From the human T2T-CHM13v2.0 reference genome, Homo sapiens, in contig CP086569.2 in the NCBI GenBank assembly GCA_009914755.4, positions 61,888,001 to 61,952,000 on the forward strand: a DNA stretch of 64,000 nt. Direction: 5' to 3'. The position numbers and the translations under genes were made by a program. The notes beneath the pieces were generated by a model that was given only the letters and a program-made list of their open reading frames with translations, made no database searches and was not told where the DNA came from. The number at the start of each line of letters is the position of its first letter. Within the stretch, counting starts at the first letter, position 1. Below, piece by piece: positions 1 to 64,000 of the stretch.

Positions 1-3000
1 GAGAATCAAATGCAATTGAATCGAATGGAATCGAATGGATTGGAAAGGAATAGAATGGAATGGAATGGAATTGACTCCAATGGAATGGACTAGAACGGAA
101 TGGAGTCGAATGGAAGGCAAAGGAATGGAATCTATTGGAATGGACTGTAATGGAATGGCATGGAAGGGATTGGAATGGACTCGAATGGAAAGGACTGCAA
201 TAGAAAGGATTCTAATGGAATGAAAAAGAATTGAATGGAATAGAACAGAATGGAATCAAATCGAATGAAATGGAATGGAATAGAAAGGAATGGAATGAAA
301 TGGAATGGAAAGGATTCAAATGGAATGCGATCAAATGGAATGCAATCGAATGGAATGGAATCGAACGGAATGGAATAAAATGGAAGGAAACTGGCAAGAA
401 ATGGAATCGAAATGAATGGAGGGTTATGGAACGGACTCCAAAGGAATTGAATGTAATAGAATGGAGTGGAGTGGACTCGAATATAATGGACTGGAATGGA
501 ATGGAATCACATGGAATGGGAACGAATGGAATGGAATGGAAAGGAATGGAATCGAATGGAAAGGAATCAAATGGAAGGGAATGAAATTGAATCAACAGGA
601 ATGGAAGGGAATAGAATAGACTGTAATGGAATGGACTCGAATAGAATGGACACGAATGCTCAAATTGGATGGACTCGAATGGAATGGAAACGAAAGGAAT
701 GTCATCGAATGGAATTGAATCGATTGGAATGAAATGGCATAGAATGGAGTGGAATCAAATGGAATTGAATCGAAAGGAAAGGAAGCGAATGGACTGAAAT
801 GAAATGGAATGGAATTGAATGGAAAGTAATGCAATGGAATAGAATGGAACGAAATTTCACGGAATGGAATCAAACAGAATGGAATCAAATCAATGGAATA
901 TAATCAAATGGAATGGAATGGAATGGAAAGGAATTGAATGGAATAGATTGGATAGGAAGGGATTGGAATGCAATGGAATGGAAAGGACTCGAATTTCATG
1001 AAACGGAATGGAATGAATTGGAATGGAATGGACTCGAATGGAATGGAATGTCATGGAATGGCATCAAATGGAATGGAATCAAATGGAATGGCATCGAATG
1101 CAATGGAATGTTATGGAATGGAATGGAATGTATTGGAATGGAATGTCCTCTAATGGAATGGATTCGAGTGGAATGGAATCGAATATAATGGAGTCGAATG
1201 AAATGGAATTGAAAGGAATGGGATCGAATAGAATGGAATATACTGGAATGTAATGTAATGAAGTCGAATGTAATTGACTGGAATGGAATGTACATGAATG
1301 GAATGTAATCGAATGGAAAGTAATCCAATGAAATAGAATCTAATGCAATAAAACCGACTCAAATGGAATAGAATGTAATGGAATGGAGTGCAGTGCAATG
1401 GAATGGAATGGAATGGAATGCAATGGAGTGGAATGGAATGGAATGGGATGGAATGGTATGGAATGGATAGTAAAGGACTGGAGTGAAATGGACTGTAAAG
1501 GAATGGACTCCAATTGAAAGGGCTCGAAAGGAATGGAGTCAAATGGAATGGTCTGGAATGGAATGAACTCGAATGTAATGCAATCCAATAGAATGGAATC
1601 GAATGGAATGGAATATAAAGAAATGGAATCGACGAGAATGGAAACAGATGGAATGGAATTGAAAGGAATGGAATTGAATGGAATGGGCACGAATGGAATG
1701 AAATTGTATGGAATAGAAGAGAATAGAATGGAATGCAATGGATAAGAAAGGAATGGATTGGAATGGAAGGGAATGTAGTGTAATGGACTGGCATGGAATA
1801 AACTGGAATGCTACGGTCTCAAATGGAATAAAAATGTATGGAATGGAATGCCATGAAACGGAATCGAATGTCATAGAATGTAATGGAATGCAAAGAAATG
1901 GACTCCAAAATCATTGACTGGAAAGGCTGGGTGTCGAAAGGAATTGACTCCAATGGAATGGAATCGAATGGAATGGAAGTGAATAGAATCGAACTAAATC
2001 GAATGGAATGGAATTGATAGGAACGGAATGGAAAGGAATGGAATGATTTGGCATGGAATGGAATCGAATGGACTCGAATGGAATGGAATGGAATGCAATG
2101 GAATGGAATGTATTAGAATGTAGTGAACTTTAATGGAATGAACTCGAATGGATTCGACTGGAATGGAATGTTCTGGAAGTGAATGGACTGCAATGGAATG
2201 GATTCAAAAGGAATGGAATCGAAGGGAATGGAATCTAATGGAATGGAATTAAATGGAAAGGAATCAAATCGAATAGCAGGGAATTGAACTGAATGGAATC
2301 GAATGCAATGGAATCTAATGAAACGGAAAGGAAAGGAATGGAATGGCATGGAATGGGCTGGAATGGAATGGAATCGAAACGAATGGAATGGAATCGAACT
2401 GAAGAGACTGGAATGAAATGCACTGGCATGGAAGGGATTTTAATGGAACGTTCTTGAAAAGACTGGAATCGAATGGAATGGAATTGAATGGAACGGATAT
2501 AGAGTCAAATGGAATTGAATGGAATGGAATGGAGTAGAGTGAAATGGAATCGAGTCACTAGGAATGGACAGGAATAGAACGGTCTCGAATTGAATGGAAT
2601 CGTATGGAATGGAATTCAACGGAATGGAATGGACAGCCACGGAATGGAATGCACTCGAATGCAATGGACTCGAAACTAATGGACTGGAATCGAATGGAAT
2701 GGAATCGAACGGAATGGACTCGAAGTGAAAAGAGTGCAATGGAAAGGTCTCGAATGGAATGGAAATTAATGGAATGGAATGGAATCGAATGAAATGGAGT
2801 CAAAAGGAATGGAATCGAATGGCAAGAAATCGAATGTAATGGAATCACAAGGAATGGATGTGAACGGAACGGAATGGAATGGAATCAAAAGGAATGGAAT
2901 CGAATGGAATGGACTCGAATGGAAATGACTCGAATAGAATGGAATTCAACAAAATAGAATCAAATGTAATGGAATGGAATGGAAAGGAATCGAAACGAAA

Positions 3001-3495
3001 GGAATGGAGACAGATGGAATGGAATGGAACAGAGAGCAATGGTATAGAATGGAATGGAATCATATGGAATGGAATTGAATGGAATGGAATAATATGAAAT
3101 GGAATGGAAAGGAATGGAATGCACTTGAATTAAATGGACTGGAATGGAATGGACTCGAACGGAGTGGAATGGAAAGGATTGAAATAGAATGGAATGGACT
3201 CCTTTGGAATGGTCTAGTATGCAATGCAAACGACTGGCAGGGAATCAAAAGGAATGTAATCGAATGGATTGGACTGGAATACAATGGACTCGAATACATT
3301 GGAAACGGAATGCAATGGAATGGAATGGAATAGTATGGAATGGAACGGAAAGGAATGAAGTAGAATGGACTAGAGTGGAATGGAATGGACTCGAAAGCAA
3401 TGGACTGGAATGGAACGATCTTGAATGGACCGGAATCAAACGGAACGGAATGCAATGCAAGGCAATCAAATGGAATGGAATAAAAGAGAATGAAA
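1..3495 (+). repeat. HOR copy 1 (3495 bp; phase arbitrarily set at window position 1)
   Basis: Near-perfect identity to copies 2-7. It carries cg at the ggaagcgaatgg site (~787). Confidence 0.9.
1895..1950 (+). other. Most pentamer-divergent island of the HOR (caaaatcattgactggaaaggctgggtgtcgaaaggaattgactcc); recurs once per HOR copy and is usable as an HOR phase or probe landmark
   Basis: It recurs at 5390, 8885, 12380 and so on, and in domain 2 at ~33355, 36855, 40365 and so on. It has the lowest similarity to ggaat of any stretch in the unit. Confidence 0.7.
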
Positions 3496-6400
3496 GAGAA
3501 TCAAATGCAATTGAATCGAATGGAATCGAATGGATTGGAAAGGAATAGAATGGAATGGAATGGAATTGACTCCAATGGAATGGACTAGAACGGAATGGAG
3601 TCGAATGGAAGGCAAAGGAATGGAATCTATTGGAATGGACTGTAATGGAATGGCATGGAAGGGATTGGAATGGACTCGAATGGAAAGGACTGCAATAGAA
3701 AGGATTCTAATGGAATGAAAAAGAATTGAATGGAATAGAACAGAATGGAATCAAATCGAATGAAATGGAATGGAATAGAAAGGAATGGAATGAAATGGAA
3801 TGGAAAGGATTCAAATGGAATGCGATCAAATGGAATGCAATCGAATGGAATGGAATCGAACGGAATGGAATAAAATGGAAGGAAACTGGCAAGAAATGGA
3901 ATCGAAATGAATGGAGGGTTATGGAACGGACTCCAAAGGAATTGAATGTAATAGAATGGAGTGGAGTGGACTCGAATATAATGGACTGGAATGGAATGGA
4001 ATCACATGGAATGGGAACGAATGGAATGGAATGGAAAGGAATGGAATCGAATGGAAAGGAATCAAATGGAAGGGAATGAAATTGAATCAACAGGAATGGA
4101 AGGGAATAGAATAGACTGTAATGGAATGGACTCGAATAGAATGGACACGAATGCTCAAATTGGATGGACTCGAATGGAATGGAAACGAAAGGAATGTCAT
4201 CGAATGGAATTGAATCGATTGGAATGAAATGGCATAGAATGGAGTGGAATCAAATGGAATTGAATCGAAAGGAAAGGAAGCAAATGGACTGAAATGAAAT
4301 GGAATGGAATTGAATGGAAAGTAATGCAATGGAATAGAATGGAACGAAATTTCACGGAATGGAATCAAACAGAATGGAATCAAATCAATGGAATATAATC
4401 AAATGGAATGGAATGGAATGGAAAGGAATTGAATGGAATAGATTGGATAGGAAGGGATTGGAATGCAATGGAATGGAAAGGACTCGAATTTCATGAAACG
4501 GAATGGAATGAATTGGAATGGAATGGACTCGAATGGAATGGAATGTCATGGAATGGCATCAAATGGAATGGAATCAAATGGAATGGCATCGAATGCAATG
4601 GAATGTTATGGAATGGAATGGAATGTATTGGAATGGAATGTCCTCTAATGGAATGGATTCGAGTGGAATGGAATCGAATATAATGGAGTCGAATGAAATG
4701 GAATTGAAAGGAATGGGATCGAATAGAATGGAATATACTGGAATGTAATGTAATGAAGTCGAATGTAATTGACTGGAATGGAATGTACATGAATGGAATG
4801 TAATCGAATGGAAAGTAATCCAATGAAATAGAATCTAATGCAATAAAACCGACTCAAATGGAATAGAATGTAATGGAATGGAGTGCAGTGCAATGGAATG
4901 GAATGGAATGGAATGCAATGGAGTGGAATGGAATGGAATGGGATGGAATGGTATGGAATGGATAGTAAAGGACTGGAGTGAAATGGACTGTAAAGGAATG
5001 GACTCCAATTGAAAGGGCTCGAAAGGAATGGAGTCAAATGGAATGGTCTGGAATGGAATGAACTCGAATGTAATGCAATCCAATAGAATGGAATCGAATG
5101 GAATGGAATATAAAGAAATGGAATCGACGAGAATGGAAACAGATGGAATGGAATTGAAAGGAATGGAATTGAATGGAATGGGCACGAATGGAATGAAATT
5201 GTATGGAATAGAAGAGAATAGAATGGAATGCAATGGATAAGAAAGGAATGGATTGGAATGGAAGGGAATGTAGTGTAATGGACTGGCATGGAATAAACTG
5301 GAATGCTACGGTCTCAAATGGAATAAAAATGTATGGAATGGAATGCCATGAAACGGAATCGAATGTCATAGAATGTAATGGAATGCAAAGAAATGGACTC
5401 CAAAATCATTGACTGGAAAGGCTGGGTGTCGAAAGGAATTGACTCCAATGGAATGGAATCGAATGGAATGGAAGTGAATAGAATCGAACTAAATCGAATG
5501 GAATGGAATTGATAGGAACGGAATGGAAAGGAATGGAATGATTTGGCATGGAATGGAATCGAATGGACTCGAATGGAATGGAATGGAATGCAATGGAATG
5601 GAATGTATTAGAATGTAGTGAACTTTAATGGAATGAACTCGAATGGATTCGACTGGAATGGAATGTTCTGGAAGTGAATGGACTGCAATGGAATGGATTC
5701 AAAAGGAATGGAATCGAAGGGAATGGAATCTAATGGAATGGAATTAAATGGAAAGGAATCAAATCGAATAGCAGGGAATTGAACTGAATGGAATCGAATG
5801 CAATGGAATCTAATGAAACGGAAAGGAAAGGAATGGAATGGCATGGAATGGGCTGGAATGGAATGGAATCGAAACGAATGGAATGGAATCGAACTGAAGA
5901 GACTGGAATGAAATGCACTGGCATGGAAGGGATTTTAATGGAACGTTCTTGAAAAGACTGGAATCGAATGGAATGGAATTGAATGGAACGGATATAGAGT
6001 CAAATGGAATTGAATGGAATGGAATGGAGTAGAGTGAAATGGAATCGAGTCACTAGGAATGGACAGGAATAGAACGGTCTCGAATTGAATGGAATCGTAT
6101 GGAATGGAATTCAACGGAATGGAATGGACAGCCACGGAATGGAATGCACTCGAATGCAATGGACTCGAAACTAATGGACTGGAATCGAATGGAATGGAAT
6201 CGAACGGAATGGACTCGAAGTGAAAAGAGTGCAATGGAAAGGTCTCGAATGGAATGGAAATTAATGGAATGGAATGGAATCGAATGAAATGGAGTCAAAA
6301 GGAATGGAATCGAATGGCAAGAAATCGAATGTAATGGAATCACAAGGAATGGATGTGAACGGAACGGAATGGAATGGAATCAAAAGGAATGGAATCGAAT

Positions 6401-6990
6401 GGAATGGACTCGAATGGAAATGACTCGAATAGAATGGAATTCAACAAAATAGAATCAAATGTAATGGAATGGAATGGAAAGGAATCGAAACGAAAGGAAT
6501 GGAGACAGATGGAATGGAATGGAACAGAGAGCAATGGTATAGAATGGAATGGAATCATATGGAATGGAATTGAATGGAATGGAATAATATGAAATGGAAT
6601 GGAAAGGAATGGAATGCACTTGAATTAAATGGACTGGAATGGAATGGACTCGAACGGAGTGGAATGGAAAGGATTGAAATAGAATGGAATGGACTCCTTT
6701 GGAATGGTCTAGTATGCAATGCAAACGACTGGCAGGGAATCAAAAGGAATGTAATCGAATGGATTGGACTGGAATACAATGGACTCGAATACATTGGAAA
6801 CGGAATGCAATGGAATGGAATGGAATAGTATGGAATGGAACGGAAAGGAATGAAGTAGAATGGACTAGAGTGGAATGGAATGGACTCGAAAGCAATGGAC
6901 TGGAATGGAACGATCTTGAATGGACCGGAATCAAACGGAACGGAATGCAATGCAAGGCAATCAAATGGAATGGAATAAAAGAGAATGAAA
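3496..6990 (+). repeat. HOR copy 2 (3495 bp)
   Basis: The ORF set is identical to copy 1 when shifted by 3495 bp. It carries ca at the ggaagcaaatgg site. Confidence 0.9.
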
Positions 6991-9900
6991 GAGAATCAAA
7001 TGCAATTGAATCGAATGGAATCGAATGGATTGGAAAGGAATAGAATGGAATGGAATGGAATTGACTCCAATGGAATGGACTAGAACGGAATGGAGTCGAA
7101 TGGAAGGCAAAGGAATGGAATCTATTGGAATGGACTGTAATGGAATGGCATGGAAGGGATTGGAATGGACTCGAATGGAAAGGACTGCAATAGAAAGGAT
7201 TCTAATGGAATGAAAAAGAATTGAATGGAATAGAACAGAATGGAATCAAATCGAATGAAATGGAATGGAATAGAAAGGAATGGAATGAAATGGAATGGAA
7301 AGGATTCAAATGGAATGCGATCAAATGGAATGCAATCGAATGGAATGGAATCGAACGGAATGGAATAAAATGGAAGGAAACTGGCAAGAAATGGAATCGA
7401 AATGAATGGAGGGTTATGGAACGGACTCCAAAGGAATTGAATGTAATAGAATGGAGTGGAGTGGACTCGAATATAATGGACTGGAATGGAATGGAATCAC
7501 ATGGAATGGGAACGAATGGAATGGAATGGAAAGGAATGGAATCGAATGGAAAGGAATCAAATGGAAGGGAATGAAATTGAATCAACAGGAATGGAAGGGA
7601 ATAGAATAGACTGTAATGGAATGGACTCGAATAGAATGGACACGAATGCTCAAATTGGATGGACTCGAATGGAATGGAAACGAAAGGAATGTCATCGAAT
7701 GGAATTGAATCGATTGGAATGAAATGGCATAGAATGGAGTGGAATCAAATGGAATTGAATCGAAAGGAAAGGAAGCAAATGGACTGAAATGAAATGGAAT
7801 GGAATTGAATGGAAAGTAATGCAATGGAATAGAATGGAACGAAATTTCACGGAATGGAATCAAACAGAATGGAATCAAATCAATGGAATATAATCAAATG
7901 GAATGGAATGGAATGGAAAGGAATTGAATGGAATAGATTGGATAGGAAGGGATTGGAATGCAATGGAATGGAAAGGACTCGAATTTCATGAAACGGAATG
8001 GAATGAATTGGAATGGAATGGACTCGAATGGAATGGAATGTCATGGAATGGCATCAAATGGAATGGAATCAAATGGAATGGCATCGAATGCAATGGAATG
8101 TTATGGAATGGAATGGAATGTATTGGAATGGAATGTCCTCTAATGGAATGGATTCGAGTGGAATGGAATCGAATATAATGGAGTCGAATGAAATGGAATT
8201 GAAAGGAATGGGATCGAATAGAATGGAATATACTGGAATGTAATGTAATGAAGTCGAATGTAATTGACTGGAATGGAATGTACATGAATGGAATGTAATC
8301 GAATGGAAAGTAATCCAATGAAATAGAATCTAATGCAATAAAACCGACTCAAATGGAATAGAATGTAATGGAATGGAGTGCAGTGCAATGGAATGGAATG
8401 GAATGGAATGCAATGGAGTGGAATGGAATGGAATGGGATGGAATGGTATGGAATGGATAGTAAAGGACTGGAGTGAAATGGACTGTAAAGGAATGGACTC
8501 CAATTGAAAGGGCTCGAAAGGAATGGAGTCAAATGGAATGGTCTGGAATGGAATGAACTCGAATGTAATGCAATCCAATAGAATGGAATCGAATGGAATG
8601 GAATATAAAGAAATGGAATCGACGAGAATGGAAACAGATGGAATGGAATTGAAAGGAATGGAATTGAATGGAATGGGCACGAATGGAATGAAATTGTATG
8701 GAATAGAAGAGAATAGAATGGAATGCAATGGATAAGAAAGGAATGCATTGGAATGGAAGGGAATGTAGTGTAATGGACTGGCATGGAATAAACTGGAATG
8801 CTACGGTCTCAAATGGAATAAAAATGTATGGAATGGAATGCCATGAAATGGAATCGAATGTCATAGAATGTAATGGAATGCAAATAAATGGACTCCAAAA
8901 TCATTGACTGGAAAGGCTGGGTGTCGAAAGGAACTGACTCCAATGGAATGGAATCGAATGGAATGGAAGTGAATAGAATCGAACTAAATCGAATGGAATG
9001 GAATTGATAGGAACGGAATGGAAAGGAATGGAATGATTTGGCATGGAATGGAATCGAATGGACTCGAATGGAATGGAATGGAATGCAATGGAATGGAATG
9101 TATTAGAATGTAGTGAACTTTAATGGAATGAACTCGAATGGATTCGACTGGAATGGAATGTTCTGGAAGTGAATGGACTGCAATGGAATGGATTCAAAAG
9201 GAATGGAATCGAAGGGAATGGAATCTAATGGAATGGAATTAAATGGAAAGGAATCAAATCGAATAGCAGGGAATTGAACTGAATGGAATCGAATGCAATG
9301 GAATCTAATGAAACGGAAAGGAAAGGAATGGAATGGCATGGAATGGGCTGGAATGGAATGGAATCGAAACGAATGGAATGGAATCGAACTGAAGAGACTG
9401 GAATGAAATGCACTGGCATGGAAGGGATTTTAATGGAACGTTCTTGAAAAGACTGGAATCGAATGGAATGGAATTGAATGGAACGGATATAGAGTCAAAT
9501 GGAATTGAATGGAATGGAATGGAGTAGAGTGAAATGGAATCGAGTCACTAGGAATGGACAGGAATAGAACGGTCTCGAATTGAATGGAATCGTATGGAAT
9601 GGAATTCAACGGAATGGAATGGACAGCCACGGAATGGAATGCACTCGAATGCAATGGACTCGAAACTAATGGACTGGAATCGAATGGAATGGAATCGAAC
9701 GGAATGGACTCGAAGTGAAAAGAGTGCAATGGAAAGGTCTCGAATGGAATGGAAATTAATGGAATGGAATGGAATCGAATGAAATGGAGTCAAAAGGAAT
9801 GGAATCGAATGGCAAGAAATCGAATGTAATGGAATCACAAGGAATGGATGTGAACGGAACGGAATGGAATGGAATCAAAAGGAATGGAATCGAATGGAAT

Positions 9901-10485
9901 GGACTCGAATGGAAATGACTCGAATAGAATGGAATTCAACAAAATAGAATCAAATGTAATGGAATGGAATGGAAAGGAATCGAAACGAAAGGAATGGAGA
10001 CAGATGGAATGGAATGGAACAGAGAGCAATGGTATAGAATGGAATGGAATCATATGGAATGGAATTGAATGGAATGGAATAATATGAAATGGAATGGAAA
10101 GGAATGGAATGCACTTGAATTAAATGGACTGGAATGGAATGGACTCGAACGGAGTGGAATGGAAAGGATTGAAATAGAATGGAATGGACTCCTTTGGAAT
10201 GGTCTAGTATGCAATGCAAACGACTGGCAGGGAATCAAAAGGAATGTAATCGAATGGATTGGACTGGAATACAATGGACTCGAATACATTGGAAACGGAA
10301 TGCAATGGAATGGAATGGAATAGTATGGAATGGAACGGAAAGGAATGAAGTAGAATGGACTAGAGTGGAATGGAATGGACTCGAAAGCAATGGACTGGAA
10401 TGGAACGATCTTGAATGGACCGGAATCAAACGGAACGGAATGCAATGCAAGGCAATCAAATGGAATGGAATAAAAGAGAATGAAA
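6991..10485 (+). repeat. HOR copy 3 (3495 bp), carrying a private clustered variant tract at 8745-8940
   Basis: Identical to the other domain-1 copies except for a cluster of substitutions: 8140 region, ggaatgcattgg ~8745, gaaatggaatcg ~8850, caaataaatgg ~8884, gaactgactcc ~8933. Confidence 0.9.
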
Positions 10486-13400
10486 GAGAATCAAATGCAA
10501 TTGAATCGAATGGAATCGAATGGATTGGAAAGGAATAGAATGGAATGGAATGGAATTGACTCCAATGGAATGGACTAGAACGGAATGGAGTCGAATGGAA
10601 GGCAAAGGAATGGAATCTATTGGAATGGACTGTAATGGAATGGCATGGAAGGGATTGGAATGGACTCGAATGGAAAGGACTGCAATAGAAAGGATTCTAA
10701 TGGAATGAAAAAGAATTGAATGGAATAGAACAGAATGGAATCAAATCGAATGAAATGGAATGGAATAGAAAGGAATGGAATGAAATGGAATGGAAAGGAT
10801 TCAAATGGAATGCGATCAAATGGAATGCAATCGAATGGAATGGAATCGAACGGAATGGAATAAAATGGAAGGAAACTGGCAAGAAATGGAATCGAAATGA
10901 ATGGAGGGTTATGGAACGGACTCCAAAGGAATTGAATGTAATAGAATGGAGTGGAGTGGACTCGAATATAATGGACTGGAATGGAATGGAATCACATGGA
11001 ATGGGAACGAATGGAATGGAATGGAAAGGAATGGAATCGAATGGAAAGGAATCAAATGGAAGGGAATGAAATTGAATCAACAGGAATGGAAGGGAATAGA
11101 ATAGACTGTAATGGAATGGACTCGAATAGAATGGACACGAATGCTCAAATTGGATGGACTCGAATGGAATGGAAACGAAAGGAATGTCATCGAATGGAAT
11201 TGAATCGATTGGAATGAAATGGCATAGAATGGAGTGGAATGAAATGGAATTGAATCGAAAGGAAAGGAAGCGAATGGACTGAAATGAAATGGAATGGAAT
11301 TGAATGGAAAGTAATGCAATGGAATAGAATGGAACGAAATTTCACGGAATGGAATCAAACAGAATGGAATCAAATCAATGGAATATAATCAAATGGAATG
11401 GAATGGAATGGAAAGGAATTGAATGGAATAGATTGGATAGGAAGGGATTGGAATGCAATGGAATGGAAAGGACTCGAATTTCATGAAACGGAATGGAATG
11501 AATTGGAATGGAATGGACTCGAATGGAATGGAATGTCATGGAATGGCATCAAATGGAATGGAATCAAATGGAATGGCATCGAATGCAATGGAATGTTATG
11601 GAATGGAATGGAATGTATTGGAATGGAATGTCCTCTAATGGAATGGATTCGAGTGGAATGGAATCGAATATAATGGAGTCGAATGAAATGGAATTGAAAG
11701 GAATGGGATCGAATAGAATGGAATATACTGGAATGTAATGTAATGAAGTCGAATGTAATTGACTGGAATGGAATGTACATGAATGGAATGTAATCGAATG
11801 GAAAGTAATCCAATGAAATAGAATCTAATGCAATAAAACCGACTCAAATGGAATAGAATGTAATGGAATGGAGTGCAGTGCAATGGAATGGAATGGAATG
11901 GAATGCAATGGAGTGGAATGGAATGGAATGGGATGGAATGGTATGGAATGGATAGTAAAGGACTGGAGTGAAATGGACTGTAAAGGAATGGACTCCAATT
12001 GAAAGGGCTCGAAAGGAATGGAGTCAAATGGAATGGTCTGGAATGGAATGAACTCGAATGTAATGCAATCCAATAGAATGGAATCGAATGGAATGGAATA
12101 TAAAGAAATGGAATCGACGAGAATGGAAACAGATGGAATGGAATTGAAAGGAATGGAATTGAATGGAATGGGCACGAATGGAATGAAATTGTATGGAATA
12201 GAAGAGAATAGAATGGAATGCAATGGATAAGAAAGGAATGGATTGGAATGGAAGGGAATGTAGTGTAATGGACTGGCATGGAATAAACTGGAATGCTACG
12301 GTCTCAAATGGAATAAAAATGTATGGAATGGAATGCCATGAAACGGAATCGAATGTCATAGAATGTAATGGAATGCAAAGAAATGGACTCCAAAATCATT
12401 GACTGGAAAGGCTGGGTGTCGAAAGGAATTGACTCCAATGGAATGGAATCGAATGGAATGGAAGTGAATAGAATCGAACTAAATCGAATGGAATGGAATT
12501 GATAGGAACGGAATGGAAAGGAATGGAATGATTTGGCATGGAATGGAATCGAATGGACTCGAATGGAATGGAATGGAATGCAATGGAATGGAATGTATTA
12601 GAATGTAGTGAACTTTAATGGAATGAACTCGAATGGATTCGACTGGAATGGAATGTTCTGGAAGTGAATGGACTGCAATGGAATGGATTCAAAAGGAATG
12701 GAATCGAAGGGAATGGAATCTAATGGAATGGAATTAAATGGAAAGGAATCAAATCGAATAGCAGGGAATTGAACTGAATGGAATCGAATGCAATGGAATC
12801 TAATGAAACGGAAAGGAAAGGAATGGAATGGCATGGAATGGGCTGGAATGGAATGGAATCGAAACGAATGGAATGGAATCGAACTGAAGAGACTGGAATG
12901 AAATGCACTGGCATGGAAGGGATTTTAATGGAACGTTCTTGAAAAGACTGGAATCGAATGGAATGGAATTGAATGGAACGGATATAGAGTCAAATGGAAT
13001 TGAATGGAATGGAATGGAGTAGAGTGAAATGGAATCGAGTCACTAGGAATGGACAGGAATAGAACGGTCTCGAATTGAATGGAATCGTATGGAATGGAAT
13101 TCAACGGAATGGAATGGACAGCCACGGAATGGAATGCACTCGAATGCAATGGACTCGAAACTAATGGACTGGAATCGAATGGAATGGAATCGAACGGAAT
13201 GGACTCGAAGTGAAAAGAGTGCAATGGAAAGGTCTCGAATGGAATGGAAATTAATGGAATGGAATGGAATCGAATGAAATGGAGTCAAAAGGAATGGAAT
13301 CGAATGGCAAGAAATCGAATGTAATGGAATCACAAGGAATGGATGTGAACGGAACGGAATGGAATGGAATCAAAAGGAATGGAATCGAATGGAATGGACT

Positions 13401-13980
13401 CGAATGGAAATGACTCGAATAGAATGGAATTCAACAAAATAGAATCAAATGTAATGGAATGGAATGGAAAGGAATCGAAACGAAAGGAATGGAGACAGAT
13501 GGAATGGAATGGAACAGAGAGCAATGGTATAGAATGGAATGGAATCATATGGAATGGAATTGAATGGAATGGAATAATATGAAATGGAATGGAAAGGAAT
13601 GGAATGCACTTGAATTAAATGGACTGGAATGGAATGGACTCGAACGGAGTGGAATGGAAAGGATTGAAATAGAATGGAATGGACTCCTTTGGAATGGTCT
13701 AGTATGCAATGCAAACGACTGGCAGGGAATCAAAAGGAATGTAATCGAATGGATTGGACTGGAATACAATGGACTCGAATACATTGGAAACGGAATGCAA
13801 TGGAATGGAATGGAATAGTATGGAATGGAACGGAAAGGAATGAAGTAGAATGGACTAGAGTGGAATGGAATGGACTCGAAAGCAATGGACTGGAATGGAA
13901 CGATCTTGAATGGACCGGAATCAAACGGAACGGAATGCAATGCAAGGCAATCAAATGGAATGGAATAAAAGAGAATGAAA
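10486..13980 (+). repeat. HOR copy 4 (3495 bp)
   Basis: Period 3495. It carries ggaatgaaatgg (~11240) and the FHSTPFY-type variant (~11330), both shared with copies 9, 10 and 12. Confidence 0.9.
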
Positions 13981-16900
13981 GAGAATCAAATGCAATTGAA
14001 TCGAATGGAATCGAATGGATTGGAAAGGAATAGAATGGAATGGAATGGAATTGACTCCAATGGAATGGACTAGAACGGAATGGAGTCGAATGGAAGGCAA
14101 AGGAATGGAATCTATTGGAATGGACTGTAATGGAATGGCATGGAAGGGATTGGAATGGACTCGAATGGAAAGGACTGCAATAGAAAGGATTCTAATGGAA
14201 TGAAAAAGAATTGAATGGAATAGAACAGAATGGAATCAAATCGAATGAAATGGAATGGAATAGAAAGGAATGGAATGAAATGGAATGGAAAGGATTCAAA
14301 TGGAATGCGATCAAATGGAATGCAATCGAATGGAATGGAATCGAACGGAATGGAATAAAATGGAAGGAAACTGGCAAGAAATGGAATCGAAATGAATGGA
14401 GGGTTATGGAACGGACTCCAAAGGAATTGAATGTAATAGAATGGAGTGGAGTGGACTCGAATATAATGGACTGGAATGGAATGGAATCACATGGAATGGG
14501 AACGAATGGAATGGAATGGAAAGGAATGGAATCGAATGGAAAGGAATCAAATGGAAGGGAATGAAATTGAATCAACAGGAATGGAAGGGAATAGAATAGA
14601 CTGTAATGGAATGGACTCGAATAGAATGGACACGAATGCTCAAATTGGATGGACTCGAATGGAATGGAAACGAAAGGAATGTCATCGAATGGAATTGAAT
14701 CGATTGGAATGAAATGGCATAGAATGGAGTGGAATCAAATGGAATTGAATCGAAAGGAAAGGAAGCAAATGGACTGAAATGAAATGGAATGGAATTGAAT
14801 GGAAAGTAATGCAATGGAATAGAATGGAACGAAATTTCACGGAATGGAATCAAACAGAATGGAATCAAATCAATGGAATATAATCAAATGGAATGGAATG
14901 GAATGGAAAGGAATTGAATGGAATAGATTGGATAGGAAGGGATTGGAATGCAATGGAATGGAAAGGACTCGAATTTCATGAAACGGAATGGAATGAATTG
15001 GAATGGAATGGACTCGAATGGAATGGAATGTCATGGAATGGCATCAAATGGAATGGAATCAAATGGAATGGCATCGAATGCAATGGAATGTTATGGAATG
15101 GAATGGAATGTATTGGAATGGAATGTCCTCTAATGGAATGGATTCGAGTGGAATGGAATCGAATATAATGGAGTCGAATGAAATGGAATTGAAAGGAATG
15201 GGATCGAATAGAATGGAATATACTGGAATGTAATGTAATGAAGTCGAATGTAATTGACTGGAATGGAATGTACATGAATGGAATGTAATCGAATGGAAAG
15301 TAATCCAATGAAATAGAATCTAATGCAATAAAACCGACTCAAATGGAATAGAATGTAATGGAATGGAGTGCAGTGCAATGGAATGGAATGGAATGGAATG
15401 CAATGGAGTGGAATGGAATGGAATGGGATGGAATGGTATGGAATGGATAGTAAAGGACTGGAGTGAAATGGACTGTAAAGGAATGGACTCCAATTGAAAG
15501 GGCTCGAAAGGAATGGAGTCAAATGGAATGGTCTGGAATGGAATGAACTCGAATGTAATGCAATCCAATAGAATGGAATCGAATGGAATGGAATATAAAG
15601 AAATGGAATCGACGAGAATGGAAACAGATGGAATGGAATTGAAAGGAATGGAATTGAATGGAATGGGCACGAATGGAATGAAATTGTATGGAATAGAAGA
15701 GAATAGAATGGAATGCAATGGATAAGAAAGGAATGGATTGGAATGGAAGGGAATGTAGTGTAATGGACTGGCATGGAATAAACTGGAATGCTACGGTCTC
15801 AAATGGAATAAAAATGTATGGAATGGAATGCCATGAAACGGAATCGAATGTCATAGAATGTAATGGAATGCAAAGAAATGGACTCCAAAATCATTGACTG
15901 GAAAGGCTGGGTGTCGAAAGGAATTGACTCCAATGGAATGGAATCGAATGGAATGGAAGTGAATAGAATCGAACTAAATCGAATGGAATGGAATTGATAG
16001 GAACGGAATGGAAAGGAATGGAATGATTTGGCATGGAATGGAATCGAATGGACTCGAATGGAATGGAATGGAATGCAATGGAATGGAATGTATTAGAATG
16101 TAGTGAACTTTAATGGAATGAACTCGAATGGATTCGACTGGAATGGAATGTTCTGGAAGTGAATGGACTGCAATGGAATGGATTCAAAAGGAATGGAATC
16201 GAAGGGAATGGAATCTAATGGAATGGAATTAAATGGAAAGGAATCAAATCGAATAGCAGGGAATTGAACTGAATGGAATCGAATGCAATGGAATCTAATG
16301 AAACGGAAAGGAAAGGAATGGAATGGCATGGAATGGGCTGGAATGGAATGGAATCGAAACGAATGGAATGGAATCGAACTGAAGAGACTGGAATGAAATG
16401 CACTGGCATGGAAGGGATTTTAATGGAACGTTCTTGAAAAGACTGGAATCGAATGGAATGGAATTGAATGGAACGGATATAGAGTCAAATGGAATTGAAT
16501 GGAATGGAATGGAGTAGAGTGAAATGGAATCGAGTCACTAGGAATGGACAGGAATAGAACGGTCTCGAATTGAATGGAATCGTATGGAATGGAATTCAAC
16601 GGAATGGAATGGACAGCCACGGAATGGAATGCACTCGAATGCAATGGACTCGAAACTAATGGACTGGAATCGAATGGAATGGAATCGAACGGAATGGACT
16701 CGAAGTGAAAAGAGTGCAATGGAAAGGTCTCGAATGGAATGGAAATTAATGGAATGGAATGGAATCGAATGAAATGGAGTCAAAAGGAATGGAATCGAAT
16801 GGCAAGAAATCGAATGTAATGGAATCACAAGGAATGGATGTGAACGGAACGGAATGGAATGGAATCAAAAGGAATGGAATCGAATGGAATGGACTCGAAT

Positions 16901-17475
16901 GGAAATGACTCGAATAGAATGGAATTCAACAAAATAGAATCAAATGTAATGGAATGGAATGGAAAGGAATCGAAACGAAAGGAATGGAGACAGATGGAAT
17001 GGAATGGAACAGAGAGCAATGGTATAGAATGGAATGGAATCATATGGAATGGAATTGAATGGAATGGAATAATATGAAATGGAATGGAAAGGAATGGAAT
17101 GCACTTGAATTAAATGGACTGGAATGGAATGGACTCGAACGGAGTGGAATGGAAAGGATTGAAATAGAATGGAATGGACTCCTTTGGAATGGTCTAGTAT
17201 GCAATGCAAACGACTGGCAGGGAATCAAAAGGAATGTAATCGAATGGATTGGACTGGAATACAATGGACTCGAATACATTGGAAACGGAATGCAATGGAA
17301 TGGAATGGAATAGTATGGAATGGAACGGAAAGGAATGAAGTAGAATGGACTAGAGTGGAATGGAATGGACTCGAAAGCAATGGACTGGAATGGAACGATC
17401 TTGAATGGACCGGAATCAAACGGAACGGAATGCAATGCAAGGCAATCAAATGGAATGGAATAAAAGAGAATGAAA
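13981..17475 (+). repeat. HOR copy 5 (3495 bp)
   Basis: The ORF set is identical at a +3495 offset. Confidence 0.9.
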
Positions 17476-20400
17476 GAGAATCAAATGCAATTGAATCGAA
17501 TGGAATCGAATGGATTGGAAAGGAATAGAATGGAATGGAATGGAATTGACTCCAATGGAATGGACTAGAACGGAATGGAGTCGAATGGAAGGCAAAGGAA
17601 TGGAATCTATTGGAATGGACTGTAATGGAATGGCATGGAAGGGATTGGAATGGACTCGAATGGAAAGGACTGCAATAGAAAGGATTCTAATGGAATGAAA
17701 AAGAATTGAATGGAATAGAACAGAATGGAATCAAATCGAATGAAATGGAATGGAATAGAAAGGAATGGAATGAAATGGAATGGAAAGGATTCAAATGGAA
17801 TGCGATCAAATGGAATGCAATCGAATGGAATGGAATCGAACGGAATGGAATAAAATGGAAGGAAACTGGCAAGAAATGGAATCGAAATGAATGGAGGGTT
17901 ATGGAACGGACTCCAAAGGAATTGAATGTAATAGAATGGAGTGGAGTGGACTCGAATATAATGGACTGGAATGGAATGGAATCACATGGAATGGGAACGA
18001 ATGGAATGGAATGGAAAGGAATGGAATCGAATGGAAAGGAATCAAATGGAAGGGAATGAAATTGAATCAACAGGAATGGAAGGGAATAGAATAGACTGTA
18101 ATGGAATGGACTCGAATAGAATGGACACGAATGCTCAAATTGGATGGACTCGAATGGAATGGAAACGAAAGGAATGTCATCGAATGGAATTGAATCGATT
18201 GGAATGAAATGGCATAGAATGGAGTGGAATCAAATGGAATTGAATCGAAAGGAAAGGAAGCGAATGGACTGAAATGAAATGGAATGGAATTGAATGGAAA
18301 GTAATGCAATGGAATAGAATGGAACGAAATTTCACGGAATGGAATCAAACAGAATGGAATCAAATCAATGGAATATAATCAAATGGAATGGAATGGAATG
18401 GAAAGGAATTGAATGGAATAGATTGGATAGGAAGGGATTGGAATGCAATGGAATGGAAAGGACTCGAATTTCATGAAACGGAATGGAATGAATTGGAATG
18501 GAATGGACTCGAATGGAATGGAATGTCATGGAATGGCATCAAATGGAATGGAATCAAATGGAATGGCATCGAATGCAATGGAATGTTATGGAATGGAATG
18601 GAATGTATTGGAATGGAATGTCCTCTAATGGAATGGATTCGAGTGGAATGGAATCGAATATAATGGAGTCGAATGAAATGGAATTGAAAGGAATGGGATC
18701 GAATAGAATGGAATATACTGGAATGTAATGTAATGAAGTCGAATGTAATTGACTGGAATGGAATGTACATGAATGGAATGTAATCGAATGGAAAGTAATC
18801 CAATGAAATAGAATCTAATGCAATAAAACCGACTCAAATGGAATAGAATGTAATGGAATGGAGTGCAGTGCAATGGAATGGAATGGAATGGAATGCAATG
18901 GAGTGGAATGGAATGGAATGGGATGGAATGGTATGGAATGGATAGTAAAGGACTGGAGTGAAATGGACTGTAAAGGAATGGACTCCAATTGAAAGGGCTC
19001 GAAAGGAATGGAGTCAAATGGAATGGTCTGGAATGGAATGAACTCGAATGTAATGCAATCCAATAGAATGGAATCGAATGGAATGGAATATAAAGAAATG
19101 GAATCGACGAGAATGGAAACAGATGGAATGGAATTGAAAGGAATGGAATTGAATGGAATGGGCACGAATGGAATGAAATTGTATGGAATAGAAGAGAATA
19201 GAATGGAATGCAATGGATAAGAAAGGAATGGATTGGAATGGAAGGGAATGTAGTGTAATGGACTGGCATGGAATAAACTGGAATGCTACGGTCTCAAATG
19301 GAATAAAAATGTATGGAATGGAATGCCATGAAACGGAATCGAATGTCATAGAATGTAATGGAATGCAAAGAAATGGACTCCAAAATCATTGACTGAAAAG
19401 GCTGGGTGTCGAAAGGAATTGACTCCAATGGAATGGAATCGAATGGAATGGAAGTGAATAGAATCGAACTAAATCGAATGGAATGGAATTGATAGGAACG
19501 GAATGGAAAGGAATGGAATGATTTGGCATGGAATGGAATCGAATGGACTCGAATGGAATGGAATGGAATGCAATGGAATGGAATGTATTAGAATGTAGTG
19601 AACTTTAATGGAATGAACTCGAATGGATTCGACTGGAATGGAATGTTCTGGAAGTGAATGGACTGCAATGGAATGGATTCAAAAGGAATGGAATCGAAGG
19701 GAATGGAATCTAATGGAATGGAATTAAATGGAAAGGAATCAAATCGAATAGCAGGGAATTGAACTGAATGGAATCGAATGCAATGGAATCTAATGAAACG
19801 GAAAGGAAAGGAATGGAATGGCATGGAATGGGCTGGAATGGAATGGAATCGAAACGAATGGAATGGAATCGAACTGAAGAGACTGGAATGAAATGCACTG
19901 GCATGGAAGGGATTTTAATGGAACGTTCTTGAAAAGACTGGAATCGAATGGAATGGAATTGAATGGAACGGATATAGAGTCAAATGGAATTGAATGGAAT
20001 GGAATGGAGTAGAGTGAAATGGAATCGAGTCACTAGGAATGGACAGGAATAGAACGGTCTCGAATTGAATGGAATCGTATGGAATGGAATTCAACGGAAT
20101 GGAATGGACAGCCACGGAATGGAATGCACTCGAATGCAATGGACTCGAAACTAATGGACTGGAATCGAATGGAATGGAATCGAACGGAATGGACTCGAAG
20201 TGAAAAGAGTGCAATGGAAAGGTCTCGAATGGAATGGAAATTAATGGAATGGAATGGAATCGAATGAAATGGAGTCAAAAGGAATGGAATCGAATGGCAA
20301 GAAATCGAATGTAATGGAATCACAAGGAATGGATGTGAACGGAACGGAATGGAATGGAATCAAAAGGAATGGAATCGAATGGAATGGACTCGAATGGAAA

Positions 20401-20970
20401 TGACTCGAATAGAATGGAATTCAACAAAATAGAATCAAATGTAATGGAATGGAATGGAAAGGAATCGAAACGAAAGGAATGGAGACAGATGGAATGGAAT
20501 GGAACAGAGAGCAATGGTATAGAATGGAATGGAATCATATGGAATGGAATTGAATGGAATGGAATAATATGAAATGGAATGGAAAGGAATGGAATGCACT
20601 TGAATTAAATGGACTGGAATGGAATGGACTCGAACGGAGTGGAATGGAAAGGATTGAAATAGAATGGAATGGACTCCTTTGGAATGGTCTAGTATGCAAT
20701 GCAAACGACTGGCAGGGAATCAAAAGGAATGTAATCGAATGGATTGGACTGGAATACAATGGACTCGAATACATTGGAAACGGAATGCAATGGAATGGAA
20801 TGGAATAGTATGGAATGGAACGGAAAGGAATGAAGTAGAATGGACTAGAGTGGAATGGAATGGACTCGAAAGCAATGGACTGGAATGGAACGATCTTGAA
20901 TGGACCGGAATCAAACGGAACGGAATGCAATGCAAGGCAATCAAATGGAATGGAATAAAAGAGAATGAAA
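17476..20970 (+). repeat. HOR copy 6 (3495 bp)
   Basis: The ORF set is identical at a +3495 offset. A private SNP, gactgaaaagg, sits at ~19395. Confidence 0.9.
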
Positions 20971-23900
20971 GAGAATCAAATGCAATTGAATCGAATGGAA
21001 TCGAATGGATTGGAAAGGAATAGAATGGAATGGAATGGAATTGACTCCAATGGAATGGACTAGAACGGAATGGAGTCGAATGGAAGGCAAAGGAATGGAA
21101 TCTATTGGAATGGACTGTAATGGAATGGCATGGAAGGGATTGGAATGGACTCGAATGGAAAGGACTACAATAGAAAGGATTCTAATGGAATGAAAAAGAA
21201 TTGAATGGAATAGAACAGAATGGAATCAAATCGAATGAAATGGAATGGAATAGAAAGGAATGGAATGAAATGGAATGGAAAGGATTCAAATGGAATGCGA
21301 TCAAATGGAATGCAATCGAATGGAATGGAATCGAACGGAATGGAATAAAATGGAAGGAAACTGGCAAGAAATGGAATCGAAATGAATGGAGGGTTATGGA
21401 ACGGACTCCAAAGGAATTGAATGTAATAGAATGGAGTGGAGTGGACTCGAATATAATGGACTGGAATGGAATGGAATCACATGGAATGGGAACGAATGGA
21501 ATGGAATGGAAAGGAATGGAATCGAATGGAAAGGAATCAAATGGAAGGGAATGAAATTGAATCAACAGGAATGGAAGGGAATAGAATAGACTGTAATGGA
21601 ATGGACTCGAATAGAATGGACACGAATGCTCAAATTGGATGGACTCGAATGGAATGGAAACGAAAGGAATGTCATCGAATGGAATTGAATCGATTGGAAT
21701 GAAATGGCATAGAATGGAGTGGAATCAAATGGAATTGAATCGAAAGGAAAGGAAGCGAATGGACTGAAATGAAATGGAATGGAATTGAATGGAAAGTAAT
21801 GCAATGGAATAGAATGGAACGAAATTTCACGGAATGGAATCAAACAGAATGGAATCAAATCAATGGAATATAATCAAATGGAATGGAATGGAATGGAAAG
21901 GAATTGAATGGAATAGATTGGATAGGAAGGGATTGGAATGCAATGGAATGGAAAGGACTCGAATTTCATGAAACGGAATGGAATGAATTGGAATGGAATG
22001 GACTCGAATGGAATGGAATGTCATGGAATGGCATCAAATGGAATGGAATCAAATGGAATGGCATCGAATGCAATGGAATGTTATGGAATGGAATGGAATG
22101 TATTGGAATGGAATGTCCTCTAATGGAATGGATTCGAGTGGAATGGAATCGAATATAATGGAGTCGAATGAAATGGAATTGAAAGGAATGGGATCGAATA
22201 GAATGGAATATACTGGAATGTAATGTAATGAAGTCGAATGTAATTGACTGGAATGGAATGTACATGAATGGAATGTAATCGAATGGAAAGTAATCCAATG
22301 AAATAGAATCTAATGCAATAAAACCGACTCAAATGGAATAGAATGTAATGGAATGGAGTGCAGTGCAATGGAATGGAATGGAATGGAATGCAATGGAGTG
22401 GAATGGAATGGAATGGGATGGAATGGTATGGAATGGATAGTAAAGGACTGGAGTGAAATGGACTGTAAAGGAATGGACTCCAATTGAAAGGGCTCGAAAG
22501 GAATGGAGTCAAATGGAATGGTCTGGAATGGAATGAACTCGAATGTAATGCAATCCAATAGAATGGAATCGAATGGAATGGAATATAAAGAAATGGAATC
22601 GACGAGAATGGAAACAGATGGAATGGAATTGAAAGGAATGGAATTGAATGGAATGGGCACGAATGGAATGAAATTGTATGGAATAGAAGAGAATAGAATG
22701 GAATGCAATGGATAAGAAAGGAATGGATTGGAATGGAAGGGAATGTAGTGTAATGGACTGGCATGGAATAAACTGGAATGCTACGGTCTCAAATGGAATA
22801 AAAATGTATGGAATGGAATGCCATGAAACGGAATCGAATGTCATAGAATGTAATGGAATGCAAAGAAATGGACTCCAAAATCATTGACTGGAAAGGCTGG
22901 GTGTCGAAAGGAATTGACTCCAATGGAATGGAATCGAATGGAATGGAAGTGAATAGAATCGAACTAAATCGAATGGAATGGAATTGATAGGAACGGAATG
23001 GAAAGGAATGGAATGATTTGGCATGGAATGGAATCGAATGGACTCGAATGGAATGGAATGGAATGCAATGGAATGGAATGTATTAGAATGTAGTGAACTT
23101 TAATGGAATGAACTCGAATGGATTCGACTGGAATGGAATGTTCTGGAAGTGAATGGACTGCAATGGAATGGATTCAAAAGGAATGGAATCGAAGGGAATG
23201 GAATCTAATGGAATGGAATTAAATGGAAAGGAATCAAATCGAATAGCAGGGAATTGAACTGAATGGAATCGAATGCAATGGAATCTAATGAAACGGAAAG
23301 GAAAGGAATGGAATGGCATGGAATGGGCTGGAATGGAATGGAATCGAAACGAATGGAATGGAATCGAACTGAAGAGACTGGAATGAAATGCACTGGCATG
23401 GAAGGGATTTTAATGGAACGTTCTTGAAAAGACTGGAATCGAATGGAATGGAATTGAATGGAACGGATATAGAGTCAAATGGAATTGAATGGAATGGAAT
23501 GGAGTAGAGTGAAATGGAATCGAGTCACTAGGAATGGACAGGAATAGAACGGTCTCGAATTGAATGGAATCGTATGGAATGGAATTCAACGGAATGGAAT
23601 GGACAGCCACGGAATGGAATGCACTCGAATGCAATGGACTCGAAACTAATGGACTGGAATCGAATGGAATGGAATCGAACGGAATGGACTCGAAGTGAAA
23701 AGAGTGCAATGGAAAGGTCTCGAATGGAATGGAAATTAATGGAATGGAATGGAATCGAATGAAATGGAGTCAAAAGGAATGGAATCGAATGGCAAGAAAT
23801 CGAATGTAATGGAATCACAAGGAATGGATGTGAACGGAACGGAATGGAATGGAATCAAAAGGAATGGAATCGAATGGAATGGACTCGAATGGAAATGACT

Positions 23901-24465
23901 CGAATAGAATGGAATTCAACAAAATAGAATCAAATGTAATGGAATGGAATGGAAAGGAATCGAAACGAAAGGAATGGAGACAGATGGAATGGAATGGAAC
24001 AGAGAGCAATGGTATAGAATGGAATGGAATCATATGGAATGGAATTGAATGGAATGGAATAATATGAAATGGAATGGAAAGGAATGGAATGCACTTGAAT
24101 TAAATGGACTGGAATGGAATGGACTCGAACGGAGTGGAATGGAAAGGATTGAAATAGAATGGAATGGACTCCTTTGGAATGGTCTAGTATGCAATGCAAA
24201 CGACTGGCAGGGAATCAAAAGGAATGTAATCGAATGGATTGGACTGGAATACAATGGACTCGAATACATTGGAAACGGAATGCAATGGAATGGAATGGAA
24301 TAGTATGGAATGGAACGGAAAGGAATGAAGTAGAATGGACTAGAGTGGAATGGAATGGACTCGAAAGCAATGGACTGGAATGGAACGATCTTGAATGGAC
24401 CGGAATCAAACGGAACGGAATGCAATGCAAGGCAATCAAATGGAATGGAATAAAAGAGAATGAAA
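20971..24465 (+). repeat. HOR copy 7 (3495 bp)
   Basis: The ORF set is identical at a +3495 offset. A private SNP, ggactacaatag, sits at ~21170. Confidence 0.9.
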
Positions 24466-27090
24466 GAGAATCAAATGCAATTGAATCGAATGGAATCGAA
24501 TGGATTGGAAAGGAATAGAATGGAATGGAATGGAATTGACTCCAATGGAATGGACTAGAACGGAATGGAGTCGAATGGAAGGCAAAGGAATGGAATCTAT
24601 TGGAATGGACTGTAATGGAATGGCATGGAAGGGATTGGAATGGACTCGAATGGAAAGGACTGCAATAGAAAGGATTCTAATGGAATGAAAAAGAATTGAA
24701 TGGAATAGAACAGAATGGAATCAAATCGAATGAAATGGAATGGAATAGAAAGGAATGGAATGAAATGGAATGGAAAGGATTCAAATGGAATGCGATCAAA
24801 TGGAATGCAATCGAATGGAATGGAATCGAACGGAATGGAATAAAATGGAAGGAAACTGGCAAGAAATGGAATCGAAATGAATGGAGGGTTATGGAACGGA
24901 CTCCAAAGGAATTGAATGTAATAGAATGGAGTGGAGTGGACTCGAATATAATGGACTGGAATGGAATGGAATCACATGGAATGGGAACGAATGGAATGGA
25001 ATGGAAAGGAATGGAATCGAATGGAAAGGAATCAAATGGAAGGGAATGAAATTGAATCAACAGGAATGGAAGGGAATAGAATAGACTGTAATGGAATGGA
25101 CTCGAATAGAATGGACACGAATGCTCAAATTGGATGGACTCGAATGGAATGGAAACGAAAGGAATGTCATCGAATGGAATTGAATCGATTGGAATGAAAT
25201 GGCATAGAATGGAGTGGAATCAAATGGAATTGAATCGAAAGGAAAGGAAGCAAATGGACTGAAATGAAATGGAATGGAATTGAATGGAAAGTAATGCAAT
25301 GGAATAGAATGGAACGAAATTTCACGGAATGGAATCAAACAGAATGGAATCAAATCAATGGAATATAATCAAATGGAATGGAATGGAATGGAAAGGAATT
25401 GAATGGAATAGATTGGATAGGAAGGGATTGGAATGCAATGGAATGGAAAGGACTCGAATTTCATGAAACGGAATGGAATGAATTGGAATGGAATGGACTC
25501 GAATGGAATGGAATGTCATGGAATGGCATCAAATGGAATGGAATCAAATGGAATGGCATCGAATGCAATGGAATGTTATGGAATGGAATGGAATGTATTG
25601 GAATGGAATGTCCTCTAATGGAATGGATTCGAGTGGAATGGAATCGAATATAATGGAGTCGAATGAAATGGAATTGAAAGGAATGGGATCGAATAGAATG
25701 GAATATACTGGAATGTAATGTAATGAAGTCGAATGTAATTGACTGGAATGGAATGTACATGAATGGAATGTAATCGAATGGAAAGTAATCCAATGAAATA
25801 GAATCTAATGCAATAAAACCGACTCAAATGGAATAGAATGTAATGGAATGGAGTGCAGTGCAATGGAATGGAATGGAATGGAATGCAATGGAGTGGAATG
25901 GAATGGAATGGGATGGAATGGTATGGAATGGATAGTAAAGGACTGGAGTGAAATGGACTGTAAAGGAATGGACTCCAATTGAAAGGGCTCGAAAGGAATG
26001 GAGTCAAATGGAATGGCCTGGAATGGAATGAACTCGAATGTAAGGCAATCCAATAGAATGGAATCGAATGGAATGGAGTATAAAGAAATGGAATCGACGA
26101 GAATGGAAACAGATGGAATGGAATTGAAAGGAATGGAATTGAATGGAATGGGCACGAATGGAATGAAATTGTATGGAATAGAAGAGAATAGAATGGAATG
26201 CAATGGATAAGAAAGGAATGGATTGGAATGGAAGGGAATGTAGTGTAATGGACTGGCATGGAATAAACTGGAATGCTACGGTCTCAAATGGAATAAAAAT
26301 GTATGGAATGGAATGCCATGAAACGGAATCGAATGTCATAGAATGTAATGGAATGCAAAGAAATGGACTCCAAAATCATTGACTGGAAAGGCTGGGTGTC
26401 GAAAGGAATTGACTCCAATAGAATGGAATCGAATGGAATGGAAGTGAATAGAATCGAACTAAATCGAATGGAATGGAATTGACAGGAACGGAATGGAAAG
26501 GAATGGAATGATTTGGCATGAAATGGAATCGAATGGACTCGAATGGAATTGAATGGAATGCAATGGAATGGAATGTATTAGAATGTAGAAACTTTAATGG
26601 AATGAACTCGAATGGATTCGACTGGAATGGAATGTTCTGGAAGTGAATGGACTCCAATGGAATGGAATCAAAATGAATGGAATCGAAGGGAATGGAATCT
26701 AATGGAATGGAATTAAATGGAAAGGAATCAAATCGAATAGCACGGAATTGAACTGAATGGAATCGAATGCAATGGAATCTAATGAAACGGAAAGGAAAGG
26801 AATGGAATGGCATGGAATGGGCTGGAATGGAATGGAATCGAAACGAATGGAATGGAATCGAACTGAAGAGACTGGAATGGAATGCACTGGCATGGAAGGG
26901 ATTTTAATGGAACGTTCTGGAAAAGACTGGAATCGAATGGAATGGAATTGAATGGAACGGATATAGAGTGAAATGGAATTGAATGGAATGGAATGGAGTA
27001 GAGTGAAATGGAATCGAGTCACTAGGAATGGACAGGAATAGAACGGTCTCGAATTGAATGGAATCGTATGGAATGGAATTCAACGGAATG

Positions 27091-27130
27091 GAATGGACAG
27101 CCACGGAATGGAATGGACAGCCACGGAATG
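27091..27130 (+). repeat. 20 bp tandem duplication (gaatggacagccacggaatg x2) private to HOR copy 8
   Basis: Every other copy has a single gaatggacagccacggaatg at the homologous position (e.g. 2621-2640). Copy 8 has it at 27091-27110 and again at 27111-27130. Confidence 0.9.
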
Positions 27131-27179
27131 GAATGCACTCGAATGCAATGGACTCGAAACTAATGGACTGGAATCGAAT

Positions 27180-27219
27180 GGACTCGACTGGTATGGACTC
27201 CAATGGAATGGAATCGAAT
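27180..27219 (+). other. 40 bp segment (actcgactggtatggactccaatggaatggaatcgaatgg) that is absent from domain-1 copies and present in all domain-2 copies: a domain-diagnostic indel
   Basis: Domain 1 reads ctggaatcgaatgg|aatggaatcgaacgg (e.g. 2690-2720). Copy 8 and copies 9-19 have the extra ggactcgactggta(c/t)ggactccaatgg segment (30661, 34141, 37641, 41161 ...). Confidence 0.85.
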
Positions 27220-28019
27220 GGAATGGAATCGAACAGAATGGACTCGAAGTGAAAAGAGTGCAATGGAAAGGTCTCGAATGGAATGGAAATTAATGGAATG
27301 GAATGGAATCGAATGAAATGGAGTCAAAAGGAATGGAATCGAATGGCAAGAAATCGAATGTAATGGAATCACAAGGAATGGATGTGAACGGAACGGAATG
27401 GAATGGAATCAAAAGGAATGGAATCGAATGGAATGGACTCGAATGGAAATGACTCGAATAGAATGGAATTCAACAAAATAGAATCAAATGTAATGGAATG
27501 GAATGGAAAGGAATCGAAACGAAAGGAATGGAGACAGATGGAATGGAATGGAACAGAGAGCAATGGTACATAATGGAATGGAATCATATGGAATGGAATT
27601 GAATGGAATGGAATAATATGAAATGGAATGGAAAGGAATGGAATGCACTTGAATTAAATGGACTTGAATGGAATGGACTCGAACGGAGTGGAATGGAAAG
27701 GATTGAAATAGAATGGAATGGACTCCTTTGGAATGGTCTAGTAGGCCATGCAAACGACTGTCAGGGAATCAAAAGGAATGTAATCGAATGGATTGGACTG
27801 CAATACAATGGACTCGAATACATTGGAAACGGAATGCAATGGAATGGAATGGAATAGTATGGAATGGAACGGAAAGGAATGAAGTAGAATGGACTAGAGT
27901 GGAAAGGAATGGACTCGAAAGCAATGGACTGGAATGGAACGATCTTGAATGGACCGGAATCAAACGGAACGGAATGCAATGCAAGGCAATCAAATGGAAT
28001 GGAATAAAAGAGAATGAAA

Positions 28020-31000
28020 GAGAATCAAATGCAATTGAATCGAATGGAATCGAATGGATTGGAAAGGAATAGAATGGAATGGAATGGAATTGACTCAAAT
28101 GGAATGGACTAGAACGGAATGGAGTCGAAAGGAAGGCAAAGGAATGGAATCTATTGGAATGGACTGTAATGGAATGGCATGGAAGGGATTGGAATGGACT
28201 CGAATGGAAAGGACTGCAATAGAAAGGATTCGAATGGAATGAAAAAGAATTGAATGGAATAGAACAGAATGGAATCAAATCGAATGAAATGGAATGGAAT
28301 AGAAAGGAATGGAATGAAATGGAATGGAAAGGATTCAAATGGAATGCGATCGAATGGAATGCAATCGAATGGAATGGAATCGAACGGAATGGAATAAAAT
28401 GGAAGGAAACTGGCAAGAAATGGAATCGAAATGAATGGAGTGTTATGGAACGGACTCCAAAGCAATTGAATGTAATAGAATGGAGTGGAGTGGACTCGAA
28501 TATAATGGACTGGAATGGAATGGAATCACATGGAATGGGAACGAATGGAATGGAATGGAAAGGAATGGAATCGAATGGAAAGGAATCAAATGGAAGGGAA
28601 TGAAATTGAATCAACAGGAATGGAAGGGAATAGAATAGACTGTAATGGAATGGACTCGAATAGAATGGACACGAATGCTCAAATTGGATGGACTCGAATG
28701 GAATGGAAACGAAAGGAATGTCATCGAATGGAATTGAATCGATTGGAATGAAATGGCATAGAATGGAGTGGAATGAAATGGAATTGAATCGAAAGGAAAG
28801 GAAGCGAATGGACTGAAATGAAATGGAATGGAATTGAATGGAAAGTAATGCAATGGAATAGAATGGAACGAAATTTCACGGAATGGAATCAAACAGAATG
28901 GAATCAAATCAATGGAATATAATCAAATGGAATGGAATGGAATGGAAAGGAATTGAATGGAATAGATTGGATAGGAAGGGATTGGAATGCAATGGAATGG
29001 AAAGGACTCGAATTTCATGAAACGGAATGGAATGAATTGGAATGGAATGGACTCGAATGGAATGGAATGTCATGGAATGGCATCAAATGGAATGGAATCA
29101 AATGGAATGGCATCGAATGCAATGGAATGTTATGGAATGGAATGGAATGTATTGGAATGGAATGTCCTCTAATGGAATGGATTCGAGTGGAATGGAATCG
29201 AATATAATGGAGTCGAATGAAATGGAATTGAAAGGAATGGGATCGAATAGAATGGAATATACTGGAATGTAATGTAATGAAGTCGAATGTAATTGACTGG
29301 AATGGAATGTACATGAATGGAATGTAATCGAATGGAAAGTAATCCAATGAAATAGAATCTAATGCAATAAAACCGACTCAAATGGAATAGAATGTAATGG
29401 AATGGAGTGCAGTGCAATGGAATGGAATGGAATGGAATGCAATGGAGTGGAATGGAATGGAATGGGATGGAATGGTATGGAATGGATAGTAAAGGACTGG
29501 AGTGAAATGGACTGTAAAGGAATGGACTCCAATTGAAAGGGCTCGAAAGGAATGGAGTCAAATGGAATGGTCTGGAATGGAATGAACTCGAATGTAATGC
29601 AATCCAATAGAATGGAATCGAATGGAATGGAATATAAAGAAATGGAATCGACGAGAATGGAAACAGATGGAATGGAATTGAAAGGAATGGAATTGAATGG
29701 AATGGGCACGAATGGAATGAAATTGTATGGAATAGAAGAGAATAGAATGGAATGCAATGGATAAGAAAGGAATGGATTGGAATGGAAGGGAATGTAGTGT
29801 AATGGACTGGCATGGAATAAACTGGAATGCTACGGTCTCAAATGGAATAAAAATGTATGGAATGGAATGCCATGAAATGGAATCGAATGTCATAGAATGT
29901 AATGGAATGCAAATAAATGGACTCCAAAATCATTGACTGGAAAGGCTGGGTGTCGAAAGGAACTGACTCCAATGGAATGGAATCGAATGGAATGGAAGTG
30001 AATAGAATCGAACTAAATCGAATGGAATGGAATTGATAGGAACGGAATGGAAAGGAATGGAATGATTTGGCATGGAATGGAATCGAATGGACTCGAATGG
30101 AATGGAATGGAATGCAATGGAATGGAATGTATTAGAATGTAGTGAACTTTAATGGAATGAACTCGAATGGATTCGACTGGAATGGAATGTTCTGGAAGTG
30201 AATGGACTCCAATGGAATGGATTCAAAAGGAATGGAATCGAAGGGAATGGAATCTAATGGAATGGAATGAAATGGAAAGGAATCCAATCGAATAGCACGG
30301 AATTGAATTGAATGGAATCGAATGCAATGGAATCTAATGAAACGGAAAGGAAAGGAATGCAATGGGCTGGAATGCAATGAAATCGAACTGAAGAGACTGG
30401 AATGGAATGCACTGGCATGGAAGGGAGTTTAATGGAAGGTTCTCGAAAAGACTGGAATCGAATGGAATGGAATTGAATGGAACGGATATAGAGTCAAATG
30501 GAATTGAATGGAAAGGAAAGTAGTAGAGTGAAATGGAATCGAGTCACAAGGAATGGGCAGGAATAGAACGGTCTCGAATTGAATGGAATCGTATGGAATG
30601 GAATGGACAGCCACGGAATGGAATGCACTCGAATGCAATGGACTCGAAACTAATGGACTGGAATCGAATGGACTCGACTGGTACGGACTCCAATGGAATG
30701 GAATCGAATGGAATGGAATTGAACGGAATGGACTCGAAGTGAAAAGACTGCAATGGAAAGTCTCGAATGGAATGGAAATTAATGGAATGGAATGGAATCG
30801 AATGAAATGGAGTCAAAAGGAATGGAATCGAATGGCAAGAAATCGAATGTAATGGAATCTCAAGGAATGGATGTAAACGGAACGGAATGGAATGGAATCA
30901 AAAGGAATGGAATCGAATGGAATGGACTCGAACGGAAATGACTCGCATAGAATGGAATTTAACAAAATAGAATCAAATGTAATGGAATGGAATGGAAAGG

Positions 31001-31507
31001 AATCGAAACGAAAGGAATGGAGACAGATGGAATGGAATGGAACAGAGAGCAATGGTATAGAATGGAATGGAATCATATGGAAGGAATTGAATGGAATGGA
31101 AAAATATGAAATGGAATGGAAAGGAATGGAATGCACTTGAATTAAATGGACTGGAATGGAATGGACTCGAACGGAGTGGAATGGAAAGGATTGAAATAGA
31201 ATGGAATGGACTCCCTTGGAATGGTCTAGTATGCAATGCAAACGACTGGCAGGGAATCAAAAGGAATGTAATCGAATGGATTGGACTGGAACACAATGGA
31301 CTCAAATACATTGGAAACGGAATGCAATGGAATGGAATGGAATAGTATGGAATTGAATGGAAAGGAATGGAGTGGAATGGACTAGAGTGGAATGGAATGG
31401 ACTCGAAAGCAATGGACTGGAATGGAAGGATCTTGAATGGACCAGAATGAAACGGAAAGGAATGCAATGCAAGGCAATCAAATGGAATGGAATAAAAGAG
31501 AATGAAA
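28020..31507 (+). repeat. HOR copy 9 (3488 bp): mosaic copy. It is intermediate to ~28800, domain-1-identical from 28800 to 30200, and domain-2-like from 30200
   Basis: ORFs at 28932-29893 are identical to domain-1 ORFs. Flanking ORFs differ (28054 MELTQ...SRKEGKG; 30132 onward divergent). Confidence 0.85.
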
Positions 31508-34500
31508 GAGAATCAAATGGAATTGAATCAAATGGAATCGAATGGATTGGAAAGGAATAGAATGGAATGGAATGGAATTGACTCAAATGGAATGGACTAG
31601 AATGGAATGAAGTCGAATGGAAGGCAAAGGAATGGAATCTATTTGAATGGACTGTAATAAAATGGCATGGAAGGGATTGGAATGGACTCGAATGGAATGG
31701 ACTGCAATAGAAAGGATTCGAATGGAATGAAAAAGAATTGAATGGAATAGAACAGAATGGAATCAAATCGAATGAAATGGAATGGAATAGAAAGGAATGG
31801 AATGAAATGGAATGGAAAGGAATCGAATGGAATGCAATCGAATGGAATGGAATCGAACGGAATGGAATAAAATGGAAGGAAACTGGCAAGAAATGGAATC
31901 GAAATGAATGGAGTGTTATGGAACGGACTCAAAAGGAATTGAATGTAATAGAATGGAGTGGAGTGGACTCGAATATAATGGACTGGAATGGAATGGAATC
32001 ACATGGAATGGGAACGAATGGAATGGAATGGAAAGGAATGGAATCGAATGGAAAGGAATCGAATGGAAGGGAATGAAATTGAATCAACAGGAATGGAAGG
32101 GAATAGAATAGACGGTAATGGAATGGACTCGAATAGAATGGACACGAATGCTCAAATTGAATGGACTCGAATGGAATGGAAACGAAAGGAATGTCATCGA
32201 ATGGAATTGAATCGATTGGAATGAAATGGCATAGAATGGAGTGGAATGAAATGGAATTGAATCGAAAGGAAAGGAAGCGAATGGACTGAAATGAAATGGA
32301 ATGGAATTGAATGGAAAGTAATGCAATGGAATAGAATGGAACGAAATTTCACGGAATGGAATCAAACAGAATGGAATCAAATCAATGGAATATAATCAAA
32401 TGGAATGGAATGGAATGGAAGGGATTTGAATGGAATAGATTGGATTGGAAGGGATTGGAATGCAATGGAATGGAAAGGACTCGAATTTCATGAAACGGAA
32501 TGGAATGAATTGGAATGGGATGGACTCGAATGGAATGGAATGTCATGGAATGGCATCAAATAGAATGGAATCAAATGGAATGGAATCGAATGCAATGGAA
32601 TGTTATGGAATGGAATGTCCTCTAATGGAATGGATTCGAGTGGAATGGAATCGAATATAATGGAGTGGAATGAAATGGAATTGAAAGGAATGGGATCGAA
32701 TAGAATGGAATATACTGGAATGTAATGTAATGAAGTCGAATGTAATTGACTGGAATGGAATGTACGTGAATGGAATGTAATCGAATGGAAAGTAATCCAA
32801 TGGAATAGAATCTAATGCAATAAAATCGACTCGAATGGAATAGAATATAATGGAATGGAATGCAGTGCAATGGAACGGAATGGAATGGAATGCAATGGAG
32901 TGGAATGGAATGGATTGGAATGGAATGGGATGGAATGGTATGGAATGGATAGTAATGGACTGGAGTGAAATGGACTGGAAAGGAATGGACTCAAATTGAA
33001 AGGGCTCGAAAGGAATGGAGTCAAATGGAATGATCTGTAATGGAATGAACTCGAATGTAATGCAATCCAATAGAATGGAAACAAATGGAATGGAATTGAA
33101 TGGAATGGAATTGAATGGAATGGGAACGAATGGAGTGAAATTGTATGGAATAGAAGGGAATAGAATGGAATGCAAGGGAAAGGAAAGGAATGGATTGGAA
33201 TGGAATGGAATTCATTGGAATGGAAGGGAATGTAGTGTAATGGACAGGCCTGGAATAAACTGGAATGCTACGGTCTCGAATGGAATAAAAATGTATGGAA
33301 TTGAATGCAATGAAACGAATCGAATGTCATAGAAAGTAATGAAATGCAAAAAAAGGACTCCAAAATCATTGACTGGAAAGGCTGGGTGTCGAAAGGAATT
33401 GACTCCAATGGAATGGAATCGAATGGAATGGAAGTGAAGAGAATCGAACTAAATCGAATGGAATGGAATTGATAGGAACGGAATGGAAAGGAGTGGAATG
33501 ATTTGGCATGGAATGGAATGGAATGGCATCGAATGGAATGGAATGGAATGCAATGGAATGGAATGTATTAGAATGTAATGAACTTTAATGGGATGTACTC
33601 GAATGGATTCGACTGGAATGGAATGTTCTGGAAGTGAATGGACTCCAATGGAATGGATTCGAAAGGAATGGAATCGAACGGAATGGAATCTAATGGAATG
33701 GAACTAAATGGAAAGGAATCAAATTGAATAGCACGGAATTGAATTGAATGGAATCGAATGCAATGGAATCTAATGAAACGGAAAGGAAAGGAATGGAATG
33801 GAATGGAATGGGCTGGAATGGAATGGAATCGAAACGAATGGAATGCAATCGAACTGCAGAGACTAGAATGGAATGTACTGGAATGCAAGGGAGTGTAATG
33901 GAAGGTTCTCGAAAAAAATGGAATCGAATGGAATGGAATTGAATGGAACGGAATAGAGTCGAATGGAATTGAATGGAATGGAATGGACTAGAGTGAAATG
34001 GAATCGAGTCACAAGGAATGGACAGGAATAGAATGGCCTCGAATTGAATGGTATCGTATGGAATGGCATCAAACGGAATGGAATGGACAGCCACGGAATG
34101 GAATGCACTCGAATGCAATGGAGTCGAAACTAATGGACTGGAATAGAATGGACTCGACTGGAACGGACTCCAATGGAATGGAATCGAATGGAAGGGAATC
34201 GAACGGAATGGACTCGAAGTGAAAAGACTGCAACGGAAAGGTTTCGAATGGATTGGAAATTAATGGAATGGAATGGAATCGAATGAAATGGAGTCAAAAG
34301 GAATGGAATCGAATGGCAAGGAATCGAATGTAATGGAATCGCAAGGAATGGATGTGAACGGAACGGAATGGAATGGAATCAAAAGGAATGGAATAGAATG
34401 GAATGGAATCGAATGGAAAGGACTCGAATGGAAATCACTTGAATAGAATGAAATTTAATAAAATAGGATCAAATGTAATGGAATGGAATGGAAAGGAATC

Positions 34501-34999
34501 CAAACGAAAGGAATGGAGACAGATGGAATGGAATGGAACAGAGAGCAATGGTATAGAATGGAATGGAATCATCTGGAATGGAATTGAATGGAATGGAATA
34601 ATATGATATGGAATGGAATGGAATGGAATGCCCTTGAATTAAATGGACTGGAGTGGAATGGACTCGAACAGAGTGGAATGTAAAGTGTTGAAATAGAATG
34701 GAATGGACTCCTTTGGAATGGTCTAGTATGCAATGCAATCGACTGGCAGGGAATCAAAAGGAATGTAATCGAATGGATTGGACTGGAATGCAATGGACTC
34801 GAATAGATAGGAAACGGAATGCAAAGGAATGGAATGGAATAGTATGGAATGGAATGGAAAGGAATGGAGTGGAATAGACTAGAGTGGAATGGAATGGACT
34901 TGAAAGCAATGGACTGGAATGGAACTTTCTTGAATGGACTGGAATCAAACGGAATGGAATGCAATGCAATCAAATGGCATGGAATAAAATAGAATGAAA
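31508..34999 (+). repeat. HOR copy 10 (3492 bp), domain 2, subtype A
   Basis: Delimited by the landmark gagaatcaaatgg at 31508 and 35000. Confidence 0.85.
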
Positions 35000-37900
35000 G
35001 AGAATCAAATGGAATTGAATCGAATGGAATCGAATGGATTGGAAAGGAATAGAATGGAATGGAATGGAACTGACTCAAATGGAATGGACTAGAATGGAAT
35101 GGAGTCGAATGGAAGGCAAAGGAATAGAATCTATTGGAATGGACTGTAATGGAATGGAATGGAAGGGATTGGAATGGACTCGAATGGAATGGACTGCAAT
35201 AGAAAGGATTCGAATGGAATGAAAAAGAATTGAATGGAATAGAACAGAATGGAATCAAATCGAATGTAACGGAATGGAATTGAAAGGAATGGAATGAAAC
35301 GGAATGGAAAGGATTCGAATGGAATGCAATCAAATGGAATGGAATCGAACGGAATGGAATAAAATGGAAGAAAACTGGCAAGAAATGGAATCGAAATGAA
35401 TGGAGTGTTATGGAACGGACTCAAAGGGAATTGAATGTAATAGAATGGAGTGGAGTGGACTCGAATATAATGGACTGCAATGGAATGGAATCACATGGAA
35501 TGGGAACGAATGGAATGGAATGGAAAGGAATGGAATCGAATGGAAAGGAATCGAATGGAAGGGAATGAAATTGAATCAACAGGAATGGAAGGGAATAGAA
35601 TAGACTGTAATTGAATGGACTCGAATAGAATGGACACGAATGCTCAAATTTAATGGACTCGTATAGAATGGAAACGAAGGGAATGTCATCGAATGGAATT
35701 GAATCGATTGGAATGAAATCGCATAGAAAGAAGTGGAATCAAATGGAATTGAATCGAAAGCAAAGGAAGCAAATTGACTGAAATGAAATGGAATGGAATT
35801 GAATGGAAAGTAATGCAATGGAATAGAATGGAACGAAATTTCACGGAATGGAATCAAACAGAATGGAATCAAATCAATGGAATATAATCAAATGGAATGG
35901 ATAGGAATTGAATGGAATAGATTGGATTGGAAGGGATTGGAATGCAATGGAATGGGAAGGACTCGAATTTCATGAAACGGAATGGAATGAATTGGAATGG
36001 AATGGACTCGAATGGAATGGAATGTCATGGAATGGCATCAAATGGAATGGCATCAAATGGAATGGAATCGAATGCAATGGAATGTTATGGAATGGAATGG
36101 AATGTATTGGAATGAAATGTGCTCTAATGGAATGGATTCGAGTGGAATGGAATCGAATATAATGGAGTGGAATGAAATGGAATTGAAAGGAATGGGATCA
36201 AATAGAATGGAATATACTGGAATGTAATGTAATGAAGTCGAATGTAATTGACTGGAATGGAATGTACGTGAACGGAATGTATTCGAATGGAAAGTAATCC
36301 AATGGAATAGAATCTAATGCAATAAAATCGACTCGAATGGAATAGAATATAATGGAATGGAATGCTGTGCAATGGAACGGAATGGAATGGAATGCAATGG
36401 AGTGGAATGGAATGGATTGGAATGGAATGGGATGGAATGGTATGGAATGGATAGTAATGGACTGGAGTGAAATGGACTGGAAAGGAATGGACTCAAATTG
36501 AAAAGGCTCGAAAGGAATGGAGTCAAATGGAATGATCTGTAATGGAATGAACTCGAATGTAATGCAATCCAATAGAATGGAAACAAATGGAATGGAATTG
36601 AATGGAATGGAATTGAATGGAATGGGAACGAATGGAGTGAAATTGTATGGAATAGAAGAGAATAGAATGGAATGCAAGGGAAAGGAAAGGAATGGATTGG
36701 AATGGAATGGAATTCATTGGAATGGAAGGGAATGTAGTGTAATGGACAGGCCTGGAATAAACTGGAATGCTACGGTCTCGAATGGAATAAAAATGTATGG
36801 AATGGAATGCAATGAAACGAATCGAATGTCATAGAATGTAATGGAATGCAAAAAAATGGACTCCAAAATCATTGACTGGAAAGGCTTGGTGTCGAAAGGA
36901 ATTGACTCCAATGGAATGGAATCGAATGTAATGGAAGTGAATAGAATCGAACTAAATCGAATGGAATGGAATTGATAGGAACGGAATGGAAAGGAATGGA
37001 ATGATTTGGCATGGAATGGAATCGAATGGAATCGAATGGAATGGAATGGAATGCAATGGAATGGAATGTATTAGAATGTAATGAAATCTAATGGGATGTA
37101 CTCGAATGGATTCGACTGGAATGGAATGTTCTGGAAGTGAATGGACTCCAATGGAATGGATTCGAAAGGAATGGAATCGAACGGAATGGAATCTAATGGA
37201 ATGGAATTAAATGGAAAGGAATCAAATTGAATAGCACGGAATTGAATTGAATGGAATCGAATGCAATGGAATCTAATGAAACGGAAAGGAAAGGAATGGA
37301 ATGGAATGGAATGGGCTGGAATGGAATGGAATCGAAACGAATGGAATGGAATCGAACTGCAGAGACTGGAATGGAATGTACTGGAATGCAAGGGAGTGTA
37401 ATGGAAGGTTCTCGAAAAGAATGGAATCGAATGGAATGGAATTGAATGGAACGGAATAGAGTCGAATGGAATTGAATGGAATGGAATTGACTAGAGTGAA
37501 ATGGAATCGAGTCACAAGGAATGGACAGGAATAGAATGGTCTCGAATTGAATGGAATCGTATGGAATGGCATCAAACGGAATGGAATGGACAGCCACGTA
37601 ATGGAAAGCACTCGAATGCAATGGAGTCGAAACTAATGGACTGGAATAGAATGGACTCGACTGGTACGGACTCCAATGGAATGGAATGGAATGGAAGGGA
37701 ATCGAACGGAATGGACTCGAAGTGAAAAGATTGCAACGGAAAGGTTTCGAATGGAATGGAAATTAATGGAATGGAATGGAATCGAATGAAATGGAGTCAA
37801 AAGGAATGGAATCGAATGGCAAGGAATCGAATGTAATGGAATCGCAAGGAATGGATGTGAACGGAACGGAATGGAATGGAATCAAAAGGAATGGAATAGA

Positions 37901-38507
37901 ATGGAATGGAATCGAATGGAAAGGACTCGAATGGAAATCACTTGAATAGAATGCAATTTAATAAAATAGGATCAAATGTAATGGAATGGAATGGAAAGGA
38001 ATCGAAACGAAAGGAAAGGAGACAGATGGAATGGAATGGAACAGAGAGCAATGGTATAGAATGGAATGGAATCATCTGGAATGGAATTGAATGGAATGGA
38101 ATAATATGATATGGAATGGAATGGAACGGAATGCCCTTGAATTAAATGGACTGGAATGGAATGGACTCGAACAGAGTGGAATGGAAAGTGTTGAAATAGA
38201 ATGGAATGGACTCCTTTGGAATGGTCTAGTATGCAATGCAATCGACTGGCAGGGAATCAAAAGGAATGTAATCGAATGGATTGGACTGGAATGCAATGGA
38301 CTCGAATAGATAGGAAACGGAATGCAAAGGAATGGAATGGAATAGTATGGAATGGAATGGAATGGAAAGGAATGGAGTGAAATAGACTAGAGTGGAATGG
38401 AATGGACTCGAAAGCAATGGACTGGAATGGAACTTTCTTGAATGGACTGGAATCAAACGGAATGGAATGCAATGCAATCAAATGGCATGGAATAAAATAG
38501 AATGAAA
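35000..38507 (+). repeat. HOR copy 11 (3508 bp), domain 2, subtype A
   Basis: Delimited by the landmark at 35000 and 38508. Confidence 0.85.
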
Positions 38508-41500
38508 GAGAATCAAATGGAATTGAATCGAATGGAATCGAATGGATTGGAAAGGAATAGAATGGAATGGAATGGAACTGACACAAATGGAATTGACTAG
38601 AATGAAATGGAGTCGAATGGAAGGCAAAGGAATAGAACCTATTGGAATGGACTGTAATGGAATGGAATGGAAGGGATTGGAATGGACTCGAATGGAATGG
38701 ACTGCAATAGAAAGGATTCGAATGGAATGAAAAAGAATTGAATGAAATAGAACAGAATGGAATCAAATCGAATGTAACGGAATGGAATTGAAAGGAATGG
38801 AATGAAATGGAATGGAAAGGATTCGAATGGAATGCAATCGAAGGGAATGCAATCGGATGGAATGGAATCGAACGGAATGGAATAAAATGGAAGAAAACTG
38901 GCAAGAAATGGAATCGAAATGAATGGAGTGTTATGGAACGGACTCAAAAGGAATTGAATGTAATAGAATGGAGTGGAGTGGACTCGAATATTATGGACTG
39001 GAATGGAATGGAATCACATGGAATGGGAACGAATGGAATGGAATGGAAAGGAATGGAATCGAATGGAAAGGAATCGAATGGAAGGGAATGAAATTGAATC
39101 AACAGGAATGGAAGGGAATAGAATAGACTGTAATGGAATGGACTCGAATAGAATGGACACGAATGCTCAAATTGAATGGACTCGTATAGAATGGAAACGA
39201 AAGGAATGTCATCGAATGGAATTGAATCGATTGGAATGAAATGGCATAGAATGGAGTGGAATGAAATGGAATTGAATCGAAAGCAAAGGAAGCGAATGGA
39301 CTGAAATGAAATGGAATGGAATTGAATGGAAAGTAATGCAATGGAATGGAATGGAACGAAATTTCACGGAATGGAATCAAACAGAATGGAATCAAATCAA
39401 TGGAATATAATCAAATGGAATGGATAGGAATTAAAAGGAATAGATTTGATTGGAAGGGATTGGAATGCAATGGAATGGGAAGGACTCGAATTTCATGAAA
39501 CGGAATGGAATGGACTCGAATGGAATGGAATGTCTTGGAATGGCATCAAATGGAATGGCATCAAATGGAATGGAATCGAATGCAATGGAATGTTATGGAA
39601 TGAAATGGGATGCATTGGAATGAAATGTCCTCTAATGGAATGGATTCGAGTGGAATGGAATCGAATATAATGGAGTAGAATGAAATGGAATTGAAAGGAA
39701 TGGGATCGAATAGAATGGAATATACTGGAATGTAATGTAATGAAGTCGAATGTAATTGACTGGAATGGAATGTACGTGAATGGAATGGAATCGAATGGAA
39801 AGTAAGCCAATGGAATAGAATCTAATGCAATAAAATCGACTTGAATGGAATAGAATGGAATGGAATGGAATACAGTGCAGTGGAACGGAATGGAATGGAA
39901 TGAAATGGAGTGGAATGGAATGGAATGGAATGGAATGGGATGGAATGGTATGGAATGGATAGGAATGGACTGGAGTGAAATGGACTGGAAAGGAATGGAC
40001 TCAAATTGAAAGGGCTCGAAAGGAATGGAGTCAAATGGAATGATCTGAAATGGAATGAACTCGAATGTAATACAATCCAATAGAATGGAAACAAATGAAA
40101 TGGAATTGAATGGAATGGAATTGAATGGAATGGGAACGAATGGAGTGAAATTGTATGGAATAGAAGAGAATGGAATGGAATGCAAGGGAAAGGAAAGGAA
40201 TGGATTGGAATGGAATGGTTCATTGGAATGGAAGGGAATGTAGTGTAATGGACAGGCCTGGAATAAACTGGAATGCTACGGTCTGGAATGGAATAAAAAT
40301 GTATGGAATGGAATGCAATGAAACAGAATCGAATGTCATAGAATGTAATGGAATGCAAAAAAATGGACTCCAAAATCATTGACTGGAAAGGCTGGGTGTC
40401 GAAAGGAATTGACTCCAATGGAATGGAATCGAATGGAATGGAAGTGAATAGAATCGAACTAAATCGAATGGAATGGAATTGATAGGAACGGAATGGAAAG
40501 GAATGGAATGATTTGGCATGGAATGGAATCGAATGGCATCGAATGGAATGGAATGGAATGCAATGGAATGGAATGTATTAGAATGTAATGAACTTTAATG
40601 GGATGTACTCGAATGGATTCGACTGGAATGGAATGTTCTGGAAGTGAATGGACTCCAATGGAATGGATTCGAAAGGAATGGAATCGAACGGAATGGAATC
40701 TAATGGAATGGAATTAAATGGAAAGGAATCAAATGGAATAGCACGGAATTGAATTGAATGGAATCGAATGCAATGGAATCTAATGAAACGGAAAGGAAAG
40801 GAATGGAATGGAATGGAATGGGCTGGAATGGAATGGAATCGAAACGAATGGAATGGAATCGAACTGCAGAGACTGCCATGGAATGTACTGGAATGCAAGG
40901 GAGAGTAATGGAAGGTTCTCGAAAAGAATGGAATCGAATGGAATGGAATTGAATGGAACAGAACAGAGTCAAATGGAACTGAATGGAACGGAATGGACTA
41001 GAGTGAAATGGAATCGAGTCACAAGGAATGGACAGGAATAGAATGGTCTCGAATTGAATGGAATCGTATGGAATGGCATCAAACGGAATGGAATGGACAG
41101 CCACGGAATGGAATGCACTCGAATGCAATGGAGTCGAAACTATTGGACTGGAATAGAATGGACTCGACTGGTACGGACTCCAATGGAATGGAATGGAATG
41201 GAAGGGAATCGAACGGAATGGACTCGAAGTGAAAAGACTGCAACGGAAAGGTTTCGAATGGAATGGAAATTAATGGAATGGAATGGAATCGAATGAAATG
41301 GAGTCAAAAGGAATGGAATCGAATGGCAAGGAATCGAATGTAATGGAATCGCAAGGAATGGATGTGAACGGAACGGAATGGAATGGAATCAAAAGGAATA
41401 GAATAGAATGGAATGGAATCGAATGGAAAGGACTCGAATGGAAATCACTTGAATAGAATGAAATTTAATAAAATAGGATCAAATGTAATGGAATGGAATG

Positions 41501-42019
41501 GAAAGGAATCGAAACGAAAGGAATGGAGACAGATGGAATGGAATGGAACAGAGAGCAATGGTATAGAATGGAATGGAATCATCTGGAATGGAATTGAATG
41601 GAATGGAATAATATGATATGGAATGGAATGGAACGGAATGCCCTTGAATTAAATGGACTGGAATGGAATGGACTCGAACACAGTGGAATGGAAAGTGTTG
41701 AAATAGAATGGAATGGACTCCTTTGGAATGGTCTAGTATGCAAGGCAATCGACTGGCAGGGAATCAAAAGGAATGTAATCGAATGGATTGGACTGGAATG
41801 CAATGGACTCGAATAGATAGGAAACGGAATGCAAAGGAATGGAATGGAATAGTATGGAATGGAATGGAATGGAATGGAAAGGAATGGAGTGAAATAGACT
41901 AGAGTGGAATGGAATGGACTCGAAAGCAATGGACTGGAATGGAACTTTCTTGAATGGACTGGAATCAAACGGAATGGAATGCAATGCAATCAAATGGCAT
42001 GGAATAAAATAGAATGAAA
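38508..42019 (+). repeat. HOR copy 12 (3512 bp), domain 2, subtype A
   Basis: Delimited by the landmark at 38508 and 42020. A 15 bp pentamer-multiple deletion near 42310 is compensated by extra ggaat pentamers near 41860. Confidence 0.85.
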
Positions 42020-45000
42020 GAGAATCAAATGGAATTGAATCGAATGGAATCGAATGGATTGGAAAGGAATAGAATGGAATGGAATGGAACTGACTCAAAT
42101 GGAATGGACTAGAATGAAATGGAGTCGAATGGAAGGCAAAGGAATAGAATCTATTGGAATGGACTGTAATGGAATGGAATGGAAGGGATTGGAATGGACT
42201 CGAATGGAATGGACTGCAATAGAAAGGATTCGAAGGGAATGAAAAAGAATTGAATGGAATAGAACATAATGGAATCAAATCGAATGTAACGGAATGGAAT
42301 TGAAAGGAATGGAAAGGATTCGAATGGAATGCAATCGAAGGGAATGCAATCGAATGGAATGGAATCGAACGGAATGGAATAAAATGGAAGAAAACTGGCA
42401 AGAAATGGAATCGAAATGAATGGAGTGTTATGGAACGGACTCAAAAGGAATTGAATGTAATAGAATGGAGTGGAGTGGACTCGAATATTATGGACTGGAA
42501 TGGAATGGAATCACATGGAATGGGAACGAATGGAATGGAATGGAAAGGAATGGAATCGAATGGAAAGGAATCGAATGGAAGGGAATGAAATTGAATCAAC
42601 AGGAATGGAAGGGAATAGAATAGACTGTAATGGAATGGACTCGAATAGAATGGACACGAATGCTCAAATTGAATGGACTCGTATAGAATGGAAACGAAAG
42701 GAATGTCATCGAATGGAATTGAATCCATTGGAATAAAATCGCATAGAATGGAGTGGAATCAAATGGAATTGTATCGAAAGTAAAGGAAGCGAATGGACTG
42801 AAATGAAATGGAATGGAATTGAATGGAAACTAATGCAATGGAATGGAATGGAACGAAATTTCACGGAATGGAATCAAACAGAATGGAATCAAATCAATGG
42901 AATATAATCAAATGGAATGGATAGGAAGTAAAAGGAATAGATTCGATTGGAAGGGATTGGAATGCAATGGAATGGGAAGGACTCGAATTTCATGAAACGG
43001 AATGGAATGGACTCGAATGGAATGGAATGTCATGGAATGGCATCAAATGAAATGGCATCAAATGGAATGGAATCGAATGCAATGGAATGTTATGGAATGG
43101 AATGGGATGCATTGGAATGAAATGTCCTCTAATGGAATGGATTCGAGTGGAACGGAATCGAATATAATGGAGTCGAATGAAATGGAATTGAAAGGAATGG
43201 GATCGAATAGAATGGAATATACTGGAATGTAATGTAATGAAGCCGAATGTAATTGACTGGAATGGAATGTACGTGAATGGAATGTAATCGAATGGAAAGT
43301 AAGCCAATGGAATAGAATCTAATGCAATAAAATCGACTCGAATGGAATAGAATGTAATGGAATGGAATGCAGTGCAGTGGAACGGAATGGAATGGAATGC
43401 AATGGAGTGGAATGGAATGGAATGGAATGGGATGGAATGGTTTGGAATGGATAGTAATGGACTGGAGTGAAATGGACTGGAAAGGAATGGACTCAAATTG
43501 AAAGGGCTCGAAAGGAATGGAGTCAAATGGAATGATCTGAAATGGAATGAACTCGAATGTAATACAATCCAATAGAATGGAAACAAATGGAATGGAATTG
43601 AATGGAATGGAATTGAATGGAATGGGAACGAATGGAGTGAAATTGTATGGAATAGAAGAGAATAGAATGGAATGCAAGGGAAAGGAAAGGAATGGATTGG
43701 AATGGAATGGAATTCATTGGAATGGAAGGGAATGTAGTGTAATGGACAGGCCTGGAATAAACTGGAATGCTACGGTCTCGAATGGAATAAAAATGTATGG
43801 AATGGAATGCAATGAAACGGAATCGAATGTCATAGAATGTAATGGAATGCAAAAAAATGGACTCCAAAATCATTGACTGGAAAGGCTGGGTGTCGAAAGG
43901 AATTGACTCCAATGGAATGGAATCGAATGGAATGGAAGTGAATAGAATGGAACTAAATCGAATGGAATGGAATTGATAGGAACGGAATGGAAAGGAATGG
44001 AATGATTTGGCATGGAATGGAATCGAATGGCATCGAATGGAATGGAATGGAATGCAATGGAATGGAATGTATTAGAATGTAATGAACTTTAATGGGATGT
44101 ACTCGAATGGATTCGACTGGAATGGAATGTTCTGGAAGTGAATGGACTCCAATGGAATGGATTCGAAAGGAATGGAATCGAACGGAATGGAATCTAATGG
44201 AATGGATTTAAATGGAAAGGAATCAAGTGGAATAGCACGGAATTGAATTGAATGGAATCGAATGCAGTGGAATCTAATGAAACGGAAAGGAATGGAATGG
44301 AATGGCCTGGAATGGAATGGGCTGGAATGGAATGGAATCGAAACGAATGGAATGGAATCGAACTGCAGATACTGCAATGGAATGTACTGGAATGCAACGG
44401 AGTGTAATGGAAGGTTCTCGAAAAGAATGGAATCGAATGGAATGGAATTGAATGGAACGGAATAGAGTCGAATGGAATTGAATGGAATGGAATTGACTAG
44501 AGTGAAATGTAATCGAATCACAAGGAATGGACAGGAATAGAATGGTCTCGAATTGAATGGAATCGTATGGAATGGCATCAAACGGAATGGAATGGACAGC
44601 CACGTAATGGAAAGCACTCGAATGCAATGGAGTCGAAACTAATGGACTGGAATAGAATGGACTCGACTGGTACGGACTCCAATGGAATGGAATGGAATGG
44701 AAGGGAATCGAACAGAATGGACTCAAAGTGAAAAGACTGCAACGGAAAGGTGTCGAATGGAATGGAAATTAATGGAATGGAATGGAATCGAATGAAATGG
44801 AGTCAAAAGGAATGGAATCGAATGGCAAGGAATCGAATGTAATGGAATCGCAAGGAATGGATGTGAACGGAACGGAATGGAATGGAATCAAAAGGAATGG
44901 AATAGAATGGAATGGAATCGAATGGAAAGGACTCGAATGGAAATCACTTGAATAGAATGAAATTTAATAAAATAGGATCAAATGTAATGGAATGGAATGG

Positions 45001-45508
45001 AAAGGAATCGAAACGAAAGGAATGGAGACAGATGGAATGGAATGGAACAGAGAGCAATGGTATAGAATGGAATGGAAGCATCTGGAATGGAATTGAATGG
45101 AATGGAATAATATGATATGGAATGGAATGGAATGGAATGCCCTTGAATTAAATGGACTGGAATGGAATGGACTCGAACAGAGTGGAATGGAAAGTGTTGA
45201 AATAGAATGGAATGGACTCCTTTGGAATGGTCTAGTATGCAATGCAATCGACTGGCAGGGAATCAAAAGGAATGTAATCGAATGGATTGGAGTGGAATGC
45301 AATGGACTCGAATAGATAGGAAACGGAATGCAAAGGAATGGAATGGAATAGTATGGAATGGAATGGAAAGGAATGGAGTGGAATAGACTAGAGTGGAATG
45401 GAATGGACTCGAAAGCAATGGACTGGAATGGAACTTTCTTGAATGGACTGGAATCAAAGGGAATGGAGTCCAATACAATCAAAAGGCATGGAATAAAATA
45501 GAATGAAA
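42020..45508 (+). repeat. HOR copy 13 (3489 bp), domain 2, subtype B
   Basis: Delimited by the landmark at 42020 and 45509. It carries the gaatccattggaataaaatcgcatag variant block (~42721) and the 95-aa minus-strand ORF signature at 42441. Confidence 0.85.
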
Positions 45509-48500
45509 GAGAATCAAATGGAATTGAATCGAATGGAATCGAATGGATTGGAAAGGAATAGAATGGAATGGAATGGAACTGACTCAAATGGAATGGACTA
45601 GAATGGAATGGAGTCGAATGGAAGGCAAAGGAATAGAATCTATTGGAATGGACTGTAATGCAATGGAATGGAAGGGATTGGAATGGACTCGAATGGAATG
45701 GACTGCAATAGAAAGGATTCGAATGGAATGAAAAAGAATTGAATGGAATAGAACAGAATGGAATCAAATGGAATGTAACGGAATGAAATTGAAAGGAATG
45801 GAATGAAATGGAATGGAAAAGATTCGAATGGAATGCAATCGAAGGGAATGCAATCGAATGGAATGGAATCGAACGGAATGGAATAAAATGGAAGAAAACT
45901 GGCAAGAAATGGAATCGAAATGAATGGAGTGTTATGGAACGGACTCAAAAGGAATTGAATGTAATAGAATGGAGTGGAGTGGACTCGAATATAATGGACT
46001 GGAATGGAATGGAATCACATGGAATGGGAACGAATGGAATGGAATGGAAAGGAATGGAATCGAATGGAAAGGAATCGAATGGAAGGGAAGGAAATTGAAT
46101 CAACAGGAATGGAAGGGAATAGAATAGACTGTAATGGAATGGACTCGAATAGAATGGACACGAATGCTCAAATTGAATGGACTCGTATAGAATGGAAACG
46201 AAAGGAATGTCATCGAATGGAATTGAATCGATTGGAATGAAATCGCATAGAATGGAGTGGAATCTAATGGAATTGAATCGAAAGTAAAGGAAGCGAATGG
46301 ACTGAAATGAAATGGAATGGAATTGAATGGAAAGTAATGCAATGGAATGGAATGGAACGAAATTTCACGGAATGGAATCAAACAGAATGGAATCAAATCA
46401 ATGGAATATAATCAAATGGAATGGATAGGAATTGAATGGAATAGATTGGATTGGAAGGGACTGCAATGCAATGGAATGGGAAGGACTCGAATTTCATGAA
46501 ACGGAATGGAATGGACTCGAATGGAATGGAATGTCATGGAATGGCATCAAATGGAATGGCATCAAATGGAATGGAATCGAATGCAATGGAATGTTATGGA
46601 ATGGAATGGGATGCATTGGAATGAAATGTCCTCTAATGGAATGGATTCGAGTGGAATGGAATCGAATATAATGGAGTCGAATGAAATGGAATTGAAAGGA
46701 ATGGGATCGAATAGAATGGAATATACTGGAATGTAATGTAATGAAGTCGAATGTAATTGACTGGAATGGAATGTACGTGAATGGAATGTAATCGAATGGA
46801 CAGTAATCCAATGGATTAGAATCTAATGCAATAAAATCGACTCGAATGGAATAGAATGTAATGGAATGGAATGCAGTGCAGTGGAACGGAATGGAATGGA
46901 ATGCAATGGAGTGGAATGGAATGGAATGGAATGGAATGGAATGGAATGGAATAGTGTGGAATGGATAGTAATGGACTGGAGTGAAATGGACTGGAAAGGA
47001 ATGGACTCAAATTGAAAGGGCTCGAAAGGAATGGAGTCAAATGGAATGATCTGAAATGGAATGAACTCGAATGTAATACAATCCAATAGAATGGAAACAA
47101 ATGGAATGGAATTGAATGGAATGGAATTGAATGGAATGGGAACGAATGGAGTGAAATTGTATGGAATAGAAGAGAATAGAATGGAATGCTAGGGAAAGGA
47201 AAGGAATGGATTGGAATGGAATGGAATTCATTGGAATGGAAGGGAATGTAGTGTAATGGACAGGCCTGGAATAAACTGGAATGCTACGGTCTCGAATGGA
47301 ATAAAAATGTATGGAATGGAATGCAATGAAACGGAATCGAATGTCATAGAATGTAATGGAATGCAAAAAAATGGACTCCAAAATCATTGACTGGAAAGGC
47401 TGGGTGTCGAAAGGAATTGACTCCAATGGAATGGAATCGAATGGAATGGAAGTGAATAGAATCGAACTAAATCGAATGGAATGGAATTGATAGGACCGGA
47501 ATGGAAAGGAATGGAATGATTTGGCATGGAATGGAATCGAATGGCATCGAATGGAATGGAATGGAATGCAATGGAATGGAATGTATTAGAATGTAATGAA
47601 CTTTAATGGGATGTACTCGAATGGATTCGACTGCAATGGAATGTTCTGGAAGTGAATGGACTCCAATGGAATGGATTCGAAAGGAATGGAATCGAACGGA
47701 ATGGAATCTAATGGAATGGAATTAAATGGAAAGGAATCAAATGGAATAGCACGGAATTGAATTGAATGGAATCGAATGCAATGGAATCTAATGAAACGGA
47801 AAGGAATGGAATGGAATGGGCTGGAATGGAATGGGCTGGAATGGAATGAAATCGAAACGAATGGAATGGAATCGAACGGAATGGAATCTAATGGAATGGA
47901 ATTAAATGGAAAGGAATCAAATGGAATAGCACGGAATTGAATTGAATGGAATCGAATGCAATGGAATCTAATGAAACGGAAAGGAAAGGAATGGAATGGA
48001 ATGGAATCGAAACGAATGGAATGGAATCGAACTGCAGAGACTGCAATGGAATGTACTGGAATGCAAGGGAGTGTAATGGAAGGTTCTCGAAAAGAATGGA
48101 ATCGAATGGAATGGAATTGAATGGAACAGAATAGAGTCGAATGGAATTGAATGGAATGGAATGGACTAGAGTGAAATGGAATCGAGTCACAAGGAATGGA
48201 CAGGAATAGAATGGTCTCGAATTGAATGGAATCGTATGGAATGGCATCAAACGGAATGGAATGGACAGCCACGGAATGGAATGCACTCGAATGCAATGGA
48301 GTCGAAACTAATGGACTGGAATAGAATGGACTCGACTGGTACGGACTCCAATGGAATGGAATGGAATGGAAGGGAATCGAACGGAATGGACTCGAAGTGA
48401 AAAGACTGCAACGGAAAGGTTTCGAATGGAATGGAAATTAATGGAATGGAATGGAATCGAATGAAATGGAGTCAAACGGAATGGAATCGAATGACAAGGA

Positions 48501-49177
48501 ATCGAATGTAATGGAATCGCAAGGAATGGATGTGAACGGAACGGAATGGAATGGAATCAAAAGGAATGGAATAGAATGGAATGGAATCGAATGGAAAGGA
48601 CTCGAATGGAAATCACTTGAATAGAATGCAATTTAATAAAATAGGATCAAATGTAATGGAATGGAATGGAAAGGAATCGAAACGAAAGGAATGGAGACAG
48701 ATGGAATGGAATGGAACAGAGAGCAATGGTATAGAATGGAATGGAATCATCTGGAATGGAATTGAATGGAATGGAATAATATGATATGGAATGGAATGGA
48801 ATGGAATGCCCTCGAATTAAATGGACTGGAATGAAATGGACTCAAAAAGAGTGGAATGGAAAGTGTTGAAATAGAATGGAATGGACTCCTTTGGAATGGT
48901 CTAGTATGCAATGCAATCGACTGGCAGGGAATCAAAAGGAATGTAATCGAATGTATTGGACTGGAATGCAATGAACTCGAATAGATAGGAAACGGAATGC
49001 AAAGGAATGGAATGGAATAGTATGGAATGGAAAGGAAAGGAATGGAGTGGAATAGACTAGAGTGGAATGGAATGGACTCGAAAGCAATGGACTGGAATGG
49101 AACTTTCTTGAATGGACTGGAATCAAACGGAATGGAATGCAATGCAATCAAATGGCATGGAATAAAATAGAATGAAA
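45509..49177 (+). repeat. HOR copy 14 (3669 bp), domain 2, enlarged by an internal 180 bp tandem duplication
   Basis: Delimited by the landmark at 45509 and 49178. The duplicated unit at 47697-47876 is repeated at 47877-48056. Confidence 0.85.
47697..48056 (+). repeat. Intra-HOR tandem duplication: 180 bp unit present twice (47697-47876 and 47877-48056)
   Basis: The 60-mer at 47701 (atggaatctaatggaatggaattaaatggaaaggaatcaaatggaatagcacggaattga) recurs exactly at 47881. The junction at ~47870-47885 joins ggaatggaatcgaac to ggaatggaatctaatgg, which is short-homology-mediated. This accounts for the 3669 bp length of copy 14. The minus-strand ORF 47586-48296 shows the duplicated peptide block. 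Confidence 0.9.
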
Positions 49178-52100
49178 GAGAATCAAATGGGATTGAATCG
49201 AATGGAATCGAATGGATTGGAAAGGAATAGAATGGAATGGAATGGAACTGACTCAAATGGAATTGTCTAGAATGGAATGGAGTCAAATGGAAGGCAAAGG
49301 AATAGAATCTACTGGAATGGACTGTAATGGAATGGAATGGAAAGGATTGGAATGGACTCGAATGGAATGGACTGCAATAGAAAGGATTCGAATGGAATGA
49401 AAAAGAATTGAATGGAATAGAACAGAATGGAATCAAATCGAATGTAACGGAATAGAATTGAAAGGAATGGAATGAAATGGAATGGAAAGGATTCGAATGG
49501 AATGCAATCGAAGGGAATGCAATCGAATGGAATGGAATCGAACGGAATGGAATAAAATGGAAGAAAACTGGCAAGAAATGGAATCGAAATGAATGGAGTG
49601 TTATGGAACGGACTCAAAAGGAATTGAATGTAATAGAATGGAGTGGAGTGGACTCGAATATAATGGACTGGAATGGAATGGAATCACATGGAATGGGAAT
49701 GAATGGAATGGAATGGAAAGGAATGGAATCGAATGGAAAGGAATCGAATGGAAGGGAAGGAAATTGAATCAACAGGAATGGAAGGGAATAGAATAGACTG
49801 TAATGGAATGGACTCGAATAGAATGGACACGAATGCTCAAATTGAATGGACTCGTATAGAATGGAAACGAAAGGAATGTCATCGAATGGAATTGAATCGA
49901 TTGGAATGAAATCGCATAGAATGGAGTGGAATCTAATGGAATTGAATCGAAAGTAAAGGAAGCGAATGGACTGAAATGAAATGGAATGGAATTGAATGGA
50001 AAGTAATGCAATCGAATGGAATGGAACGAAATTTCACGGAATGGAATCAAACAGAATGGAATCAAATCAATGGAATATAATCAAATGGAATGGATAGGAA
50101 TTGAATGGAATAGATTGGATTGGAAGGGATTGGAATGCAATGGAATGGGAAGGACTCGAATTTCATGAAACGGAATGGAATGGACTCGAATGGAATGGAA
50201 TGTCATGGAATGGCATCAAATGGAATGGCATCAAATGGAATGGAATCGAATGCAATGGAATGTTATGGAATGGAATGGGATGCATTGGAATGAAATGTCC
50301 TCTAATGGAATGGATTCGAGTGGAATTGAATCGAATATAATGGAGACGAATGAAATGGAATTGAAAGGAATGGGATCGAATAGAATGGAATATACTGGAA
50401 TGTAATGTAATGAATTTGAATGTAATTGACTGGAATGGAATGTACGTGAATGGAATGTAATCGAATGGAAAGTAATCCAATGGAATAGAATCTAATGCAA
50501 TAAAATCGACTCGAATGGAATAGAATGGAATGGAATGGAATGCAGTGCAGTGGAACGGAATGGAATGGAATGCAATGGAGTGGAATGGAATGGAATGGAA
50601 TGGGATGGAATGGTTTGGAATGGATAGTAATGGACTGGAGTGAAATGGACTGGAAAGGAATGGACTCAAATTGAAAGGGCTCGAAAGGAATGGAGTCAAA
50701 TGGAATGATCTGAAATGGAATGAACTCGAATGTAATACAATCCAATAGAATGGAAACAAATGGAATGGCATTGAATGGAATGGAATTGAATGGAATGGGA
50801 ACGAATGGAGTGAAATTGTATGGAATAGAAGAGAATAGAATGGAATGCAAGGGAAAGGAAAGGAAAGGATTGGAATGGAATGGAATTCATTGGAATGGAA
50901 GGGAATGTAGTGTAATGGACAGGCCTGGAATAAACTGGAATGCTACGGTCTGGAATGGAATAAAAATGTATCAAATGGAATGCAATGAAACGGAATTGAA
51001 TATCATAGAATGTAATGGAATGCAAAAAAATGGACTCCAAAATCATTGACTGGAAAGGCTGGGTGTCGAAAGGAATTGACTCCAATGGAATGGAATCGAA
51101 TGGAATGGAAGTGAATAGAATTGAACTAAATCGAATGGAATGGAATTGATAGGAACGGAATGGAAAGGAATGGAATGATTTGGCATGGAATGGAATCGAA
51201 TGGCATCGAATGGAATGGAATGGAATGCAATGGAATGGAATGTATTAGAATGTAATGAACTTTAATGGGATGTACTCGAATGGATTCGACTGGAATGGAA
51301 TGTTCTGGAAGTGAATGGACTCCAATGGAATGGATTCGAAAGGAATGGAATCGAACGGAATGGAATCTAATGGAATGGAATTAAATGGAAAGGAATCAAA
51401 TGGAATAGCACGGAATTTAATTGAATGGAATCGAATGCAATGGAATCTAATGAAACAGAAAGGAAAGGAATGGAATGGAATGGAATCGAAACGAATGGAA
51501 TGGAATCGAACTGCAGAGACTGCCATGGAATGTACTGGAATGCAAGGGAGTGTAATGGAAGGTTCTCGAAAAGAATGGAATCGAATGGAATGGAATTGAA
51601 TGGAACGGAATAGAGTCGAATGGAATTGAATGGAATGGAATGGACTAGAGTGAAATGGAATCGAGTCTCAAGGAATGGACAGGAATAAAATGGTCTCGAA
51701 TTGAATGGAATCGTATGGAATGGCATCAAACGGAATGGAATGGACAGCCACGGAATGGAATGCACTCGAATGCAATGGAGTCGAAACTAATGGACTGGAA
51801 TAGAATGGACTCGACTGGTACGGACTCCAATGGAATGGAATGGAATGGAAGGGAATCGAACGGAATGGACTCGAAGTGAAAAGACTGCAACGGAAAGGTT
51901 TCGAATGGAATGGAAATTAATGGAATGGAATGGAATCGAATGAAATGGAGTCAAAAGGAATGGAATCAAATGGCAAGGAATCGAATGTAATGGAATCGCA
52001 AGGAATGGATGTGAACGGAACGAAATGGAATGGAATCAAAAGGAATGGAATAGAATGGAATGGAATCGAATGGAAAGGACTCGAATGGAAATCACTTGAA

Positions 52101-52656
52101 TAGAATGAAATTTAATAAAATAGGATCAAATGTAATGGAATGGAATGGAAAGGAATCGAAACGAAAGGAATGGAGACAGATGGAATGGAATGGAACAGAG
52201 AGCAATGGTATAGAATGGAATGGAATCATCTGGAATGGAATTGAATGGAATGGAATAATATGATATGGAATGGAATGGAACGGAATGCCCTTGAATTAAA
52301 TGGACAGGAATGGAATGGACTCGAACAGAGTGGAATGGAAAGTGTTGAAATAGAATGGAATGGACTCCTTTGGAATGGTCTAGTATGCAATGCAATCGAC
52401 TGGCAGGGAATCAAAAGGAATGTAATCGAATGGATTGGACTGGAATGCAATGGGGTCGAATAGATAGGAAACGGAATGCAAAGGAATGGAATGGAATAGT
52501 ATGGAATGGAATGGAAAGGAATGGAGTGGAATAGACTAGAGTGGAATGGAATGGACTCGAAAGCAATGGACTGGAATGGAACTTTCTTGAATGGACTGGA
52601 ATCAAACGGAATGGAATGCAATGCAATCAAATGGCATGGAATAAAATAGAATGAAA
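49178..52656 (+). repeat. HOR copy 15 (3479 bp), domain 2, subtype A
   Basis: Delimited by the landmark at 49178 and 52657. Confidence 0.85.
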
Positions 52657-55600
52657 GAGAATCAAATGGAATTGAATCGAATGGAATCGAATGGATTGGA
52701 AAGGAATAGAATGGAATGGAATGGAACTGACTCAAATGGAATGGACTAGAATGGAATGGAGTCGAATGGAAGGCAAAGGAATAGAATCTATTGGAATGGA
52801 CTGTAATGGAATGGAATGGAAGGGATTGGAATGGACTCGAATGGAATGGACTGCAATAGAAAGGATTCGAATGGAATGAAAAAGAATTGAATGGAATAGA
52901 ACAGAATGGAATCAAATCGAATGTAACGGAATGGAATTGAAAGGAATGGAATGAAATGGAATGGAAAGGATTCGAACGGAATGCAATCGAAGGGAATGCA
53001 ATCGAATGGAATGGAATCGAACGGAATGGAATAAAATGGAAGAAAACTGGCAAGAAATGGAATCGAAATGAATGGAGTGTTATGGAACGGACTCAAAAGG
53101 AATTGAATGTAATAGAATGGAGTGGAGTGGACTCGAATATAATGGACTGGAATGGAATGGAATCACATGGAATGGGAACGAATGGAATGGAATGGAAAGG
53201 AATGGAATGGAATGGAAAGGAATCGAATGGAAGGGAATGAAATTGAATCAACAGGAATGGAAGGGAATAGAATAGACTGTAATGGAATGGACTCGAATAG
53301 AATGGACACGAATGCTCAAATTGAATGGACTCGTATAGAATGGAAACGAAAGGAATGTCATCGAATGGAATTGAACCCATTGGAATGAAATCGCCTAGAA
53401 TGGAGTGGAATCAAATGGAATTGAATCGAAAGTAAAGGAAGCGAATGGACTGAAATGAAATGGAATTGAATTGAATGGAAAGTAATGCAATGGAATGGAA
53501 TGGAACGAAATTTCACGGAATGGAATCAAACAGAATGGAATCAAATCAATGGAATATAATCAAATGGAATGGATAGGAATTGAATGGAATAGATTGGACT
53601 GGAAGTGATTGGAAAGCAATGGAATGGGAAGGACTCGAATTTCATGAAACGGAATGGAATGGACTCGAATGGAATGGAATGTCATGGAATGGCATCAAAT
53701 GGAATGGCATCAAATGGAATGGAATGGAATGCAATGGAATGTTATGGAATGGAATGGGATGCATTGGAATGAAATGTCCTCTAATGGAATGGATTCGAGT
53801 GGAATGGAATCGAATATAATGGAGTCGAATGAAATGGAATTGAAAGGAATGGGATCGAATAGAATGGAATATACTTTAATGTAATGTAATGAAGTCGAAC
53901 GTAATTGACTGGAATGGAATGTACGTGAATGGAATGTAACCGAATGGAAAGTAATCCAATGGAATAGAATCTAATGCAATAAAATCGACTCGAATGGAAT
54001 AGAATGTAATGGAATGGAATGCAGTGCAGTGGAACGGAATGGAATGGAATGCAATGGAGTGGAATGGAATGGAATGGAATGGAATGGAATGGAATGGTAT
54101 GGAATGGATAGTAATGGACTGGAGTGAAATGGACTGGAAAGGAATGGACTCAAATTGAAAGGGCTCGAAAGGAATGGAGTCAAATGGAATGATCTGAAAT
54201 GGAATGAACTCGAATGTAATACAATCCAATAGAATGGAAACAAATGGAATGGAATTGAATGGAATGGAATTGAATGGAATGGGAACGAATGGAGTGAAAT
54301 TGTATGGAATAGAAGAGAATAGAATGGAATGCAAGGGAAAGGAAAGGAATGGATTGGAATGGAATGGAATTCATTGGAATGGAAGGGAATGTAGTGTAAT
54401 GGACAGGCCTGGAATAAACTGGAATGCTACGGTCTCGAATGGAATAAAAATGTATGGAATGGAATGCAATGAAACGGAATCGAATGTCATAGAATGTAAT
54501 GGAATGCAAAAAAATGGACTCCAAAATCATTGACTGGAAAGGCTGGGTGTCGAAAGGAATTGACTCCAATGGAATGGAATCGAATGGAATGTAAGTGAAT
54601 AGAATCGAACTAAATCGAATGGAATGGAATTGATAAGAACGGAATGGAAAGGAATGGAATGATTTGGCACGGAATGGAATCGAATGACATCGAATGGAAT
54701 GGAATGGAATGCAATGGAATGGAATGTATTAGAATGTAATGAACTTTAATGGGATGTACTCGAATGGATTCGACTGGAATAGAATGTTCTGGAAGTGAAT
54801 GGACTCCAATGGAATGGATTCGAAAGGAATGGAATCGAACGGAATGGAATCTAATGGAATGGAATTAAATGGAAAGGAATCAAATGGAATAGCACGGAAT
54901 TGAATTGAATGGAATCGAATGCAATGGAATCTAATGAAACGGAAAGGAATGGAATGGAATGGGCTGGAATGGAATGGGCTGGAATGGAATGGAATCGAAA
55001 CGAATGGAATGGAATCGAACTGCAGATACTGCAATGGAATGTACTGGAATGCAATGGAGTGTAAAGGAAGGTTCTCGAAAAGAATGGAATCGAATGGAAT
55101 GGAATTGAATGGAACGGAATAGAGTCGAATGGAATTGAATGGAATGGAATTGACTAGAGTGAAATGTAATCGAATCACAAGGAATGGACAGGAATAGAAT
55201 GGTCTCGAATTGAATGGAATCGTATGGAATGGCATCAAACGGAATGGAATGGACAGCCACGGAATGGAAAGCACTCGAATGCAATGGAGTCGAAACTAAT
55301 GGACTGGAACAGAGTGGACTCGACTGGTACGGACTCCAATGGAATGGAATGGAATGGAAGGGAATCGAACGGAATGGACTCGAAGTGAAAAGACTGCAAC
55401 GGAAAGGTTTCGAATGGAATGGAAATTAATGGAATGGAATGGAATCGAATGAAATGGAGTCAAAAGGAATGGAATCGAATGGCAAGGAATCGAATGTAAT
55501 GGAATCGCAAGGAATGGATGTGAACGGAACGGAATGGAATGGAATCAAAAGGAATGGAATAGAATGGAATGGAATCGAATGGAAAGGACTCGAATGGAAA

Positions 55601-56165
55601 TCACTTGAACAGAATGAAATTTAATAAAATAGGATCAAATGTAATGGAATGGAATGGAAAGGAATCGAAACGAAAGGAATGGAGACAGAAGGAATGGAAT
55701 GGAACAGAGAGCAATGGTATAGAATGGAATGGAAGCATCTGGAATGGAATTGAATGGAATGGAATAATATGATATGGAATGGAATGGAATGGAATGCCCT
55801 TGAATTAAATGGACTGGAATGGAATGGACTCGAACAGAGTGGAATGGAAAGTGTTGAAATAGAATGGAATGGACTCCTTTGGAATGGTCTAGTATGCAAT
55901 GCAATCGACTGGCAGGGAATCAAAAGGAATGTAATGGAATGGATTGGACTGGAATGCAATGGAGTCGAATAGATAGGAAACGGAATGCAAAGGAATGGAA
56001 TGGAATAGTATGGAATGGAATGGAAAGGAATGGAGTGGAATAGACTAGAGTGGAATGGAATGGACTCGAAAGCAATGGACTGGAATGGAACTTTCTTGAA
56101 TGGACTGGAATCAAACGGAATGGAATGCAATGCAATCAAATGGCATGGAATAAAATAGAATGAAA
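52657..56165 (+). repeat. HOR copy 16 (3509 bp), domain 2, subtype B
   Basis: Delimited by the landmark at 52657 and 56166. It carries the gaacccattggaatgaaatcgcctag block (~53371). Confidence 0.85.
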
Positions 56166-59100
56166 GAGAATCAAATGGAATTGAATCGAATGGAATCGAA
56201 TGGATTGGAAAGGAATAGAATGGAATGGAATGGAACTGACTCAAATGGAATGGACTAGAATGGAATGGAGTCGAATGGAAGGCAAAGGAATAGAATCTAT
56301 TGGAATGGACTGTAATGGAATGGAATGGAAGGGATTGGAATGGACTCGAATGGAATGGACTGCAATAGAAAGGATTCGAATGGAATGAAAAAGAATTGAA
56401 TGGAATAGAACAGAATGGAATCAAATCGAATGTAACGGAATGGAATTGAAAGGAATGGAATGAAATGGAATGGAAAGGATTCGAATGGAATGCAATCGAA
56501 GGGAATGCAATCGAATGGAATGGAATCGAACGGAATGGAATAAAATGGAAGAAAACTGGCAAGAAATGGAATCGAAATGAATGGAGTGTTATGGAACGGA
56601 CTCAAAAGCAATTGAGTGTAATAGAATGGAGTGGAGTGGACTCGAATATAATGGACTGCAAAGGAATGGAATCACATGGAATGGGAACGAATGGAATGGA
56701 ATGGAAAGGAATGGAATCGAATGGAAAGGAATCGAATGGAAGGGAATGAAATTGAATCAACAGGAATGAAAGGGAATAGAATAGACTGTAATGGAATGGA
56801 CTCGAATAGAATGGACACGAATGCTCAAATTGAATGGACTCGTATAGAATGGAAACGAAAGGAATGTCATCGAATGGAATTGAACCCATTGGAATGAAAT
56901 CGCATAGAATGGAGTGGAATCAAATGGAATTGAATCGAAAGTAAAGGAAGCGAATGGACTGAAATGAAATGGAATTGAATTGAATGGAAAGTAATGCAAT
57001 GGAATGGAATGGAACGAAATTTCACGTAATGGAATCAAACAGAATGGAATCAAATCAATGGAATATAATCAAATGGAATGGATAGGAATTGAATGGAATA
57101 GATTGGACTGGAAGTGATTGGAATGCAATGGAATGGGAAGGACTCGAATTTCATGAAACGGAATGGAATGGACTCGAATGGAATGGAATGTCATGGAATG
57201 GCATCAAATGGAATGGCATCAAATGGAATGGAATGGAATGCAATCGAATGTTATGGAATGGAATGGGATGCATTGGAATGAAATGTCCTCTAATGGAATG
57301 GATTCGAGTGGAATGGAATCGAATATAATGGAGTCGAATGATAAGGAATTGAAAGGAATGGGATCGAATAGAATGGAATATACTGGAATGTAATGTAATG
57401 AAGTCGAATGTAATTGACTGGAATGGAATGTACGTAAATGGAATGTAATCGAATGGAAGGTAATCCAATGGAATAGAATCTAATGCAATAAAATCGACTC
57501 GAATGGAATAGAATGGAATGGAATGGAATGCAGTGCAGTGGAACGGAATGGAATGGAATGCAATGGAGTGGAATGGAATGGAATGGAATGGAATGGAATG
57601 GTATGGAATGGATAGTAATGGACTGGAGTGAAATGGACTGGAAAGGAATGGACTCAAATTGAAAGGGCTCGAAAGGAATGGAGTCAAATGGAATGATCTG
57701 AAATGGAATGAACTCGAATGTAATACAATCCAATAGAATGGAAACAAATGGAATGGAATTGAATGGAATGGAATTGAATGGAATGGGAACGAATGGAGTG
57801 AAATTGTATGGAATAGAAGAGAATAGAATGGAATGCAAGGGAAAGGAAAGGAATGGATTGGAATGGAATGGAATTCATTGGGATGGAAGGGAATGTAGTG
57901 TAATGGACAGGCCTGGAATAAACTGGAATGCTACGGTCTCGAATGGAATAAAAATGTATGGAATGGAATGCAATGAAACGGAATCGAATGTCATAGAATG
58001 TAATGGAATGCAAAAAAATGGACTCCAAAATCATTGACTGGAAAGGCTGGGTGTCGAAAGGAATTGACTCCAATGGAATGGAATCGAATGGAATGGAAGT
58101 GAATAGAATCGAACTAAATCGAATGGAATGGAATTGATAGGAACGGAATGGAAAGGAATGGAATGATTTGGCATGGAATGGAATCGAATGACATCGAATG
58201 GAATGGAATGGAATGCAATGGAATGTAATGTATTAGAATGTAATGAACTTTAATGGGATGTACTCGAATGGATTCGACTGGAATGGAATGTTCTGGAAGT
58301 GAATGGACTCCAATGGAATGGAATCGAACGGAATGGAATCTAATGGAATGGAATTAAATGGAAAGGAATCAAATGGAATAGCACGGAATTTAATTGAATG
58401 GAATCGAATGCAATGGAATCTAATGAAACGGAAAGGAATGGAATGGAATGGGCTGGAATGGAATGGGCTGGAATGGAATGGAATCGAAACGAATGGAATG
58501 GAATCGAACTGCAGATACTGCAATGGAATGTACTGGTATGCAACGGAGTGTAATGGAAGGTTCTCGAAAAGAATGGAATCGAATGGAATGGAATTGAATG
58601 GAACGGAATAGAGTCGAATGGAATTGAATGGAATGGAATTGACTAGAGTGAAATGTAATCGAATCACAAGGAATGGACAGGAATAGAATGGTCTCGAATT
58701 GAATGGAATCGTATGGAATGGCATCAAACGGAATGGAATGGACAGCCACGTAATGGAAAGCACTCGAATGCAATGGAGTCGAAACTAATGGACTGGAATA
58801 GAATGGACTCGACTGGTACGGACTCCAATGGAATGGAATGGAATGGAAGGGAATCGAACGGAATGGACTCGAAGTGAAAAGACTGCAACGGAAAGGTTTC
58901 GAATGGAATGGAAATTAATGGAATGGAATGGAATCGAATGAAATGGAGTCAAAAGGAATGGAATCGAATGGCAAGGAATCGAATGTAATGGAATCGCAAG
59001 GAATGGATGTGAACGGAACAGAATGGAATGGAATCAAAAGGAATGGAATAGAATGGAATGGAATCGAATGGAAAGGACTCGAATGGAAATCACTTGAATA

Positions 59101-59654
59101 GAATGAAATTTAATAAAATAGGATCAAATATAATGGAATGGAATGGAAAGGAATTGAAGCGAAAGGAATAGAGACAGATGGAATGGAATGGAACAGAGAG
59201 CAATGGTATAGAATGGAATGGAATCATCTGGAATGGAATTTAATGGAATGGAATAATATGATATGGAATGGAATGGAATGGAATGCCCTTGAATGAAATG
59301 GACTGGAATGGAATGGACTCGAACAGAGTGGAATGGAAAGTGTTGAAATAGAATGGAATGGACTCCTTTGGAATGGTCTAGTATGCAATGCAATCGACTG
59401 GCAGGGAATCAAAAGGAATGTAATCGAATGGATTGGACTGGAATGCAATGGAGTCGAATAGATAGGAAACGGAATGCAAAGGAATGGAATGGAATAGTAT
59501 GGAATGGAATGGAAAGGAATGGAGTGGAATAGACTAGAGTGGAATGGAATGGACTCGAAAGCAATGGACTGGAATGGAACTTTCTTGAATGGACTGGAAT
59601 CAAACGGAATGGAATGCAATACAATCAAATGGCATGGAATAAAATAGAATGAAA
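56166..59654 (+). repeat. HOR copy 17 (3489 bp), domain 2, subtype B
   Basis: Delimited by the landmark at 56166 and 59655. It carries the gaacccattggaatgaaatcgcatag block (~56881). Confidence 0.85.
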
Positions 59655-62600
59655 GAGAATCAAATGGAATTGAATCGAATGGAATCGAATGGATTGGAAA
59701 GGAATAGAATGGAATGGAATGGAACTGACTCAAATGGAATGGACTAGAATGGAATGGAGTCGAATGGAAGGCAAAGGAATAGAATCTATTGGAATGGACT
59801 GTAATGGAATGGAATGGAAGGGATTGGAATGGACTCGAATGGAATGGACTACAATAGAAAGGATTCGAATGGAATGAAAAAGAATTGAATGGAATAGAAC
59901 AGAATGGTATCAAATCGAATGTAACGGAATGGAATTGAAAGGAATGGAATGAAATGAAATGGAAAGGATTCGAATGGAATGCAATCGAAGGGAATGCAAT
60001 CAAATGGAATGGAATCGAACGGAATGGAATAAAATGGAAGAAAACTGGCAAGAAATGGAATCGAAATGAATGGAGTGTTATGGAACGGACTCAAAAGTAA
60101 TTGAATGTAATTGAATGGAGTGGAGTGGACTCGAATATAATGGACTGGAATGGAACGGAATCACATGGAATGGGAACGAATGGAATGGAATGGAAAGGAA
60201 TGGAATCGAATGGAAAGGAATCGAATGGAAGGGAATGAAATTGAATCAACAGGAATGGAAGGGAATAGAATAGACTGTAATGGAATGGACTCGAATAGAA
60301 TAGACACGAATGTTCAAATTGAATGGACTCGTATAGAATGGAAACGAAAGGAATGTCATCGAATGGAATTGAATCCATTGGAATGAAATCGCCTAGAATG
60401 GAGTGGAATCAAATGGAATTGAATCGAAAGTAAAGGAAGCGAATGGACTGAAATGAAATGGAATGGAATTGAATGGAAAGTAATGCAATGGAATGGAATG
60501 GAAAGAAATTTCACGGAATGGAATCAAACAGAATGGAATCAAATCAATGGAATATAATCAAATGGAATGGATAGGAATTGAATGGAATAGATTGGATTGG
60601 AAGGGATTGGAATGCAATGGACTGGGAAGGACTCGAATTTCATGAAACGGAATGGAATGGACTCGAATGGAATGGAATGTCATGGAATGGCATCAAATGG
60701 AATGGCATCAAATGGAATGGAATCGAATGCAATGGAATGTTATGGAATGGAATGGAATGAATTGGAATGAAATGTCCTCTAATGGAATGGATTCGAGTGG
60801 AATGGAATCGAATATAATGGAGTCGAATGAAATGGAATTGAAAGGAATGGGATCGAATAGAATGGAACATACTGGAATGTAATGTAATGAAGTCGAATGT
60901 AGTTGACTGGAATGGAATGTACGTGAATGGAATGTAATCGAATGGAAAGTAATCCAATGGAATAGAATCTAATGCAATAAAATCGTCTCGAATGGAATAG
61001 AATGGAATGGAATGGAATGCAGTGCAATGGAACTGAATGGAATGGAATGCAATGGAGTGGAGTGGAATGGAATGGAATGGGATGGAATGGTATGGAATGG
61101 ATAGTAATGGACTGGAGTGAAATGGACTGGAAAGGAATGGACTCTAATTTAAAGGGCTCGAAAGGAATGGAGTCAAATGGAATGATCTGGAATGGAAGGA
61201 ACTCGAATGTAATGCAATCCAATAGAATGGAAACAAATGGAATGGAATTGAATGGAATGGAATTGAATGGAATGGGAACGAATGAAGTGAAATTGTATGG
61301 AATAAAAGAGTATAGAATGGAATGCAAGGGAAAGGAAAGGAATGGATTGGAATGGAATGGAATTCATTGGAATGGAAGGGAATGTAGTGTAATGGACAGG
61401 CCTGGAATAAACTGGAATTCTACGGTCTCGAATGGAATAAAAATGTATGGAATGGAATGCAGTGAAACGAATCGAATGTCATAGAATGTAACGGAATGCA
61501 AAAAAATGGACTCCAAAATCATTGACTGGAAAGGCTGGGTGTCGGAAGGAATTGACTCCAATGGAATGGAATCGAATGGAATGGAAGTGAATAGAATCGA
61601 ACTAAATCGAATGGAATGGAATTGATAGGAACGGAATGGAAAGGAATGGAATGATTTGGCATGGAATGGAATCGAATGGCATCGAATGGAATGGAATGGA
61701 ATGCAGTGGAATGGAATGTATTAGAATGTAATGAACTTTAATGGGATGTACTCGAATGGATTCGACTGGAATGGAATGTTCTGGAAGTGAATGGACTCCA
61801 ATGGAATGGATTCGAAAGGAATGGAATCGAACGGAATGGAATCTAATGGAATGGAATTAAATGGAAAGGAATCAAATGGAATAGCACGGAATTGAATTGA
61901 ATGGAATCGAATGCAATGGAATCTAATGAAACGGAAAGGAAAGGAATGGAATGGAATGGAATGGGCTGGAATGGAATGGAATCGAAACGAATGGAATGGA
62001 ATCGAACTGCAGAGACTGCAATGGAATGTACTGGAATGCAAGGGAGTGTAATGGAAGGTTCTCGAAAAGAATGGAATCGAATGGAATGGAATTGAATGGA
62101 ACGGAATAGAGTCGAATGGAATTGAATGGAATGGAATGGACTAGAGTGAAATGGAATCGAGTCACAAGGAATGGACAGGAATAGAATGGTCTCGAATTGA
62201 ATGGAATCGTATGGAATGGCATCAAACGGAATGGAATGGACAGCCACGGAATGGAATGCACTCGAATGCAATGGAGTCGAAACTAATGGACTGGAATAGA
62301 ATGGACTCGACTGGTACGGACTCCAATGGAATGGAATGGAATGGAAGGGAATCGAACGGAATGGACTCGAAGTGAAAAGACTGCAACGGAAAGGTTTCGA
62401 ATGGAATGGAAATTAATGGAATGGAATGGAATCGAATGAAATGGAGTCAAAAGGAATGGAATCGAATGGCAAGGAATCGAATGTAATGGAATCACAAGGA
62501 ATGGATGTGAACGGAACGGAATGGAATGGAATCAAAAGGAATGGAATAGAATGGAATGGAATCGAATGGAAAGGACTCTAATGGAAATCACTTGAATAGA

Positions 62601-63152
62601 AGGAAATTTAATAAAATAGGATCAAATATAATGGAATGGAATGGAAAGGAATCAAAACGAAAGGAATGGAGACAGATGGAAAGGAATGGAACAGAGAGCA
62701 ATGGTATAGAATGGAATGGAATCATCTGGAATGGAATTGAATGGAATGGAATAATATGATATGGAATGGAATGGAATGGAATGCCCTTAAATTAAATGGA
62801 CTGGAATGGAATGGACTCGAACAGAGTGGAATGGAAAGTGTTGAAATAGAATGGAATGGACTCCTTTGGAATGGTCTAGTATGCAATGCAATCGACTGGC
62901 AGGGAATCAAAAGGAATGTAATCGAATGGATTGGACTGGAATGCAATGGAGTCGAATAGATAGGAAACGGAATGCAAAGGAATGGAATGAAATAGTATGG
63001 AATGGAATGGAAAGGAATGGAGTGGAATAGACTAGAGTGGAATGGAATGGACTCGAAAGCAATGGACTGGAATGGAACTTTCTTGAATGGACTGGAATCA
63101 AACGGAATGGAATGCAATGCAATCAAATGGCATGGAATAAAATAGAATGAAA
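59655..63152 (+). repeat. HOR copy 18 (3498 bp), domain 2, subtype B; nearly identical to copy 19
   Basis: ORFs at 60091, 60150 and 59849 are identical to ORFs at 63589, 63648 and 63347. Only a few residues differ in the 275-aa minus-strand ORF. Confidence 0.85.
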
Positions 63153-64000
63153 GAGAATCAAATGGAATTGAATCGAATGGAATCGAATGGATTGGAAAGG
63201 AATAGAATGGAATGGAATGGAACTGACTCAAATGGAATGGACTAGAATGGAATGGAGTCGAATGGAAGGCAAAGGAATAGAATCTATTGGAATGGACTGT
63301 AATGGAATGGAATGGAAGGGATTGGAATGGACTCGAATGGAATGGACTACAATAGAAAGGATTCGAATGGAATGAAAAAGAATTGAATGGAATAGAACAG
63401 AATGGTATCAAATCGAATGTAACGGAATGGAATTGAAAGGAATGGAATGAAATGAAATGGAAAGGATTCGAATGGAATGCAATCGAAGGGAATGCAATCA
63501 AATGGAATGGAATCGAACGGAATGGAATAAAATGGAAGAAAACTGGCAAGAAATGGAATCGAAATGAATGGAGTGTTATGGAACGGACTCAAAAGTAATT
63601 GAATGTAATTGAATGGAGTGGAGTGGACTCGAATATAATGGACTGGAATGGAACGGAATCACATGGAATGGGAACGAATGGAATGGAATGGAAAGGAATG
63701 GAATCGAATGGAAAGGAATCGAATGGAAGGGAATGAAATTGAATCAACAGGAATGGAAGGGAATAGAATAGACTGTAATGGAATGGACTCGAATAGAATA
63801 GACACGAATGTTCAAATTGAATGGACTCGTATAGAATGGAAACGAAAGGAATGTCATCGAATGGAATTGAATCCATTGGAATGAAATCGCCTAGAATGGA
63901 GTGGAATCAAATGGAATTGAATCGAAAGTAAAGGAAGCGAATGGACTGAAATGAAATGGAATGGAATTGAATGGAAAGTAATGCAATGGAATGGAATGGA
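63153..64000 (+). repeat. HOR copy 19 (partial, truncated by the window end), subtype B
   Basis: The landmark sits at 63153. The sequence is nearly identical to the start of copy 18. Confidence 0.85.

What the first reader, a model, noticed from the sequence alone, without database searches (positions are those of the whole stretch)
25991..30200. Sharp homogeneity cliff: a young, near-identical HOR block abuts an older, divergent layer of the same HOR
Copies 1-7 plus the first 1.5 kb of copy 8 are essentially identical. I find only about 10-15 SNPs across 26 kb, so identity is above 99.8% by eye. From ~25990 onward the copies differ from the domain-1 consensus by several percent. They also differ from each other by a few percent, and they carry many pentamer-multiple indels. 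The pattern is that of a recently amplified or homogenised sub-array inserted in, or bordering, an older array of the same family. The switch occurs inside HOR copy 8 rather than at an HOR boundary, which implies an exchange breakpoint within the unit.
Basis: seen in the sequence. Interest (0 to 1): 0.6.

Follow-up and report, generated by a model that had tools for sequence, protein, structure and literature searches.

The report
Young amplified block in DYZ1 satellite
This is Y-chromosome-type satellite DNA (DYZ1/HSat3A6) in which one 3.5-kb repeat unit was recently copied at least seven times beside older, more mutated copies, an ordinary and already described way for satellite arrays to evolve.

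Summary
The cliff is real. Bases 1-26,016 are 7.44 copies of a 3,495-bp unit, with 8 variable columns and 11 variant cells (>=99.8% identity). The first block-breaking difference is at 26,017. After that every unit carries 18-42 private substitutions and pentamer-multiple indels.

The far side is not one older layer; there are two steps.
- Step 1 (26,017): the tail of unit 8 and unit 9 belong to the same subfamily ("A") as the block. They differ from it by 1.1-1.4% in substitutions, are its closest relatives, and are un-homogenised.
- Step 2 (31,499-31,519, outside the finding): an abrupt switch to a different subfamily ("B", units 10-18). B is about 5% (about 9% with gaps) from A and closer to canonical DYZ1.

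The whole window is HSat3A6/DYZ1-type. Evidence: the family-specific 24-mer, the classical 154-bp primer amplicon in B units, 38-39% GC, and 1 CpG per 35 bp. Both subfamilies are nonetheless 3-4.4% from the canonical 3,569-bp unit recovered from human-contaminated bacterial contigs.

Best explanation: recent in-place tandem multiplication of one 3,495-bp segment by unequal sister-chromatid exchange, with occasional short conversion patches.

Homogenised cores flanked by diverged units are published for Yq12 and for centromeres. This is a clean textbook instance of low novelty.

The parts
1..26016 (+). Young homogeneous block: seven complete 3,495-bp units (1-24,465) plus the first 1,551 bp of unit 8. 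The left edge lies outside the window.
   Evidence: Lag-3,495 mismatches. BLAST unit table. Identity matrices. Only 8 variable columns.
25253..26017 (.). Interval holding the right-hand breakpoint of the block. The first block-breaking base is 26,017 (T>C), which also creates the first HaeIII site of the window at 26,015. Under the flanking difference density, the 95% interval is about 25,777-26,016.
   Evidence: Base 25,252 carries a state that is polymorphic within the block (units 2, 3, 5).
26017..28019 (+). Tail of unit 8: an old, un-homogenised A-type layer. It has 21 private substitutions and a private 20-bp tandem duplication (27,083-27,102). It keeps 40 bp (27,169-27,208) that all block units have lost.
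   Evidence: In the tail-partition tree it is sister to the block with a long branch.
2684..2685 (+). Site of the block-specific 40-bp deletion. It recurs after 2,684, 6,179, 9,674, 13,169, 16,664, 20,159 and 23,654, and is flanked by the 14-bp direct repeat TGGAATCGAATGGA. It is a derived marker of the amplified master unit.
   Evidence: The 40 bp are present in units 8-18 and in canonical DYZ1.
28020..31507 (+). Unit 9: an old A-type unit. It has 24 private substitutions and about 87 gap columns relative to the block. It retains ancestral (B/canonical) states at several sites.
8746..8934 (+). Conversion-like patch inside block unit 3: four clustered variants. Three are shared with unit 9 and one with B/canonical.
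31499..31519 (.). Abrupt junction between subfamily A (units 1-9) and non-A units. A-derived states run through 31,498, and non-A states begin at 31,520.
   Evidence: There is a step in the adjacent-unit difference table and in the matrices.
31508..38507 (+). Units 10-11: transitional units of the B side. Their heads carry canonical-like states and few B-derived ones.
38508..64000 (+). Units 12-18 plus partial unit 19: core of subfamily B. Units are 3,479-3,669 bp long and 1.3-2.2% apart in substitutions. Each full unit has one EcoRI, HaeIII, PstI and StuI site, except that unit 12 lacks the EcoRI site.

Best explanation
The window is a DYZ1/HSat3A6-type pentameric satellite array. In it, one 3,495-bp segment of a diverged subfamily ('A') was recently multiplied in place into at least 7.4 tandem copies. 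The segment runs from HOR phase 1,552 through phase 1,551 of the next unit.

The most likely mechanism is repeated unequal, out-of-register but homologous, sister-chromatid exchange or an equivalent replication-based tandem duplication. The right end of the amplified segment is at about 26,016. Beyond it the original downstream sequence continues: the unit-8 tail, then unit 9. These are older and each is individually mutated.

Rare short gene-conversion tracts then introduced a few neighbour-like states into the block. About 5.5 kb further on (31,499-31,519), subfamily A abuts a second subfamily, B.

Shown: the block, its edge, the relationships among units, and family membership. Inferred: the exchange mechanism, the ages, and the chromosomal location.
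For: **The block comes from a single master unit.**
- Seven units have identical length and share a derived 40-bp deletion absent from units 8-18 and from canonical DYZ1.
- There are 0-1 private substitutions per block unit against 18-42 in every other unit.

**The amplification was in place.**
- In the head partition, unit 8 nests inside the block (u1-u8 clade 93%).
- In the tail partition, unit 8 is sister to the block with a long private branch.
- Unit 9 is sister to both (100%).

**The edge is sharp.** There are zero differences over 1,551 bp, then 5 in the next 467 bp. P is about 4e-9 under the flank density.

**The block shows almost no patchwork.** Only the unit-3 patch at 8,746-8,934 and the unit-4 site at 11,241 carry neighbour-like states. 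This is what copying whole units predicts, not short-tract conversion of pre-existing diverged units of different lengths (3,479-3,669 bp).

**Family membership.**
- The HSat3A6 24-mer of Altemose 2014 matches exactly 15 times. None of the 13 other subfamily 24-mers match.
- GC is 38-39% and there is 1 CpG per 35 bp. These equal the DYZ1 values in Hallast 2023.
- The recalled DYZ1 primers define a 154-bp amplicon once per B unit. They match human-contaminant contigs perfectly.
- One of those contigs circularises at 3,569 bp, the commonest DYZ1 fragment length.

**Published context.**
- Units in the middle of DYZ1 arrays are more alike than units at the edges.
- Yq12 evolves by unequal exchange, with sister-chromatid exchanges seen in about 15% of Strand-seq libraries.
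- Yq12 shows de novo structural variants of whole repeat units and gene-conversion-like de novo mutations.

**Rough dating (inference).**
- There are 2-6 new mutations in 26 kb. At 3.86e-7 per bp per generation this gives about 200-600 generations for the block.
- The private load of the old units gives about 13,000-31,000 generations.
Against: - The left edge of the block is not in the window. 'Tandem multiplication of one segment' is therefore not verified at both ends.
- Unequal exchange and long-tract conversion or break-induced replication leave the same end product. No mechanism-specific scar is expected or seen.
- The interleaved G/A pattern at phase 787 (units 1-8 read G A A G A G G A) does not fit a simple one-step history. 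It needs either recurrent CpG mutation or multi-step exchange.
- Copy number inside a 26-kb near-identical stretch depends on assembly quality, which cannot be checked here.
- The origin is unproven. Both subfamilies are 3-4.4% from canonical DYZ1, whereas most Yq12 units are >98% identical. The Yq12 mutation rate used for dating may therefore not apply.
Confidence: 0.75

Rival explanations
1. Homogenisation without amplification. Long-tract gene conversion or break-induced replication overwrote seven or more pre-existing diverged units with one template. Copy number stayed the same.
For: Gene-conversion-like events are documented in Yq12: 17-29% of de novo SNVs have donor matches elsewhere. 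A conversion-like patch exists in unit 3. The final sequence would look the same.
Against: Conversion would have to be continuous over more than 26 kb. It would also have to reset all unit lengths to exactly 3,495 bp, although neighbouring old units range from 3,479 to 3,669 bp. No residual mosaic remains apart from one 189-bp patch and one single site. De novo changes of whole repeat units are observed directly in pedigrees.
Confidence: 0.12
2. Assembly or polishing artefact. The near-identity or the copy number of the block was produced by consensus polishing with mis-mapped reads, or by mis-resolution of a repeat graph.
For: A 26-kb stretch with only 11 distinguishing bases is near the resolving limit of 15-20-kb accurate reads. 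This is general knowledge, not tested here.
Against: Individual units keep their own markers: unit 3 patch, unit 4 at 11,241, unit 6 at 19,396, unit 7 at 21,167. The block carries a coherent derived 40-bp deletion with a slippage signature. The edge joins seamlessly and in register to sister sequence. Such blocks are a reported, validated feature of Yq12 and centromeres.
Confidence: 0.06
3. The block is a segment of a homogeneous array from elsewhere that was inserted or juxtaposed next to an unrelated older array by a larger rearrangement.
For: Large iterative duplications spanning whole DYZ1/DYZ2 blocks occur in Yq12. A truly abrupt subfamily junction exists nearby at 31,499-31,519.
Against: At the 26,017 edge the flanking units are the block's closest relatives and share nearly all A-derived states. 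Juxtaposition could explain the 31.5-kb junction but not the cliff in question.
Confidence: 0.05

Closest known systems
DYZ1 (HSat3A6) arrays of human Yq12, as described in the T2T-Y and 43-Y-assembly papers (bioRxiv 10.1101/2022.12.01.518724; 10.1101/2022.12.01.518658)
   Same: - Pentamer-derived HOR of about 3.5 kb.
- GC of 38% and 1 CpG per 35 bp.
- The HSat3A6-specific 24-mer.
- Units in one part of an array nearly identical while nearby units are diverged.
- Evolution attributed to unequal exchange.
   Different: - Units here are 3,495-3,512 bp, not 3,569 bp. Both subfamilies lack 45+15+5 bp present in canonical units.
- They are 3-4.4% (substitutions) from canonical, against more than 98% identity for most Yq12 units.
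- Subfamily A has no HaeIII site and two EcoRI sites at other phases.
- No DYZ2 is in the window, so the alternating-block context is unseen.
Layered organisation of centromeric alpha-satellite HOR arrays: a near-identical core with increasingly divergent periphery
   Same: A young, near-identical core of HOR copies is flanked by older copies of related HORs, with sharp identity steps on heat maps. Hallast 2023 explicitly likens Yq12 arrays to this pattern.
   Different: It is a different satellite family (171-bp monomers rather than pentamers). It has a kinetochore association with no counterpart here. The scale is usually hundreds of kb to Mb, not 26 kb.
DYZ19 array: successive rounds of mutation and expansion giving homogenised sub-blocks
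   Same: Discrete, recently expanded and highly similar sub-blocks sit inside an older array of the same repeat. These are datable by shared variants.
   Different: It has a 125-bp unit derived from an LTR. The expansions described are tens of kb to about 80 kb and are shared by haplogroups. No population data are available for the present block.

Membership tests
HSat3A6 / DYZ1 | Built from diverged GGAAT/CATTC pentamers | tested here: met
   TRF finds one array over 9-64,000 with consensus AATGG x3. Strong G>C and A>T skew holds throughout.
HSat3A6 / DYZ1 | Higher-order repeat of about 3.5-3.6 kb. The commonest unit is 3,569 bp. | tested here: inconclusive
   An HOR is present, but at 3,495 bp (A) and 3,479-3,512 bp (B, plus one 3,669-bp unit). 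Canonical contaminant contigs have periods of 3,569 and 3,574 bp. The literature value is 3,569 bp. The family period is right, but this is not the canonical length.
HSat3A6 / DYZ1 | Carries the subfamily-specific 24-mer TCGTTTCGATTCCTTTCCATTCCA (Altemose 2014, Table 1) and not those of other HSat2/3 subfamilies | tested here: met
   There are 15 exact matches, once in each of units 1-9 and in six B units. At <=1 mismatch there are 34. There are no exact matches to the other 13 subfamily 24-mers.
HSat3A6 / DYZ1 | Full-length similarity to canonical human DYZ1 units | tested here: met
   Alignment covers the whole unit. Substitution identity to L005/L001 is 95.6% (A) and about 97% (B). BLAST identity with gaps is 93% and 95-95.6%. 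This is lower than the >98% typical of Yq12.
HSat3A6 / DYZ1 | One HaeIII and one EcoRI site per unit (the classical restriction definition) | tested here: inconclusive
   Met in B units: one HaeIII site and, except unit 12, one EcoRI site, at constant phase. Not met in A units: no HaeIII site in 1-26,014 and two EcoRI sites 330 bp apart at another phase. The classical definition is from my own knowledge. HaeIII use is confirmed.
HSat3A6 / DYZ1 | Classical DYZ1 sexing primers give a 154-bp product | tested here: inconclusive
   The primers are recalled from memory and were not found in the paper library. They were validated by perfect matches 154 bp apart in five human-contaminant contigs. B units have one exact site and one 1-mismatch site giving a 154-bp amplicon. 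A units have no match to the first primer within 2 mismatches.
HSat3A6 / DYZ1 | Base composition of about 38% GC and about 1 CpG per 35 bp | tested here: met
   GC is 0.38-0.40. There are 96-104 CpG per 3,495 bp.
HSat3A6 / DYZ1 | Location on Yq12, in blocks alternating with DYZ2 (HSat1B) | not testable with these tools
   No non-pentameric sequence is in the window, and no human or ape genome is searchable here. Altemose 2014 lists HSat3A6 as 'Y, 7', so an autosomal copy cannot be excluded.
Homogenised core / diverged flank architecture of satellite arrays | A block of near-identical units, a step in identity, and flanking units that are its nearest but older relatives | tested here: met
   Matrices, adjacent-unit table, partitioned trees and private-substitution counts.

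The most novel reading that the evidence does not exclude
Subfamily A may be a so-far undescribed lineage of DYZ1. It lacks the HaeIII site, has a 3,495-bp unit, and is 4.4% from canonical. It is still actively expanding, and it sits at a razor-sharp junction with a second non-canonical subfamily.

Because it has no HaeIII site, it would escape the virtual-HaeIII-digest unit calling used for Yq12. It could mark a peripheral Yq12 block, the minor autosomal (chr7) HSat3A6 locus, or a lineage-specific array. If so, it would be a datable marker of very recent satellite turnover.
Probability: 0.25. Interest if true: 0.3.

Novelty: already known. Interest (0 to 1): 0.2.

Why it matters
The finding is a clean, base-resolution example of how satellite arrays renew themselves. 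It shows one master unit with a diagnostic 40-bp slippage deletion, an exact right-hand edge, the un-homogenised sister units preserved next to it, and one conversion patch.

Such cases can calibrate rates of unequal exchange against conversion once population assemblies are compared. They also flag stretches where assembly copy number needs long-read validation.

It does not reveal a new kind of element or mechanism.

Tried and rejected
1. **Unit 10 as an A/B recombinant mosaic**. Rejected after adding canonical DYZ1 as a third reference. In its first ~1.1 kb unit 10 mostly carries the canonical state where A and B differ. It is a less-derived unit, not a recombinant.
2. **Searching for A-type units elsewhere.**
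   - A scan of genome contigs with a primer pattern allowing both variants gave five contigs, all canonical-type.
   - A scan of metagenome contigs with the A-type variant of the 23-mer gave two contigs, also canonical-type (98-99.7% to canonical).
   - No second copy of subfamily A or B was found.
3. **Literature search for the primer sequences.** There were no hits. The primers were validated against the contaminant contigs instead.
4. **Suspicion that the sequence might be simulated.**
   - The trigger was that private substitutions have a transition/transversion ratio of about 0.8.
   - Against this, the ratio is above the random 0.5 and CpG sites are 2.1-fold enriched. Indels have slippage signatures, and family markers match independent human sequences.
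   - A reduced transition/transversion ratio in duplicated sequence is also reported.
   - The suspicion was not pursued further.
5. **Rfam scan of the window.** Nothing was found. Genes and ORFs were not examined, because the whole window is pentameric satellite.
6. **Looking for described DYZ1 subfamilies, a chr7 HSat3A6 array, or ape DYZ1 in the paper library**. Nothing specific enough to place the window was found.


Full report
**What the window is.**
- Tandem Repeats Finder reports one array covering 9-64,000, built on AATGG. GC is 38-40%, with strong strand asymmetry throughout.
- Offsets between successive copies of the same 24-mer peak at 3,495 bp. Minor peaks lie at 3,479-3,669 bp.
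- BLAST of the first 3,495 bases against the window cuts it into 18 full units plus a partial one.
- The HSat3A6-specific 24-mer of Altemose et al. 2014 (PMC4022460) matches exactly 15 times. None of the 13 other HSat2/3 subfamily 24-mers matches.
- CpG density is 96-104 per unit, or 1 per 35 bp. This and the GC content equal the values given for DYZ1 in Hallast et al..
- Two 23-mers that I recalled as the classical DYZ1 sexing primers hit once per unit in units 10-18, 154 bp apart. The paper library did not contain them.

**An external reference for canonical DYZ1.**
- A scan of bacterial genome contigs with one primer pattern returned five contigs. A metagenome scan returned two more.
- The five bacterial contigs carry both recalled primers with no mismatch, exactly 154 bp apart. 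They are 96.5-99.9% identical to each other.
- One circularises at 3,569 bp and another at 3,574 bp. 3,569 bp is the most abundant DYZ1 HaeIII fragment in Hallast et al..
- The T2T-Y paper documents that bacterial assemblies are contaminated with human Y HSat3.
- I therefore treat these contigs as canonical human DYZ1.

| Comparison with canonical | Subfamily A (units 1-9) | Subfamily B (units 10-18) |
|---|---|---|
| Substitution difference | 4.4-5.0% | 2.8-3.2% |
| Difference from the other subfamily | 5.0-6.1% | 5.0-6.1% |

- Both subfamilies lack 45+15+5 bp that canonical units have.
- The window is therefore a diverged DYZ1-type array, not the bulk Yq12 sequence, in which most units are more than 98% identical.
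- Its location cannot be determined with these tools. It could be a peripheral Yq12 block, the minor 'chr7' HSat3A6 locus listed, or a non-human ape Y.

**Checking the observation.**
- At a lag of 3,495 bp only 19 positions mismatch up to window position 21,757. The next mismatches pair with 26,017, 26,044, 26,078, 26,420 and 26,483, after which register is lost.
- Units 1-7 are all exactly 3,495 bp and differ pairwise by 0-6 bases. Variation is confined to 8 alignment columns.
- The head of unit 8 (24,466-26,016) contains only states found in the block. Its tail carries 21 substitutions found in no other unit, a 1-bp deletion and a 20-bp insertion.
- A unit-by-unit identity matrix and an alignment-free k-mer heat map both show block structure.
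- Given the difference density in the unit-8 tail, a clean 1,551-bp head has probability about 4e-9.
- Indel lengths are overwhelmingly multiples of five.

**The far side has two steps, not one.**
- Units 8 (tail) and 9 differ from the block consensus by 1.1-1.4% in substitutions plus 61-87 gap columns. They share nearly all states that distinguish units 1-7 from units 10-18.
- In neighbour-joining trees built separately for the parts of the unit before and after the breakpoint:
  - unit 8 nests in the block for the head (93% bootstrap);
  - unit 8 is sister to the block with a long private branch for the tail;
  - unit 9 is sister to both (100%).
- The real subfamily change comes later. A-derived states continue through 31,498 and non-A states start at 31,520. 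From there, substitution distance to the block is about 5% (about 9% with gaps).
- Polarising with canonical DYZ1, 112 of the 152 A/B substitution differences are derived in A, 36 are derived in B, and 4 match neither. B is not simply the aged parent of A.
- Units 10 and 11 are less B-derived than units 12-18. My first reading of unit 10 as an A/B mosaic was wrong.

**Anatomy of the young block.**
- All seven units lack 40 bp that every other unit and canonical DYZ1 retain. The deletion is flanked by the 14-bp direct repeat TGGAATCGAATGGA, a slippage signature. This marks descent from one master unit.
- Of the eight variable columns:
  - Four form a 189-bp cluster in unit 3 (8,746-8,934). Three of these states are shared with unit 9 and one with B/canonical. 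This is a conversion-like patch.
  - One, in unit 4 (11,241), is also neighbour-like.
  - One is a CpG site with interleaved states (G A A G A G G A across units 1-8).
  - Two are singletons (19,396 and 21,167).
- The block has no HaeIII site at all. The first site in the window (26,015) is created by the first block-breaking SNP.

**Mechanism.**
- The simplest history is tandem multiplication of one 3,495-bp segment that ends at phase 1,551. The original downstream sequence (unit-8 tail, then unit 9) follows the last copy.
- This explains three things:
  - the non-integer 7.44 copies seen from the window start;
  - the identical unit lengths, in contrast to 3,479-3,669 bp elsewhere;
  - the near absence of mosaicism.
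- Unequal sister-chromatid exchange is the accepted driver in Yq12. Iterative duplications and sister-chromatid exchanges are observed there, and whole-unit de novo structural variants are seen in pedigrees.
- Interlocus gene conversion also occurs in Yq12. It accounts for the unit-3 patch.
- The choice of mechanism is inference. The product alone cannot separate unequal exchange from long-tract conversion or break-induced replication.
- The breakpoint being 'inside copy 8' has no significance, since the unit phase was set by the first base of the window.

**Ages (inference, assuming a Yq12-like rate and a star-like history).**
- With 2-6 new mutations in 26,016 bp and 3.86e-7 per bp per generation (PMC12240836), the block is about 200-600 generations old. 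At the autosomal rate of 1.17e-8 (same paper) it would be about 6,600-20,000 generations.
- The 0.5-1.2% private load of the old units corresponds to about 13,000-31,000 generations at the Yq12 rate. That is roughly 50-100 times older.

**Comparison with what is known.**
[quoted passage not shown] They interpret this as expansion and contraction homogenising the centre, and liken it to centromeres.
- Rhie et al. attribute the Yq12 structure to unequal exchange.
- The finding is therefore an instance of a described pattern. It is unusual only in that both subfamilies are non-canonical and that subfamily A has lost the restriction site by which DYZ1 units are classically, and computationally, delimited.

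**Verdict.**

| Item | Verdict |
|---|---|
| Observation | Confirmed |
| Novelty | Already known |
| Interest | 0.2 |

Noticed in passing
window 31,499-31,519: There is a second and larger discontinuity outside the finding's coordinates: an abrupt switch from subfamily A to non-A units. It falls at the same HOR phase as window base 1 (31,507 = 7 x 3,495 + 3,554 + 3,488). The chance of this coincidence is about 0.6-1.3%, and I cannot explain it.
   Followed up: partly
window 8,746-8,934 (unit 3); also 11,241 (unit 4): Four clustered variants sit inside the otherwise identical block. Three are shared with unit 9 and one with B/canonical DYZ1. This looks like a short gene-conversion tract from a neighbouring old unit.
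   Followed up: partly
window 27,083-27,102 and after 2,684 (+n x 3,495): Unit 8 carries a perfect 20-bp tandem duplication (ACGGAATGGAATGGACAGCC). The block units carry a 40-bp deletion between 14-bp direct repeats. Both are classic slippage products.
   Followed up: yes
window 47,828-47,987 (unit 14): A 160-bp insertion makes this unit 3,669 bp. It is 96.5% identical to the sequence immediately upstream, so it is an internal tandem duplication.
   Followed up: yes
window 1-26,014 versus 31,508-64,000: The restriction maps of the two subfamilies differ. A units have no HaeIII, PstI or StuI site and two EcoRI sites 330 bp apart. B units have one each of HaeIII, PstI and StuI, and one EcoRI site except in unit 12. 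A HaeIII-based unit caller would see subfamily A as one fragment of more than 26 kb.
   Followed up: yes
L001-L005 (BMRF01000076.1, CALPCJ010000043.1, NZ_JBFAJD010000109.1, BNBB01000077.1, CAYVXY010000078.1); L006-L007 (OAUT01000082.1, OAWE01001279.1): Contigs filed under Actinomadura, Senimuribacter, Streptomyces, Streptosporangium and a Polyangiaceae MAG, plus two metagenome contigs, are human DYZ1 satellite. Two of them circularise at 3,569 and 3,574 bp. They are contamination in public assemblies.
   Followed up: partly
units 8-18 (window 26,017-63,152): Private substitutions have a low transition/transversion ratio (121:146). CpG sites are enriched only 2.1-fold, which is weaker than expected for heavily methylated DNA.
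   Followed up: partly
window 30,466-30,539 and 32,128-32,173: TRF reports two small local tandem repeats, with periods of 31 and 23 bp, inside units 9 and 10. I did not examine them.
   Followed up: no
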